A stretch of DNA of 61,988 nucleotides, filler included, from Porpidia crustulata (lineage: Eukaryota): NCBI GenBank assembly GCA_964255105.1. It is 8 parts of 8 records of this genome, joined end to end, with 100 filler letters (N's around TTAATTAATTAA, not from the genome) between each part and the next. Parts side by side here need not be neighbours in the genome. Positions count along the whole stretch, not along the records: positions 1 to 7,675 come from CAXUWE010001263.1; 7 more parts are not named here. One strand, 5' to 3'. Below, one piece after another: positions 1 through 61,988 of the stretch. The position numbers and the translations under genes were made by a program. Under the pieces are notes generated by a model. The model saw only the letters and a program-made list of their open reading frames with translations. It did no database searches and was not told the origin of the DNA. Every line of letters starts with the position of its first letter. Positions within the stretch are counted from its first letter, which is position 1.

Positions 1-382
1 GGAATGTTTGGGGGCTTGCAATGACGGAAGCTAGTACAATCGTCATTTGTGTATCTACGTTGCTAATCTAAGGTATCGTCTATGACAGGCACTTGGCGTC
101 GCTCGCCAGAATCCCAAAAAGAAAAAAACGCCCCCATTTCGAATCTAAGAAAGTACGGGAAGAGAAGACAGGGGGAGAGAGAGAGAGAGAGAAAGAAGGG
201 GGAAAATGATGCACTAATATCTAGTAAAGGGGCGATAGATAAAAAGGGGATCCTGTCAATCGTCTCGAATTGTGCACGGCATCAAGTCGTGGCGCTGCTT
301 ATCTTGAATCTTCTTTCCAGGCCCATGCGCCAATCCGCGGTATTCACCAAGACATGTCTAACGACCCTTTTAACTTTCTCTC

Positions 383-2335
383 TCACACACTCAGATAATA
401 AGGAATCTTCCTTGGATCAAGCGAGCGCCACACAAACGGCATACCTTGCGCCAAGCCATCCTCGTCGAACGTCTGGCCCCGGATCTTGTCGCTGACGCGC
501 AGCATTTCTTTGCGAAAATCCTCTGCGGCACGGCGCACGGCGGGGCAGGTGGGGGCGAGGAAGTCGGATCCGGACCACATGTGAGCGAGGTCCCCTTCTT
601 GCTGTTCTAGTAGGGGTCGGTTGAAGCGGACGAGCAGGGATGCCTGTTTCAGGGCTTCGGTGTCGTTGTGCAGGTAGGGCATCAGGGAGTCGATGCTGCC
701 TTTGGTGGTGGGCAGAGGTTTGTTGAACGCGGACGGGTGCAGGGGGAGGAGGCCGGAGGATTCGCCGGGGGTGGCGGCGTTGAGGACGTGGTGGCCGATG
801 CCGGCGAGGAAGGCGATGTGCGAGAGGATGGAGACGAGGACCTCGCGCTCTTTGAGAGGAAAAGAAGGGAAGTCGAGGACTTTGGCCTGTTCGACGCATT
901 CGAGCATCCAGGCTTGGGCTTCGTGGTCTTGGACCAGTAGCGCGTCTGAGGGATAATACGTAGCTACATATGTTTCTGTGAATTTGTGAATGGCGGCGGC
1001 CATTGGCTGAACGGTGTCATAAAACGGCATTGTCTTCAGTAGAGGCCCGTAAGTGCAGTTGACTAGCCCTCTGGATAAAAGGTCGTTTGCGAATTGACTG
1101 GACTGGAAAAGTCCCGCGTGCGTAGGATACAAGTCACTGGAAAGAGTTCTGCCGCCAAAGTTTGTAGGCGCAAACGAACTGTCGAAAAACCCGCCATCGT
1201 TGAAAAGAAACTCGTCGCCAATTGGACGCACTGCGTATGCTTGATACATTACTTTGTGAGCTCTGTCAGTATGTGAAACATTTGATCAATGTGTCGTCAG
1301 ACTCACAATGATCCAGGTATCCCCGTACTGGATGTCGTTTGCTCAAGGTTCGGAGGCCGGCGAGGTGGACCGGCTCAGCCACATCATGGGTATTCGCGAG
1401 ATGATAGATCTGGCCACGGAAGAGATCGTTCATCTCAAAGGCCATCTTCGCAAAGAGCCAGTCATTTGCATCGTCCATGGGTGTATATGTTATATCCGCT
1501 CCCCCGTTGGTCTTGATGGCCAAGGGTAGGAAATCCCCTGAGACGGGATGAATGAAGAAATACGCAGAGCATGCCGCCGTCCAGCGACCATGATTTGTGG
1601 GGTATTTCGCTTGTATTGAATGATTGGCAAAGAATAGACGACCGGAAGCATGTAATTCGCTTAGGTCGAGGTTCCCTGTAAGACTTTTCACGACGTCTGT
1701 CTCCACAGAGAATGGCAAATCATCATCCCTAGGATGTAATCGCTTCACTACATAGGGATTTATCGAGAGTCTCTCCATGGAAAACAAAAGATCCTGCGTC
1801 CAATTGGTCAGTACTCCAGGTGAGACGCCGTCTGGTATTGTCGCCATCCATTGATCTTCGTATATCGCCCTGTAGCTCGATAAATTTTGTAGTCCACCAG
1901 CCTAGAGGAATAAGTTTCGAATTTAGATAGTTACTTGAGACGCGTCAACATGCTCACCATGGCAAGTGCCTGTACCGCCTGAGGCAATTCTCTGTTGTTG
2001 ACATTATCCGTCACGTACTGAACGTCTCGGAACCACAACTGCTTGTCCCTCTGGACCATTGCATCTCCCAAAATGCCCGTAGGAAAGTAAGATGTATTAC
2101 CCAAAAGAGGCGATCCATAGAGATATCCCTCACGATTAGAGTGGATTTCTTTATAGCGTTCGGACCAGTTGATATCAAAGACTGGCAGCACAAAACCTTG
2201 TCCATCATCAGGGGCTCGTGGAGCGTTCGGCGCCAATACGTGCTGCTCATCAGGGGACCAGCAGAGACATTGTCGACTAAAGAAGAGGAAAAAGATGGCC
2301 CGGCAAAGTATACGCCAGCTCTGTAATGGCTCCAT
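383..2335 (-). CDS. Secreted fungal lipoxygenase (Val-group, Mn-LOX-related), 3 exons
   Basis: Introns about 1902-1957 and 1252-1306 join three ORFs. Hydrophobic N-terminus ([14 protein letters not shown]), WLFAK motif, HLANTH metal-ligand segment, HHVLN, C-terminal PYYLSV. Confidence 0.93.
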
Positions 2336-4193
2336 TATACAAGTTTGCGCGTATTCTGAGAGATTAGAACTTGCTTTACTCGAATAACCAACATTCACTC
2401 CTAGGATAAAGCTCGGAGTATCACTGAAAGACTTAAGCTTGACAAAGTGAGCAAGAAATCAGAACCAGACTCTGATCCCAATATAATTGTGGCTCTCTCT
2501 TCGTCATGGGGTACCAAGATTCCTGACGGAGGCTTCCAGCGTGACCGCCGTTGCCCCTTAGATCAGGGTATGCCCAAATTGGCGTGTATTGGCATGTAGG
2601 CATCGGTATGGCAGGAGACTTCCACATACCAATCCATCTCCTGGGATCATCCACCTAAGATGTCCCTCGAACAACCTACGCTCCTAGACCGTCAGGATTA
2701 TACAACATCCGCCACGCATATCGGATGTCTTTCGTCTATCCTGTCACTAGGATACCCTCACTAACGTTCTTTAGAAACTCATGTAAAATTGTCTTTTACT
2801 GGAACGGGGAAAACCGACCTTGGGAAACGGCCGATTAACGGATGGATCATCAGCCAGGGTAGGAGCAGCCGGCATTCCATAGTGGGCCAAGGCAAGAAGC
2901 AAAAGAACCAGGCACCATTGACACACTCCGGAGAAGAGGTTGAACAGATTAGTCGCAAGGAGTTGAACCTATTCGTTAGAGAGACAATGGATGTTGAAAT
3001 CGACCGTCGAAGAGCCTGCATAGGAGATTGCTAGCGTTGATTAGCTAAATTTGACGGAGCCCTGCTTCAGATTCTTCTCATACTGTATGCACTCGAAGCT
3101 ATAGCTGCATTGCATAAGAAGTATCCGTCCGTGCAGAGGCGATCGAAGAAACGTGTCAGCCATCCACAGCGAGAATGATGTTGAATGTGGGTAATACCAC
3201 AGCCGGTGTGCCGTTATCATAGATCTACCTACGTTAGCCCTATTTTAGCACGGCAATAATAATATAAGCGAAACTAATAAGCGAAATGTTCATCTCAATG
3301 TCGCCTCCGAAACCGCATCTTGAGTGGGGAGTGCAAAGAAAAGGAATCCACTACTCAACCCGAAAAGGTTTTTGAATATGATCACTTATTCGATAGTTGT
3401 GCAAGATGTGGATACATTGAGACTTGCGTCAAAGTGCAAGTAATTCGCTATGCGGGTTCGCTGGTTGTGCAAATGAACATGGCAATTGAGAAGGTCACGA
3501 AAGTACTTGCCAAATCAAAACATAACCCCCACAGTCAAAGCGCTTGCGTTGTAATCCTCAAGAGTTTTCTCCGAAAAGTAATGCGTTGTGTAGCACGTGG
3601 TCTGCATCCAGGCTTTCGAGCCTTATCAAGCTTGGATTGGCCAGCACATGCGCCCACTTCGCATGATTGTTGTAGCTAGATAGCCTTCGGGCGTTGACGA
3701 CCACGGATGGGCTCGCCTTAGTGCAACGCCTTCATTTAGGATTGTAGAAACCTTTTGCAATTGCAATCGTGCGTTGGACTCACCATTAGCTCACGTTCGC
3801 ATTACTAGATCAGGCCACCCGCCAGGAGGATCGATATCCTTGGGGGCTCCACCGCCTCTTGTTATCGGGAGTCCAACCGTGCTGTTTCACTATGGGGCCT
3901 TTCTCAGCATCGGTAGACGTATGGGACAATGGTGTAGAAGCGCCAAGGTATCTCGAAGGACAATCAACCTATAGTTCGTGATCATACACTATCAACGACT
4001 CCGAGTTGCTGCATGGGTTGATTGTCGGACAAGGGTTTCGGTAGTTGGTACAACTGGGGGCCAGCTGCTGACCATTGCTTTTGTTTAATAATTCGTTTGG
4101 TAAATGATAGCAGCTGTGGTCCAGATGAGAGCGCAAAAAACTTCTGCGGGCCAATACCAGCTCTGTAAGCTCGTCTCGTAGTTCAATTATTCA

Positions 4194-5470
4194 ATGATGA
4201 GAGCGGTCTTCTGGATAGTCCTAGGTTCGCTCGTGACAGGATATGCTTTCAGCAATGAAGTCTTTCATACCACGCCTCCAGCGGCATCGCGGCAAATAGT
4301 GCTTCAGGGAAACGACCGCGGTTTCGGACTGAACGAGCCATTCATACCTTCACCACAGCATATTCTACCAGACAAAAAGCTATTCGAGATTGACGAGGCG
4401 AAGAACCCCTACCAGAGATTCGTGAACGGCTCGGACAGCGGACTATACAGAAGATCGTCTTGTCCAGCCATTAATACATTGGCAAATCGCGGATATATAA
4501 ACCGTACCGGCCGGAATATCACATACTCAGAGCTGGCTCATGCAGTTCGCAAGGTGTGGAATTTCGGCGATGACAATGTGCGCTCCCAAGGGATATTTGG
4601 TACCCATTTCCTCTTCGCTGACGAGTTGTGACAGAGTATGCTAGTGCTCGCGCCAACTTTTGCACTCCATGGTTGGCCTGAGACGATTGATCTCGACTGG
4701 TTCAATGTAAGTCGATGCAGCATAGGAGTTTGACCACATTTACTCATCTTCATAGGATGATAGCGTACAATACGCCGTCAACTGTCCGGCCGCACCCACA
4801 CGGTAATCTATTGACCCAGAAAATTGCCTTCAGCTTTGAGGATAACAAGAACTTCAAGCTGTGGAAAGTATTGCTGATAGCTCCACGTCTAGCAATGATC
4901 GCGCCATTGGTGACAACATCAATATCAATATGACGCTTTATGATTCGTTAATTTCGTTCTCGAGCGATGGCGAAACCCTTTCACTCGAAGATATGGCTGA
5001 GCACCATCACCTCAGACATAACCAAAGCCTAGCCGAGAATCCGACATTCATTTTCGGCAACCAGGGCGCCATATGCTCGCTGTAGGTGGCATACAAGCTC
5101 TTTATACACAAACAGCACATATTGACATGATGAATAGGGCCCAATACACAAACATGGTCGGCGTTTTGGGCAAGGACGGCAAACATGGACGAACAACACT
5201 GTATGTGAACGATGTGGAAACATTTTATCTCAAAGAAGACATACCAAAGGGATATAGACGACGAGAATCACCGGTAGGTGACTCAGAATACTAAGAGATA
5301 CTGGCTGATACAGACTCAAGTACTACTCCACAGAGTCGAATGCTTTGATAGATAGAATGTCGTATCACGTAGGCTACACCATCCAGAGACCGTTCCCGGA
5401 TGATGATCAGGAGCCAGGCCATGACATCTGTCCGGTCGTGGCTAGATTTCAGGAGGACAGCTGTGCTTGA
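4194..5470 (+). CDS. Secreted heme-thiolate peroxidase/chloroperoxidase-family protein with atypical motifs, 6 exons
   Basis: Signal peptide; RSSCPAINTLANRGYINRTG matches the RxPCPxLNxLANHG heme-thiolate motif; RHNQSLAENPTF. Exons about 4194-4577, 4635-4706, 4756-4802, 4893-5081, 5138-5273 and 5321-5470 keep frame. Confidence 0.8.
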
Positions 5471-5963
5471 GACGGCGATGTGGTCAATGAAGTGAAGTTC
5501 TTTATACCATAGACTGGCTTGGTACCGCGACATTCGCGAGGAGACGAGGTAGCTAGATAGCTTAGCGACCATAGAGACAAGACAAAGACAGACGAAGATG
5601 CTTGTCAGCAAATGTAGCTGTTGCAATATGAAGCATTGTGCTTTTGGTATCTTTTATCAACGACGAAGGGTCGATTATGCAACAAAGTGAGTGAGGTGCC
5701 CTGCGCTACACATATAGATAAGCTCATATCCAACCCCGCCATATTCGGATGATTGGTAGCGCGCTCTTTCTCGCTCTATAAAGCCTATAAAATATCGATA
5801 GGCAGCCTCTTCATATTCATGAAGATTGCTCTTATTAATATCCATTGCCTTACCACGTCATGTATACCGTGTGAAATTCATTGTGATGAATTCAAGAACG
5901 TAGCATCATCCAGACAGGTGCTTTTGCGCTCCCAACTCCTTTCGCACGTATTCGACATACAAT

Positions 5964-7392
5964 ATGGGTCTCGACAGATTTACACGGGCTCCCGCGAATC
6001 ATCTCTGGAATTGCTTCTGGAATTTCCAATGGCACCAGAAAGGTCACTCTGCCGATGAGAGTTTTCCGGCATCAACAGAGAAACCCACGGGGCTCAGTTC
6101 TAGAACCATTGTCAAGCCCAGCGGGTCGCGAAACGCGCAAGATGGAAGGAGTCCTGGACATTCTACTCAGAGCCGGTACTTTCTCCGTTCTTCGCAGAGT
6201 GCCCAGCTCGAGATTCCCGTCCTGGCAGCAATAGGTGACGCTGTGGAAATGCCCGCGACCGAAATTGCCCATGCTGGCAAAGAAACGGTGCTCATTGCCA
6301 AGTGCATTCTCGCCTTCGACGAACTTCCGGAATGGATGCAAGAAGACCCGCATATCCGGCATGGTTACCGCACGCCTTCAAACAGTTTCAATGCGTGCGT
6401 CTCGTCGCTCTTCTATCCGCACAACGAGCTTGTTAATACTTGGTCACATTTACTTCCGGCCATTTTCTTCCTGTTCCTGCTACTAGCAGCAGATTGTACA
6501 GTGCTATGTAGCGGCGTTGAGATTTCCTTTCAGGACAACCTGATAATGCAGACTTATATTGGGGGCACGGCGTGCTGCCTCTTTTTTTCAGTAAGTGAAA
6601 TCTCGGTACAAATCTGTGCCTTCTTCTCTCTACTCATAGATCGGAAACGATTTCTTAAGGATTGGTTTCCCAGAAGCGCGACAAGGCGTACGTGCGCATC
6701 GACCTAACTGTAGTCATGATTAGGCCACATTTCACTGTTCAAATGCACACTCCGAAGCAGTTGCTCGCCGCTGTCTGAAGCTTGATTACCTTGGCATCGT
6801 CGTAACCATTTCCACAACGTGCATCTCTGCTACCTACTTTGGTCTTTATGGAAACACACGCCTACAGGTGCAATACATTGCCTTGACCTGCCTCTGCGCT
6901 GCGGCCGTGTTCCACGCCACTCTGAAGCCGCATGCAGATGGACCTCGTGCCGCCGCATGGAGGTAAGCTTCTCACCATAGCACGCTTGGATTCTTCGTTG
7001 CCTCTCTGAATCCGCGTAGGGCTACTGTGTTCATCGCCCTCGCACTTAGTGGCTTTGTACCGGTGGCACACGTTATCCTGGTACAAGGCGCACAAGGGTT
7101 GCAGCAATTTCCACTCGCGAGCATTGCAGTAACGTGCGTTTCTTATCTGATTGGTACTGGGTTTTATATCGCTCGCGTTCCAGAAAAGCTTTGGCCTGGA
7201 GTCTTTGACGTTTGGGTATGTAGTGTGATAATCAACAATCCCCTCGCGATGGAAGATTATTTGAAACTGACTTTGTCGTTTGTGAACCACTTCCAGGGAG
7301 CGAGTCATCAGATTTTTCACGTGCTGGTAGCATTTGGTCAGCTTGTGCACTTATTTGGGTTGAGGGATGTGATGTCGAGGCAGTATCGATAG
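5964..7392 (+). CDS. PAQR / hemolysin-III (IZH-like) membrane protein, 4 exons
   Basis: LPEWMQEDPHIRHGYR, HNELVNTWSH, KLDYLGI, RVPEKLWPGVFDVWGASHQIFH. Introns about 6591-6723, 6963-7019, 7216-7295. Confidence 0.92.
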
Positions 7393-7675
7393 ATCAGACT
7401 ATGGGCGTAGACGCAGGCCAATTGTTGGGAAGCCTCTGTTGAGCAGCTCGCACATGAGTTTTCCAACCGAAAGATGACTGAGGGTTGAGACTTAAGTCAT
7501 GCAATTAGATGTATCGTCCGGATTCATAGTAGAATCGTAGCAAAGGAGAGATGCCCATATCTAAAATATAGGAAAAGTAGACCAGAACCTTGGTGCCACT
7601 CCGGCGCTAACCCCAAAGCAACCAAACCCTCAAACCCTCCGCAAAATAATAATTCAATCGCTCATCCTCCATCGA

Positions 7676-7775
7676 NNNNNNNNNNNNNNNNNNNNNNNNN
7701 NNNNNNNNNNNNNNNNNNNTTAATTAATTAANNNNNNNNNNNNNNNNNNNNNNNNNNNNNNNNNNNNNNNNNNNN
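7676..7775. other. Artificial contig-joining linker (N44-TTAATTAATTAA-N44)
   Basis: Six-frame stop linker inside Ns. Identical linkers at 15449-15548, 23217-23316, 30984-31083, 38739-38838, 46494-46593 and 54244-54343. Confidence 0.98.
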
Positions 7776-8337
7776 GATTTATGATTTGGGAGGGGATTTG
7801 GGGCGAGGACGGAGATGGCATACCTTGGATCCGCGCCCGCGTCAAGTAGTATTTCGACTATTGACGACGCGGAGTCCCATTGCGCGCTAGGTAAGTCGTT
7901 TATGAAGCGGATTGCTTGGTGCAGTGGTGTGTCTTTTTCCAGGCGATTGATTGGGTCGACTTCGAGGCCTTCTTGGTCGAGAAGCATGTCTAGGATCTCG
8001 TCTGTAGATATTGGGCTTATCAGTCGATTACGAGCTTGTGGGAGGGGGGCAGAATATATATACATGATCCGCGAGCTGCTGCCACATGGAGGCAGTAATT
8101 CCCGATGCCATCTGTGGACATGTTGAGTAATTTTGCGATCTTCTCGGGTGTTGATAGCTGGGTGAGTAGGTCGGCGAGTAGGTTTGTGTTGTTGCGGCGG
8201 GAGGCTTCGAGTAGGATCTCTCGGGGGGAGGCGCCCTGTGCTTATCTTAGTAAAGTTTTAATAAATAGGTTGCGGGAAACAAGACGAGAAGAGAAGTTGA
8301 AGGACAAATATGGAGATTTTACCTCATCGTCGGCCAT
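7776..8337 (-). CDS. Ankyrin-repeat protein (YCR051W-like), 3' end truncated by contig edge
   Basis: Spliced MADDE/GASPREILLEASRRNN...NYCLHVAAARGS/YEILDMLLDQEGLEVDPINRLEKDTPLHQA...LLDAGADPR. Confidence 0.8.
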
Positions 8338-9513
8338 TGCGAAGGGCGAGGGGTAAGGAGATGCGTCAGTAGCTGTTGGAGGGTTCAGGCGCAAACGGGG
8401 GCTTTCAGGAGATGCAGTGTGCGAAAGATTAAGAAGATCCTAGTGACCGCGTGGTCTCAACCGGTGCACAGGAGCACCTCGGAGTAAGCTTTTTGTGCAC
8501 AGGGAGGTCAATTTAGAGGTGATTAGCTACTAAGCAAGTTGTACGTGGTCACTGGTCAGGTTGGCTTTGATATTTGACGCGTCAAGGACGTGTAGGGCTG
8601 AAACTTTGGCCTAGTCCTCAGCTCGTTTCTGGGTCGACCACTCCGTACTTACACATACTCTCCTTCCCCTTCCTAATGGAGTACCTTTGGAATTGGGATT
8701 TACAATTGCATTAGTACCTTCCCCTAGAGGGTCCCCTGTAGGGTGGACATAGGAGAGGCGGTAGGTAATATGTTCAACGAGAATAGCATTTCAGTTTGGG
8801 GGAGATCTGATTGGGGATAATGAAAATGCTTTCAAAATTGTGCACAGGACAAAAGTCAACAGCATGCCGTTGATTGATGGTGATCAGGATAATACTGGCT
8901 CGGAGAAGTAGCAGATTCCATGGGCCAGTGCAAACCACGGGGAGGGAGGGAATCGTTGATTGCTGCTCTTGGTAATAAGTCAAATTTTCCAACGACAGGA
9001 ACACCTGAAAGTGCAGAGTGATACGATACTCGCATCAAGCTAGATGATGTCTGGAAGCAGTGTTATAAAAGTGTTTGATCTGTCAGGCCCCTTTCTTTCG
9101 GATTTAGTCGTTCATTTTTGTAGTGAATGTGATTCGAGGGCGCCTTCACGCAAAGTGTTCAGTAACAGTCCGGATGAGTTGACAGGAAACAGTACATGAA
9201 TACGTGAGTATCTGAGTAGATGAGAAGAGTCTTGAGTGTGTACTTACATATATATCAGATTGCTTCAAGTGAGGTCGACGATGCTTGGCTAGTCGGTTAG
9301 TACTATCAATCCATGCGCCGATCATCGACCCCGCTGAGTTACCCTCGCCAAGTACCTTACCGTCTTTCGCGTCAAGAAGTCAAACATCGCAGCTCCGAAA
9401 GATCACCAAACAAAGCGCAATATGAGCAGTCGTACTCTCCTGTCGCATAGACTCGAGCTTCACCTTTCTTAAAAACCTGCCTTCCATCTTCAGCGCCTCT
9501 CTTCACTCACACC

Positions 9514-11837
9514 ATGTCCAAGCTATCCTCGCTCCTCAATCCGTCCCCAATTCACTCGGACGGATCAGCTCCTCAGTCGCAGCCATTGACCTTTGACGGC
9601 CCGAATGATCCACATGTTGATGAGTTACCGGAAGGTATGGGCCATACTCAGAGTGGAAGCCTATCTCATCTCCCAAATCTTACGTCTCCGCTCGAAGCTC
9701 TCGCATCCGCAGCCACGAGCAGCGCGCCAATGCTGTCACCGAGCAATCCAAACGGTATCTCTTCAATACCTCCAGGATCTCACCTGCAAAAGCTCCATCA
9801 TCCACTATCGCGACCAAATAGCAGCCATGCATCGCCTCCACCGCCTTTTGACTTTGCGCGACCGTCAGACCTTCCACCACCAAGGTTCTCCCCTGGCCTT
9901 GAACAATACCATCATTCAACGAGTAGTGAGGTGAGGGCTAGACGGATGTCCGGGATCACCGACGATACCTCCACCGTGCTTGCTCCCTTTCGGGGCTCTT
10001 TCTCTGATACGGATCGTCAATCGCCTGTCCCTCTTCCTACCCTGCAGCCGAACAGCGAGGTCCCTAATGGCGATGAAAAAATATCTTCGGTACAGCCAGA
10101 CCATGAATCGGTTCACTCATACAACCCGTCCGCGCACATCCGACACCCTTCACCGGGTTCGACATTCCCTTCTGTAAACAGTACTTCATCTGGAGTGCGG
10201 GATGTGGAAGTGAGTGTGAAAGCTGAGATTCCCGAAGACACTTTTGGACTTTCGCACAAGGTACGACCGGAACCTCTGGAGCCAACGAACAGGCACGGGA
10301 CACCCCTAGCAGAGGCTAGCCCAGCGGTGGAAGGATCAGTAGTCTCCCGAGTCGTGGCAAGCTTAAAAAATGACGAGAGTTACCAGCCTTCTTCGAACAC
10401 CACGGAGGACCTCAATCACAGCAAATCAGTGACTCCGAAACCGGCTCCAACCAGGAAACGAGCAGCGCCAAAGAAAGGTACAGCAAGCGCAATCAAACCT
10501 CCATTAAAAAAGCGCAAGATAGATACAGACAGTATTGATGGTACGCCTTCACTAAAGCGTTCGGCGACGCCGGCATCCAGTCGCGCAAGCAAGACTCCGG
10601 CTCCCAAGAGTCGCAAGCAAGACTCTGCCACCCCCACTCGCAGCTCTTCAGTGGCCCAGCCGGATGACGATGAGAATGCATCTGATTCGGAGCTGTTCTG
10701 CATTTGTCGTAAACCTGACGACCATACTTGGATGATAGGGTGTGATGGGTCGTGCGAGGATTGGTTTCATGGGAGATGTGTGGACATGAGCGAGGAGGAT
10801 GGTAAAATCATTGACAAATGGATATGTAGGCATACTCACTTCAAAGCTAATGGCCGTTGCTGACTTGTCTCACCGTGTCAGGTCCAAATTGCCAAGCGAA
10901 AGGGGAAGGTCCGACCACTTGGAAAGCGATGTGTCGCCTCGAAAGCTGTCGTCTGCCAGCCAGGGTTACTGGCGCAAACCCGTCGAAATACTGTAGCGAT
11001 GAACATGGAAGGGAGTACATGGCGCGGCACGCAATGAAAGACGAATCAGAAGAGAAAAGGTTGGCTGCTGTACATATCAAAAGGAGAAGGAAGAGCAACT
11101 ATACTGACAATATCGGTAACGGAGACGAAGCTATCGAGGTTGATGATGAGCCAAGCTACCTTCGAGGTGGCGTACTCAGAGCACCCGAACTCAAAGCCGT
11201 GGTCACTGGTGTGAAAGACCTCAGCGAATTTCGAAAGCTTGGAGAAGGCGTTCTTAGCCCACCTCGAACAATTAGTCCCGATGGTAATGATATCAAGATG
11301 GAGGATGGGACCAAGAAAGAGACTATTGCATACACGGATGGAGAAGCTGAGAAGCTCGCAGAATTAACCTCGACTAAAGAAAATCTGCGAATGCGCAAAA
11401 CCATGCTTGAAGACCGTGATAGTTTCCTGGGACTCGTCAAAGCCCGCGGTAAAGCAGCCCTTGACGAGCTTCGCAAGAAAGACAAGTCGCTAAAGGACAT
11501 TTGCGGCTACGACGCGCGCCTGAGCTGGTCAGACGAGGAGTTCAAGATCTGGAGATGTGGCCCAGAAGGCCAGAAAGCTTTCGACGACGACGTATTGGGT
11601 GCGCCACCGCTAAGTGAAGATGCGATTGACACCACGGAAGATGACGAATCGGTGCGCGGTGTTTGTCAGAAGAAGCGCTGTGAAAGGCACAGAGCCTGGT
11701 ACAAGCTGCAGCAGCAGGACGTGGCATTTGAGAAAGGCGAGATTAGGCAAAATTTGAGGAAGCTAGAGCAAGAGGAACGGGGAGTGAAGGATCGAGCGAT
11801 GATTCGATGCTTGGAGAGCGGTGAGGTGGATTATTAG
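9514..11837 (+). CDS. SPP1: COMPASS PHD-finger subunit Spp1
   Basis: PHD finger LFCICRKPDDHTWMIGCDGSCEDWFHGRCV...WIC/PNC split by an intron at about 10827-10881; SKYCSDEHG; ICGYDARL; C-terminal CQKKRCERH. Confidence 0.88.
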
Positions 11838-12852
11838 GTCGTGGTACTTGATGGTTGCAGGGAATCTTAGGGCAGCGAAGTGATTTAGTGACGACTTTCT
11901 TCTCTAAAAATCCGGGGAACGTTGACGAAAGCGAGGTGTTCGGAGCTTTCGTAGCAGCAGCAGCAGCACTTGGAGATCCTGGTTTATATGACGGCTGGCG
12001 GGGTTTCTTTCTTTGTACCGAAAATACCCAAGAGTGCCATGTAGTTTCACACATAGCAATAATGCAAAGTATGAAACAAAGGTAGGACTTGGTGGAACTG
12101 ACACTGGTGAAAGTTTGGTGATTTGGGTTGTGCCCATAGTGAGAGTGTGATCATGGGGAACTGCGCCTCCTTGAGGTGGCTAATGAGTATCTGCCTATTC
12201 AAGCACTCGAGCTACTTTCAGACGTACACCGAATCTCCCTTATTGAATCAAATTAATGAAGCATGACATCCTACAAGGCGTTTGTCTAATGTGCATAAAA
12301 AATGAAGTAGGTTGGGAAGATTCAAGAGAACGGATTTGTCGACAATAGGCCAATACTATGGTAGAGATTGGACGACCTGACGCTTGAAGGTCAACAAGAC
12401 GTCTTGGGATTATCAAAAGCTATTGATAACGCTTTACGTTCTGCTATTTCATCATCAGTTTGGAACATCTTCCCTTCATCGTGATTTTATAATGTCGATA
12501 TGGAGTATTTGAACAACAGCATTACTCAAAATCCGTCAAGACGCCTTCAATCTTTGGTGCGTTATAGACTTTTTATCTGGTGGACACAATGAGCCCCAAT
12601 GGACCTGGAGCACGGAAGAAAACAATTATTACATCAATCAATGGAATCAAGAACTTGGTAGGCGCACATGGCATGAATATGACGACTTTCCAGGCATAGC
12701 TCTGATGTGGACGATATCTAGGGCGCTGGGACACCATTTGGAAGGAGAACTTGGACTTGAGTAGGGTACCCACGGATAGCAGCCTTCGCAATGTACCAGT
12801 GGAGTCCAAAGTCGACCTCGAAATTGTCAAGATTGGGGTCGTTTACACCGAG

Positions 12853-14820
12853 ATGGATGCATTCAGGCAGGATGCTGTCGAGACATATTTTGCCACGAGA
12901 GTAGACGAGGAGGATGTCGAACTCGATAGTGAAACTAAGGATCCTCAATCAGTTGATTTTTGTACTTGTACTCATCCACCGCTGCAAGGCTCCCAAGACA
13001 TCAGAGTGTTGGAGCTTTATCCGGGAGACTTTACGGATGAGTTGTCATGCGCGTTGCACATCTGCTCAGTTGACTTTGAATATTCTGCTAGCATTGACGA
13101 ATCCACAGGTCTCAATTTCGCACCATACACTAATCACGCAGTGTTTCGAGAGACAGGCCAGCTAGTTTGGTATACCGCCCTTTCGTACGTCTGGGGTGAT
13201 GCTACACTTATCATGCCAATAAATTGTAACGGACTACCGATTTATACAACTAGAAATTTGGACATTGCACTACGTCACCTCAGGCAGACGGATGTGGCTG
13301 TAATGCTATGGATAGACCAGATTTGCATCAACCAGGAGGATCTGGATGAGAAATCACGTCAGGTGATTCTGATGAGTAAGATTTATCAACGTGCTTGGAG
13401 TACAATTGTATGGCTTGGTGAAGAAGCCCATGACAGTGATAATGCTATGGACACCCTGAGAACGATCAACGAAGCTCTTCAGTACTACACCGATGAGAGA
13501 GCTCCTGACCCCGAGGACTTTGAGCGACTGTCTCTCCCGGCTCCTGATTCACAGGAATGGGCAGCATTGAGCCAATTCCTCGACCGGCCCTGGTTCCAGC
13601 GAGTATGGGTCATTCAAGAGGTTGTGCTTTCGAATAACATCCAGGTCGTTTGCGGGAATAAGACCCTTCCCTGGTCTGATATAGGCCTCTTTGCCATCTG
13701 TATGGTCACTCACGACCTCACACGGTATCTCAACACTAGCACAGATGTCAAAGGACCGGCTATAGAGACAGGCTATCGTCATATTCTACGGATTGATAGT
13801 ATCAAAGACCATAATGACACTCTTACTGAACCATTACCACTATTACAGACGTTGGTGGAAGCCCGTGGCGCTCGAGCCACCGATCCAAGGGATAACGTCT
13901 TTGGGGTCATGGGCATGTCGTCGACACTGATCTATCCTGACTACTCCCAAGCTATATTTGACGTCTATACGGAGGCAGCCCGGACGATGGTCACAGACCG
14001 TCTGATGAATCTTTTATGCTGCGTTGACAACGTAGAGCCGCTGCCAGGCCTTCCGTCCTGGGCTCCAGACTGGAGTTCTGCCCGGCAAACGACATCATTC
14101 GGCTATCTCGAAGCCGGCCGCGGGATATATCAAGTAGCGAAAGGATCAAAGCTGTCATTCAGCATCGGGCAAAATCGCGACTCCCTCATCATCGACGGCA
14201 TCCTCTTTGACACTGTAACCTGCATCACCGAAGTAGCCAACCCTTCGTTGCAAGACCTTCTCGACGCTCAAAGTCCCGCCAGTCAATTCGTCGCGCAAGG
14301 CTTGTATCTCGCAACTGCCTACTGCGGTCCCTACCCTGCCCCATGCGGTCTCTTCGACGCTTTTTGGCTCACTCTCGTCGCTGGTAAGGACCATTCCGGA
14401 AAGACAAAAGCCCCTGCCGATTATGCTCCCATTTTCGCGTTGCTTATCGACTCCATCACCGGCTACACGCCCTCTTTCCCTGATCAGCCGTCGGCACAGC
14501 GGAAGCTGACACTTGAGAACCTGAAAACAAGACGTCCTGGCCGCATGTATCGCGAGATACAGATCGCTTTCGAGATCGCAGTCCAGGGGCGGAGATTTGG
14601 TACGACCGCAAACCGCTACATGGGGCTCTTTCCTAGAGGAACAAGGGCGGGAGATGAAATATGTGTGTTTGCGGGGCCATGCGTCCCCTTTGTTGTGAGG
14701 CCCGTCGAGGGGGAAATTGGGGTATTCCAGCTTGTGGGAGAGTGCTACGTGCACGGAATCATGCGTGGAGAAATCATGTCGATGGATGACTTCGAGATGC
14801 AAGGAATCGAGCTAGTGTAA
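12853..14820 (+). CDS. HET-domain (het-6-like) heterokaryon incompatibility protein
   Basis: IRVLELYPG, YTALSYVWG, LWIDQICINQ, MSKIYQRA, WFQRVWVIQE, ATDPRD, LPSWAPDW, GECYVHGIMRGE. The start codon is uncertain (ORF is open from 12751). Confidence 0.93.
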   Translation: MDAFRQDAVETYFATRVDEEDVELDSETKDPQSVDFCTCTHPPLQGSQDIRVLELYPGDFTDELSCALHICSVDFEYSASIDESTGLNFAPYTNHAVFRETGQLVWYTALSYVWGDATLIMPINCNGLPIYTTRNLDIALRHLRQTDVAVMLWIDQICINQEDLDEKSRQVILMSKIYQRAWSTIVWLGEEAHDSDNAMDTLRTINEALQYYTDERAPDPEDFERLSLPAPDSQEWAALSQFLDRPWFQRVWVIQEVVLSNNIQVVCGNKTLPWSDIGLFAICMVTHDLTRYLNTSTDVKGPAIETGYRHILRIDSIKDHNDTLTEPLPLLQTLVEARGARATDPRDNVFGVMGMSSTLIYPDYSQAIFDVYTEAARTMVTDRLMNLLCCVDNVEPLPGLPSWAPDWSSARQTTSFGYLEAGRGIYQVAKGSKLSFSIGQNRDSLIIDGILFDTVTCITEVANPSLQDLLDAQSPASQFVAQGLYLATAYCGPYPAPCGLFDAFWLTLVAGKDHSGKTKAPADYAPIFALLIDSITGYTPSFPDQPSAQRKLTLENLKTRRPGRMYREIQIAFEIAVQGRRFGTTANRYMGLFPRGTRAGDEICVFAGPCVPFVVRPVEGEIGVFQLVGECYVHGIMRGEIMSMDDFEMQGIELV

Positions 14821-15668
14821 TCTGGAAAAACCCAGCCAAGTGCAGGCGCCTCGCGATACCCGGCCTTGAGATTGGAAGGGCTTTTCTTAGTCGACAAGTA
14901 GGCCCTGGATCAAGTATGTACAACCCCTACGATGATCGAGCAAGGAAAAGTGACGAGATCTACTACAAGATAGTGATGAAACCATCCAGTCTTTCGAGTG
15001 ATTCAAATACATCTAGACCTACCATCTTTCCCTCTTAATACCAATTCTACGTCACCCGGGAAACCAATAAGACCATGCAGCAGGTTGGCTGAACAGTATA
15101 AAACCGTAGCAAGAGTCATTGCACCGACATCGGCACAAAGACACGGCGCTGGGTTGTTGGACCTGGGTTAGAGAACAAGGAGTCGGCCGTCGAAGAAAGG
15201 AGACGAGGATGTGACGATAGAAAGATTCCGAAATCTACATGAATTTTTAAATGCAATCGCAACAGGAACAGAATAATTGAGCGTTGATAGCTGAGAAAGG
15301 GGGAAAGGGGTGTCGCTGTAGTTCAGAGCGGAGTTTATTCCGCTTTTTCTATATTACTCAACCACTCAACTAAAGTTCTTACTGGTAAATGTCACTCACC
15401 GGACCCATTGTACAACAGTCCAGCCCCCTTCCCCCCACCCAAAAATGCNNNNNNNNNNNNNNNNNNNNNNNNNNNNNNNNNNNNNNNNNNNNTTAATTAA
15501 TTAANNNNNNNNNNNNNNNNNNNNNNNNNNNNNNNNNNNNNNNNNNNNCCCCACTACACGTCCGCCCCCCTCCCCCAACCCCGGTATCCAAACCTTCAAG
15601 CCTCCAAACCCGTCACTCCTCGAACCTCCAAACCCCACGACACTTTCGTCCAGGTCCCCCAAACCCCC

Positions 15669-16652
15669 TCACATCGTCGACGCCGGCCTTACCACCCTCC
15701 TTGCGGCCCATACCCACCGAACCTCCTCGCGCCCCCTCCGTTCCTGCCCGTCGAACGAACTGATGGCGCTGACTCCACTCGCCACGCTCCGGGTGCTCGT
15801 CTCCCTCGACGGCAGCAGCGTTGAATCCTCGTCACTTTCCGCCGGCGGTGCCGAACCGCTGTCATGCCCGGCCATCGGCGAAGCCTCGATCGAGGGCGGG
15901 AAGAAGGACGCGGACCAATCCGCCATCGCGGGCGCTCGGGGCATGTCCTGCTGAAAGGGTTCCCTGTCTGCCAGAGAAGCGGCGAGTGAACGATCCTGTT
16001 CCCTCGGTTCCAGCAGGCTGCGCAGTTGGTCTTGCACGGGCGTCAAGGGAGGGGTAAGGTCGTAGTGGAAGTAGCTGGTCGGCGGGCTCTCGGAGCGGCT
16101 GTAATTGCGACGGGTGCAGGCAGGTGGGGAGTTGACGTGGGTGTCGTGCTGAACGGGCTGCGCTTCGTCGGAGACGAGCCACATTTGCTCGTCGGGGAGC
16201 CAGACCATGGGGGACGGAGCGGTGTGGGAGCGAGTGCGTTGCGGCGGTTGGGGAACGGAAAGGGTGAGTAGAGGGGGTGAAGGGATGTTTCGGCGTTGAG
16301 AAATGGTATTGTAGCGAGGATCAAAAGGTGATTCGTCAGCTCTGTTAGGTCTTCGGATCCGGTTCAGGAGGCAGCAGGATCGGGGATCGTTGTGGTTATG
16401 GTGGTGGCCTCGTCGGCCTCCTAGTCTTCGAGAAGGGAGAGGAGGCAGAGGCTTCATCGTGCAAATTTGAGGGTGGTGGTAGTCGTGGTACCGGAAAGTG
16501 TTCTCGGCATAAGCGGAGAGAGTGTTCTCGACGTAGGCGCTGCGAGACCTGTGATATGGTGGAGAAGGCGAGCCTGAGACCGCAAAGTGACGGTCATCAG
16601 TAGGAGATGCAGCAAATAATGACAGATCAACGAGCACGTCGTTTCGGTCCAT
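15669..16652 (-). CDS. Hypothetical Pro/Ser-rich protein
   Basis: 327-aa ATG ORF with coding-like composition (KPLPPLP, PMVWLPDEQMWL, PPLTPVQDQL). No domain recognised. Confidence 0.65.
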   Translation of the reverse strand: MDRNDVLVDLSLFAASPTDDRHFAVSGSPSPPYHRSRSAYVENTLSAYAENTFRYHDYHHPQICTMKPLPPLPSRRLGGRRGHHHNHNDPRSCCLLNRIRRPNRADESPFDPRYNTISQRRNIPSPPLLTLSVPQPPQRTRSHTAPSPMVWLPDEQMWLVSDEAQPVQHDTHVNSPPACTRRNYSRSESPPTSYFHYDLTPPLTPVQDQLRSLLEPREQDRSLAASLADREPFQQDMPRAPAMADWSASFFPPSIEASPMAGHDSGSAPPAESDEDSTLLPSRETSTRSVASGVSAISSFDGQERRGREEVRWVWAARRVVRPASTM

Positions 16653-18541
16653 GACGATGTGATTATATTATACTCAGTCTCCTGGAAGTACGCACAATGG
16701 CGATATCGAATCGTCACTGGCTCTAGAAGTATGTTTATTGGATTAAATTCGTCGGCTGATCGACCAGAGAAGGGGTCAAGTTGTATATGAATTACCAGGG
16801 CGAGAGAAGGACCCTTTGTGGGAAGAAGCAGGTGATGCTTTAATCCTTGATAATGCGACTTGCACACTTTGGCGCGAGATACCCGCCCAGGAGGCAGTGC
16901 CTTTAATGATATTAGGTGGCCTCGAACACGAGCAGTCACCATCCAACGTTTGATATACGATGAAAGAATGGTATAAAGTGCCGATATATAGGCCCCGAGG
17001 CTTTCAAATTGGGATATGTTAAGGCGAACCGACAACGTTGGAATGACCTACTACAAGGACCGGGGCAAAGATACGCGGCCACGCCTCTCGTAGATGATAG
17101 AATGATGAGTAGTATAGACCTTAGGTCTCCACCAGTGCGGGCAAGTGTTGAAATTGACTCGGGGAAGCCGTGTGAGATGAAGTCCCAATGCCCGAAGAGG
17201 TATAAGCCTCCTCCAGGGCCCCATGATAAGATTGTTTTATTAAGCAGCGCGTGTAGGAGAAAAAAGCAACAATCAAGGCGGAATGAGGCAACGGCACAGC
17301 ATATTATTGCTGCAATGTAGAGTCGGAGTGGTGCTGTGGACGAGCGTTGCATTGAGGATGGGATTTACTGCCCCAGAAAAGGAAGGGGTGGATTCACCGG
17401 TCATTTGTCCGGCGTCGCAGTGGCCGCAGATGAGAGTTGCTTTTGATCATATATAATGCCAGCATGCCTGTCCAATTACTGTTGAATCAGCGTAAAGCAT
17501 TCCGAGTGCGGTGTTGGTTGTCGTGGGCTGTGCACGGTGGATGTGCGTCTAGGGAGAGTGGGCTGTGCCAATATGTGTGTCCTCCCTTGTTGATGTTATT
17601 ATTCATAAAGGGATTAGGTACCTTATTTACACTTACACTACACGCTTAAGTACTAGTAGTACTTTAACGTTGTGCGGAAGTCTTCTGGAAGTCTCAACTT
17701 ACCGAGCCCGCCGCTAAACCTCCCCTGGGAGGTACTTAGATCGCTGAGGCCTGCCCCTGGTCTTATGCTTCATCTTTCTAATTCCCCGGCTTCTCTATGA
17801 CTTGCTACAAGTGACTACTTACCTTACCACGATTACTAATTACTTCCGCTGATGCTACCGACGGTGGTTTGTACGAATACGAATGCTGACAAGCGTCGAA
17901 AGCTTGAGAGAGAACTCACCGTATTATGTAGGTAGGTGCATTTATACTCTAACCGGGAGGGCAAGTGTAATATCGTACTCGAACAAGAGCACAGCATTTC
18001 CATAATCTTAAGTAATCGCAACTTCCAACATTATGGCTCCTCGGCGCCTTCGCCGGATCAAGACGGATCTATGTCATCATGGCCGCACCGCAAAGTATGC
18101 TTAAAGGAGGTAATTTCGGAACCAACAGCATCAAGGACGGCAACTTGCTTCCTCATTTCAATGTCCGAAGATGGTGATCATTGTTGCTCAGCGACTTCTT
18201 GGGCTTGCTCGATCTCGTCATAGAATCTGTGGGTAGTTTGTAATGCAGCAGACATTTAATGTCTAGGCCACAGGCCTGTTCTGGCATCCGATCTAGCCCG
18301 AGGACGGTAGATGACGCGCTCAAAATAAGAACGGGATACGCTTTGGTGGAATCACTATCGAGTCGAAGCTGCTGCTATCGTCACTAGAGGGAACGATCGC
18401 TATTCGTACTGCTGATTTTGCAGAAGTGGTTCGAAGGAGTAGATCTCGACGGCCAACGTGGCGCAGCAAATCGACTTGAGGGCCACACGGAGAGACGGAA
18501 ATGATCCATCTGTTTATATTTCGAGAGATCTCAACACCATC

Positions 18542-18848
18542 AATTAGGAATAAATGGGAAGAAAAGCCTTGACAATTGGCCGCGAAAGCCTTTTGGTCAA
18601 GGTGTAATAAGTCCTATTGTTTTCTGACGACACCTGCAGGGTACGTTGTTGCGACCCTCGGTTGCGACCGAGGCCCGTTGAGTTGTACGGGTTCGACTTC
18701 CACTGTAGGCAGTGCGAGCACCACCGTGGCATCAACGAGGGCGTTGAGCCTTTGAGGGGGGAGTAATTAGGAATAAATGGGAAGAAAAGCCTTGACAATT
18801 GGCCGCGAAAGCCTTTTGGTCAAGGTATAATAAGTCCTATTGTTTTCT
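18542..18848 (+). mobile_element. TRIM-like miniature LTR element
   Basis: 84-bp direct repeats at 18542-18625 and 18765-18848 (1 mismatch), 139-bp interior ending in a purine tract GAGGGGGGAG, flanked by CCATC at 18537-18541 and 18849-18853. Confidence 0.72.
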
Positions 18849-21338
18849 CCATCAGTTCCCCATGATGGAATTCTTATTATACGTATTCGTGTTTCATAGG
18901 CAAGCCTTGACTCGGTCATTACTTGTATGAGATCCTTCCGGCTTCCTTCGTTTGAAGTTGGTGGCGACGATACTACGAGTGTCAGTCCTCTTGGGAGGAA
19001 ACGCCCAACAACATAGGTCTCTCCGATCTAGAACTCGCGACCTCTTGCGGGCTGATATTCTGCGCAAAGGGGAGCGATAACAAGACCCTGTGGATCCCCG
19101 GTCAATTTATGATTGGCTTCTGTGGGGCATCATTGAATCCCGACGGCCAAAGGAGAAGTCTTCGATCATCATCCGAGGAACTGATCCTACCTCTTGTTAC
19201 TGATGCGGTACGCTGCCTATGAAGGTCTGAAAGAATGAAAGGGTATCGAGCTAAGACAGAACATTTCGATAAATATCGTAAAACTACTAGATTAGGATAA
19301 TCTCGCGCATGAGTCGATGACGATGTTTGACAGTCCTTGAGTAAAGTCCTAGGAAACGTAGCAGAAGACTTCTGCACCTACTCCTTATTTCAATCGTTCT
19401 TTATCCACCATTGTACTGCAGAAAGATCACGGGTAGGCCGAAGTCGACAACGACAACCGACAGCCAGGTTCTTTTTTGAAGCAGATGGCGACATGAATCC
19501 TAAAAGATAAGGAGCTCAGCCGCTATGCCCAGATTAACCTATCCTCCCCTTACAAGAGTTACGGTCCTACTCAAGTCGACTGTTCAACTGTCTCAAAGTT
19601 TGTGAGACGGGAAGCCGTTGCTTTGTACTGACGTTCCGTACCTTTGGTGTTTCCTAATGTAGCCGAAGACTAGAAACCACAGAGTCCAACAAGAAGGTGC
19701 CCTCGTCAAATGCACAAATCGTTGTAATGCGCGACTATTATTCCACATACTTCTGAATAAGCTGTCCAAGATGAGTATTGGTCACATACCAATGATGCTA
19801 GGTCGGGTCAAAGGACTCTTCAACCTGGACAATGTGGAGTGGACGTTGCTGCTCTCCACGAGAAGTCAAATCAAATGGCGTTGAAGGCAGCGCGTATAAG
19901 CTGGGTGATGAGGGGACCAAATAGAAAGGTTCATCTGGGACTATGAAGCATCTGGTAGGTGGAAGGCCAAATCCCGAACACCATGAAAAAGATTATAGCA
20001 GGAGAAGGATTGTCTCTACTTGCCAGACCAGAGTATGGAAAAGCCGAAATCAGAGACACGCTGACGAAGTTATGACACATGCAGAGACCGATCTGAAAAG
20101 ATGAAGTAGAAAAGCCATTGGTAAAATCATTCGGGCGAATGGACTGCATATTAAACCTACAACCAAATCCAATCCCAGCAGGGAGGTTGCAGCATTTACT
20201 CATCCTTGATATGGACAGACTCAGCAGAAGAGTCTGCTCACAATATGAATCAAAACATAAATATACGTAGGTAGGCCTTTGTGCAGTCCAACGAGGCACG
20301 GAGGGAAGCTGAACATGTGTCTTTTTGTTCCCAGTGTGTGATTGGAGCGTTGGAGGGCCAAACGCCTGATCCGGTAATTTCGCGAAGGCCTTGGCAGTGT
20401 TTACAGTTTGGCTGCTGACATCTTTCACTCTTTGAGTACTCACCTACGGCAGAACATTCATCAAGGAACGATAATATTATATCAATACAATTGACCTGAC
20501 AGTATTAATCGTTGTGTACAAATGATAGGTACGGAGTGGAACGAGCGAGATGTTGATCTTTTTCGCAGTGTGGGCAACCCTTCGCGTGCACGTGTTTCTG
20601 GCTGGCGTTTGAGGCGTTTTCATAGGCTGAGCTAGTTCGAAGCGCTAATGTTTCGACTCCATCTTTACCCCTGACGCTAAGAAAACTCGAACTTCATCCG
20701 CTGATTCTGCCATCACCCGAATGTTTCCACCCAGGATCTCATCTGCAGCATCCACAACATGCAGTGCCACAGCAGGAAACATATTCGTCTGAATACTCCA
20801 ACCCCCCGATGCCATGTATATATCGTAGAGATTAACCTGTACAAGTACAAGAGCATGATACATTCGAGTTTTCCACCGTACCCCACAAGGGGACCACCAC
20901 TCCTCCTGTCAGCAAATGAAGGATCCTATTTTGATTCACGCTTGGTCCCCTGAGCCAATCAAACCAGAGTTTGACCGAGTGAAGTGACATCCCCCCCCCT
21001 GCAAGTCGATGGTAGTGCCTCAATAGGATCGCACTAATTCGGACGGCTGGCCGCTTGTGTGACGGTGCTCCCCTTTCCTGATCAGCGGATTAATCTTAAG
21101 GGCTGTAATAAGTATCAAATCTTACCCGTTGTTTCTTCTCTTCCTCACTTCCTTCGCACAACACTACTATTTTCATCTTTCCACCTTTAAAGTCTCGTTC
21201 GCTGTTCATTGCCCGACTTCGGTCATCACACTCTTTAGACAATACAATACTCGCGAAATCACAATCCACACTCTCTTAATTTCACCACCTTCGTCTCTTT
21301 AAGTCACTTTTCAAAGAAACCTCAAACCAAAATTCAAA

Positions 21339-22442
21339 ATGCACTACTCATTCGCTGCCACTGTCCTCTTTGTGGGTACCGTTGTAGCCACACCTGCTCT
21401 CCAGGCCTCTCAATCCATGGTCTCCCAGATCAGTGACGGTCAGATCCAAGCTCCTGGTCCAGCAGCTCCGGCCACCACTGCGGCTCCCACTGCCCCGGCG
21501 GTCTCATCTGCAGCCGGCTCTGCCTCCGAGATCATCATCATGTCCACCAGCACCGTCGTTATCACTAGCTGCGGTCCTGAGGTGATCAGCTGCCCGGCCC
21601 GCTCGACGGTCGCCTCCGTCACCTCTTTCCCAGTGACTGTCAAGCCCACGACTGCTCCTACGACTGCTCCCAGTGCCCCCGCTTCAAGCGCCCCGGCCTC
21701 GTCTAAGCCTGCATCCAGCGCGCCAGCTTCCAGTGCGTCCGCTGTGCCGGCCAGCAGTAACTCTCCTGCATCAAGTGCACCCGCGTCCAGTGCCCCTGCG
21801 TCCAGTGCACCAGCCGTTCCAGCTAGCAGCAACTCTCCTGCATCCAGTGCACCAGCTGTCCCAGCCAGCAGCAACTCCCCTGCGTCTAGTGCACCCGCAT
21901 CCAGCGCGCCAGCGTCCAGTGCACCAGTCGTCCCAGCCAGCAGCATCTCCCCGGTTCAGTCAGTCCCAGCGGCACCCGCCTCCTCCTGCCCAGCTACCTG
22001 CACTCCGGTCACCATCTACTCGACTGTCACCGTGTCTGCCACTGGTGCCTCCACGTCTGCCCCTTCCGCTCCTGCTTCCTCGGCGCCGGCAGTTCCAGCA
22101 TCAAGCAACTCCCCAGCCCAGGGCTCATCCGCACCCGCCGCCTCATCGCCTGCTGCCTCCGCACCGGCTGTGCCAGCCTCAAGCAACTCTCCCGCCCAGG
22201 CTAGCGCGTCTGCTCCTTACCCATCTGGTGTCGCTGCTCCTTCCACCAAGCCTAGTGGCACTGGTGCCGCGTAAGTCAATTCCGCGTTGATTTCTTCTTT
22301 CTTTACAGACCGAGCTAACATAATGAACAACAGAGTCTCCAAGACTTCCAGCCCGGCTCCCTTCACCGGCGCCGCCAGCACCGTCAGCAGCTCCTTCGCT
22401 GTTGCCGCTTTGGGTGCCATCGCCGCCGTGCTTATGATCTAG
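21339..22442 (+). CDS. Ser/Ala/Pro-rich cell-wall protein with Pir repeat and GPI signal
   Basis: Signal peptide; SQISDGQIQA; ITSCGPEVISCP; repeated APAVPASSNSPASS units; intron about 22272-22332; hydrophobic end FTGAASTVSSSFAVAALGAIAAVLMI. Confidence 0.88.
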
Positions 22443-23316
22443 AACGCCTGAATATCGTTGATGATAAAAGGATATGTTCTATGTTTCTTCGATGACGGTG
22501 CTTGGAGAACGTGGTTGGATTGTCGAGGACTGTAATTAATAAAAAGGGGGTCTTGTTTGAAACGGCAAATGTCGTGGCACATCTGCAGGACTCGTTTCGA
22601 TTCGTGGTTGATAGATGTACATATGACTATGCATGGCATGCACCCGTGTCTCTTGCATGCTTTACTACTATTTGCCCATGTTCTCGTCTACTCGTCCTGA
22701 GGCGAGGCTCGCCATAAGTCTTTCAATATCAAAGGTATCGTGAAATCCGTAGCTTCTCATTACGGAACATGGGCCTCGCAAATTCGACACATCACCGGTG
22801 TTCTGATAACCCTCGCTCCTTCCTCACCTCTTCCCCTCCTCATCCCTCCCTCTTGTATCCAAAACCCTCGGGACTTACACCTACGACGCGTTGCCCCGGG
22901 CCTTGCCGATCTATAGGGCCATGCCGTGATTGTGATGCTGCGGGAAGGAAGGGGGCGTGTAAGAGACTCTTGAGAAACATGATTCACATTTCGCGTCTTA
23001 TGGAGCTTGAGGAGCTCGAGCAGTTTGCTTGGACATCTTACTTTCGTGGCATGCCTCTGAACACTGGATCTGGGGCAGTTGTGTACAAGACAACGATGTG
23101 GAAGGGGCATAGCCAAATCGGATGATATATTATGCTGCATCCTCACCGTGGCCATCATCACCAGACACCGGCACGCCAGCCGCCCCATCACGATTCGCCC
23201 TCCACACTCCCCCATCNNNNNNNNNNNNNNNNNNNNNNNNNNNNNNNNNNNNNNNNNNNNTTAATTAATTAANNNNNNNNNNNNNNNNNNNNNNNNNNNN
23301 NNNNNNNNNNNNNNNN

Positions 23317-25094
23317 GGAGCCTGAACGGCTTCATTTGGCTCGACGACCGGGGCTTCCAACCGAGGGAGTTTGTGTCTGATGTTCGGGTCTTGGAGAGGC
23401 TCGGAAGACAACGAGTCAAGGTTGTGCTCTCTGGCCTCATCAACAGAGGCTTCCGGTTCTTCCAGCTCGAATCTCCGCTTTCGGACTAAAGAGTCCAAGT
23501 CCTTTGCTTCGGGAAAGCTACCATTATCAAGCTCTTCGTCGGACTCTTGGAGATCATAAAAAATGCGCAGGCCTTCTGGCTTCCAGACCAGGGTATCCGT
23601 ATCGACACGTTCGGGTTGAGTCAGGTATGTGGCAATAGTTTCAACATCTTGGAAATTTTCTTGAGTGGCTACCCGTCCCAGAGCGGCAGGAAAAGGTGTC
23701 CATTTCAATTCTCGCTCAATTTTCCCCACCACTGGCCAGACACGGTTGTTCAGGCAAGCTTTCTTCATCTCGGCCAGAAGGCCTTCGTATCTATCAGCTC
23801 CGTTATCGACCTTGGACCATGGAGGTGTGGGAAGGGAAAAGTCCATGATAGGCACGACTACCCTTCGCACCGTATCAGCTTCTTGCAACTGCTCCTGCTC
23901 AACACTTCGCTGGACGTTGATGACGACGGGTGCAATATTCTCTGCAATGAAGGTGTCAGTATCCTCAGCGGCCGTGCCCTCTGGATTTGTGATTGGTAGA
24001 GGAAGACTCGGCATGATTTCTTGCAAGGCTTCACTATATGATACGTTTTTAGTCTTCCACGGTGGTGGTCGTTCAATAGTAGGTGGCGTAAGCGGGCCTT
24101 CGATCTTATGGGTCTCTGACTTGGGTTTTATGATTGGAGGGGATGAAGGTGGGTCTCTAATGCCTTTGAGAGGGCTGTATATATCACCAATACTTTCTGA
24201 GTCAAAAGTTATTGCATCTGTAGCGAGGCAATTGACCTTCTGGCGTTTTCTTCTCGGACTCAACCCGTCCTCTCCAAATATAACTTTATCAATATCTTTT
24301 GCCTCTTCCCTCGTCGGGCTCGTATGATCAGATAGAAATTCGAGGCGACCAGTATCTGAGGATGGTACAAATGGATGTAAATCTGGGGACCGTGGCAAGA
24401 GCGGCGGCGTCACTGGATCGACGATATTTTTCTGCCATTTGTTCAATTAGGGCTTTTCATAACTTCAGGGAATCATTTCTATGCGTACCTTTCCGTGAGA
24501 GAGCTCATCGCACTCAAAGATGAAGTCAACGCCATCCGCTGGTATATTAGTTAATACATCTTGCAAGTACAACAATCCCTCCTTAGGCAAGATAAGCCTC
24601 TCTGAACTTGCATCTATATAGAATTTGTCTGGTAGCTCTTGATATGCGGAAGGCCAAGCAAAACCTTCATCGGCTTCTTCATCGAGCTTCTCCAGCGGCA
24701 AGTATTCATGCTCAAGGTCTGGGATGACCTGAGGCGCAAAATCCTGCAAATCAAGCTCATGATCTGTAAAAAGAATTGGCAATTCTACTCTGATCTTCTG
24801 GAAACGATGGTTGTCGAGACTGAGATCTTCGTCGAATCGCCTGCTCTGCCTGCCCGCTTTGGGGATACAAGACAGTAGGATTGCTGCCTCGGACCCTGCA
24901 CATATTCGCTCCAACGGCAGACTGACGATCAAGTCGTCAAAATGGAATACGTCCTGGGGATCTGCTAACTGCGCGAGTAGGTCATCTGGAGCATTGATCT
25001 CCTGTAGAGGATTTCGCTCTAGGTGATCTAGCGCGATACCGTAGAAGCGAGCATACTCCAAAATGGTCGGCTCGTGATCTTCCTCTTCTGACAT
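23317..25094 (-). CDS. Conserved fungal hypothetical protein, 3' end truncated
   Basis: Two long ORFs joined by an intron near 24435-24488; ILEYARFYGIALDH, KIEGPLTPP, LKWTPFP, LVWKPEGLRI. Confidence 0.75.
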
Positions 25095-25767
25095 GAAGTC
25101 GGCTGCAGAGTATCATACACTAATATGGATATTAGCTATTAGCTGCACGGTACCTGCATCACGCCATCGATGCATCTCGGATGCATGATTGACGTGATAT
25201 AAGTAAGTAACATATGCAGTAGAAAGTACAGTGACATGTATTTAATGACTACCTACCTACCAAGATAGGTACTGAAGTAGGGTTTCGATTTCATCGTTAA
25301 CCTTGTCGATATGCATACCCGTTGCGGATCTATTGTCAGGGTATTCGTATTGGAGGATTCCTTCGGCTTGCGAAGATCCTATCGGATATACTATTACCCG
25401 CGAGACCATATCAAGGTGGATTCTCATCTCAAAGAAGGAAAGATTATTCAAAGCACATATGACCGAGCAGAGCAGACAGACATCAAGAGCACAAAAAGTA
25501 TCTACTTGGCAAATGTAGATGCTACAGCTTGTGAACCGTTATGGAGCTCGAAAATTCTGCCTAGTCTATAGAGCTTGCGCGCGAAATCATAGTTAAAAGC
25601 CAATGGGGAATCATCGCTCGCTCGCTCGAACCAATTGGATTAATAGACAACTCCAAGCTGAGAGCGATGCAGCAAAGCACATGAAAAATATTGCCACATG
25701 AAAACGTTAACCGTAAGCACAAGAATCTATGGAAGGGAACTTGGCCGTTTCGATATGGCATTAAATC

Positions 25768-27076
25768 TTAGTCATTGTAGTTTGATAGACGAGACCCATC
25801 TTTGTCCACTTTCGGCTGGCCATAGCGGGCAGAGATCTCTTCCTCTTGCGATTTTCCAGCACTATCGAACACGGGACGCTCTGCTTGAGAAGCAACACGA
25901 ACTGCGTGACGACGGTGGGGAGCAAATCCGTACGACGCAGAATGATTCTACGGTCTCCATTAATGCTCGAATTAGGGCAATGAGGGAAGCATATTACTTA
26001 CAGTGATGCGATTGTCCCAGAACGCAACGTCATTCTTTTGCCACTGGAAGCGAACGTGGAATTCTTGTGTGGTTGTAATCACTTCGTTTAGATACTTGAT
26101 TACGGCGTTACTCTCCGCTTTTGGGACTCCGACGATGGTCGTCACGAAGCCAGGGTTGAAGAACAAAGATTTCCATCCAGTCACAGGATGAGTACGAACA
26201 AGCGGGTGCTCGGATATGACGGGTTCACGACGGACCGGGCGGCCAAGAGCTTTAGAGCCTTCAGATTGAATGCCGGCCGAGTGTAAAGCCGTGAGTCCTT
26301 CGAGATACCGTTGCATGGAAGACGAGAGCACATCATAAGCCGCGTATTGAGAAGCCCACAAGGTGTCGCCACCGCCACCACGTGGAGGGCCCGAGAGAAC
26401 CTTGAGTGATGTGTAGGAGGGAGGCTGAATTTCGTAAGTCACCTATAGAAAGTTAGCAAGACGCAAACCCTGCTTGGCGCGATGTGTTTACATCCGAGTG
26501 CCAAAGAAACGATGGCTCAAAGAGGGCGCGCTGATCTCTAGACTTCTCATCCGTGTATACGACATGAACATCTTCCAAGCCGGGTCGCCTGGGAACAGCA
26601 GTGGTCGCATGCTTATGGAGCTTACCAAAGTACTGTCCAAGTTCCCGTTGGGCGTCTATGTCCAAGTCGGTCTGGTTTCGGAAGAATACGACCCCTCGAA
26701 CCGAGATCAGACGGGCCAAGTCATTCTTCTGTGCATCTGTAAGCTTGGCCAAATTGATGCCAGCAATCTCAGTGCCGATCTTGGGGTTATAGTCGAAGAT
26801 GTCGGTGGCGGCGTCAAGGAGATTACGGAATTGAGGATGACCATGAATACCTTTGTCATGATATGGCACTTCCGTTAAAGGCTCCCAATGGATGTCTGGA
26901 AAAGTTGGGCGGAGATCTTCATGCTCATAGAAGTCGTGACTCTCCACATCCGTATGGCCGGGCTCGTATACTAAGTCTTGTGTCTTCGTACGCGACTTTG
27001 ACCAGGCGAGGTCATGGTTGGTGATTGGCTTGGCGTAGACCGAGTAGGCATAGGGTTCTTCCAAAGACGGAGTCAT
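25768..27076 (-). CDS. TauD/TfdA Fe(II)/alpha-ketoglutarate dioxygenase (Jlp1-like sulfonate dioxygenase), 3 exons
   Basis: PKIGTEIAGI, RGVVFFRNQ, WHSD/VTYEIQPP, GGDTLWAS, EHPLVRTHPVTGWKSLF, FWDNRIT/NHSA...RRHAVRV. Confidence 0.93.
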
Positions 27077-29949
27077 ACTAGGATGTAGGTGAAGTATCTT
27101 TGTTGATGGACTACTTATGAGACTAAACACTCAGAGAGAATCAATCAAAAGTTAGGAAGTGGAATGAGGGAGGAAATTTAGGAAAGGTAGCAGGATATTA
27201 AATAGGGAAGGGCAGAAACAGATGAGAAAGCAACGGATGACGAATCCCAATAAGATGAATGCTACCGACTTACCTGACTATTAGGTACTGTCGGGTTCGA
27301 ATCACACTGCATCGCATCATCAAGTGGAAAATGGCAACACCAACTCATTATACATTACAAATTACACAGCAGTCACCTGGATCGGCCAAGGCCCCGGACA
27401 GGTCGTTCAGTCGGATGTTGATTAAATTTGCAGCTTTCTCCACATACCGTAAACCGTTTCAGGTCAGTAAACACGCGAGGATCCCGGGCAGCTGGTGTTA
27501 CTGCCAGTTGTATGCCCATGGCGCAGAAGGCTGTTGATTACTAGCGCTGACCCTGAGCTTTATCATCTCGCCTGCAAATAGCGACATAAGGGTCGATACC
27601 ACACAATAGACAAACGGCGGAGATATACGCTCTCAAGAGTTCCTATCTCTCATGACTACCACGACAAGTGAGCGTTTGACTGCTTTCAAGCACAAAGTTG
27701 GGAGTGTCGTTGAATAAATCCGTTACTCTCGTTAGTTGGTGAGCTAACATCGGCGCTAACTCCACAATTATCTTAGCGTGTTCCACCCGCTCCCCTGGTC
27801 GCTTGTCTCCCTCTCAGCACGCAACCACATCTGCAAATGACACAATCAAGACAATGAGGCCCCCAAGCAAACGTATAATTCACCTGAATGGACCGGCTCC
27901 GCATCCAGCATGAGCATGTTTCGCTCCTCTCCTTGCATTGCACACAATGGAGATCGTTATGCATCTGCCTTCACCGCTTATGTGAGTCTGCGGAATACCA
28001 ACAATATAATCGGATTCGGATTACTAGCAACTACTTCAGCCCTCACAGTTGCGACGCGGTTGCCTGAGATGACCTGAAAAGAGACATATCGTGGCGCCCA
28101 GCTAGATGCCCAAGTAAGAAGTATCATCGTTCCACTCATCACACTGCCCGCTGTACTTGCCCCGGTAGCGTATGTCGGCCCCCGCAGCTCGAACTCTTCA
28201 AGTCAACAGCTCAACAAGTCAAAATTCCAAGAGGCCAGACTATTCTCCCGAAAGGATTGGTACATATCGATCAATCAAATATGACATTAAGTGTATTGTA
28301 CGAACTTTGTGTCATCCGTCCCATCCGGCTGGCGCCTGGTCTTTCTCTGTTTGACCTTGACAACCACTGTACATGCAAACGGCGCTTCAGGTCAATCGAG
28401 CCTGTCGCTTTCTGAAAGAAACCTGTTCACTTGAAGGTGGTCTCCTTGAACGGCTTCTTGTTCTGGCGGAAATGACGCTGCAAATTCTTGAATCACTACC
28501 ATGTTGATGGATTCGGTGACATGCGTTAGGTCTCAAGACTTCCCGACTCCAGCGCGGCACTAAATCTTGAGCTTTGTTCTTCACACCATCATTTCGGCCG
28601 TTTGCCTCTTCATGATTTCGTCGAGTATGTCGGGGGCTGTGTGGTGACCAATTACCTCGTATTGTTCAGTCAGTCAATAATCATGCGCTTGCTGACTTGT
28701 TTATGGGTAACCTCAAACGAGGCCTTGATCCCCGCTCATCAGAGTAAGAGGACTATTCGAACCATGTCACGCGCAGTCGCAGACTTTTCAACAGTAGCAT
28801 TACCTGCCACAATCCTCCAGATCATTTCGGTCCTTGATGGTCTACGAACTGCGCTTCTCTATTGTCACTCGAATCTGATTCTGAATCCAATGCTCTACTA
28901 CAGGTGCACTGTATTCTATCACAGGACTTATCGTATTAGATGGATAGAAAGATGGGGATTTTCCGCAATTATCTTCTAGCGCATGTAACGTCGCCTTTTC
29001 TTCGCTTGCTATCTTATATGTGTGTTGCGCCGTAATCATACAGGAGTCATCGATTATCGCCTGCTTCAACTCGTTTGCGATTTCCTCCCGCTTCACCGCC
29101 GCCCCCACTATTATCTTGATAAGAACTTTGAGGTCCTTATGTTCGATGTCCATGCGCTAGAGGTGAAAAGGGATTGTATTCCATTAACACCAACCACCGG
29201 TCGTGGCAATCTGTTTCGGGGTTTGGATCGCCATTGTTCCAGGAGGTTGGTCCGAACTGTTAGGCCTGTTTAGCTAACGGGATCTTAATGCTGTATGGAG
29301 GCATTGTTCACTGCTCCACACGCTGATAAGAAGAAGCTCTTGCAAACTCTAATTTCTAGCAGCAAATTAAGCTAGGTCAGTGTTTTCAGCCTCTTACGAC
29401 TACCAGTGCTATCTAAGTCTCCGTGGCTTCCTGTCGGAAGACTTCTACAATCACAGTGATGTGTTCGGCGTTCGACAGCGTTTGGGCAGGGGACGTGCAA
29501 GATACGGCATCGGCTTTAAAAATCGTAGAGTCTGCAAGCCGGTCTTGATGCGTTCTTGACACAGCAGCTAATACTCTTGGAGTATCCTTTAGATTCGTTC
29601 ACTGTCCTTGAGCACTACCATGTCGGTTATTGGAATCTCTGGTCACAGTTTTTTGGTTGCCCCAAGGAAGCCTATGTCATCCGATGGTACGTCAAGCACC
29701 TGCAGGAGGTAAGCACCCGAGGCCGTGTCCTTGTGTTCAAAATAGCCTATTCCTGGGATGCACGGCAGATTTGCAAAGTCGAGGTAAGTCCAGTACTCGA
29801 GCATTGATTCCGCTAGTCAACATCAATTCAGCAAAACAATCAAATCTAAGAAATCAATTGTTGGGAACGAAGACGTTTAAACATCTAAATACCCATGTGC
29901 TGAAATGCATTTATGGTCCGCACAATAAGCTTTACGCTTACAGAACCTG

Positions 29950-30062
29950 TACCCGTACATACCCCTAGTTCGGCCACATCCCTAGCTCGGCCATATTACC
30001 AAGGGTTAGGGTTACAGGATCGAGATCAATGAACGTGGCCGAGCTAGGGGTGTGTAGGGGTA
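29950..30062. mobile_element. MITE / internally deleted Tc1-mariner(pogo)-type element
   Basis: Imperfect 28-bp inverted ends including the outer TA (TACCCGTACATACCCCTAGTTCGGCCAC versus the reverse complement of GTGGCCGAGCTAGGGGTGTGTAGGGGTA), plus an internal direct repeat of CCCTAGYTCGGCCA. Confidence 0.7.
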
Positions 30063-30709
30063 GCTCCAACCACAACCATTCGGACATCCGATTTGAAGAG
30101 TTTCAATCAGAGCAATGGCTGACGTCCAAACCCAAATCAAAGAAGGTACCTACCATTGACGATCTGATAGAGTGCAAGCACGCTTTTCCGCATGTAGCTT
30201 AGGACAAATCACCTTGGGAGCCATGTCGTGACGCTGCCTTGCACTCGATTGAGACTCAGCCTCGATATGCCCCTTACTACCTAGCTATACTCTACATACA
30301 CCACTGTGCCGATGATACACGCAGCTAAGTCCAGTCAGACGAGTAGGATACCATAATCGTGGAGCCTATCTAGCAGCTTGTCCTGGCATGTGATACTCCC
30401 ACCGCGTACGAGGATCGATTCTCTAGGGAACAAACCCCATCTTACCCCCTAACTGTATCAGGCGACTGACTTACGGGAGACAAGTTCATGCTCGACATTG
30501 TCCAATGCGACTTCTATATGATCACAGCTCCAACGGTGCGATGCAATTTTCAATCAAAGTCCTATGAGCCAAGCTGATTATTGCCGTAAATTCAACGCTG
30601 CCGAAAATGCTTCTCCGCTGTGCTACCCTACTCATGCTTTTCCTTCGTCACCCGATACAAGATCTAAGGCAAGAGGTGTGTATGTACAAATGTAGCCAAC
30701 CCTGGCCGC

Positions 30710-30983
30710 TCATCGTTCATTTCCCACCAAACCCGTCCGCTCGTCGTCATGCCCGCCTTGGTTTCTGTTATCCTGTCCACCAACCTCGTCGCCGTTGGCA
30801 TACCCATACCCATTCCCGTTCCCGTTTCTATTACTCTGCACTTCCTCGTCTCCGCCGTGGACGTACCCCTCTCCTCCACCCTTCCCCAAATACTCAAACC
30901 AAACCCCCATCACCAACAAGAACCCCTGCAACGTCCCTGTCACAAGATACAGCCCCCAGGCACTCCATCCCTCTCTCCCTAGC
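30710..30983 (-). CDS. C-terminal fragment of a PQ-loop-type membrane protein, 5' part off-contig
   Basis: LGREGWSAWGLYLVTGTLQGFLLVMGVWFEY followed by a hydrophilic tail ending DERTGLVGNER. Confidence 0.55.
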
Positions 30984-31083
30984 NNNNNNNNNNNNNNNNN
31001 NNNNNNNNNNNNNNNNNNNNNNNNNNNTTAATTAATTAANNNNNNNNNNNNNNNNNNNNNNNNNNNNNNNNNNNNNNNNNNNN

Positions 31084-31347
31084 AGGACGAAGAAGGGCAA
31101 GGGCAGGAGCCAGGAGGAGGGTGGTGAGGATGATGAGGAGGGTTATGCCGGTGAAGATGTATAGGGATCGGGTTTCCCTGCTGCGGCTTTTGGTTTGCGC
31201 GGCAGTTTCGACCGGTGGTTCGGACTGGGAAGCTTCATCCGCTGCTTGTTCGTCAGGTAGCAGTTCGTACAGTCCATGTCCTGGAGCACTCATCCATGAG
31301 AGCGGGTTCTTGGACTGCCAATATCGTGACGGCTTTGCCATTGCCAA
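31084..31347 (-). CDS. N-terminus of a type II membrane protein, possibly another DUF3328/UstYa-like oxidase; truncated
   Basis: Charged N-terminus (GLYELLPDE) then one TM helix (LYIFTGITLLIILTTLLLAPALALL), the same layout as its neighbours. The catalytic region is not in the window. Confidence 0.45.
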
Positions 31348-32038
31348 AGTTGCCAGCTCAAGTCTGGTAGGATGTCCTGAGATCCTTCGGCTGCAACGGT
31401 ACTGCAGGATTCTTGCTGGTGTGAACCAGTGATTGATGGTAAGCCAGACTGTATCGCAAAAGGGATGTAAATATCAGACTATCACGGAGCCAGCGTGTTT
31501 AGTCATGGCCTTGCATAGCCGATAATTTCACTATACGTAATAGTGGTCACGAAGCAATACTAGACTGGAATCTCAGCTCACATCGTCGCATCATCTCTAG
31601 CTTCGCATTGAAATATGAGAAGCTTTAGAGATGGGGCACATTGACAGAGCGGGAAGTAAAATGCTGTTTACTCTAGTCCGAGAATCGTTCCATATCCGTA
31701 GTACTGAACTTCGATCCGAGCGACGTCAGCTTACACTCAGTTCCGCCTTTCATTTGATATTTGTCGCTTTCCGTTCAGATTGTCAATATTTGCTCTTTAG
31801 ATCTTGACATGAGTATGGCGATTCCCCGCCTTTTCCCTAAGTGTCGTATTTAAGTGCGATATTTGAATCAATAACCTAGAATTTTTGGATAAAGCGACAT
31901 TGATCAGAAGAACGTCTCGCTCCTGAAACAGCGTAAGTGACGACCGTCCAATCTCGATATTTCTATTTTGACTTATTTATTTCAAGATTCATATTGAAAT
32001 TGGCGCTGTGGGCTACCAGCCAGAAGAGTGTCGAGGCC

Positions 32039-32716
32039 ATGGGTCATGAGTTTCAGAGAATCTCAATGGAAGAACCACCGATGGAATATCGCCCAGGCAG
32101 ATGCTCTGCGACTGACTTGGAAAAAGACCATTTCGATGTTGGATTGGCAGAAAGTTTGAATCAACTCTTTCGGCGACTTCGGCTGCTTTACTTCATTCTC
32201 GCCGGCATAGTCATCTTAGCGCTACTAGCAGTGATCAGTGCAGTCGTATGGCCAATCCGGGCTCATACGACCGATCTCATTGATCCTGCTAGCCTTCAAA
32301 CGCAGTTGCAATGCGGAGCCTCCACAAAAGAAGCACAAGCTCTCGGATGCAAATTCGACATTCTTGCAATGGCATGGCTACCACCAGCTTGTGTGGATCC
32401 AGGATTAACGACTGAATTTCGAAGTTATGAGAAGTGGCGATACTGGGCAGACGAGCAAGCCACAGTCGAATTGCGGGAGGATGAGTTGTGGAACCGTTCT
32501 GGTCCGGATGGGGTTGTCTGGGCACCGTTGAAATGGCACCTAGTCCATTGCAACTTCCAATGGCAGAAAATGAACCGAGCCATGCTAGTGGGGAGGAGGA
32601 TTGAAGCAGCGTTGGCCGATTTGGCACATACAAAGCATTGTGGAAATATTGTACTCGACCGTTCTGGCCTCGATGAGCTCAGGACGGAAATAACCATAGC
32701 TTTTTTGACTTGTTGA
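32039..32716 (+). CDS. DUF3328/UstYa-related double-HxxHC protein
   Basis: Single TM anchor; CGASTKEAQALGCKFDILAMAWLPPAC; HLVHC and HTKHC; C-terminal Cys; intronless. Confidence 0.8.
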   Translation: MGHEFQRISMEEPPMEYRPGRCSATDLEKDHFDVGLAESLNQLFRRLRLLYFILAGIVILALLAVISAVVWPIRAHTTDLIDPASLQTQLQCGASTKEAQALGCKFDILAMAWLPPACVDPGLTTEFRSYEKWRYWADEQATVELREDELWNRSGPDGVVWAPLKWHLVHCNFQWQKMNRAMLVGRRIEAALADLAHTKHCGNIVLDRSGLDELRTEITIAFLTC

Positions 32717-33300
32717 ACTAGGTTGTTAGAAACTCAAACTCATGCTGCTATTTAAAACAGTCAATTGACCGAAAATATTCTTGCAAAGAGCTTATGTTCG
32801 AGCAGTAAATGTGACACTTTGCAGAACCAAAATCCCTCGTTTACTAGGATAATCTCCCCAACATCTCATTACTGGTTTGTTTATTATCCTCAAAGGACGT
32901 AGCAGGTGCTCAAGAGAACGCCCCACCTGACTTGGACCCAGGGCTCGTGAAGTTGGCTACTCAGTATTCCTGGGCCGGTCTTGTATGCGGAATTGAAGCT
33001 TTTCCGTGAGTCTCTCGGATATTCTGGCAAAATATTTCCGACTGATGATATGGAAAAATTATTGGCTCCTAGATCCGCAAATCTGTCATTGATTGCTTTA
33101 TTATATGTGCCCTCAAGGACACTTTGGCACTCGATATGATAGTGCTAAGCAGTGCATTTTTTTGCGTAAAGTTTCGAGCGGTACCGTCAGAACCTTTAAT
33201 TCTACGCTGCAAAAGTCTGGAAATTGATTATCATGTGTGAAAATTGTCACCTTTGGTTATTATATTATGTAGTTGCTGACCTATTTTGCTAGTCGTGAAC

Positions 33301-34038
33301 ATGTCGTCTGCCGAAACGGAAACTTCAGATCCCCTCGTACCCAAATCGTCATTCGAGCAGGAACGCTTTGATCAGGAAGCATTGCTTTTGAAGACCCAGT
33401 TTGAGAGCGAGAGAAGCACCGCTCGTTCGAGACATTATCGACACATTTGGACAGTGGCATGCCTTCTCGCCGGGGCTCTCGCCACTATCGTTATTCTAGT
33501 ATTGACGCCTAGCATCAAAATCGAGATCCATTCCAAACCGTCTAACCTGGATATTGGCTGGAATGATGCACTTCAAGTCACAGAAGAGCCTTTTGAGAAT
33601 GGATACTGGTGCGGCCATTCCGCGGAGGAAGCCAGATCTCGCGGCTGTCGATTTGATCTTGTCTTATTCTCGTGGGTTCCTCCACAGTGCTATGACCAAG
33701 GCTTGGAAGACATGTACACGGAACGCCAATTTGAATGGTGGAGGAATGAGAACGGGTCGGATGGCGTTTCACAAGAAGTTGCAAAGCAGGGTACTGAGGA
33801 AATCTTGTGGCTCAACTGGGATTACCACGTTTGGCACTGCAAGCACATCTGGAAGATGATGACTCGGGTCTTAAGAAACTCGACACTCGGTATTCCAGGG
33901 AGTCTTCTCGAGTATGAGCACACGGAACATTGTATCAACGTCCTCACAGGAGACGAGGGTTATCCGCTTGGCGAGATTGGCACACTGGTCACGCTCAACT
34001 ACTCAACCTGCTATACCAAAAATACTGGAGGAATGTAG
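33301..34038 (+). CDS. DUF3328/UstYa-related double-HxxHC protein (paralogue of 32039-32716)
   Basis: Single TM anchor; CGHSAEEARSRGCRFDLVLFSWVPPQC; HVWHC and HTEHC; YSTC near the C-terminus. Confidence 0.8.
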   Translation: MSSAETETSDPLVPKSSFEQERFDQEALLLKTQFESERSTARSRHYRHIWTVACLLAGALATIVILVLTPSIKIEIHSKPSNLDIGWNDALQVTEEPFENGYWCGHSAEEARSRGCRFDLVLFSWVPPQCYDQGLEDMYTERQFEWWRNENGSDGVSQEVAKQGTEEILWLNWDYHVWHCKHIWKMMTRVLRNSTLGIPGSLLEYEHTEHCINVLTGDEGYPLGEIGTLVTLNYSTCYTKNTGGM

Positions 34039-34620
34039 CGTCAAGTAGAGCGTATCAATAATCTAGGGCAGGAGGGCACCGGACTTGTGGGTTCTGCGAG
34101 TTCTTAAGCTCAAGCGTTTCTTGGTTGTCAAGTCGTGGATTTACAAAGTAGTATGTAGGTGGGGACACAACAGATTTACGGCCAAAGCCCCAGAATTCAT
34201 ACACTTGAATGCTTTTACCCTACAATTTCCGCCCCGTTGCAAGTCAGCACCTCCCACCTCCCGAGTGTTGATAATCTTGTGAGCAAAAATATCTTACATG
34301 TAAATCTTTAAAAATTGGGAGAAGCCGATATTGGCGCCAAGGACTTCTTCGCCTTATGGTTTGGTCTATTCAATTCAAGTACCTAGACACCTAGATTATT
34401 GCAAGTAATGTGTAAGAATAGATTACGGGTGTAAAGGTATGCCGTGAGCGTCATGCAGCTGATCGGTCCGCGAGTGCGGATTGCCGGTTAAAATTCTGAT
34501 CGAATAACTCCTACAGCATAAGATTATCCACACGCATCGCAAGCATTCTCAGGATGTGCCGCATAAATAAATCACATTGCTTTGGATCTCTGAGCAATTC
34601 TTCTCACCAAGACATTAAAA

Positions 34621-35676
34621 ATGGGGTTGGTATCTTCGATCATCAGCTTTTCCTCCAAACCCTCTCAACTCTATGAGTCTCTCAGCGAATCAGACTCGGA
34701 GTTTGCGTCTCCAATGTTCAGAGAGAAGTCGGTATACCCAACCCAAAGCTGCCATCGTAGAGACTGATGAAGTAGGAGAAGCTTATTGGATAAGCCGGCC
34801 CTTGTAGCGAGTTTTGGAAAAAGCATGCTATTGTTGTGTTGCTTTTTGCTCGGGTTTGCATCAAGCATTGCTTGGACAATGCTCAGCTACGATCCACCCG
34901 CTGTTCCCGGCGTTCCAGGATGTGAGTTGACAGAAAGCTCATCTTCAACAACTCAAGTTAATTCGTCATCTACCACTCAAGATGTCACTAACCCCACATA
35001 TTCGACCACCTGGATGCCAGATGAGCGGTATGCCCTTGATAGAAACGATAGCACAAGCGCGGCAGCATGGGACATCCTAGAATCTCGTAAGACCCGTCTT
35101 TCTTTGCCGAAATCTTGCCCAGAATCATATTTTTTGAAAGCCACATGGATTGATCTGATCTTGCAGGATTTGTTTTCATCGACAATCCACTTCAGAAAGG
35201 CCTACAGCCTTCAGCACCGAAGGGCATGCCTCGCCAGGTCTACTCGGTCGCTGCATTTCATCAATTACACTGCGTGTATGTTTGTGTCGGCTGGCCGTGG
35301 AGTAGACAGAAAGTGTGCTAATGTATTATAAACCAGAGGTGTGATCCGGTTTGCTTGGCACACGCTGCTTCAGGACGGACGAGAAGCACTTGAAGCAGAA
35401 TTTCCAGGAACTTTTGGAGAGTACACGATAGGAGGGCATTTCGAGCATTGCGTAGAGATCGTTAGGCAGGCGTTGGTATGCTTTGCTGATGCTACGCTGG
35501 GACCCATGATGGGGGAGGATGGTAGGATCTCGGAAGCCGGTATCGCGACAGGATGGGGCGCATTGCATACATGCAAGAACTTTGATAGCCTTGTTTCTTG
35601 GGTGGATGGGCAGGAGAGTGTTCACGATGAGGATGTCATAGAACCGGGTGCCTTGCCAGGAATGCCCTTGAGTTGA
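34621..35676 (+). CDS. Canonical UstYa-family (DUF3328) oxidase, 4 exons
   Basis: Introns about 34728-34775, 35087-35166 and 35276-35336. TM anchor; AAAWD; VYSVAAFHQLHC; HFEHCVEIVRQALVCFADATL; GWGALHTCKNFD. Confidence 0.9.
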
Positions 35677-36726
35677 ATCGGTTGTAGACCATAAGTAGAT
35701 AGGCCATACCTTACGGACAGAACCCAGAATCTTGAGCAAGACTCTTTACAAAACGATTGTAGCGGAAAACTACATTTCTGGAACCAAGAGAAGAGATCAA
35801 GTAATTTGGTGATACACAATTTGAGCGACGAACGTGTTGACACGACGGGGTGACACATGCATCAATAATTATGCATTCATAAATAAGCCTATTTTCACAA
35901 ATCTGAATCTTTTACGTCGAACGTTGCTTTATCTATTCAAACATCAAGAGTAGAATTTATACCGCAAGTTTATTACTTGTTAGGACCTGTATACTCTCGG
36001 CAAGGTAATTTGATTATCTGATATAAGTTGGGATCAGAAGGTCTAATGATAGATGACGTGTCTGATCTCAAACTGACCTCCCACATCGTATACGTGTCTA
36101 TCAAAGTATTGAAATGATTGATTGCACCCCTTCGTCCATCCAGCCATCACATACGTTAGCCAGGTTAGGTACGACCGAGAAGCTAGCCTGTGAGCATCTA
36201 TACCTTTAGCGACTTTTCACTTGTTTCTGGACGCGCTTTGACTAAGGTACTACGTTCAGATCAGTGGGTAGCATTGCACCCAAAACTCCTGCGATTGGAA
36301 AACACGAAGACAGTACGGAATTGTAGATACTGGGATATCCGAGTAAACTCCGAGATCAACATGGTGGAAAGACTCATGCAGGCCATGACATGGAAATCTC
36401 AATTCCGCTCCGTACGGACTCGAACCTGACGCGGAGCGGTGAGGTCAATGGCGGCGGAATTATCACTGATCGCTCCCGTTGTCAGCAGCATAGTATGCTT
36501 TGGCTTTTCGGTCTGTCAGAGCATGACTGTATTTCGGGCACAGCACAGGATCTCGCATCAGCCGCGTGGAAAAGGATGTTAGGTCTTTCAATCTCGCCGG
36601 TGCCTCTCTCGCTGCTGGATTCGGAAATGTTCCTCCAATGGGATACAGGGGACGGACTTCACTTGATAATTTCTTCTCTAGGCTTGATGCGTTTCCAATT
36701 TATGCCTCCGCATCTATCCAATTTAG

Positions 36727-38736
36727 ATGTCAATTGTACTTGTCGAACCAGCCTACAATTCATCGTGGCTGGTCGAGATGTTTTATCCTCTTTTTTCGCA
36801 AAGTCGTGAGTGGCTCGCGATTCGTAAAGAGAAGCTTGTCTTCAAAAGACATATCTCGCTTTTCTCTGATGGCCTTGAGATTCCACGAACCAAACGCATC
36901 CCGTTTCTGATATTTCTCACGCTGGGCGTTGGAGGGTCAGTCGCTGAGTCCTCAGTATGAACCATCTCACTGACCTAATCACTCTAAGCCTGCAAGGAAT
37001 CTTCTCTGTTCAATTCTCGAATGGCTCAGTATGCTTCTCTGTTCAAGCCTTTTACAAACTTGACTGAGGTTGCTGTTATAGCCATACTTGCTCTCTCTTG
37101 GATTTGGCAAATCTCTCATGGGTCTCGTCTGGGCAGCAGGACCCCTTGCCGGAGCATTCGGACAGTCTTACTTTGGAATCTATAGCGATCAGTGTCGTCT
37201 CCCGTGGGGCAAGCGAAGACCCTTTATAGTTGTTGGCGCAATGTCTATCATCATCTTCCTACTTGCACTCGCATGGGTAAAGGAAATTGTATATGTTGGT
37301 GTTAGGTTTATGTGGATAGGCGGAGATCCTGGCTTGGTACAGAATGCAACATTGGTCCTAGCGACGGTGTGCATTTACGGGCTGAATCTCGCAATCCAGC
37401 CTGTTCAAGGTGGTTTACGGGCTTTGATCGTGGATAGCTGCCCCACGAACCAACTAGATCATGCAAACGCTTGGGCGGCTCGGATGACTGGTATATTCAA
37501 CCTACTTTGCTACGGTATTGGATTCGTCAACCTTCCGAGGTATCTGCCCTTCTTGGGTCACACGCAGTTCCAGATCCTCTGTCTGTTTGCCTCTGCGAGC
37601 CTAGCTCTTACGATTGCAGCGACTTGCTACTCAATCGAAGAGAGAGACCCGAGCAACGATGGCCCTCCCGATCCAAAATTGATATCCATAGCCGGTAAAT
37701 TAAGGCATGTTCGCTCAAGCTTTGCCCGGATGCCTCCACAGGTAATGAGGGTGTGCAAAGCGCAATTTGCAGCTTGGTCGGCGTGGTTCTTGTTCCTCTA
37801 TTACATTACAACGTGAGTTATTAGAACCTGAACAGTGCGGTCTTCTGGGAAACTCGCTAATGCTGGTACCCTCTTTAGATACGTCGGTCAAATCTGTACG
37901 AGCTATTTCATTTATAGCCCTTTACCCTTATACCTCACTCTTATCATGAAGGTTAGCCTTGAAACTGACATGTACTAGACGTCAAGGAAACACTAGCCGC
38001 AGAACCCTCAATGTCCATCGCCAAGCGGCAATTCATCGACGAAGAAGCTACCCGAAGAGGTTCCTTTGCACTACTCATGTTCGCCCTCGTCTCACTCCTC
38101 ACCGGCACGTTAGCCCCCTTTTTAGTCCCTCACCGACATCCAAAAACTCCTTACTACCCCTCGAAAACCCCCCGATGCTCCCTCCGCGCCCTCTGGCTCC
38201 TCTCCCACCTCATATTCGCCATCTGCATGTTCAGCACCCTCTTCATCACCACCGTCACCGGCACCACCATCCTCGTCTCCCTCGTCGGTATCCCTTGGGC
38301 CCTGACCTGCTGGGTCCCCTACGCCCTCATCAGCACCGAACTCTCCGCCCGTAACGCCCGCAAACCACTCCCCGACGGCCTCTCTCCCACCATCGTCCAG
38401 CACGAGTGCGAGACCCAGCCCGGCATCATCGTCGGCCTGCACAACATGGCCATCGCCGTCCCTCAGCTCGTCGCCACACTCGCCAGCAGCCTCCTGTTCT
38501 GGATCCTGCGCCGCCCCAACGATGACGTACTCGTTGTCGACGACAGCATCGGCTGGGTGCTCCGTGCCGGCGGCGTTGCGGCGCTGGCGGCCTTGTACAT
38601 GACGGGCAAAGTGCATGAGTCCGAGGGCACGGGCACGGGCGACGTGGAGGCGCGGTTCGAAGCCACTGGGGAGGAGGATCTGACGTCGCTGTTGGAGATG
38701 GAGACGGTGGAACCACGGCCGATTGCGTGGGAATGA
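36727..38736 (+). CDS. Sut1-like GPH/MFS sucrose / alpha-glucoside transporter, multi-exon; start uncertain (36727 or 36778)
   Basis: LTLGVGG/LQGIFSVQFSNGS/PYLLSLG, VWAAGPLAG, SDQCRLPWGKRRPF, RALIVD, GIPWALTCWVPYALI, GLHNMAIAVPQ. Confidence 0.9.
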
Positions 38737-39232
38737 ATNNNNNNNNNNNNNNNNNNNNNNNNNNNNNNNNNNNNNNNNNNNNTTAATTAATTAANNNNNN
38801 NNNNNNNNNNNNNNNNNNNNNNNNNNNNNNNNNNNNNNATGGTAGGGAAGGGGTGAATTGGATTGGATTGGAAGAAGGGGTTGTGGATGGGGGATACGAG
38901 AGAGAGGATGAGAGAGTGAGAGAAGGCGAAAGTGTGGAAGTGAAGCGAGGGTTGGGTTTTGTGGGTGCGCTTGTGTGGGGCTGATGGCGTGAGATTGGGA
39001 TGGTTCGCATGATGACGGGTTGCGGATTTTTGTTAGCCTTTGGCCAGAGATGCACATGACACATACGAGTATATTGATAACTGCTACAAAAGCAACCGAT
39101 GGTATAGTACAGACATCGGGATTTTAGTGTACAATACTCGTACCTTCTATCATCTAAAGCGAGTCGAAGGACAGAATACACATACAGCCGCTGAGCAAAA
39201 AAGCCTCCTTTTCCCTCCCAAACGCACCTGAT

Positions 39233-41232
39233 CTAATGCAACCCGCTGTCACCCGTCGCAGCCATGTGTTTCTGGCACTCGACCATCATCTCCACCTGCT
39301 TGCCTACCTCACCCAGGCGCCCAAGCACGTCCTTGTTCCCGTCCACGAATCCCAGGATCTTGTACTCAATACCCGTGTCCCTGCAGAATTCCCGCACAAG
39401 CGCCTGCAGCCTCCTGAGGTTGTGCCTCGGCACCCGCGGGAACAGGTGATGCACGGCCTGGAACTGCAGGCCGCCGTGGACGAAGTCGAACCAGGCGGGG
39501 CAATCGACGTCCATGGTGGTGCGCAGTTGGCGCTGGGGGAAGGACTCGGCGTCGCCGAGGTCGGCGGTGGGCATGCTCCAGTGGGAGAGGGTAATTTGGA
39601 CGTGCAGGGGCATGGTGATGATATGTGAGACCAAGACGAAGGCGACGCGGAGGGTCCAGGTTGGAATGCTGCGCCAGAGGAGGCAGTAGCCGAAGAGGAA
39701 CCAGTAGCAGCACATAAATGCAATTTCTACCGAGCGAGTCCAAGATGCGGAACCGAGGTTCGTGCTGCGGCGGGAGAGTAGATGGCCCCAAGAAAGAATG
39801 TATAGGTTGAAGCGGGCGATGCACATAATAGGATAGTAGGTGTAGGCTTGGTAGGGAACGGCGAGTTCGGCGAACTTATCCCAGATGTAGGTGAAGTTGT
39901 AGTAAGAGGAGTGTAGGTTGCGGAGGAACGAGGGAGATGTGGCGAAGAGTGGGACGTTCTGAATATCCGGGTCGTGTTCAGGATGATTGGTGATTAAGTG
40001 GTGGACGTTATGACTACTTTTCCACCAGCCGATAGATAAGCCGCAGCAAAAGTCGGCGATGAACATGCCGATTAAGGTATCGGCAACGAAATTGTGGGTT
40101 ATGCCACGATGACCAGCATCGTGGGCGGTGAACATGATTTGATGCTGTGATTGTCAGATGGGGCTGGGGAGTGGGGTTATGGAGACATACCCAGAAGAAT
40201 CCGAGGAAGGCAGCAGAGGTCATGTACCATCCATAATGTAGGCTGACCAAGAAGACCGAGAAGAGTGCCGCATATCGAACGGCTTCTTTCGCGTACTCGC
40301 CATACCGGCAGTCGTAGAAGCCTTCAATCTTTACCCTCTGATGTAATGCTTGATACTTGCGAGTGATGTCCCGCTGCGTGGCCGCATCGAGAAACGGGTA
40401 TTCTCTGACGTTATCGTCAATCTCTTTCTGTATGACAGATGAGACGTAGGCTGTCGGGCACTGATGGCCTGTCGGGATGGATACTGGGGTTGTGTAGCTT
40501 TCAATTGAATAGGAACTTGTCGGCGCGCTATCCTCGGAATGCAAGACATCGGTTTGCGACGTGACGGAATCTCTCAATCGATCAATGGTATTACCACTTC
40601 TCGAAAAGAGCGATTTGCCAAGGTCTCCTCGGACATTGGGGGTGATGGAGCTCTTAATGGTATCGACACTGGTAGAACTTGAATTTGAAGAAGCAACACT
40701 GGAGTCAACATCCTCCTCTTCGGAACTACTAGCTGCTTCGTCGTCCCCAAGCTGTCTGTATATGCCTCCTCTTATTGGTGGTGCGAAGTTGACCCATGGC
40801 GAATCTATCCGGCCTATCCGGTATTTGCTCATCAACCGCAGCGTTGGCGCCGAATGATATCTGCAGGTACACCAACATTTGTCAGCCGACTATGATCAGT
40901 CAACACGGCTGTGACCAACCACGTGCGACCCAATGTCCAAATAAGCTTGTTTTTAGTCCACCAATTGTGCGATGTCAATTGCAACTTACTAAGACTTTAC
41001 CAGGTCAAGAGAAGTCTGCGTATAACCTGACGGATGTGGAATGGAGTAGTTACACTGATATCTCATCCGTGGCATCTCTTCCCACCATGTGTAGTACCGC
41101 AAGCTTTCCACCTGGATGCTTGTCCAACCATCCATCCAGCTGCAAGACCCTTCCTTCCTGGATGACAATAATGTGTCCATCTGCAATCAATCCTTCAACC
41201 TCTCGCCTGGAAAAGGTTCTATTACGATTCAT
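39233..41232 (-). CDS. SLD1: Delta-8 sphingolipid desaturase with cytochrome b5 domain, 3 exons
   Basis: HPGG...GRDATDE; His boxes HDAGH, HNVHH and QAVHHLFP; HDPDIQ. Confidence 0.93.
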
Positions 41233-42518
41233 AGTGATGTTGAAATGAAATGCTGGAAAGAAGGAAAGAAGGGAGGTAATGAAAAAGTTGAAAGAAGTGG
41301 GGAAAAGGTGAAGTGCAGCATTGTGGCCGTCCGTTGGGGAAAGTGAATGATTTTCTTCTTCGGGGGAGTGGGAGATTGGTGGGCTAAAAGCGTACGAGTG
41401 CAAGAGCTTCCTGAGTACGTGGGTGTGGCGATCCAATAAAGACGCGCACCACCAGAGAACAAATGCTAAGGTACGATGCTAAGACATTGGACAGCCCGAA
41501 GCGTCGTCGTACCCCCATACGGACTACGAGGCCACATAGCCCCAATTTCCTTCTGATGTGTACGACGCTTATTTAGGCGACTGCGATTGGATCGTGTTCT
41601 CGCATGCGCGATGATCTCAGATATAAGGAGGGGAATATGGGAGAAACGAACAACGGATCACTAAGTCTCCATGGGATGACGGAACCAACAATGCCACATT
41701 ACTATCACCGAAGAGTCTACATTCAAACTCGTCAATAATGTCAATCAATGCTGCTGATGCTGATGCTACATCGAATTCACAATTTCCTAGTTATCGTTCA
41801 ATATTTGAGCTTTACCTGTGTACGCGATGTGCATGAAAACTCAAAAGGGGAGATCGATCTCACAGAAAACCGCATCGATTTGTCCCCTGATGAATCCTGG
41901 TTGGACCCTGAGACCCTGCCGTCATACTAACGCACGTTAATCTTCTCTAGCGGCGGAAAAGAGTCCGGCTGCTACGACGACTAAACTACTTGGGGACATT
42001 AGTGACATTGTGGGGCCGATAGCAGCCGAGGCTGCTCTGTTCTAGACCTCCCCTCAACATCTCGCTCCTCCCCAACTGCCCATGGATGGCGACTACCTCG
42101 TTGATAGCAGATCATCAACCACTCCAGAAGACGGCCATTTCCGATCGACCATGGCGAAAATGGAAGGTGCAGTGGGAAGATGGATTTTCCTGACGTAGTG
42201 CCGTTTGGGCGGCGTAATTGAAGCGCGCTCAGAATTAGACCGTTGATTCAATTAATTCGTCGGCATTTTGTATCATGTCGACTCCCGGCCTGCCGCAAAA
42301 ACTATTCACAGAGTGTGCCGACGATTTCTGCAGCACGTGTCGAGTTGCGCTGCTGGAGCTTGTGAGCACGTATATACCAGAATGAGCACCGTTGGCCCTG
42401 TCGAGCAAAACCAGCTAGCTTCCTGAGCAGCTTTGTTGGCACCCAGGATTGCTTATGAGCTCTGTCAATCGTATTGGGATTGCCGTATTTACGGTATGTG
42501 CTTTCTGCACATGAGCGG

Positions 42519-44200
42519 TCAAACAAGTTTTCGAGTGAATCTTGCCAATGCTGGTCCAAGGTCCGCTTCACTCTTCTCATTCCGAGTCTTGGCTGCCTTG
42601 TTCTGTGCAATGCGAAGGGCATCGATCTTAAGTCGTTGTTCATCGATGATGTTCCTCTTTCCTTTCTTTCTCAGATACTTGCGTAGGCTGCTATTCTTGC
42701 CTCTTCCTCGATTATTGATCTTATCCATTGGGTCTTCAGGCTTTCGGTCCAGATCTGCTTCCTTTTTGCGTGTCTCTGCCGAGGCCAGGTCAAGATTGCC
42801 GACATATTCCGGATTTAGCGATATCATCTCCGGTTGCAGTTTGTTCAGTAGCGCCTTTACTTCTCCTTCTTGCCGCTGCTTCGTCGTTTCATACGGATTG
42901 ATTTCCAAGGCATCAAAGTTGGGCTCACCAGCCCCTGGGATAATGATGCTGGAAAATCCCTGATCATGGGAAATACCAAGTACGTCTTCAAACGGACACC
43001 ATCGGACACGTTCTATTCGTTTCCCTTCTCCTGCCCAACCCATGTAGGGTGCTTGCATCTTTTCTTGGTCGTCTTTGGATTTGTCAAAGAGTCCCTTCCA
43101 GATAGAAGTTTGCGTACCCCACCCAATGGCCGTCAAACCTCGATCGCTTATAGAAATTGAGGAGCCTGGCTGACGTAGAAAGTAATTATTCACTTCCCGG
43201 AACATTCGAATATCCCACACGGCCATCTTGAGATCTTGGCCTGCGGAGACAATATACCGTCCTTCTCGATCAACCGCTATCGTACGTACCGGGCCTCGAT
43301 GTGCCAGTAACTTCACAAGCGGCGTGGTTGAGTTCGGTGACCACAGTGTTACTGTTCCGTTCTGATGTCCAACATTCAATATTGCATTTTGAGGGTTTTG
43401 CCCAAGAGATGTTGGTGTCCCTTGTTTGGTCGGGATCTCCGTGAGGGTTTGGCCCGTAGAAGTATCGGTATACTTTAGATAACCGGCATTGCCCTGAGAA
43501 TATCAGTCTTCGGCTAGCTTCCGGTCAAAAGTCTATGACTTACAACTGTAGCTAGCAAGAAATGGTAGGGGAGAAATTCCATATTTGTAACCTCGATATG
43601 TTTCTGAAGACAATGCAATTCGAGTCCTGCGTGATCGTATATGTAGACATACTTCTTCTGTGCAACAGCAAAATATTGATCGTTGTGTAACCACTTGGCA
43701 TCTCTGATTGTCTGTTGTAGTTGTAGCTCGCATCCTAATTCGCCGCCTCTCCACTCCATTGTAGAGATATGGCCCTTTTTTCCAGCCAGGAGAAGTCCTC
43801 TACCATTCCTAGTATAATCTGCTGTATAAGGTCCTAAGCCGTCTAATTGGAGCTCGAAGTGTTTGCTTGCCGTCTCGACGGCCAAGTCTTTTCGTAAATC
43901 ATCTTGCCGGACCTTGTACGTTCTTTCAAGCTCTCCTTCCGGTTCCAAGTACCCAGACTCATTCTCAAGCAGGATCTCTGCATCTTTGGCCTTGAGGGTG
44001 GCGTCTTTGTACTTGTACTCAAGAGCTTTCAGATTGCCTCGTAGTTTCTTGTCTTTTACGTTTCGAAGGGAGACCTGGCGCCCTCGTCCGTACGTCTTTT
44101 GCGCCTCGCTTGCGCGACGCTGGGCTTCCGCTACTTCGACACTGTGTGGCTGGCGTAAGGATATTGGGCTTACTATTTTCTGTACGGCGGTCGAAGCCAT
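42519..44200 (-). CDS. UTP7: U3 snoRNP WD40/BING4CT protein Utp7
   Basis: FAVAQKKYVYIYD, LPYHFLLAT, GTVTLWSPN, PFEDVLG, PGAGEPNFDALEINPYET; one intron near 43494-43542. Confidence 0.93.
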
Positions 44201-44455
44201 TGTGATCTCTGCTCGCACTTTCTCACTTCTTGGCAAAAGAACCAATACTAGTTCCTGAGGCGGTCGGATTTAAGCCGGACTCGGAAGGTATTTTTCAGCC
44301 CTACTACCACAGCGCCAAGATTTCACCCTCGCTTAAAGAATTTTGTCTCGCACTGATGTGAGGACCACGAGGTTCAGTACGCAGATACCCGAGACTGATT
44401 TGGTGTTCTTATCAAAGTGGCTTCCATACCATTCAGATTCAAGGCTGGTGGAAGC

Positions 44456-46493
44456 ATGGCTCCCTTGACGGAGACTCACTCTCACCGTAATACTACGAAG
44501 AATTTACAGAAGCCTTTCAAGTCACGGCATGCCACTAAAGGTTTCATCAAGGATCTATCCAAAGGTAAAGTTGAGGATGGTACAAGAGGTAATCGAAAGA
44601 CGCCACATCAACAAGTCATGTCCAAGATAGATCGGCGACATCAAGCGTCACAAAAGCGACAAGTCAAGCATCAAGAAAACACCAAGTTTGCGAGTGTCTT
44701 CTCAGGCCAGAATGGCGCACCACGTATTGTTGCTGTCGTGCCTCTATGCAAGGATGGTGATGTTACAGCAGCTATCGAAGCTCTAAGCCGGTCTGTTGGA
44801 TCTGGGACCTCCACTTCAGCTCAAGGCCAGGTACGGGTCAGGATAGATAGGTTCAAACAGAATATGATCTATCTGCCAGTAGAGTATGAGTTGTTCACAG
44901 CGCTCGATGCTTGTAGATCTGCGGATTTTATCATTTTTCTCCTTTCGCCGTCCGAAGAGCCCGATGAAAAAGGGGAGGTCCTGCTAAAGGCGATTGAAAG
45001 CCAAGGCATATCAAATGTCTTGACAATGGTGCAGGGCCTTGATAAGATCGAGCCACCCAAAAGGCGTCTTCAGGTCGTGACTTCGCTCAAGTCATACATT
45101 ACTCACTTCTTTCCAGCTCAAGAGAAGATACATTCTCTTGGTTCGGAACGAGAGTGCGCCAATGTTATTCGCTCTCTTTGTACCACAACGCCAAAAGGCG
45201 TGAAGTGGCGAGAAGATCGAAGTTGGATGCTAGTCGAAGATGTTGTATGGCCAGCGATGACTGACAGAAACGAGGAAATGGGTGGAGTGATCGTCACAGG
45301 CGTAGTGCGTAGTAAAGCGCTGAAAGCCAATAGGCTTGTGCAGGTTGGGGACTGGGGTCAATTCCAGATTGAGAAAATTACAGATGCATCATTACCTACA
45401 TCGAAAAAAAGAAAAGCAGATGAAATGGCTATCGACGTAGAGTCTAAAGAAGAAATGATATTGGAGGTGCCGGATCAAGACCAGGACGACTTGGCAGAAC
45501 TTGCCCCTTACGATATTACTATGGATGATATCGGCGATTCGGTAGTGTCTGAGACACGGACAGAGAAGCGAGGCGTGCTGTTAGATGACCATCATTATTT
45601 TTCAGATGACGAAACGCACCTACCAGAGGCTCCAAAACGATTACCTAAGGGCACTTCGAATTACCAGTCTGCTTGGTTTCTCGGAGATAAGTCGGATTCC
45701 GGCTCAGACGTTGAGGATGCACTAGATGACGAGGGTGATCAAGCTATGGACGCACCTGCTCTTCCACAGGATGGGCTTGAATTCCTAGACCAGACAATCC
45801 AGCAAGATCCAACTGAAGTGGCTCCTTCTGAATATCCGCAATCCGAGATGTTTTCAGATCCATCTCCAGATGAGGAAGCGGCCCAACTAGAAGAGTATAG
45901 ATCGCAGCGAAAGAACGAGGCAGAAGAAGATCTAGAATTTCCAGATGAGATTGAGCTTCATCCCAATGTTTTGGCGCGGGAAAGACTGGCTAGATACAGG
46001 GGTTTGAAAAGTCTCAAGACAAGTCACTGGGAGACTGCCGAGGATAGAGCACATGAGCCGGAAGATTGGAATAGATTGCTCCAAGTACCCGACTATAAAA
46101 GTGCCAAGAAACAAGCCCTCAGGGACACGATTGCCGGTGGCATCCAACCCGGAAGACGAATAAATGTCCATCTACGGAACGTTCCCCTCAACCTCCAGAA
46201 ATCCCACGATCCCAGCAAGCCACTGGCACTCTTCTCCAACCTCCGTCACGAGCACAAACGTGCAGTCGTCAACTTCAGCATCACCCTGCGCTCCAACCAT
46301 CCAACCCCCATCAAATCCAAAGAAGAACTCATCCTCCAATGCGGTCCCCGCCGTTTCCTAATCAACCCCCTCTTCTCCCAAACCGGCAATACCCCCAACA
46401 ACGTCCATAAATTCCAGCGCTACCTCCACCCGGGCCAAACCGCCATGGCCACCTTCATCGCCCCCCTAACCTGGGGCTCCACCCCCTCCCTCT
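44456..46493 (+). CDS. TSR1: Pre-40S ribosome biogenesis protein Tsr1, 3' end truncated
   Basis: KPFKSRHATKG, PKGVKWREDRSW, LEFPDEIELHP, ARERLARYRGLKSLKTS, KSKEELILQCGPRR, NNVHKFQRY. Confidence 0.95.
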
Positions 46494-46593
46494 NNNNNNN
46501 NNNNNNNNNNNNNNNNNNNNNNNNNNNNNNNNNNNNNTTAATTAATTAANNNNNNNNNNNNNNNNNNNNNNNNNNNNNNNNNNNNNNNNNNNN

Positions 46594-47371
46594 AGTTGGC
46601 GGTCAGTGAATACGGGGCTGAGATGGAATGTTGCCATGCCATGTGCTGGCTGTGGAGGGGAGAGGACGGGTTGTGGATGGCGTAGCGATGGAGCACGTAG
46701 GTAAGTATCTGAAGTATGGTCAGTATCGGCGCGCAGTTTCGTGATATCTGTCGCGATGGGCATACCTCGCGGAAAAGCAAGCCCCGGAGTAGGTCAACCC
46801 CAACTCCCCAAGGCATTGGAATAGCGTGGGTCACCTTCAGCGCGCTTCGGGTGTGGAGGACTTCAGTCAGAAGGATTTCGACGCCCGCCTGTAGAGCGAC
46901 ACCAAGGAGGATATTCCCAAGGCTGACAAGAGTAATCTTCCACCATCGACCCTTGATACCCCCATGGTCTTCCCTCAATGGTAGCGCATCATCGCCGTGC
47001 TCCTTGATCTTGACAGCCAGAGATGGCACCGCGCTATCGAACAGCAAAAAGCCAATCGAGGGCAAGATACAGAACAGAACGCGAATTGCGAGTGTACCGA
47101 TGAGCTCGACTTTTAGCGGAGAATGGGAGAGTATGAGAGTGGTCCATGTCAAGTAGAAGAGAAGCAAGTTCAGCGACGTCGAATAGGATGAGAAGAACGG
47201 AACCAGCAGGAAGCCTACAGTGGGGACCGAATGTAGGACATCAATCGGTTTCTTGATAAGATCGTATGGGTAGCGAACAGAGAACCAGACACGGTCCAAC
47301 AGCGACGGTTGTGGAACTCGTAATAGGACGCGATCAAGCCACGAAGGCTGTGAAGCTTGAAAGATATTCAT
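46594..47371 (-). CDS. Fatty-acid hydroxylase / sterol desaturase family membrane protein, 3' end truncated
   Basis: SSYSTSLNLLLFYLTWTTL, several TM segments, RE/ILTYVLHRYAIH...HMAWQHS His boxes. Confidence 0.75.
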
Positions 47372-48184
47372 CGAGGTTGCTTGATACCATACATATATAT
47401 AGAGATTGAACGCAAGCATCCAGAGTTAGGAGAGTTGCAGACCAGCGAGAAACGAGGCTACTGCTGCCGCAGGAGAGCTAGGAAATAAACAACCAATGGG
47501 AAGCTTCTTCGATATCTAGCCATCGTGATCGACTTTCGACACTCATTTGACATTCAAAACCAGATTGTATGCGCCGCGACAGTAATGACAATAGTTTTTT
47601 CATAGGGATCTAAAGACAACATGTGGTCGTAGAGCAAGCATTTTATGGTAGAGCAGGCAGATGTAGGTACTGTACTCATGCCCGACCGGCATTTTGACCA
47701 AAACAGTACCAAAATCTGTGCGCTTACAGCGCGGGGATCTGACTGTTCAGTATCATTGTTCCCGGAGTCTTTTATTTCAAAGAGAGCTTCGTTGAATTTG
47801 GAGTACATGTCAAGGAATGCAGAGAGGAATCGACCCAGAGTCTTCCACCCGTCTCGAATCGGAGATTGGCTGACTAAACCAATCGTGGCGCTCTAGCTCT
47901 CAATCTGGTGATCCTTGCTCAGATTGATCGACCTTGAAGGAGATCTGCTAAGTATTCCGTATTCTACCTTCTATATACGTTATCCACGATGCCATCGGAT
48001 GCTGCTTGTTTAAGAGATTGGTATCGAATCCGTTGCTAGTCCGGCTCCAAACAAATTGATACCGAACATGGTATACGATCTCGGCCCTTAGATGCCCCAT
48101 TAGGGCCAGGGGAAGTTACCCTGCAGAAGTGGGACTGCGAATTTGTTTGGTATTCCGTGGACGGACGTACCATTCACCACGAGA

Positions 48185-50977
48185 ATGGCGGGATCTTCAC
48201 CTGTGATTCCGGCGCGGACCTCTCTGCGTCCGAGAGAACAGCATCGACGTTCGTTACCTTCCTCTTCAACAAACACGGCGCGTCGGCGGTCCGCCAATTG
48301 TGTGACTATTCAACCTGCTTCGACGGAAGTCATTTCCTCTTTAATAGAAACGCTCTCCGCCATATCGAGTCCTGCCGAACACCATTTCGAAAATCTCCCT
48401 CGCATAACCGCCTCAATTTCCACACCTTCCTCACCGCGCTACAACACTTCAAATAGTCCTCTTAGTGGCTATGTTCATCATTCGGGTCCAGACCCGGGCA
48501 TCGGCATGGACCATGGCACGCCCAAGAAGTCTCACGAATCAGTGGATGACCTTTTCCTATCCCCTGACCACGCGATGCGTCCACCGGTAGTACCTAAAAC
48601 TCCTGATCGCAGCTTTTTCCAGCCACAATTTCGAGATGTCTCATGGGGTTCGCAGACTGATGCCGGACGTGAGTTGGAACAAGAACATAGTATTGGCAAC
48701 CTCAGCATTGAGCCAGGTACCAGACAATCAAGGACAAGCATTGCCTCGACGGCGAGTGGGGGCAAGAAGAGTGTCAAAAGCTATAAGACCCTAGGTTTCA
48801 AAAGCTCCAGAGATCGAATGCGTGATGGAAACGGGCTAGGAGGTAAAACGAAATCTCGAGAGCACTTGCCCGGCCCCGAGAGCCAGAATTCAGATGCTGA
48901 AGAAACGTCCTCACCTGATCCGTTGATGATCTTCGAAAGTGGGAAGAGTGAGACCTTACATCCTGATTCTCCGCGCTTCTATGGACGGGCGTCATCAGCT
49001 CACTCTTCGACCCGCACTGCAAGACAGTATCCAGAATCTCCACGCGTCACTGCGCGAGCCTCTTCCCTTCATTCTTCTATTAGCGTTACGAAACAAGATA
49101 CGACATTCAACCAATCAAGGGCCAGTTCGGACTTTGTAGGGAGTGGGCTAGCGATCCCTACCAGAGATTCTTCTGTTCGACACACTCACGGCTCAAGCCC
49201 GTCCCGGCGCCAAAGAAGATCCCGCGTGCAGCAAGATGTTGGAAGACCATTCCTAGATGATGGCGCTATCTCCTCCGAATGTGATACTCCCAAACCTTTG
49301 AGCGATGCAGAGGAGGATGATGTTTCGCGCAGGATAAGGGAATTGAAAGAACAGAAGAGGAGAAGAGAAAGCCCACTCACTGTTGCCACAGAAGATTCGC
49401 GGTTGTCTCGCCAAGGAAAGTACGACCGATCACCGCTAAGACAAACGCACAACTTAGCAACTAGCACAAGCCTCAAGCACCAAAATTCTCCAAAGCATAT
49501 AAAGCAAGGCTGGTCTAATGAGAATCATGAGAATAGCGCACCATCTCCGGTAATCGACCAAAGGATCAGCCGGATTAGTGGAGCTCAAGCAAGCTCAGAG
49601 CATAGCAAATCTTATGCCACAAACAAAAACGCTCCTTTGAAGCCCGTCGTCGAAAGCCAGCAGACGAAAAGTAAAGTACCACAAAGAAGCGGTTCCCGTC
49701 TACTGAAGAGGTCCACAAGCCCAACAGTGGTCGAGAAGCATCGAAGGACGTTTTCGAATCCCCTAGCAGTCGAGGATCGATCGTCAAGCCTTGATTCAAT
49801 AGATGATGCGGTGTTTGACTATTTGTCGTCCCCTAGATTATCTCAGAAGATAGCCCATCCAACCACCGGCCGCGTTATTTCCTTTTCAGAGGTTGGAGAT
49901 CCAGAAGGTTTAGCTGTCTTTTGCTGCGTCGGAATGGGCTTGACGAGGTATATTACTGCTTTCTATGACGAACTAGCGTTGACCCTGAAATTGCGGCTCA
50001 TCACCCCTGATCGTCCAGGCGTCGGGGCCAGTGAACCCCACGTCGATGGGACTGACCAGCCTTTACGATGGCCTGACGATGTACTTGCTATATGCCAACA
50101 TCTAAAACTCACCAAATTTTCGATCTTAGCCCACTCTGCTGGTGCCATCTACGCTTTAGCCACTGCCCTTCGCATGCCACAGCATATTCGTGGCCGGGTC
50201 CACCTTCTGGCTCCCTGGATTCCTCCCTCTCAAATGTCTGCCATCGGTACCCAGCAAGATTCTTTGCCCGTTAGTGCTATGCCTTATTCCCAGCGCTTTC
50301 TTCGTTCCTTGCCTACCACGTTTTTGAAAGCCGCCAATTCCAACTTCTTTAGCACTACGAGTGCCAGCATTACCACCAGTCTTCCCAAGTCACCACGGCG
50401 CTCCAGGCGGAAGAGCGTGCCTACCGAAGTACCGGAAGCCTTGAATGCTAGTCGACATGAATCCTCTAAGCAGCCTAAGGTGCAAGATTCCAGGAAGGAG
50501 AGAAGCTCAGCCACGCACAGCTTTGCGATCTCAGACGATTCTGATTTAGGCCCATCAATGATTGACCCGGAAGCCGAAAAAGAGCGTCAATCGGACTACG
50601 ACACACGTCTCACAGAAGCAATCTGGGCCGCTGCCACCACAAATGCTAACCCTGCTGTTGATCTCCTAGTCTGTTTGGAACGGCGACAGCCGATTGGCTT
50701 TAGATACGTCGACATCACCCGCTCGGTCGTGATTCATCATGGTAGTAAAGATACCAGGGTTCCTGTAGAGAATGCCAAATGGCTGGGCAAAACAATGCGG
50801 AGATGCGAGGTCCGAGTGTTAGAGGGAGAAGGTCACGGCTTAATGGCAAGTGCTGGGGTTATGGGCAGTATTCTGATGGAGATGGCAAGGGAGTGGGAAG
50901 ATTGGATCACGCTCGTCCAGGGCAAAGAAGGCTTAGAGAGGGCGCGATTGGGAAGACGAGTGACGACTGCTGTGTGA
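48185..50977 (+). CDS. Alpha/beta-hydrolase with a long low-complexity N-terminus
   Basis: GRVISFSEVGDP, LRLITPDRPGVG, nucleophile elbow AHSAG, HGSKDTRVP, GEGHGLMA. Confidence 0.88.
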   Translation: MAGSSPVIPARTSLRPREQHRRSLPSSSTNTARRRSANCVTIQPASTEVISSLIETLSAISSPAEHHFENLPRITASISTPSSPRYNTSNSPLSGYVHHSGPDPGIGMDHGTPKKSHESVDDLFLSPDHAMRPPVVPKTPDRSFFQPQFRDVSWGSQTDAGRELEQEHSIGNLSIEPGTRQSRTSIASTASGGKKSVKSYKTLGFKSSRDRMRDGNGLGGKTKSREHLPGPESQNSDAEETSSPDPLMIFESGKSETLHPDSPRFYGRASSAHSSTRTARQYPESPRVTARASSLHSSISVTKQDTTFNQSRASSDFVGSGLAIPTRDSSVRHTHGSSPSRRQRRSRVQQDVGRPFLDDGAISSECDTPKPLSDAEEDDVSRRIRELKEQKRRRESPLTVATEDSRLSRQGKYDRSPLRQTHNLATSTSLKHQNSPKHIKQGWSNENHENSAPSPVIDQRISRISGAQASSEHSKSYATNKNAPLKPVVESQQTKSKVPQRSGSRLLKRSTSPTVVEKHRRTFSNPLAVEDRSSSLDSIDDAVFDYLSSPRLSQKIAHPTTGRVISFSEVGDPEGLAVFCCVGMGLTRYITAFYDELALTLKLRLITPDRPGVGASEPHVDGTDQPLRWPDDVLAICQHLKLTKFSILAHSAGAIYALATALRMPQHIRGRVHLLAPWIPPSQMSAIGTQQDSLPVSAMPYSQRFLRSLPTTFLKAANSNFFSTTSASITTSLPKSPRRSRRKSVPTEVPEALNASRHESSKQPKVQDSRKERSSATHSFAISDDSDLGPSMIDPEAEKERQSDYDTRLTEAIWAAATTNANPAVDLLVCLERRQPIGFRYVDITRSVVIHHGSKDTRVPVENAKWLGKTMRRCEVRVLEGEGHGLMASAGVMGSILMEMAREWEDWITLVQGKEGLERARLGRRVTTAV

Positions 50978-51594
50978 GCATCTAACGCCAAGGTAAGAAT
51001 ACCCATTTTATGCAATATTACAAGCGACGATACCAGGTCGCGGAGACCATGTTTCATTATGAGTGGTGGGGGTTTGGTGCGGCTTCATCTTGAGAGACCT
51101 ACTGGATATAGGTCACTCACCAAGATAACAATTATAGTGAACAACAAGTAGCTTACTGGTTAAGCATTGTAATGATAATAAATTTTCGACATAGCGAATG
51201 ATTGTAAAGCGTAGTGGCAGTAATAGGACATACTTTTGCTGCTAGATGGATCATTCGAGGACGCACGTGATATGGAACTATAGGGCTGACGCGCTTAGCC
51301 CTTCTTTGAACATCAGCGCAACCCGAATGGTAAGGGACTTTAAAAACGGACGCGATTTAGGTCGAACTTCAAAGTTGTGACAGGGCATTTCCTTTGCGCC
51401 AGCACCGTTCAACGCCCCTGAGGTCTTTTGCTTTGCTTCAGCTTCTTGGTGCTCCCGGGCACGCTTCGCCAATTTTCTGCCATTGTTGAGAATGGCCTTT
51501 TGGACCAAGAGGTGAAGATTGACATATCAAGCAAGACCGCAACGCAAGTTGCGCGTTTCTTCTTTTCGACTCCTCGGGCAAGGCATTAGCCGCC

Positions 51595-53532
51595 ATGACT
51601 GCCCAAACGACACCGCAAGCGTTTATAAGTAGCTATGCTCCTCGATTACGAGCTTACGCCAACTCGCTTCTTACACCTGTCATTCCGCCCACCACCGCTC
51701 AAAATGCTCCTCTGTCGCGAACAACCAAACGAGGCACCATCGCTATCAATTATGCTGAGGATGGATATGATGATGATGATTTCGATGATAGTGAAGGACC
51801 AAGGCGACCTACAGGCTTGCGAAGCCGACGGGAGGATCCAAACCAGGGGAGGGAAGCGCTTGTGGACAAACTAGGAAAAGAGTTGACTGCACCAGTTGAA
51901 GTTCAGGGTATTTGGAGAGACTGGATGGGGAAGCCCAAGTTAGTGAGGTATGACACCCACACTCCTACAACAGGCAGGACCGCGTTGACATAATGTCATT
52001 TCAGGACAGACAAACAGCTTCATGCCCAAACGGCGTTACCACTGACACTCATTCCTATCCGCATCGATCTTGATATTCCGTCATTTATCCCTCATCCTGC
52101 CCTACCATTCCCAACAGACCTCCACAGCGTTCAGATCAACACGAATCATCCCGCTTACAAGTCTCCTGAAGCGACTCCGCCCTACCGATTAAAAGACGTC
52201 TTCCTGTGGAACCTGCACGAAACGTTGATAACGCCAGACCAATTCGCTAGCATTCTTATCAACGATCTTGATCTACCGAACGCTGGTGGTCTAGCTATAC
52301 AAGTCGCGACTCAAATTCGAACCCAGCTAGAAGAGTATGCAGGAGTAGCCCTACATCCCCTATTCCACTCGACGAGCACTACTGCCGGTAATGGCACCAT
52401 AGTAAAGACGATCCAAGCTGGTAACTCAAGAGATCAATCGGCAACACCGAATCGTGCAGGCTCGCGCACTCCTCTTGTGAATGGTCATGATAGAAATGGA
52501 GTTGTCAATGGGGTTACACCAACATCTTACGGGACCAAGGGCATAAGTGCTTCAGCGTCGCATATTACATTACCAGCCTCCGATATGTATAATCCCGATG
52601 ACACATACCGTTGCATCGTCACCCTGAATATCCATCTTCAGAACAAGCTCTTCACCGACAAGTTTGAATGGTCATTGTTGCACCCGCCTGGTGTAGCGGA
52701 ACGGTTTGCGAAGCAGACATGTGCGGATATGAGCCTGTCGGGAGAATGGGTACCAGCCATGACCCATGCCATCTACGAGGCCGTCCTTCGGCTAAAGAAA
52801 GAAGCATGCGAAAGCGGTGGCTTAGTGGGCGGTAACGGCTACGGAATTGCCAATGATGCTCTAGATGGTCAGGAAGCCGGATGGAGATATGACAACGAAC
52901 ACTTAGCAGATGAATGGGAACCAAAGATCGAAAGACTGTCGAAAGAGGAAATCGAGAAGAGAGAAGGAGACCGGGAGAGGCAAATTAGGAGATTGCGACG
53001 AGAGACGGCTAGATTCTCTTCAACGACAAACCTTGTTGGTGGGATGCCGACCACGAGCGGCTACTTCGATCAACCGGAGACCTCAGAGACGCCAATGGGA
53101 AGAGGGGAGAGGAGTAAGAAGAAGCGGCGGTTCAGGAGCTTGAGTCCGTTGGCAAGAAGCGGCACCCCGGGCGGCAGGGGAACGCCTGATACGGGTGCTG
53201 CTGGGTATGGTGGTGGTGGAGCCTTGAACGACTGGTAAGATTGACCATTGCTCTTGTCACCCCTGAATGCTACTGACTGCAAGACACAGGGAAAGGCAAA
53301 CATGGCGATGTTCCCACTGCTCCGTTCATGGGTCTGCCGTCTGGGCCGTTCGAGATGGGCCCAACGGGCCAAGGGTAAGATAATCGCAGCCTCCCTCTCT
53401 CCAGCATCATCTCACTAAACACTCTTCCAGACTCTCTGCAATAATTGTGGCCTTACGTACGAGCGCGACAAACGCCTGCCGCCATGGGCGAAAAACATGC
53501 ATATCCTGGAGTTTCCCATTGGGGCGCGGTGA
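51595..53532 (+). CDS. SFH1: RSC subunit Sfh1 (SNF5 domain plus C-terminal GATA-like zinc finger), 4 exons
   Basis: QAFISSYAPRLR, LIPIRIDLD, RLKDVFLWNLHE, FTDKFEWSL, EIEKREGDRERQIRRLRRET, CSHC-x20-CNNC. Confidence 0.9.
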
Positions 53533-54343
53533 TGAAAGTTCCAAGGATCTTGAGAAGCTCATTTACATTTTCCACTTTCTCATGCGATGATCATTTCCCT
53601 GGAGCTTGAGGCGATGGTTGAAATGACTACGGAGCATATTTGCGGCGTTTCTCGACCGGGGGGTTCCATTCGGTTCGATTTAAAGGGTAACCTGCATTCA
53701 TGTTTTATGTACTATAGCGCGGAGTGACGAGGAGTAAGATATCAGGGAGATGAGGATAGATTCGGATGGCTAATAATGTTGTTCCATCCCGCCCTGTCTG
53801 ATCCTTTCCTCTCGCCACTTCTTCTGGTTCGGATGAGAGCCACTGCGAGTAAAGCTTCCAAGGCTTGAGGCCACCGTGCTAACCTGCCCCTCCAATGACA
53901 CGCTCAAAGCAAACGCTGAAGCAGATAAAAAAGCTCTTGAGATATAATGTACCTCCGCCTCTACGCCCGTCTCCGAAACTCCCCCTCCTTCCCCACTCGC
54001 TGGCGAGGTTCATCGGTGCGTAGCTACCATTCTAGGCAGTCACTTCGCCGGCTATCCGCTTCCTCGATGGCATTTCCGCCGGTTCCTGTCCCTCGTCAGC
54101 CAAGGCTTAAGAAACCCCACTGAAAGCACCATCTCCAACTTACCGAACCCGCTCGCCTCTTCCGCCGCATCTCATCCCCGTTCCACTCTCCCTCCTCCTG
54201 CCCCTGTCCCCTGCTCTGCCCCGCAGCCTGTACAATTTTCTTCNNNNNNNNNNNNNNNNNNNNNNNNNNNNNNNNNNNNNNNNNNNNTTAATTAATTAAN
54301 NNNNNNNNNNNNNNNNNNNNNNNNNNNNNNNNNNNNNNNNNNN

Positions 54344-55968
54344 CCCTCCAATGGCGCGATATACAATGGCGCGCTGATATTATTCCGCTTGCCGAGCCCG
54401 AGCTGGAAGAACTCATTGCCGCCCCACCAGACGACATCGGCGCCCCAGTTGGTGGACTCGGCGGAGTCGCGATCCGACACGGCGACGTGGGTGACGTTGT
54501 CCATGGTGGCGGAGACGTGGGTGGAGCCAACGCTGAGACGCTTGAGGCGGATGGGCACGACGGTGCGGTTGGGCTCGTCGTATTCGAAGAGGCCGCTGAG
54601 GGCTTTGATCTTGACCGGCGTGCCTTGGACGTGGGACCATCGGCCGGTGCCGAGGGTGCCGAGGATACCTTGGCCGCAGGCCCAGGTGTCGGCGGTGATG
54701 CGACCGAGCTGGGTGGCGGGGGTGGAATCGCCTGGCTGGGCGACTCGAGTGGCGTCGACGGTGAAGAAGGAATTGGCGCCGCCGGCGGAGATGGAGGTGA
54801 CGGTCGGAGAGAGGAAAGTTCCGGCGTAGAGCTTTTGGATGGGAATGAGGGAAGGGACATCGATGTAGAGGGAGTCTTGGGAGGGGTCGAAGCCGAGTTG
54901 GCCGGAGGAGTTGTCGCCAAAGGAGAAGACGCGGCCTTGTTTGTCGAGAGCGAGGGAGTGGTAGTCTCCGGCTGCGATGGAGGAGATGTCAAAGCCGCGG
55001 AGGGTAATGATTTCGTGCGGTTGGTCGTAGGCGCCTGAAGGGCGGGTAGTCCAAGTGAGGCCGGAGACACCCAGTTGACCGCGGGAGGGGAACTCTTCGC
55101 TACTGGAGGCGGCGCTGAATAGGCGGCCGGCCGAGGTAAGGAGCAGGACATGTTCGAGACCAGAAGCTATCGAACAAACCTTCTCGTTCCACCCCATGTC
55201 TTTGGGCTTGACGGTGCGATAGCTGATATCTGACGCAAAAGACAGGTACGGGATCCAACTACCCTCTGAAGGCTTCGGACCCATGGCCTGATCTTCCTGG
55301 GATATTGGGAGGGAGTAAACCTGACCCTTGGAACTCAAGGCAAGGATTCTGTCTCTTGACATTGTGAGGGATACCAGTCCTTTCCCGGTCAAGGTGGGCG
55401 TAGGCCCCCGAGAGTCTTTGGAATACCCAACACCCCATTGTAGAAGATCCCCATTCTCAGTGATCGCAGCGCCGAAATTCCGGTCGAGCTTGATATCCCG
55501 TAGGAGGACCCCATCAAAGAACGGTATTCTCCTGGGTGTTCTAACTACTGTGTCGTCCGAGTCGGGCGCTACAACCCTTCCACTGTTTGAGCCCCATGCA
55601 TAAACTCCCGGATTCTCCCAGCTCAGCTTAACTTGTAAATGTTGAGAACTTATCAATTCACGATTCTCCTCTTTCGAGAGCCCCTTTTTCCTTCTGGCTT
55701 TTTCGATCTTTATTTCCACTGGCGCCGGAGGTGCGTCGGCATGAAGCTCTCTAAGTCCGAGACGCTTCGATCCATGAAAGAGAGCAGCACCGACGCCAAG
55801 CCCAATCAAACATTGTAAGAAGAGCCTTTCGGATTCCGAGGACCTGGATTTTGTCGACCCACTGCTGATCTTCCGACTCTTGATGTGTGCAGAATAACCA
55901 GTTGTACTTCGCTGGGAAGATCTGTAGAGTTCTCTAAAGGCTCGCGACCCTGGTCTGAGGGAGTACAT
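54344..55968 (-). CDS. FMP25: Mitochondrial RCC1/BLIP-II repeat protein Fmp25-like, 3' end truncated
   Basis: Arg/Ser-rich presequence, TM helix, SWENPGVYAWGSNSG, IASGLEH, AAGDYHSLAL, FGDNSSGQLG, WGGNEFFQLG. Confidence 0.82.
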
Positions 55969-56879
55969 GTCCTGCCAATGCTATGTATACATGAGGAACG
56001 CACAATGGAGACTAGGTAGGTTGTTGTTATGCGCCACTACATGCTTAGATTACATATGTGTGTCTCTCTCACGCCTCAGTCATCCCGATTCTCTACTTCA
56101 AATCAACTGCGTCATCCCAGCCTTAGCGCGACAAGCGCAGCTCTGCCACTTTACAGAGTCAATGAGCCTCAGATATCTTCCTACAACATGGACCAAGTAC
56201 CCAACTTACCCAAGTACATTCCGACGTGTATGTTATGATGTCTAGTGATGCTCATTTGGCAGAGGATTTCTTCATGGAGCTTACAATTGATACGTACGAC
56301 GTGGCCAAGATAGTGAGGCAGTTCTTTTAGTTTCTGAGATTTTCACAATATGCTTCACCAGCTTCCATGTGATTTTGATGAGGGCTACAAATCCGAATTG
56401 CTAGTAAATCTGTCCATGGCCTGCGATGGAGGTAAGACATAGGATAGGAAGATCGACAAGCATCGACAAGCATCGGCAATGCATTTCTTGTAGAGGTACT
56501 GCACTTATCATGATATTTTGCATCACCTGAGGAGTTAATAGCTTGTGATCATATATGCTCGAAATTATACTGCCAATGAATTTTCTGTTTGATCCATTCA
56601 AAAGCACCGATCCGAGGTTCAAGCCTCAATTATTACCACCAGTCACCCACAGCCGATCGTCGAGCAAGCTGAGCAATATATTAAAGGAGTGTGCATCTAG
56701 TGATTGGATTACTTACATTTGTAGTAGACGTCTTTTCCAGAGCCCGAGGTCAAGAACAAGTAAAGAGAAGTAAAGCTGCGCTTGTGGCCAGGAGCGGTGT
56801 ACTGACGAAGTAGGAAATGTCAGTCCATGTAAGGATTCATGATTACACGGGTAAAAGAACAGTCGAGGACCCTTACACC

Positions 56880-57537
56880 CTAGGATACGGGAGCATTGAT
56901 GATACGCTCAGCCTTGTTCTCATGGGCGACACCGGCTTTGTCAAAGCAAATTGGAACTCCGCAGTCAGGGTAATCTGCTTGTCGCTTGTCAACCTCACCG
57001 TTGATGGCGAATCCCTTGGCAACAAGCTCCTTTTTATTCATGGCCATTCCGGTCTCTTGAGGGTATGCGCCACGCTTGGTTAATGGCGTCGGAGGGATCT
57101 CGCCATCAGCGTATGACAAACATTCTGCGACCAGCCAGGCGCCCGTGGGATCATTGCACTGAGTCGGCATGGGAGTAGACGTAGGAGTAGGGGGCGCAGG
57201 AGTCACAGGAACCTGATATAAGCTCGCGAACATGTTCGTGGTGCAACAAATTAAAGGCGTAATCCATGGGTTAGGGGGAATATGGCAGAGTAGGCTAAGG
57301 TTAAAAGTAGAAATTATGCAACTGGATACAAGTGACAATTGTCATTGATAGGAAGAATCATCGCAGTATGATCGACAGCACGCGCGATGTGTTCGACCTG
57401 TAGCGCAGTGAGTTCACCCTGTAGAAATCACGTTGGTTAAGAAGCTGGAGCAGACTCACATCCTCAACCGGTGCTGCAACAGCTATAGCAACGAGAGTGA
57501 CTACCATAGTAGCTAGATCAGAGACACGGATCTTCAT
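56880..57537 (-). CDS. Small secreted Cys-containing protein with KR sites; exon structure uncertain
   Basis: MKIRVSDLATMVVTLVAIAVAAPVED followed by a GTGAGT...CTACAG intron; the downstream ORF has LTKR, VDKR and paired Cys. Confidence 0.55.
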
Positions 57538-59786
57538 TCTGATATTGATGCTTGCCCTTGAAGTTTTATCAGGTCTGCGCTTCAAAAAAGGGTTACTAAT
57601 GGATTGAAGGGAAGAAGATGTCGAAGAGGAAATGAGATATGGGAGAGGAAGAAGAAGGTAGAAGTGCTTTTTGAGGGTGGTGCGGCGGGTAGGTGTTACC
57701 TAGGAGCCGTATCGGGCCTTAACTTGGTAAATGATGTGAGGGGAATCTATGATTGAAAGTGATTACCGAGCATCGTCTGAGCCGATGCACTGAGCCTAGC
57801 ATTCAACCATAAAATGCCGGTATAGATACCGGATATGGAGCCAGCAGTCACGAAAGCTACGATAAGTTCGGAGTCTTTGAAGATATTCGAACGGCCTAGG
57901 AACTCAACAGGCTGCTACCTCAAGATATCATAGTGCATTCATGATACCTTCTTTGACTCTACCCTTCCAAGTTCATGGACACACTATGAATGAGGGAAAC
58001 GTTATTAGGTAGCCATGAGCAAACGCCCTCGATCTAATTAATAACATTAGGAGAGTCGAAAGGCAAAACATCCGTAATCAAAATCAGCCTAAAAGTGGAT
58101 CAAAGGTCCTATCCGTGGCCAGTCCCATCACAGTGATTCCTTCTCCCCATTATCTTCTTGGTTGTTTTCCTGCTCCTGATATGCGTCTCAGAACGAGGAG
58201 CCCTTGACAGGAACAAATAGAAGCTATGTGTTACGCGAATCAACGAATCTGCCTTGCACACAGTCCGTATACTTCAATGTGTGAGCAGTCCTAGGCCACT
58301 GGTCCAGATGCCACGGTAGCATAGCCTTATTAGAGTAAGACTGTGCGAGTTGAAACTCAAATGCAGGCTGAGCATCGTTTGTGATTTGGAAGACTCCATT
58401 CGAACATTCGATCAGCTACGAGATAGCGGTGAGGAATGCAAGAGAAAGTAAATTGCTTGGCTGTGAGGACTTGAAGCATTCGTACGGCAGAAGTATCTGA
58501 AAGAAGACATAGGATTTGTGGTATTTTTCTGCAAATCATGGAAGCGACCATTGAAATGAAACCATCTAGATAATTCCAGAAGGCACTTACAGACTATCCT
58601 CTAATATCTTCGAGTGCGGAAGTATTCCAGGATAGTATACTGCTCGCTCTCATTGAGGGCCGACGTGTAGATAGACATGATGCTTTTGCGGATCCATCAC
58701 CAGTTGGGCCGCTCTACCCGTCGGGCTTCGCGCTTAAAGTTGATTGGCAAAACTGGAGGACGAAGAATACACTTCATCATCGACGCAGTAGAGCGAAAGC
58801 ATCACGGAACGGCTTTTCGCGATATGAGAGTAAATTTCTCACCCAGTCTATTGAGAAATTCGACAACAGACGGGGTTATGTTCGCGCAGATTGGTAGATG
58901 ATAGTTAGGTAGCAGAGAAGGACGTTTGACGTCACGCGGCTTTAGTAAGCGGAGCTATCGTACCACGGTACTAAATGATAGCCCGCAGGCCGCGCTGCGC
59001 ACGTTTAGATACAACCACCATTCTAGTATGAGATATCAAGTACCTTCCCAGATCATATCACCTCCCTGGTGCCTGGTCTTGTGCTCGGATACGATCATAC
59101 CGTTTCAGTCAGTGATTGGTAAATGATATCTAAGAGCCGAAGTCGTGGACGGATCCAAGCCACTAGAGTTTACAACTACTACTGGCCGATGATAGAGCCA
59201 CAAAGCACCTCAGCTGTCTCTTTCAAGGAATATGATTTCTAAGCACTGTGTTGGAGGCTGAAGCCTGCGTCTAGGATTAGCGCCATATATTAGGTCGCAG
59301 ATGATAGAGATCTACTACTGTGTCCTCAGGGAGACTGTACCAATATGGGCAAACGTCGCGATGCCTTCCAATTCGGAGTGTCTTTCAGCTCGGGATGGAT
59401 TATAAACTTCCTTCTAAGGCCGAATCGCTTCCGTCATTCTATTTTGTGTTCATTTGCCACATGGAATCATGTAACCCTGCGTTCCAAGGACCATCAGGTT
59501 GGGACGTCCGGGCCGTTCCAGAGCCTACCTCCATGTAGGAACAGATGTTACTCACTGCAGGCCGCCTTACTCTCACAATGTTTAAGTGTGCTGGAGCTAG
59601 GCCAATCATCTTTTACTCTATGTTTCTTCGAGAGTATTTATATACCCAGGTCATGATGGATGTCCTCATTATACCTTTTCGTGCTTTCTGCGAGTGCAGA
59701 AAACGCTCAGACTCCCAATCTTGCGTCAGTCCCCAGGCTTTCTGCAAGTACCTGAATAGGCTTCCGATCTCAGGATTGCGTCAGTC

Positions 59787-61622
59787 ATGTCTTACTCGCA
59801 ACCACGTAGCCGTGGTTGTCATGCATGCAGAGCAATGAAGGTCAAGGTTTGTCATCAACCGCATATAACTGCTGACAAAAGCAAAGATCGACTCGGGCCC
59901 CTCGGCTAACTTGATTATAGTGTGACCAGACCCTACCTCAATGTCACAGATGTACGAATGCCGGACGAACTTGTCCAGGTTATCGAGGCGAAGCCGATTT
60001 GATCTTTAGGGATATGAATCAGGCCACGGAAGAGAAAGTGCAGACTCGAGTTCAGGAGAGCTTGAGCAGGCGCGTGTCGCAAGGGGAGATTCGATCTTTG
60101 ACGCCGACTGCTGGAACTATAGGCGCTGGAGTAAGCGCTTCTACCGCCGTATCAAACCAAGGTTCAGCATCTACTGGTAGTGGAATATCTCTCGATCCTA
60201 TGGGGTATGTACCGCTACCCCTTAGACCTGACTGGCAAGCGCAAGTTGCGAGATTTTTCTTCTCGGAATTTACCTTTCGCTCTGGTGCGATAGGGGTGTC
60301 AGTTGGGCATCTTGAATATCTACCAGATTTATGCAGAGAAGAACCTAAGTCTCAAGGCTTAACGGAGGCACTGGATGCTGTATCTTTTGCTCATGTAGCC
60401 TCTCGCTCAAGCCTTGGGTGGCTCATACTCCGTGCAAGGCAGTCGTAAGTCATCTCATCCCCATACGATAGAGAAGCTCAAGGCACTAATGATCATGTAG
60501 CTATGGAAAAGCGCTTATCTCCCTCACTGCAACTCTTCGTACGGCTGATGCACATAAAGACAGCACTTTAGCAACAGTGATTCTGATGAGCATGTATGAG
60601 GTAAGAATTTCTTTCCAATTGACCATTACGTACTAGGGTCTGACATAGACGACCAGATGATCAGTGGTGAGAAACCTCAAGATAAAGTATGGGATTCCCA
60701 TGGCGGTGGACGGGAATTTCTTTTACGGCTCCGTGGCTTACAGCAGTTTGAATCGGAGCGTGGGAAAAGCCTCTTCCGTAACTGCTATACCCAGATGGTG
60801 AGTTCCATGGACTGCGTAATTTCTCATTCCCATTTGCTGGCTATCAATTCTGACAAAACCGATAAGTCCATGACAGCTTTATCAAAAAGCCGTGGGCTCC
60901 CGGACGAGTCACCCGAGTGGCTAAGTCATCTCGAGCAAGGTCCGTCCACCCACCTAGCAATGTGCGTCTATAAAATATCCCGCATCCGCGCGGCTGTACC
61001 GGAGCTTCTTGTTGGAGACCTCACTGAGCAATCAAATCAGCAGCGCTTGATTCAGCTCCTACATCAAGGAATATCTATGGATGTGGAGCTTCAATCCTGG
61101 AGTGACGGACTGTCAGATGCTTACCACTACAAGGAGCTTTGCGTTGCTTATGCGCCTCAGCAGCAAACCTCACACGTACTGCCAATGCAACCGAACAACG
61201 TGCACGTCTACCATGATATTTGGGTAGCAAGCCTCTGGAACCACTATCGTTTCGCTCGCATCAGACTACTCGAAACCCTCATGGATTGTGAGTCTCGACT
61301 GGATTACTCCGAAAACCTTGAGATGCGGCTGCAAGAATCTAGCATTGGTGTCCAGAGTTCGAACGAGACCATTGTCAAAATGATCGATGATATCTGCGCC
61401 AGCGTCCCCTTTCTCATGGGAGACATCGATGTCGAAGGAAACTTGAACCGAGGCTCCGGTGGTATTGCACTAGGTGGTTATTACCTCCTATGGCCTCTAC
61501 ACGTCGCCAGTTCGACCAAAACAATCGGTGCTGATCAAAAGGCGTGGATTAAAGGACGGCTCCGTCATTTGGGTACAGTCATGGGAATCAATCAGGCACA
61601 CCTGCTTGCCGCGATGGTGTAA
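59787..61622 (+). CDS. Zn(II)2Cys6 transcription factor (Fungal_trans_2 type), multi-exon
   Basis: SRGCHACRAMKVK/CDQTLPQCHRCTNAGRTCPGYR; RLRGLQQF; WNHYRFARI; ICASVPF; GGYYLLWPL. Confidence 0.9.
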
Positions 61623-61881
61623 TCGTTACACCTTGTTGATATCATCCTCCAGGATTTGTTCATCCATATCACGATTAGATTGAAAATTCTCGCCGCCATG
61701 AAATGAAACGACTGAATGAGCCACTCCTATTCTTATCTCGATTGATTTGCGACTTCTCGGGGGAAAAGCTGGACTTCTGATTTCCAACCGCCTAAATAGA
61801 CTGCCCATACACCCAGAAGAACAATCGTCCTTGCTCACATAAACAGATCTTGCTCAAACAAAACACGAATCCTACAAATAC

Positions 61882-61906
61882 AAAAAAAAAAAAAAAAAAA
61901 AAAAAA
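61882..61906 (+). repeat. Poly-A tract before an A/C-biased, probably low-quality contig end
   Basis: About 25 consecutive A; the sequence after it is nearly G-free. Confidence 0.7.
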
Positions 61907-61988
61907 CCCCCCCAAAGTTTGCACGATTATAATTTAAAAAACACGTATTTAAAAACCCAAATGTATAAAAACCACACCAATTAAAATA

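What the first reader, a model, noticed from the sequence alone, without database searches (positions are those of the whole stretch)
383..5470. Head-to-head secreted lipoxygenase and heme-thiolate protein: candidate extracellular oxylipin pathway
Seen: the two genes diverge from a shared ~1.86-kb region on the same contig and both have signal-peptide-like N-termini. Known: LOX hydroperoxides are normally handed to a specialised heme enzyme (plant CYP74, the catalase-related allene oxide synthase of coral and cyanobacteria, P450 domains of fungal dioxygenases). Inference: a chloroperoxidase-fold protein may fill that role here as a hydroperoxide isomerase, lyase or peroxygenase. I do not know of this pairing being described.
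Basis: inference. Interest (0 to 1): 0.78.

Follow-up and report, generated by a model that had tools for sequence, protein, structure and literature searches.

The report
Lipoxygenase-partnered, rewired fungal heme-thiolate enzyme
Many moulds and lichen fungi keep a fat-oxidising enzyme gene next to a peroxygenase-like gene whose normal catalytic residues are replaced, which points to an untested enzyme family that probably reworks fatty-acid peroxides into signal or defence lipids.

Summary
Confirmed and extended. A Mn-type lipoxygenase (613 aa) and a UPO/chloroperoxidase-fold protein (325 aa) diverge from a 1,858-bp spacer. The genome's only other LOX hit sits head-to-head with a paralogous heme protein (55-60% identity). 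The pair recurs across five Pezizomycotina classes: 19 of 20 testable homologues lie within four genes of a LOX, 16 adjacent, including A. fumigatus Afu4g02780 beside loxB. The two trees are congruent.

The heme protein keeps the thiolate Cys and the short-UPO fold (Z 25.9). It replaces the EHD motif with NCP (0 of 43 keep EHD) and the acid-base Glu with Gln (41 of 43). It is therefore unlikely to be an ordinary H2O2 peroxygenase.

Best reading (0.6): a self-sufficient enzyme that rearranges, or transfers oxygen from, the LOX hydroperoxide, like CYP74 or catalase-type LOX partners but on a different fold. It lies in a small cluster with a PAQR gene.

No activity is shown. LOX co-expression is only modest, and 'extracellular' may not hold for every member. 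Ten full-text searches of open-access papers found no description of the pairing.

The parts
383..2335 (-). Manganese-type lipoxygenase, 3 exons (2335-1958, 1901-1307, 1251-383), 613 aa; H293-x4-H298, H478/H479-x-x-N482, C-terminal Val; hydrophobic N-terminus
   Evidence: Model; PF00305; 66% identical to A. fumigatus LoxB-type P0114, 45% to the Nakataea (M. salvinii) and P. oryzae MnLOX
2336..4193 (.). Shared divergent spacer, 1,858 bp (presumed bidirectional promoter; not shown)
   Evidence: No remnant of CN-hydrolase, DUF829 or thioesterase genes; no alignable DNA with the spacers of C328, L019, L025, L028 beyond one 17-bp match at E 0.26
4194..5470 (+). Non-canonical heme-thiolate (UPO/chloroperoxidase-fold, PF01328) protein, 6 exons, 325 aa, hydrophobic N-terminus, 5 N-glycosylation sequons, no C-terminal -EL
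   Evidence: Model; Pfam; 72% identical to A. fumigatus Afu4g02780-type P0062; AF2 model of homologue P0009 pLDDT 90.6, Z 25.9 to MroUPO
4461..4463 (+). Cys90, presumed heme thiolate ligand, in S-C-P (canonical P-C-P)
   Evidence: Cys kept in 42 of 43 clade sequences (35 SCP, 7 PCP, 1 gap); aligns to the PCP Cys of MroUPO
4780..4788 (+). Asn161-Cys162-Pro163 in place of the canonical Glu-His-Asp motif
   Evidence: HMMER alignment IEHDASL versus INCPAAP; 0 of 43 clade members keep EHD
5074..5076 (+). Cys229, co-varies with Cys162 (inferred disulfide at the site of the His-Glu dyad)
   Evidence: 35 sequences have both Cys, 4 have neither, none has one only, after 4 of 43 with a gap or mis-spliced residue are set aside
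5142..5144 (+). Gln233 at the column of the acid-base Glu of short UPOs and CPO
   Evidence: Gln in 41 of 43 clade sequences; Glu in 62 of 80 distant PF01328 proteins at the same profile column
5964..7392 (+). PAQR/haemolysin-III-family membrane protein gene, third conserved cluster member (start codon uncertain)
   Evidence: PF03006; found on the same side of the HTP in C328, L017-21, L025/26, L028 and as Afu4g02800 in A. fumigatus

Best explanation
The heme-thiolate protein is the dedicated downstream partner of the Mn-lipoxygenase. LOX makes a fatty-acid hydroperoxide in the secretory pathway or cell wall. This is published for the A. fumigatus orthologue LoxB (13-HPODE) and inferred here. 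The partner binds the hydroperoxide at a Cys-ligated heme and cleaves its O-O bond with no H2O2, NAD(P)H or reductase (inferred). The acid-base Glu, the charge-relay His and the cation site are replaced by Gln, an inferred Cys-Cys bridge and Asn. The pocket therefore resembles self-sufficient P450s with a distal amide, and the likeliest product is a rearranged oxylipin (epoxy alcohol or diol). Allene-oxide or lyase chemistry and hydroperoxide-driven epoxidation are not excluded. PAQR and the variable genes (thioesterase, CN hydrolase, DUF829, P450, MFS) suggest further tailoring, sensing or export (inferred). Shown: gene pair, recurrence, co-inheritance, fold, residue replacement. Inferred: heme binding, substrate, product.
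For: Own genome: both LOX hits are paired. Named homologues: of 40 HTPs, 31 carry a name and 20 could be matched to a LOX of the same assembly; 16 are adjacent, 3 lie 2-4 accessions away, 1 is unlinked. Metagenome DNA: LOX head to head in 8 of 15 clade loci (three lineages); 5 of the 7 without LOX have under 1.3 kb of upstream DNA. Control: 0 of 65 distant HTP loci have a LOX hit, though only 22 are 6 kb or longer. Trees of 22 pairs recover the same four supported groups, which cut across fungal classes; Mantel r 0.93, 0 of 5000 within-class permutations reach it. Active site. Canonical motifs PCP-EHD-E and the roles of His105/Glu183 are from PMC6417270 (passages). Distal Asn in plant AOS, PGIS, LDS and EAS, with AOS N321Q keeping some activity, is from PMC13049297 (passages). 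The well-flanked LOX-less loci L023 and L030 each carry a frameshift in the HTP. In A. fumigatus the HTP tracks Afu4g02730-02760 and 02790 at log-Pearson 0.75-0.91 over 24 samples.
Against: No enzyme of this clade has been assayed. A distal amide is neither required nor diagnostic: TXS and some AOS have non-polar or Thr residues, and the Asn is dispensable in LDS and EAS (PMC13049297). HTP-LOX co-expression is modest (Pearson 0.58, Spearman 0.40; 0.33 and 0.23 without the two late heat-shift samples). That is no higher than two neighbours outside the cluster (02860: 0.69; 02890: 0.60), and LOX is near zero in most samples. One exception among named pairs: Heterodermia HTP Q9195_002230 and LOX Q9195_008831 lie on different contigs. 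Tree congruence is expected of any long-linked genes and does not show shared chemistry. loxB overexpression accumulates plain 13-HODE (PMC5422543), which also fits simple reduction. The model has no heme and its coordinates could not be inspected, so the Gln position and disulfide rest on alignment columns.
Confidence: 0.6

Rival explanations
1. The protein belongs to the cluster's pathway but acts on a later intermediate (after thioesterase, hydrolase or P450 steps), not on the LOX hydroperoxide.
For: The cluster has further enzymes: thioesterase, P450, MFS at C328 and L017-21; CN hydrolase and DUF829 at L025 and in A. fumigatus. In A. fumigatus the HTP correlates better with DUF829 (0.91) and MFS (0.83) than with LOX (0.58).
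Against: Only LOX, HTP and PAQR are constant across the DNA loci; the other genes vary. Without its acid-base pair the protein needs an organic peroxide as oxidant, and LOX supplies one (inference).
Confidence: 0.13
2. It is a protective lipid-hydroperoxide peroxidase that only reduces the LOX product to the hydroxy fatty acid (13-HODE type), using a co-substrate.
For: 13-HODE accumulates in supernatant of OE::loxB A. fumigatus (PMC5422543 passages). The F. graminearum catalase is a 13S-hydroperoxide-dependent peroxidase (PMC11719350 section 5.3).
Against: The Botrytis member BcPRD6 is not among the four peroxidases named as H2O2- or infection-induced (PMC11959156 section 2.3; figure not seen). 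A family-wide rebuilt pocket and strict pairing look more specific than generic detoxification (inference).
Confidence: 0.12
3. It is a catalytically dead or heme-free UPO-fold protein that carries lipid, or chaperones or anchors the LOX in the secretory pathway.
For: All canonical distal catalytic residues and the cation site are gone. 8 of 40 homologues end in -EL.
Against: The thiolate Cys (42 of 43) and the proximal-helix motif PAxNxLANRG are kept, and the replacements are themselves near-invariant at 51-60% overall identity, which suggests selection on a new active site.
Confidence: 0.1
4. The adjacency is old synteny with no functional link.
For: Linked genes are inherited together regardless of function. 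One unlinked case (Heterodermia). Modest co-expression with LOX.
Against: The pair persists across five classes while spacer length (about 1.0-3.3 kb) and flanking genes turn over. It was kept twice in this genome in two deep paralogous groups. LOX-less copies at L023/L030/L031 are frameshifted.
Confidence: 0.05

Closest known systems
Short unspecific peroxygenases and chloroperoxidase (MroUPO, CviUPO, LfuCPO; PF01328)
   Same: Fold (Z 25.9, rmsd 2.6 A over 229 residues to 7zbp; Z 22.4 to 1cpo), proximal Cys, secretory-type N-terminus. CviUPO epoxidises fatty acids (PMC11719350).
   Different: About 20% identity; EHD replaced by NCP, acid Glu by Gln, PCP mostly SCP; N-terminal extension of about 60 residues; co-varying Cys pair; bound to a LOX gene, which distant HTP loci were not (0 of 65, many short).
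Plant CYP74 (AOS/HPL/DES/EAS) and fungal DOX-CYP fusions (LDS, EAS, AOS)
   Same: Cys-ligated heme acting, as proposed here, on an upstream dioxygenase's hydroperoxide; amide at the distal position (PMC13049297).
   Different: P450 fold versus UPO fold; separate secretory-pathway gene beside a Mn-LOX rather than a cytosolic fusion or plastid enzyme. Activity untested here.
Catalase-related LOX partners (coral, Anabaena and Acaryochloris catalase-LOX fusions; F. graminearum Fg-cat)
   Same: A peroxide-handling heme fold re-used on the hydroperoxide of a linked LOX (PMC11719350). That Fg-cat is encoded next to its 13S-LOX is recalled, not from a call.
   Different: Tyr-ligated catalase fold versus Cys-ligated UPO fold; partner here is a Mn-type LOX.
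Secreted epoxy alcohol synthase of Magnaporthe salvinii working with 9S-MnLOX
   Same: A hydroperoxide isomerase reported with a MnLOX (PMC11719350 section 5.3; paper title says both are secreted). That MnLOX falls inside the LOX clade holding all HTP-paired LOXs, in a group of 9 (support 100) with the paired Stachybotrys LOX.
   Different: That its gene was never identified is recalled; the original paper was not held. No Magnaporthales HTP of this clade appeared among named hits, so identity is only a lead.
A. fumigatus LoxB (Afu4g02770) and Afu4g02780
   Same: Orthologous pair (64-66% and 72% identity). LoxB is a signal-peptide Mn-LOX making 13-HPODE (PMC5422543). Afu4g02780 is listed in a formic-acid conidial extract at low abundance, 0.7 mean unique peptides (PMC7389560 Table 1).
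   Different: Afu4g02780 is annotated only as 'toxin biosynthesis peroxidase, putative'. The loxB paper contains the word 'peroxidase' 0 times in its main text.

Membership tests
Heme-thiolate peroxidase superfamily (PF01328) | Peroxidase_2 profile match and UPO/CPO fold | tested here: met
   Exon 1 55.3 bits, exon 4 27.4 bits, cut-off 26.9; homologue P0009 116 bits; Foldseek and VIA matches
Heme-thiolate peroxidase superfamily (PF01328) | Proximal Cys in a P-C-P motif | tested here: met
   Cys90 kept; motif is S-C-P here and in 35 of 43 clade members
Heme-thiolate peroxidase superfamily (PF01328) | Binds heme through the Cys | not testable with these tools
   Needs spectroscopy
Canonical short UPO / chloroperoxidase | EHD motif (charge-relay His, cation site) | tested here: not met
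   N-C-P; 0 of 43 keep EHD
Canonical short UPO / chloroperoxidase | Distal acid-base Glu | tested here: not met
   Gln in 41 of 43 versus Glu in 62 of 80 distant proteins at that column. The printed MroUPO alignment stops a few residues before this column
Long UPO (AaeUPO type) | EGD motif with Arg/Glu pair | tested here: not met
   No EGD at the motif column in any clade member
CYP74 / DOX-CYP hydroperoxide isomerases | Cytochrome P450 fold | tested here: not met
   Best structural matches are all UPO/CPO; no p450 Pfam hit on P0009. This lowers 'is a CYP74', not 'works like one'
CYP74 / DOX-CYP hydroperoxide isomerases | Self-sufficient turnover of a fatty-acid hydroperoxide | not testable with these tools
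   Needs enzyme assay
Fungal manganese lipoxygenase | His-x4-His, His/Asn pair and C-terminal Val; nesting among MnLOX | tested here: met
   YHLANTH at 292, GHHVLN at 477, ends YLSV; groups with A. fumigatus LoxB-type proteins
Fungal manganese lipoxygenase | Mn cofactor, positional specificity, secretion | not testable with these tools
   Published for the orthologue LoxB only (PMC5422543)

The most novel reading that the evidence does not exclude
This clade is a third protein fold, after P450 and catalase, recruited to rearrange lipoxygenase hydroperoxides. It encodes one of the orphan fungal activities (the secreted epoxy alcohol synthase seen with Mn-LOX, or a 13-allene oxide synthase or lyase of fungal jasmonate or volatile synthesis). 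LOX, HTP and PAQR form a conserved make-and-sense oxylipin module, present in A. fumigatus, Botrytis and lichen fungi.
Probability: 0.3. Interest if true: 0.92.

Novelty: new variant of a known kind. Interest (0 to 1): 0.8.

Why it matters
The natural roles of UPO-family enzymes are largely unknown, and several fungal oxylipin steps lack genes. The 2024 review calls the mushroom hydroperoxide lyase uncharacterised, and a 2026 paper says it is unknown whether fungal jasmonate genes are clustered. This gives a named candidate with a predicted substrate: Afu4g02780 beside the well-studied loxB, testable with one recombinant protein and commercial HPODE. If right, it adds a new fold to hydroperoxide-rearranging chemistry, gives a UPO-fold protein a physiological job, and means loxB phenotypes may come from a downstream product nobody has looked for.

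Tried and rejected
Literature: ten full-text searches of the open-access library returned no description of the pairing or of the NCP/Gln subfamily. I saw most hits as listings only, and subscription papers (including several Oliw reviews) are not covered.

Papers checked and found not to cover it: PMC6417270 has 0 occurrences of NCP, SCP or lipoxygenase. PMC8464941 examined LOX neighbours in other Penicillium species and saw no cluster, using same-strand neighbours only (passages). The M. salvinii paper was not held.

Earlier scan notes: nothing by words, sequence or place.

Spacer: no gene remnant and no conserved DNA.

A Ppo/DOX-CYP gene upstream of the LOX-less HTP at L023 first looked like an alternative hydroperoxide source. 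I dropped this because that HTP is frameshifted and the sister copy L030 appears to keep only the tail of the DOX region.

Magnaporthe linkage: MGG_08498 is annotated as a P450 (PMC3490861) and MGG_08499 is a secreted protein (PMC10728069). That MGG_08499 is the LOX is recalled, and nothing was found on MGG_08500, so this is unresolved. AFLA_106900/106910 are MFS genes; their nearness to Aflox is recalled only.

No complex prediction was run, as binding is not claimed. My first gene models (616 and 321 aa) were corrected to 613 and 325 aa after comparison with homologues. A working note that all six A. fumigatus genes peak together was wrong: the PAQR gene peaks in another series.
Full report
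OBSERVATION. The window is a string of fungal contigs; places 1-7675 are one contig, G000:C1263. Splicing by GT-AG rules and comparison with homologues gives a 613-aa lipoxygenase on the minus strand (2335-1958, 1901-1307, 1251-383) and a 325-aa PF01328 protein on the plus strand (six exons, 4194-5470), with start codons 1,858 bp apart. Both begin with a hydrophobic stretch (no dedicated predictor was available). The LOX has the His/His/His/Asn pattern and C-terminal Val of Mn-LOX and is 66% identical to the A. fumigatus LoxB-type protein. A PAQR/haemolysin-III gene follows the heme protein (HTP) at 5964-7392.

SECOND COPY IN THE SAME GENOME. Family searches found two LOX loci and three PF01328 loci, as lower bounds. 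The second LOX, on C328, is also head to head with an HTP, 1,155 bp apart, in the order P450, PAQR, thioesterase-like, HTP, LOX, MFS. The paralogues are 60% (HTP) and 55% (LOX) identical, so the pair is old. The third HTP (C76) keeps PCP and an ESDSS motif and had no LOX hit in 8 kb.

RECURRENCE IN NAMED GENOMES. A search with the C328 core exon returned 40 proteins: 31 named, 9 unnamed. For 20 of the 31, a LOX from the same assembly appeared; the other 11 could not be tested. Sixteen are adjacent by locus tag or accession: Xylographa bjoerkii, Aspergillus sclerotioniger, A. affinis, A. fumigatus, A. aculeatus, A. felis, Penicillium roqueforti, P. freii, Botrytis cinerea (two entries), Gallowayella weberi, Villophora, Teloschistes hypoglaucus, Xylariaceae FL0255, Hypoxylon NC1633 and Stachybotrys elegans. 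For the A. fumigatus entry the adjacency was seen in other members of its cluster. Three lie 2-4 accessions away (Periconia, Bathelium, Phaeosphaeriaceae PMI808). One is unlinked (Heterodermia). Cluster members add A. melleus, G. concinna and Monosporascus as adjacent. Accession order does not give orientation.

RECURRENCE IN METAGENOME DNA. Of 15 clade loci, 8 show the LOX head to head (three lineages), 5 have under 1.3 kb upstream, and 2 (L023, L030) lack it. The HTP is frameshifted in those two and in L031 (assembly error not excluded). None of 65 distant HTP loci has a LOX hit, but only 22 are 6 kb or longer. PAQR lies on the far side of the HTP in the window, C328 and all three LOX-bearing metagenome lineages. 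A. fumigatus has Afu4g02730 P450, 02750 MFS, 02760 PaxU/DUF829, 02770 LOX, 02780 HTP, 02790 CN hydrolase and 02800 haemolysin-III (PMC5715996 supplement S3), four of which match genes at L025 besides the LOX.

CO-INHERITANCE. IQ-TREE trees of 22 pairs recover the same four supported groups in both genes. The 22 are the two own pairs, 18 accession-linked pairs, and 2 paired on equal contig length only. The groups are window + Pleosporales + Eurotiales; C328 + Xylographa; Teloschistales; and Xylariales + Bathelium + Stachybotrys. Botrytis and the deep order are unresolved, and long branches are flagged. Distance correlation is 0.93; 0 of 5000 within-class permutations reach it (mean 0.68). In a FastTree of 59 LOXs, all 24 paired LOXs fall in one 45-row group (midpoint root, very short stem), which also holds the Nakataea (M. 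salvinii), Pyricularia, Colletotrichum and Fusarium Mn-LOXs. Whether those keep an HTP neighbour is untested.

ACTIVE SITE. An AlphaFold2 model of homologue P0009 (pLDDT 90.6) matches short UPOs (Z 25.9, rmsd 2.6 A, 229 residues, 20% identity). HMMER aligns MroUPO IEHDASL to INCPAAP. Across 43 clade sequences the proximal Cys is kept in 42, none keeps EHD, and 41 have Gln at the column where 62 of 80 distant PF01328 proteins have Glu. PMC6417270 (passages) gives PCP-EHD-E as the catalytic pattern, with His105 directing Glu183 in peroxide cleavage. The Cys replacing that His co-varies with a Cys one turn before the Gln: 35 have both, 4 neither, and 4 were set aside for gaps or mis-splicing. The four losses are not all independent, so the disulfide is an inference. 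The earliest-branching-looking member seen, from Geopyxis, already has Asn and Gln. The protein thus belongs to the HTP superfamily but fails the canonical UPO/CPO test.

MECHANISM. An enzyme that keeps its thiolate but loses the machinery for H2O2 activation, and travels with a hydroperoxide-making enzyme, is most simply a self-sufficient hydroperoxide-transforming enzyme (inference). Plant AOS, PGIS, LDS and EAS carry a distal Asn, and AOS N321Q still makes some allene oxide. The same review shows the amide is dispensable and accompanies both homolytic and heterolytic cleavage (PMC13049297 passages), so the product class cannot be read from sequence. I put 0.6 on rearrangement or oxygen transfer from the LOX product, with an epoxy alcohol or diol most likely. 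A fungal epoxy alcohol synthase acting after a 9S-MnLOX is described for M. salvinii (PMC11719350 section 5.3; reference title); that its gene is unknown is recalled.

EVIDENCE AGAINST AND LIMITS. In 24 A. fumigatus RNA-seq samples the HTP rises from 0.7 to 17.7 FPKM in the 30-to-37 C series along with Afu4g02730-02760 and 02790 (log-Pearson 0.75-0.91). Its correlation with LOX is only 0.58 (Spearman 0.40), LOX stays under 1.5 FPKM, and neighbours outside the cluster reach 0.60-0.69. Only 25 expressed neighbouring genes were compared (4 near-zero rows of the 29 shown were left out), with no genome-wide background, and 730 genes rise at that time point. OE::loxB cultures accumulate 13-HODE (PMC5422543 passages). 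On location: LoxB needs its signal peptide to reach wall and septa, and Afu4g02780 appears weakly in a conidial surface extract of a rodA mutant (PMC7389560 Table 1 row). However, 8 of 40 homologues end in -EL, so some may stay in the ER; the window protein does not. No RNA holder was listed for this organism.

NOVELTY. Ten searches of open-access full texts found no report of the pairing or the subfamily. Subscription papers, bioRxiv supplements and the original M. salvinii paper were not visible and could hold one. Papers seen as passages: PMC5422543, PMC13063583, PMC8464941, PMC6417270, PMC13049297, PMC10813956, PMC7389560, PMC3490861, PMC10728069, PMC12155302. Passages plus one named section: PMC11719350, PMC11959156. 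Passages plus one supplement part: PMC5715996. All others were seen as listings only. The logic (LOX plus a heme hydroperoxide enzyme) is known from CYP74 and catalase partners; its realisation on a UPO fold with a rebuilt pocket, in a conserved LOX-HTP-PAQR cluster, appears undescribed. Verdict: new variant of a known kind, interest 0.8.

Noticed in passing
window 5964-7392; L013 2532-3715; L025 8475-9545; L028 7779-9035: A PAQR/haemolysin-III gene is the third constant member of the cluster; role unknown (oxylipin sensor, lipid hydrolase or self-protection are guesses).
   Followed up: partly
L013 2-5184, L016 2620-5667 (G000:C328); L017-L021: The paralogous cluster adds a P450, a 4HBT-like thioesterase (below Pfam cut-off), an MFS transporter and a 260-316-aa ORF without Pfam hit; it looks like a small biosynthetic cluster with no PKS, NRPS or terpene core in the stretch seen.
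   Followed up: partly
L023 2300-11000; L030; L031: LOX-less clade HTP copies are frameshifted. L023 differs from L030/L031 largely by C-to-T and G-to-A changes (RIP-like, by eye). L023 has a Ppo-type DOX-CYP gene, DUF829 and a Tle1-like/DUF2235 gene upstream; DUF829 also flanks the LOX at L025 and in A. fumigatus.
   Followed up: partly
A. fumigatus Afu4g02830 (PMC5715996 supplement): An aldehyde dehydrogenase five loci from the HTP is co-induced about 280-fold in the same series (log-Pearson 0.80, Spearman 0.29); would fit a lyase product but may be coincidence.
   Followed up: no
proteins P0002, P0019, P0023, P0024, P0025, P0028, P0030, P0037, P0126: C-terminal -EL in several HTP homologues, like an ER-retention signal, absent from Aspergillus and window copies.
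   Followed up: partly
window 31937-35331 (another contig): Three tandem ORFs; the first two share a CG-x-S-x-x-EA-x-x-x-GC-x-FD...W-x-P-P-x-C motif that I recall from UstYa/DUF3328 oxidases of fungal RiPP clusters. Pfam gave no hit at E 0.001, so the label is unverified.
   Followed up: partly
window 12706-14820, 25972-27130, 37082-38736, 39233-41248 (other contigs): HET-domain gene, TauD dioxygenase, MFS_2 sugar transporter and fatty-acid desaturase; ordinary fungal genes, not linked to the finding.
   Followed up: partly
L015 1925-3405 (G000:C76): Canonical-type HTP (PCP, ESDSS) beside an alpha-1,3-glucan-synthase-like gene (label recalled).
   Followed up: no
proteins P0130, P0160: Unnamed long proteins with three canonical Peroxidase_2 repeats, one with ubiquitin-like and one with ricin-type lectin domains; outside this clade.
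   Followed up: no

Follow-up and report, generated by a model that had tools for sequence, protein, structure and literature searches.

The contig at positions 31084-38738 represents a fungal-RiPP-like fragment of an ordinary kind, and it brings to light an unannotated family of UstYa-like proteins. On balance, we favour the reading that two members of this family (g1 and g2) form a conserved module with a UstYa gene (g3) and a SUC/SLC45 transporter, and that the twin-HxxHC proteins would act as copper oxidases on a likely secreted peptide. The window, i.e. the whole stretch of DNA analysed (61,988 nucleotides from Porpidia crustulata), consists of eight contigs of about 7.65 kb each joined by N44-TTAATTAATTAA-N44 spacers, and the region studied here is one entire contig. 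The following features were recognised on it:

31341 to 31084, minus strand: gA, an 86-aa N-terminal piece (5′ part) of a gene cut off by the left contig edge
32039-32716, plus strand: g1, intronless, 225 aa, with HLVHC and HTKHC
33301-34038, plus strand: g2, intronless, 245 aa, paralog of g1, with HVWHC and HTEHC
about 34621-35676, plus strand: g3, a spliced UstYa/DUF3328 gene with three or four introns, with HQLHC and HFEHC
about 36727-38736, plus strand: transporter of the GPH/SLC45 sucrose-transporter type (MFS_2), with several introns and approximate exon borders

The initial annotation had described three co-oriented genes with twin HxxHC motifs followed by a transporter, and both statements hold: g1, g2 and g3 lie on the plus strand and carry two motifs each, exactly as described, and the MFS_2 gene comes after them. 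Reading the whole window in six frames (123,972 codon positions), we counted ten HxxHC motifs. Six of these are the pairs in g1, g2 and g3 and lie inside 2.9 kb, and the remaining four are isolated singles, so that chance is a very unlikely source of the array. The motifs are located at 32537-32551 and 32627-32641 in g1, at 33826-33840 and 33919-33933 in g2, and at 35259-35273 (HQLHC) and 35437-35451 (HFEHC) in g3, and in all three proteins they follow the spacing HxxHC(x)26-34HxxHC in the luminal domain. The database's own call starts g1 nine codons later, which gives a protein of 216 aa. Contigs of the sole DNA sequencing run covered positions 31128-38710 only and none continued past the contig ends.

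Known UstYa/DUF3328 (PF11807) proteins include CctR, UstYa/Yb, AprY and ApnU, and DUF3328 proteins also tailor in the atpenin pathway. The g3 gene is a bona fide member of this family and the sole one among g1-g3. Its exon 3 alone scored 44.4 bits against PF11807 (E 2.4e-11, cutoff 25, profile positions 164-219), and a word-index search with the same exon against longer proteins gave no match at E ≤ 0.001 or E ≤ 10. In the predicted splice model the secure coding parts of g3 are 34825-35086, 35167-35275 and 35337-35676; an additional in-frame intron at 34922-34981 is likely and an upstream exon starting from the ATG at 34621 is possible. Regarding g1 and g2, PF11807 gave no match even at E ≤ 10, so the earlier assignment of all three genes to DUF3328 stands for g3 but not for the other two. 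The g1 protein is a type-II single-TM protein with a Cys-rich luminal domain; it shares 25% identity with g2 (BLASTP, E 4e-24) and, judged by sequence, the two are old paralogs.

The g1 and g2 proteins belong to a large family of Ascomycota that is separate from DUF3328 and has no Pfam annotation. A phmmer search with g2 recovered 1513 representative clusters at E ≤ 1e-3 (567 of them also at E ≤ 1e-10), i.e. at least 1500 clusters when counted at 50% identity, and all the named members that we looked up are called 'hypothetical protein'. In the Atlas search, the top 17 clusters were all from Ascomycota and lacked Pfam annotation, and the first named neighbour was UstYa at 0.85. None of 150 relatives of g1 and g2 reached the PF11807 gathering score of 25 bits, the best of them scoring 19.8 bits. 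Two kinds of twin-HxxHC genes are thus present on the contig, as the initial annotation proposed, but g1 and g2 do not represent a subfamily of DUF3328. Below the threshold, 18 of the 150 relatives matched PF11807 at E ≤ 1 and no other Pfam family recurred; the alignment A1 gave 0/65 matches to PF11807 at E ≤ 0.01 and 10/65 at E ≤ 10. The weak matches span profile positions of about 115-176, including both motifs, or 4-174, and they stop at positions 172-177. Correspondingly, g1 and g2 end 24-31 residues past the second motif and lack the UstYa C-terminal extension (profile positions of about 177-220, with conserved Cys, Asp and Trp), which is present in g3. The family has instead a distinct Cys-rich luminal part at the N-terminal side with the conserved pattern CG...GC.FD...W.P..C. 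In an alignment of 72 members, H83, C84, H114 and C115 do not vary, and conservation of H80 and H111 is 90% or higher. The openly available parts of the literature on HxxHC, DUF3328, UstYa and dikaritins do not describe a separate twin-HxxHC family.

Outside the motif residues, the similarity between this family and UstYa appears marginal. Against the family profile, g3 scored 14.6 bits, with its two motifs aligned in register; this score was reached by none of 1000 full shuffles and by none of 1000 shuffles keeping the positions of H, H and C (1/500 in a repeat), and hhalign of the family against g3 gave a probability of 70% (E 4e-5, 95 columns). The UstYa proteins from two metagenome loci, L010 and L018, were less clear, as their real scores were reached by 20/500 and 53/500 motif-keeping shuffles, respectively. 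Moreover, hhalign against a small UstYa alignment of six rows reached a probability of just 8.9% (E 0.0037), and the 38 aligned columns surround the motifs. Given these weak shuffle and six-row hhalign results, the likeness is no proof of common descent, as opposed to sharing of the motif. Sequence searches of solved structures with the family profile and with g3 exon 3 produced spurious matches only.

The truncated gene gA may be a fourth gene of the twin-HxxHC type. It had been described as having the same N-terminal layout and running off the contig edge, and both features are present, with an N-terminal tail of acidic and basic residues ahead of a hydrophobic helix. This identity is weakly supported: gA scored 9.4 bits against the g1/g2-family profile, a value reached by none of 1000 full shuffles and by two of 1000 shuffles keeping the TM block. 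The Atlas search gave no meaningful relatives of gA, and tblastn gave no match to it in the orthologous locus described below.

Scanning metagenomes with the alignment A4 (g2 group) yielded 19 loci, and the scan with A3 (g1 group) yielded no relative. One composite locus of 19.1 kb (L002+L003) contains orthologs of g1 (L003 7736-7158, 44% identity, E 1.8e-48), g2 (L003 8440-9138, 38% identity, E 2e-59), g3 (L003 9943-10550, 57% and 43% identity, with matching exon blocks and intron places) and the transporter (L003 5204-5926, 44% identity, E 1.4e-57, and 6107-6688, 31% identity), plus a third family member. Since all four orthologs are found together there, we regard the set as a conserved module. 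The same gene set thus recurs in a second organism.

The transporter of the contig, whose stop codon lies two bases before the contig end, matched Pfam MFS_2 with 28.5 and 30.3 bits (cutoff 27), and among solved structures it comes closest to Arabidopsis SUC1 (8bb6, E 1.3e-14) and SLC45A4 (E 1.9e-12). A sucrose-type transporter is not a usual exporter of a cluster, which is a point against the favoured explanation.

No substrate gene was apparent in either place. On the contig, we found no tandem or peptide repeat fitting a Kex2-type precursor and no NRPS, PKS, tyrosinase or methyltransferase, and Pfam recognised UstYa and MFS_2 only; the earlier statement that a Kex2-repeat precursor, NRPS and PKS are missing from the contig is therefore confirmed by the repeat and Pfam scans. 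A precursor may be located beyond the contig. In the 19.1 kb of L002+L003 no precursor, NRPS, PKS, tyrosinase or methyltransferase was seen, no small ORF common to the contig and this locus was conserved, and low-stringency tblastx and blastn of the intergenic regions of the contig against L002/L003 gave nothing below E 0.18. The synteny comparison suggested by the initial annotation thus retrieved the module of four genes but not a precursor or core gene.

Nine locus groups comprise 3.4 kb of sequence or more, and in four of them a family member has a PF11807 gene within 2 kb. In two of these four, L016/L017 and L018, a gene encoding a signal peptide and five KR-delimited repeats is located 1.3-1.6 kb away, and L010/L011 contains a tyrosinase and four family members with UstYa alongside. 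These precursors and the tyrosinase of L010 support a RiPP-tailoring role of the g1/g2 family. The RiPP-like tailoring inferred for the contig by the initial annotation is accordingly backed only indirectly, by the neighbourhood of the family in unrelated loci, and not by L002+L003, where neither KR-repeat precursors nor a tyrosinase occur.

The same neighbourhoods bear on two other explanations. According to the first, the proteins tailor a non-ribosomal peptide or another small molecule, with the synthetase encoded past the contig ends or in another part of the genome. One report (PMC12435403) shows DUF3328 enzymes acting on the NRPS product cyclochlorotine, the contig and its ortholog locus display no ribosomal precursor, and in L009 a family member is located beside 2OG-Fe(II) oxygenases and not beside RiPP genes. 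However, NRPS and PKS domains were absent from the ortholog locus as well as from every other metagenome locus scanned, and the substrate genes that are visible (L016/L017 and L018) are KR-repeat peptide precursors; we therefore hold this explanation to be unlikely.

According to the second, which we regard as similarly improbable, there is no biosynthetic cluster, and the tandem genes encode luminal membrane proteins that bind copper or act in redox reactions and serve housekeeping or nutrition, for instance by handling copper or by oxidising a sugar-linked substrate that the adjoining sucrose-type transporter carries. The retention of the SUC/SLC45 sugar-type transporter in the second organism would fit this, as would the very large size of the family and the core gene seen neither on the contig nor in its ortholog locus. 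Five of the nine evaluable locus groups likewise have no UstYa, precursor or tailoring gene, although the scan for UstYa considered stop-to-stop ORFs from 95 aa upwards and may thus overlook split genes. On the other hand, the family repeatedly adjoins UstYa, KR-repeat precursors and a tyrosinase, the characterised twin-HxxHC proteins are all enzymes of secondary metabolism according to two reports (PMC12435403; PMC12048977), and transporter synteny in two species is thin evidence.

The proteins encoded by g1, g2 and g3 are predicted to share a common layout, with a short cytosolic tail, one TM helix and a luminal domain. In the AF2 model of g2, residues 1-40 have low confidence, the TM helix comprises residues 41-68 and the confident luminal domain (about residues 101-240; pLDDT 94.9, pTM 0.88) is mixed alpha/beta, with one HxxHC motif on each of the consecutive helices 173-192 and 205-216. 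Hydrophobic segments equivalent to the TM helix of g2 are present in g1 and g3, the N-terminus of g3 being uncertain. Furthermore, g2 is predicted to form a homodimer through its HxxHC helices: the prediction scored 0.64 compared with 0.00 for the best of three controls, contact agreement between runs was at least 77% and the pLDDT of the partner at least 84. In calibration, the mark used for dimers was passed by 21/30 proteins solved as one-chain pairs and 0/23 solved single chains, and among eukaryotic proteins by 17/29 pairs, by 1/7 of those without an older solved relative and by 0/30 single chains. The predicted interface consists of exactly the two HxxHC helices (domain residues 81-120). 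The profile and structure check proposed at the outset thus placed g3 but neither g1 nor g2 in PF11807, and it gave motif helices and a predicted dimer for g2.

The interface also has to be weighed against a third explanation, in which g1 and g2 are non-enzymatic partners of UstYa, i.e. a scaffold, copper chaperone or heterodimer subunit, whose HxxHC hairpin is kept solely for pairing with or loading UstYa. The predicted HxxHC surface could equally pair with a UstYa hairpin, and both the missing C-terminal extension and the direct adjacency to UstYa in four of nine locus groups are compatible with such a role. Nevertheless, the four His and the two Cys vary little or not at all among the 72 aligned members, which is what a functional metal site would show. 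Members of the family are also found singly or in multiple copies where UstYa is missing, and the homodimer prediction passes its controls. We consider such a purely accessory role quite improbable.

Returning to the favoured reading of twin-HxxHC copper oxidases acting on a likely secreted peptide, a mechanism can be proposed by analogy with CctR. The CctR study (PMC12435403) reports that this DUF3328 protein binds two copper ions and carries out O2-dependent oxidation, and that its motifs lie on two adjacent helices forming the homodimer interface, a four-helix bundle. In g1-g3, the four His on two adjacent helices would likewise bind two copper ions, the proteins would dimerise through the HxxHC helices, and O2 with reducing equivalents would be used for C-H oxidation of a substrate in the secretory pathway, with hydroxylation, halogenation or cross-linking as the outcome. 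A secreted peptide (a dikaritin-like RiPP) would be the likeliest substrate, which the unannotated family and UstYa may process in successive steps, and the transporter may move the product or a precursor. We also propose, more tentatively, that the g1/g2 family may be a second, so far unrecognised family of luminal binuclear-copper oxidases working alongside UstYa in peptide pathways of fungi and that the module would then be a new cluster type with a substrate other than a Kex2-repeat precursor, e.g. a single-core peptide or a glycosylated compound.

The practical value of the contig itself is small, as it is a 7.6-kb fragment on which the substrate gene is not visible. The family may matter more. 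That DUF3328 proteins are copper enzymes was shown only recently, and the C-H chemistry they carry out on peptides is difficult. Mining genomes for these proteins depends on the Pfam model, which misses g1, g2 and 150/150 tested relatives. If the family works with UstYa, many fungal RiPP clusters would hold a tailoring enzyme labelled 'hypothetical protein', and cluster-detection rules could be broadened. In that case L016 and L018, which pack a precursor, UstYa and a family member into no more than 3.5 kb, would be compact systems for the contribution of the second family.

In comparison with UstYa/DUF3328, g1 and g2 have the same order of tail, TM helix and luminal domain with twin HxxHC motifs 26-34 residues apart, and the family resembles UstYa also in its position inside UstYa arrays and, as modelled for g2, in motifs on consecutive helices and a predicted homodimer. 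They differ in staying below the PF11807 cutoff together with their relatives, in their own N-terminal part and in the missing C-terminal extension. The luminal domain of g2 is predicted to be mixed alpha/beta, whereas the CctR model is described as helical. The likeness to plant BURP-domain copper peptide cyclases, drawn in the CctR paper (PMC12435403), is functional only and concerns four His, two coppers and oxidative peptide cross-linking.

Unlike dikaritin clusters (ustiloxin, phomopsin, asperipin-2a and victorin), the contig and its 19-kb ortholog have no precursor, tyrosinase, methyltransferase or peptidase. Further differences are that two of the three oxidase-like genes belong to the unannotated family and that the transporter is of the sucrose/SLC45 type. 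A repeat precursor not found near the cluster is a feature shared with the 'fungal-RiPP-like' regions of Lecanoromycetes (PMC12048977). The contig nonetheless resembles dikaritin clusters in its several twin-HxxHC genes and a transporter, and the family's loci elsewhere share with them the signal-peptide/KR-repeat precursors (L016/L017 and L018) and the tyrosinase (L010).

The window comprises eight contigs of about 7.65 kb each, joined by spacers of the form N44-TTAATTAATTAA-N44 (7676-7775, 15449-15548, 23217-23316, 30984-31083, 38739-38838, 46494-46593 and 54244-54343), and therefore features on different contigs are no neighbours. The studied region, 31084-38738, is one entire contig with five genes, the models of g3 and of the transporter being based on splice signals and the ortholog:

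31341 to 31084, minus strand: gA, truncated by the left edge of the contig
32039-32716, plus strand: g1, intronless
33301-34038, plus strand: g2, intronless
34825-35086, 35167-35275 and 35337-35676, plus strand: certain exons of g3, which ends at 35676; a possible additional exon begins upstream at 34621, and 34922-34981 is likely an in-frame intron
multi-exon, ending at 38736: transporter gene

A six-frame scan of the entire window (123,972 codon positions) recovered 10 HxxHC motifs, six of which form the three pairs of g1, g2 and g3, while the other four are isolated singles. The six paired motifs were found exactly as the initial annotation had given them for three genes. The seven remaining contigs carry ordinary fungal genes without physical linkage to the studied contig, and no NRPS, PKS or UstYa gene was found on them. 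Their genes include:

386-1285, minus strand: lipoxygenase fragment
4182-4628, plus strand: Peroxidase_2 (peroxygenase-type) fragment
12706-14817, plus strand: HET-domain protein
25975-27130, minus strand: TauD-family dioxygenase, intron-split
39236-41478, minus strand, on the next contig: fatty-acid desaturase domain (E 1.4e-29); a cytochrome b5 domain is located farther upstream on this strand, an arrangement as in fused front-end or sphingolipid desaturases

The initial annotation had assigned all the paired-motif genes to UstYa/DUF3328 oxidases. Against the Pfam model PF11807 (UstYa, formerly DUF3328), this held for g3, whose exon 3 by itself scored 44.4 bits (E 2.4e-11, cutoff 25), but not for g1 and g2, which gave no match even at E<=10. 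The latter two form a paralogous pair (25% identity, E 4e-24). A full phmmer scan of 1.84 billion representative proteins with g2 resulted in 1513 matches at E<=1e-3, of which 567 had E<=1e-10; a word-index search with g1 found just three proteins. We aligned g1, g2, P0002, P0003 and 61 of the 150 g2 matches listed, hand-picked for near-full length, into the 65-row alignment A1. Its consensus consists of a variable tail and a hydrophobic helix, followed by CG.S..EA...GC.FD.....W.P..C.D ... W.YH..HC ... H..HC ... C. Cysteines C104, C116, C130 and C180 (g2 numbering) are invariant in A1, and C211 and C237 are conserved in at least 90% of rows; all six are invariant in the 72-row alignment A5. 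One stray DUF4257 match aside, none of the 65 A1 rows matched any Pfam family at E<=0.01. Source names were present for five of the ten relatives looked up and always read 'hypothetical protein'; a Stictis urceolata MAG and Cercophora sp. are each the source of one relative. In the protein Atlas, the top 17 matches of g2 are Ascomycota clusters that lack a Pfam family (scores at most 0.96); the nearest cluster with a name is one of UstYa, at 0.85, which we regard as a lead only.

The AlphaFold2 model of g2 predicted with A1 (mean pLDDT 81.5) shows a disordered tail, a helix at 41-68 and a confident domain at 101-240. Folded alone with A5, the domain reached pLDDT 94.9 and pTM 0.88 and is predicted to be mixed alpha/beta, helix 173-192 carrying the first HxxHC and the next long helix, 205-216, the second. 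Predicted as a homodimer without an alignment, the domain scored 0.64 against 0.00 for the best of three controls, with contact agreement of at least 77% and partner pLDDT of at least 84 across runs. In calibration, the homodimer mark was attained by 21 of 30 solved one-chain pairs and by none of 23 solved single chains; for eukaryotes it was attained by 17 of 29, yet by only one of seven without an older solved relative, and by none of 30 single chains. The predicted interface, domain residues 81-120, corresponds to both HxxHC helices. For the true DUF3328 enzyme CctR, PMC12435403 describes such a homodimer interface of two adjacent motif helices, in a protein whose disordered cytosolic N-terminus is followed by a single TM helix and a luminal domain, with two coppers per monomer and a dependence on O2 and reductant. 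The predicted layout and homodimer interface of g2 agree with that description.

The relationship between the g1/g2 family and UstYa was less clear. PF11807 is the sole Pfam family recurring below threshold among the 150 listed relatives (18 of 150 at E<=1, best 19.8 bits; the runner-up family occurs four times), and these matches always cover profile positions of about 115-176, containing both motifs, or 4-174, including the TM helix. Against the A1 profile, the spliced g3 protein reached 14.6 bits, the two motif pairs aligning in register, a value attained by none of 1000 full shuffles and none of 1000 shuffles keeping the six H/H/C positions (1 of 500 in a repeat), and hhalign of A1 against g3 gave a probability of 70% (E 4e-5, 95 columns). 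On the canonical UstYa proteins of two metagenome loci, L010 and L018, the A1 score does not clearly exceed that of motif-keeping shuffles, the real score being attained by 20 of 500 and 53 of 500, respectively. With A1 set against A6, a ragged six-row UstYa alignment, hhalign gave a probability of 8.9% (E 0.0037) on 38 columns surrounding the motifs. The two groups agree in their membrane layout and in having a twin-HxxHC hairpin, whereas UstYa has a C-terminal extension that the g1/g2 family lacks, and the latter has its own N-terminal Cys-rich part. Because of this shared layout and the mixed evidence of similarity, we refer to g1/g2 as a UstYa-like sister family, for which common descent with UstYa is likely but not proven.

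We scanned metagenomes with A4, an alignment of the g2 subgroup, and searched six-frame ORFs of the 19 loci returned for HxxHC and for matches to the A1 profile; the counts that follow thus describe loci found by g2-like patterns and do not sample the family at random. Four batches of ORFs were searched against Pfam: 83 ORFs comprising the L002, L003 and L010 ORFs of 95 aa or more, minus L003 duplicates of L002 genes, plus six hand-picked HxxHC ORFs; 143 ORFs comprising almost every ORF of 95 aa or more in L004, L007, L009, L013 and L019, other than those that the A1 profile had called or that overlapped repeat ORFs, and a hand-picked L016/L018 subset; 80 ORFs of 50-94 aa in the L002 and L003 flanks; and 13 g1/g2-family members of the loci. 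Grouped by sequence, the loci represent about 13 places, nine of them with at least 3.4 kb (L001-3, L004, L007, L009, L010/11, L012/13, L015-17, L018 and L019). In four of these nine, the family member has a PF11807 gene no more than 2 kb away: L001-3, L010/11 (E 2.5e-44), L015-17 (E 3.2e-25) and L018 (E 1.1e-33). None was found in the other five, where intron-split genes could escape the ORF scan; the family members of L009 and L019 are at contig ends. None of 20 scanned family members from the loci attained the PF11807 cutoff, one scoring 16.5 bits across the motifs.

In L016/L017 and in L018, an opposite-strand ORF with a signal-peptide exon just upstream lies 1.3-1.6 kb from the UstYa gene and contains five repeats ending in KR or KKR, with Tyr-containing cores. 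Judged by sequence, each is a classical Kex2-repeat precursor of dikaritin-type RiPPs. The two precursors differ from each other, and L016/L017 is a compact dikaritin-like cluster, apparently uncharacterised.

L016, 7024-7383, minus strand, upstream exon near 7480-7560: putative precursor, signal peptide and five KR-ended repeats with Tyr-Ile/Leu cores
L016, 8640-9168: UstYa gene, 1.3 kb from the precursor
L016, 9611-10532: g1/g2-family member
L017, 1-222, minus strand: the same precursor as in L016
L018, 3233-3667, minus strand, signal-peptide exon upstream: putative precursor, five near-identical 19-residue repeats ending in K(K)KR
L018, 5209-5745: UstYa gene, 1.5 kb from the precursor
L018, 6430-6954: family member, cut by the contig end

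Two further loci show other surroundings. L010 (L011 is the same locus), on a 499-kb metagenome contig, holds four g1/g2-family members within 11 kb (3148-14418), flanked by an amidase and a macro-domain gene; no repeat precursor ORF was found in the 19 kb scanned. At L013 there is no UstYa gene.

L010, 5338-6087: full UstYa gene
L010, 4622-4831: UstYa fragment
L010, 12148-12888: tyrosinase
L013, 1167-2140: family member, intron-split
L013, 2418-4007, minus strand: MFS_1 transporter, directly adjoining the family member
L013, 5487-5834: fungal transcription-factor domain

L002 and L003 overlap by 6271 bases at 100% identity and give a 19.1-kb composite with the following genes, four of them orthologous to genes of the studied contig:

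minus strand: g1 ortholog, 44% identity
g2 ortholog, 38% identity
g3 ortholog, exon blocks in agreement, 57% and 43% identity, PF11807 E 6.2e-12
transporter ortholog, 44% and 31% identity, MFS_2 E 1.5e-10
at the contig end: third g1/g2-family member

g1, g2, g3 and the transporter remain together in both organisms, and therefore the g1/g2 duplication predates the divergence of these organisms. Gene order and orientation differ, with the g2-g3 pair retained, g1 inverted and the transporter on the opposite side. Beyond these four genes we found no conservation between the contig and L002/L003 (tblastx at E<=1e-4 and a low-stringency intergenic search). The larger ORFs of L002/L003 (at least 95 aa) gave no Pfam domain other than those of the genes named, and none of the 80 small flanking ORFs had any. 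At L002 5720-5853 (L003 12032-12165), 1.5 kb downstream of the g3 ortholog, there is a 36-base tandem duplication, which in two of the frames would read as a 12-residue peptide repeat; it is probably a mere DNA repeat, as it has neither a start codon nor a signal peptide.

The transporter, already reported in the initial annotation, matched MFS_2 above the cutoff and is of the sucrose/SLC45 (GPH) type, its closest solved relatives being Arabidopsis SUC1 (E 1.3e-14) and SLC45A4. It is unlike the usual drug-type cluster exporter, yet it is kept with the module in the second organism. The nature of gA, proposed as a fourth gene with the same N-terminal layout, was more difficult to determine. Its 86 residues scored 9.4 bits against the N-terminal part of the family profile, which was attained by none of 1000 full shuffles and 2 of 1000 shuffles keeping the TM block, but no relatives appeared in the Atlas and tblastn found no counterpart in L003. 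On this sequence evidence gA is plausibly a fourth member of the twin-HxxHC family, with the chances about evenly balanced.

The contig, initially proposed as a fragment of a RiPP-like cluster, is most likely a conserved module in which a transporter accompanies three luminal twin-HxxHC oxidases of the copper type, for which we infer copper binding, oxidase chemistry, substrate and transporter role. By analogy with other loci, the module probably tailors a secreted peptide, because there the family is associated with UstYa genes and precursors. In the non-subscription literature searched, three points appear undescribed: a separate, very large g1/g2 family wholly missed by the Pfam model, its own domain make-up, and its position beside UstYa genes and precursors. 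For specialists applying the motif criterion, g1 and g2 would already be 'DUF3328-like'. A halogenase-mining preprint advises the use of the two motifs over homology (PMC12871659), and a lichen RiPP survey covering Lecanoromycetes notes that recognition of such enzymes by the twin motif has been proposed (PMC12048977). That survey describes DUF3328 clusters with the conserved twin HXXHC and no recognisable repeat precursor, which is the same situation as in our module.
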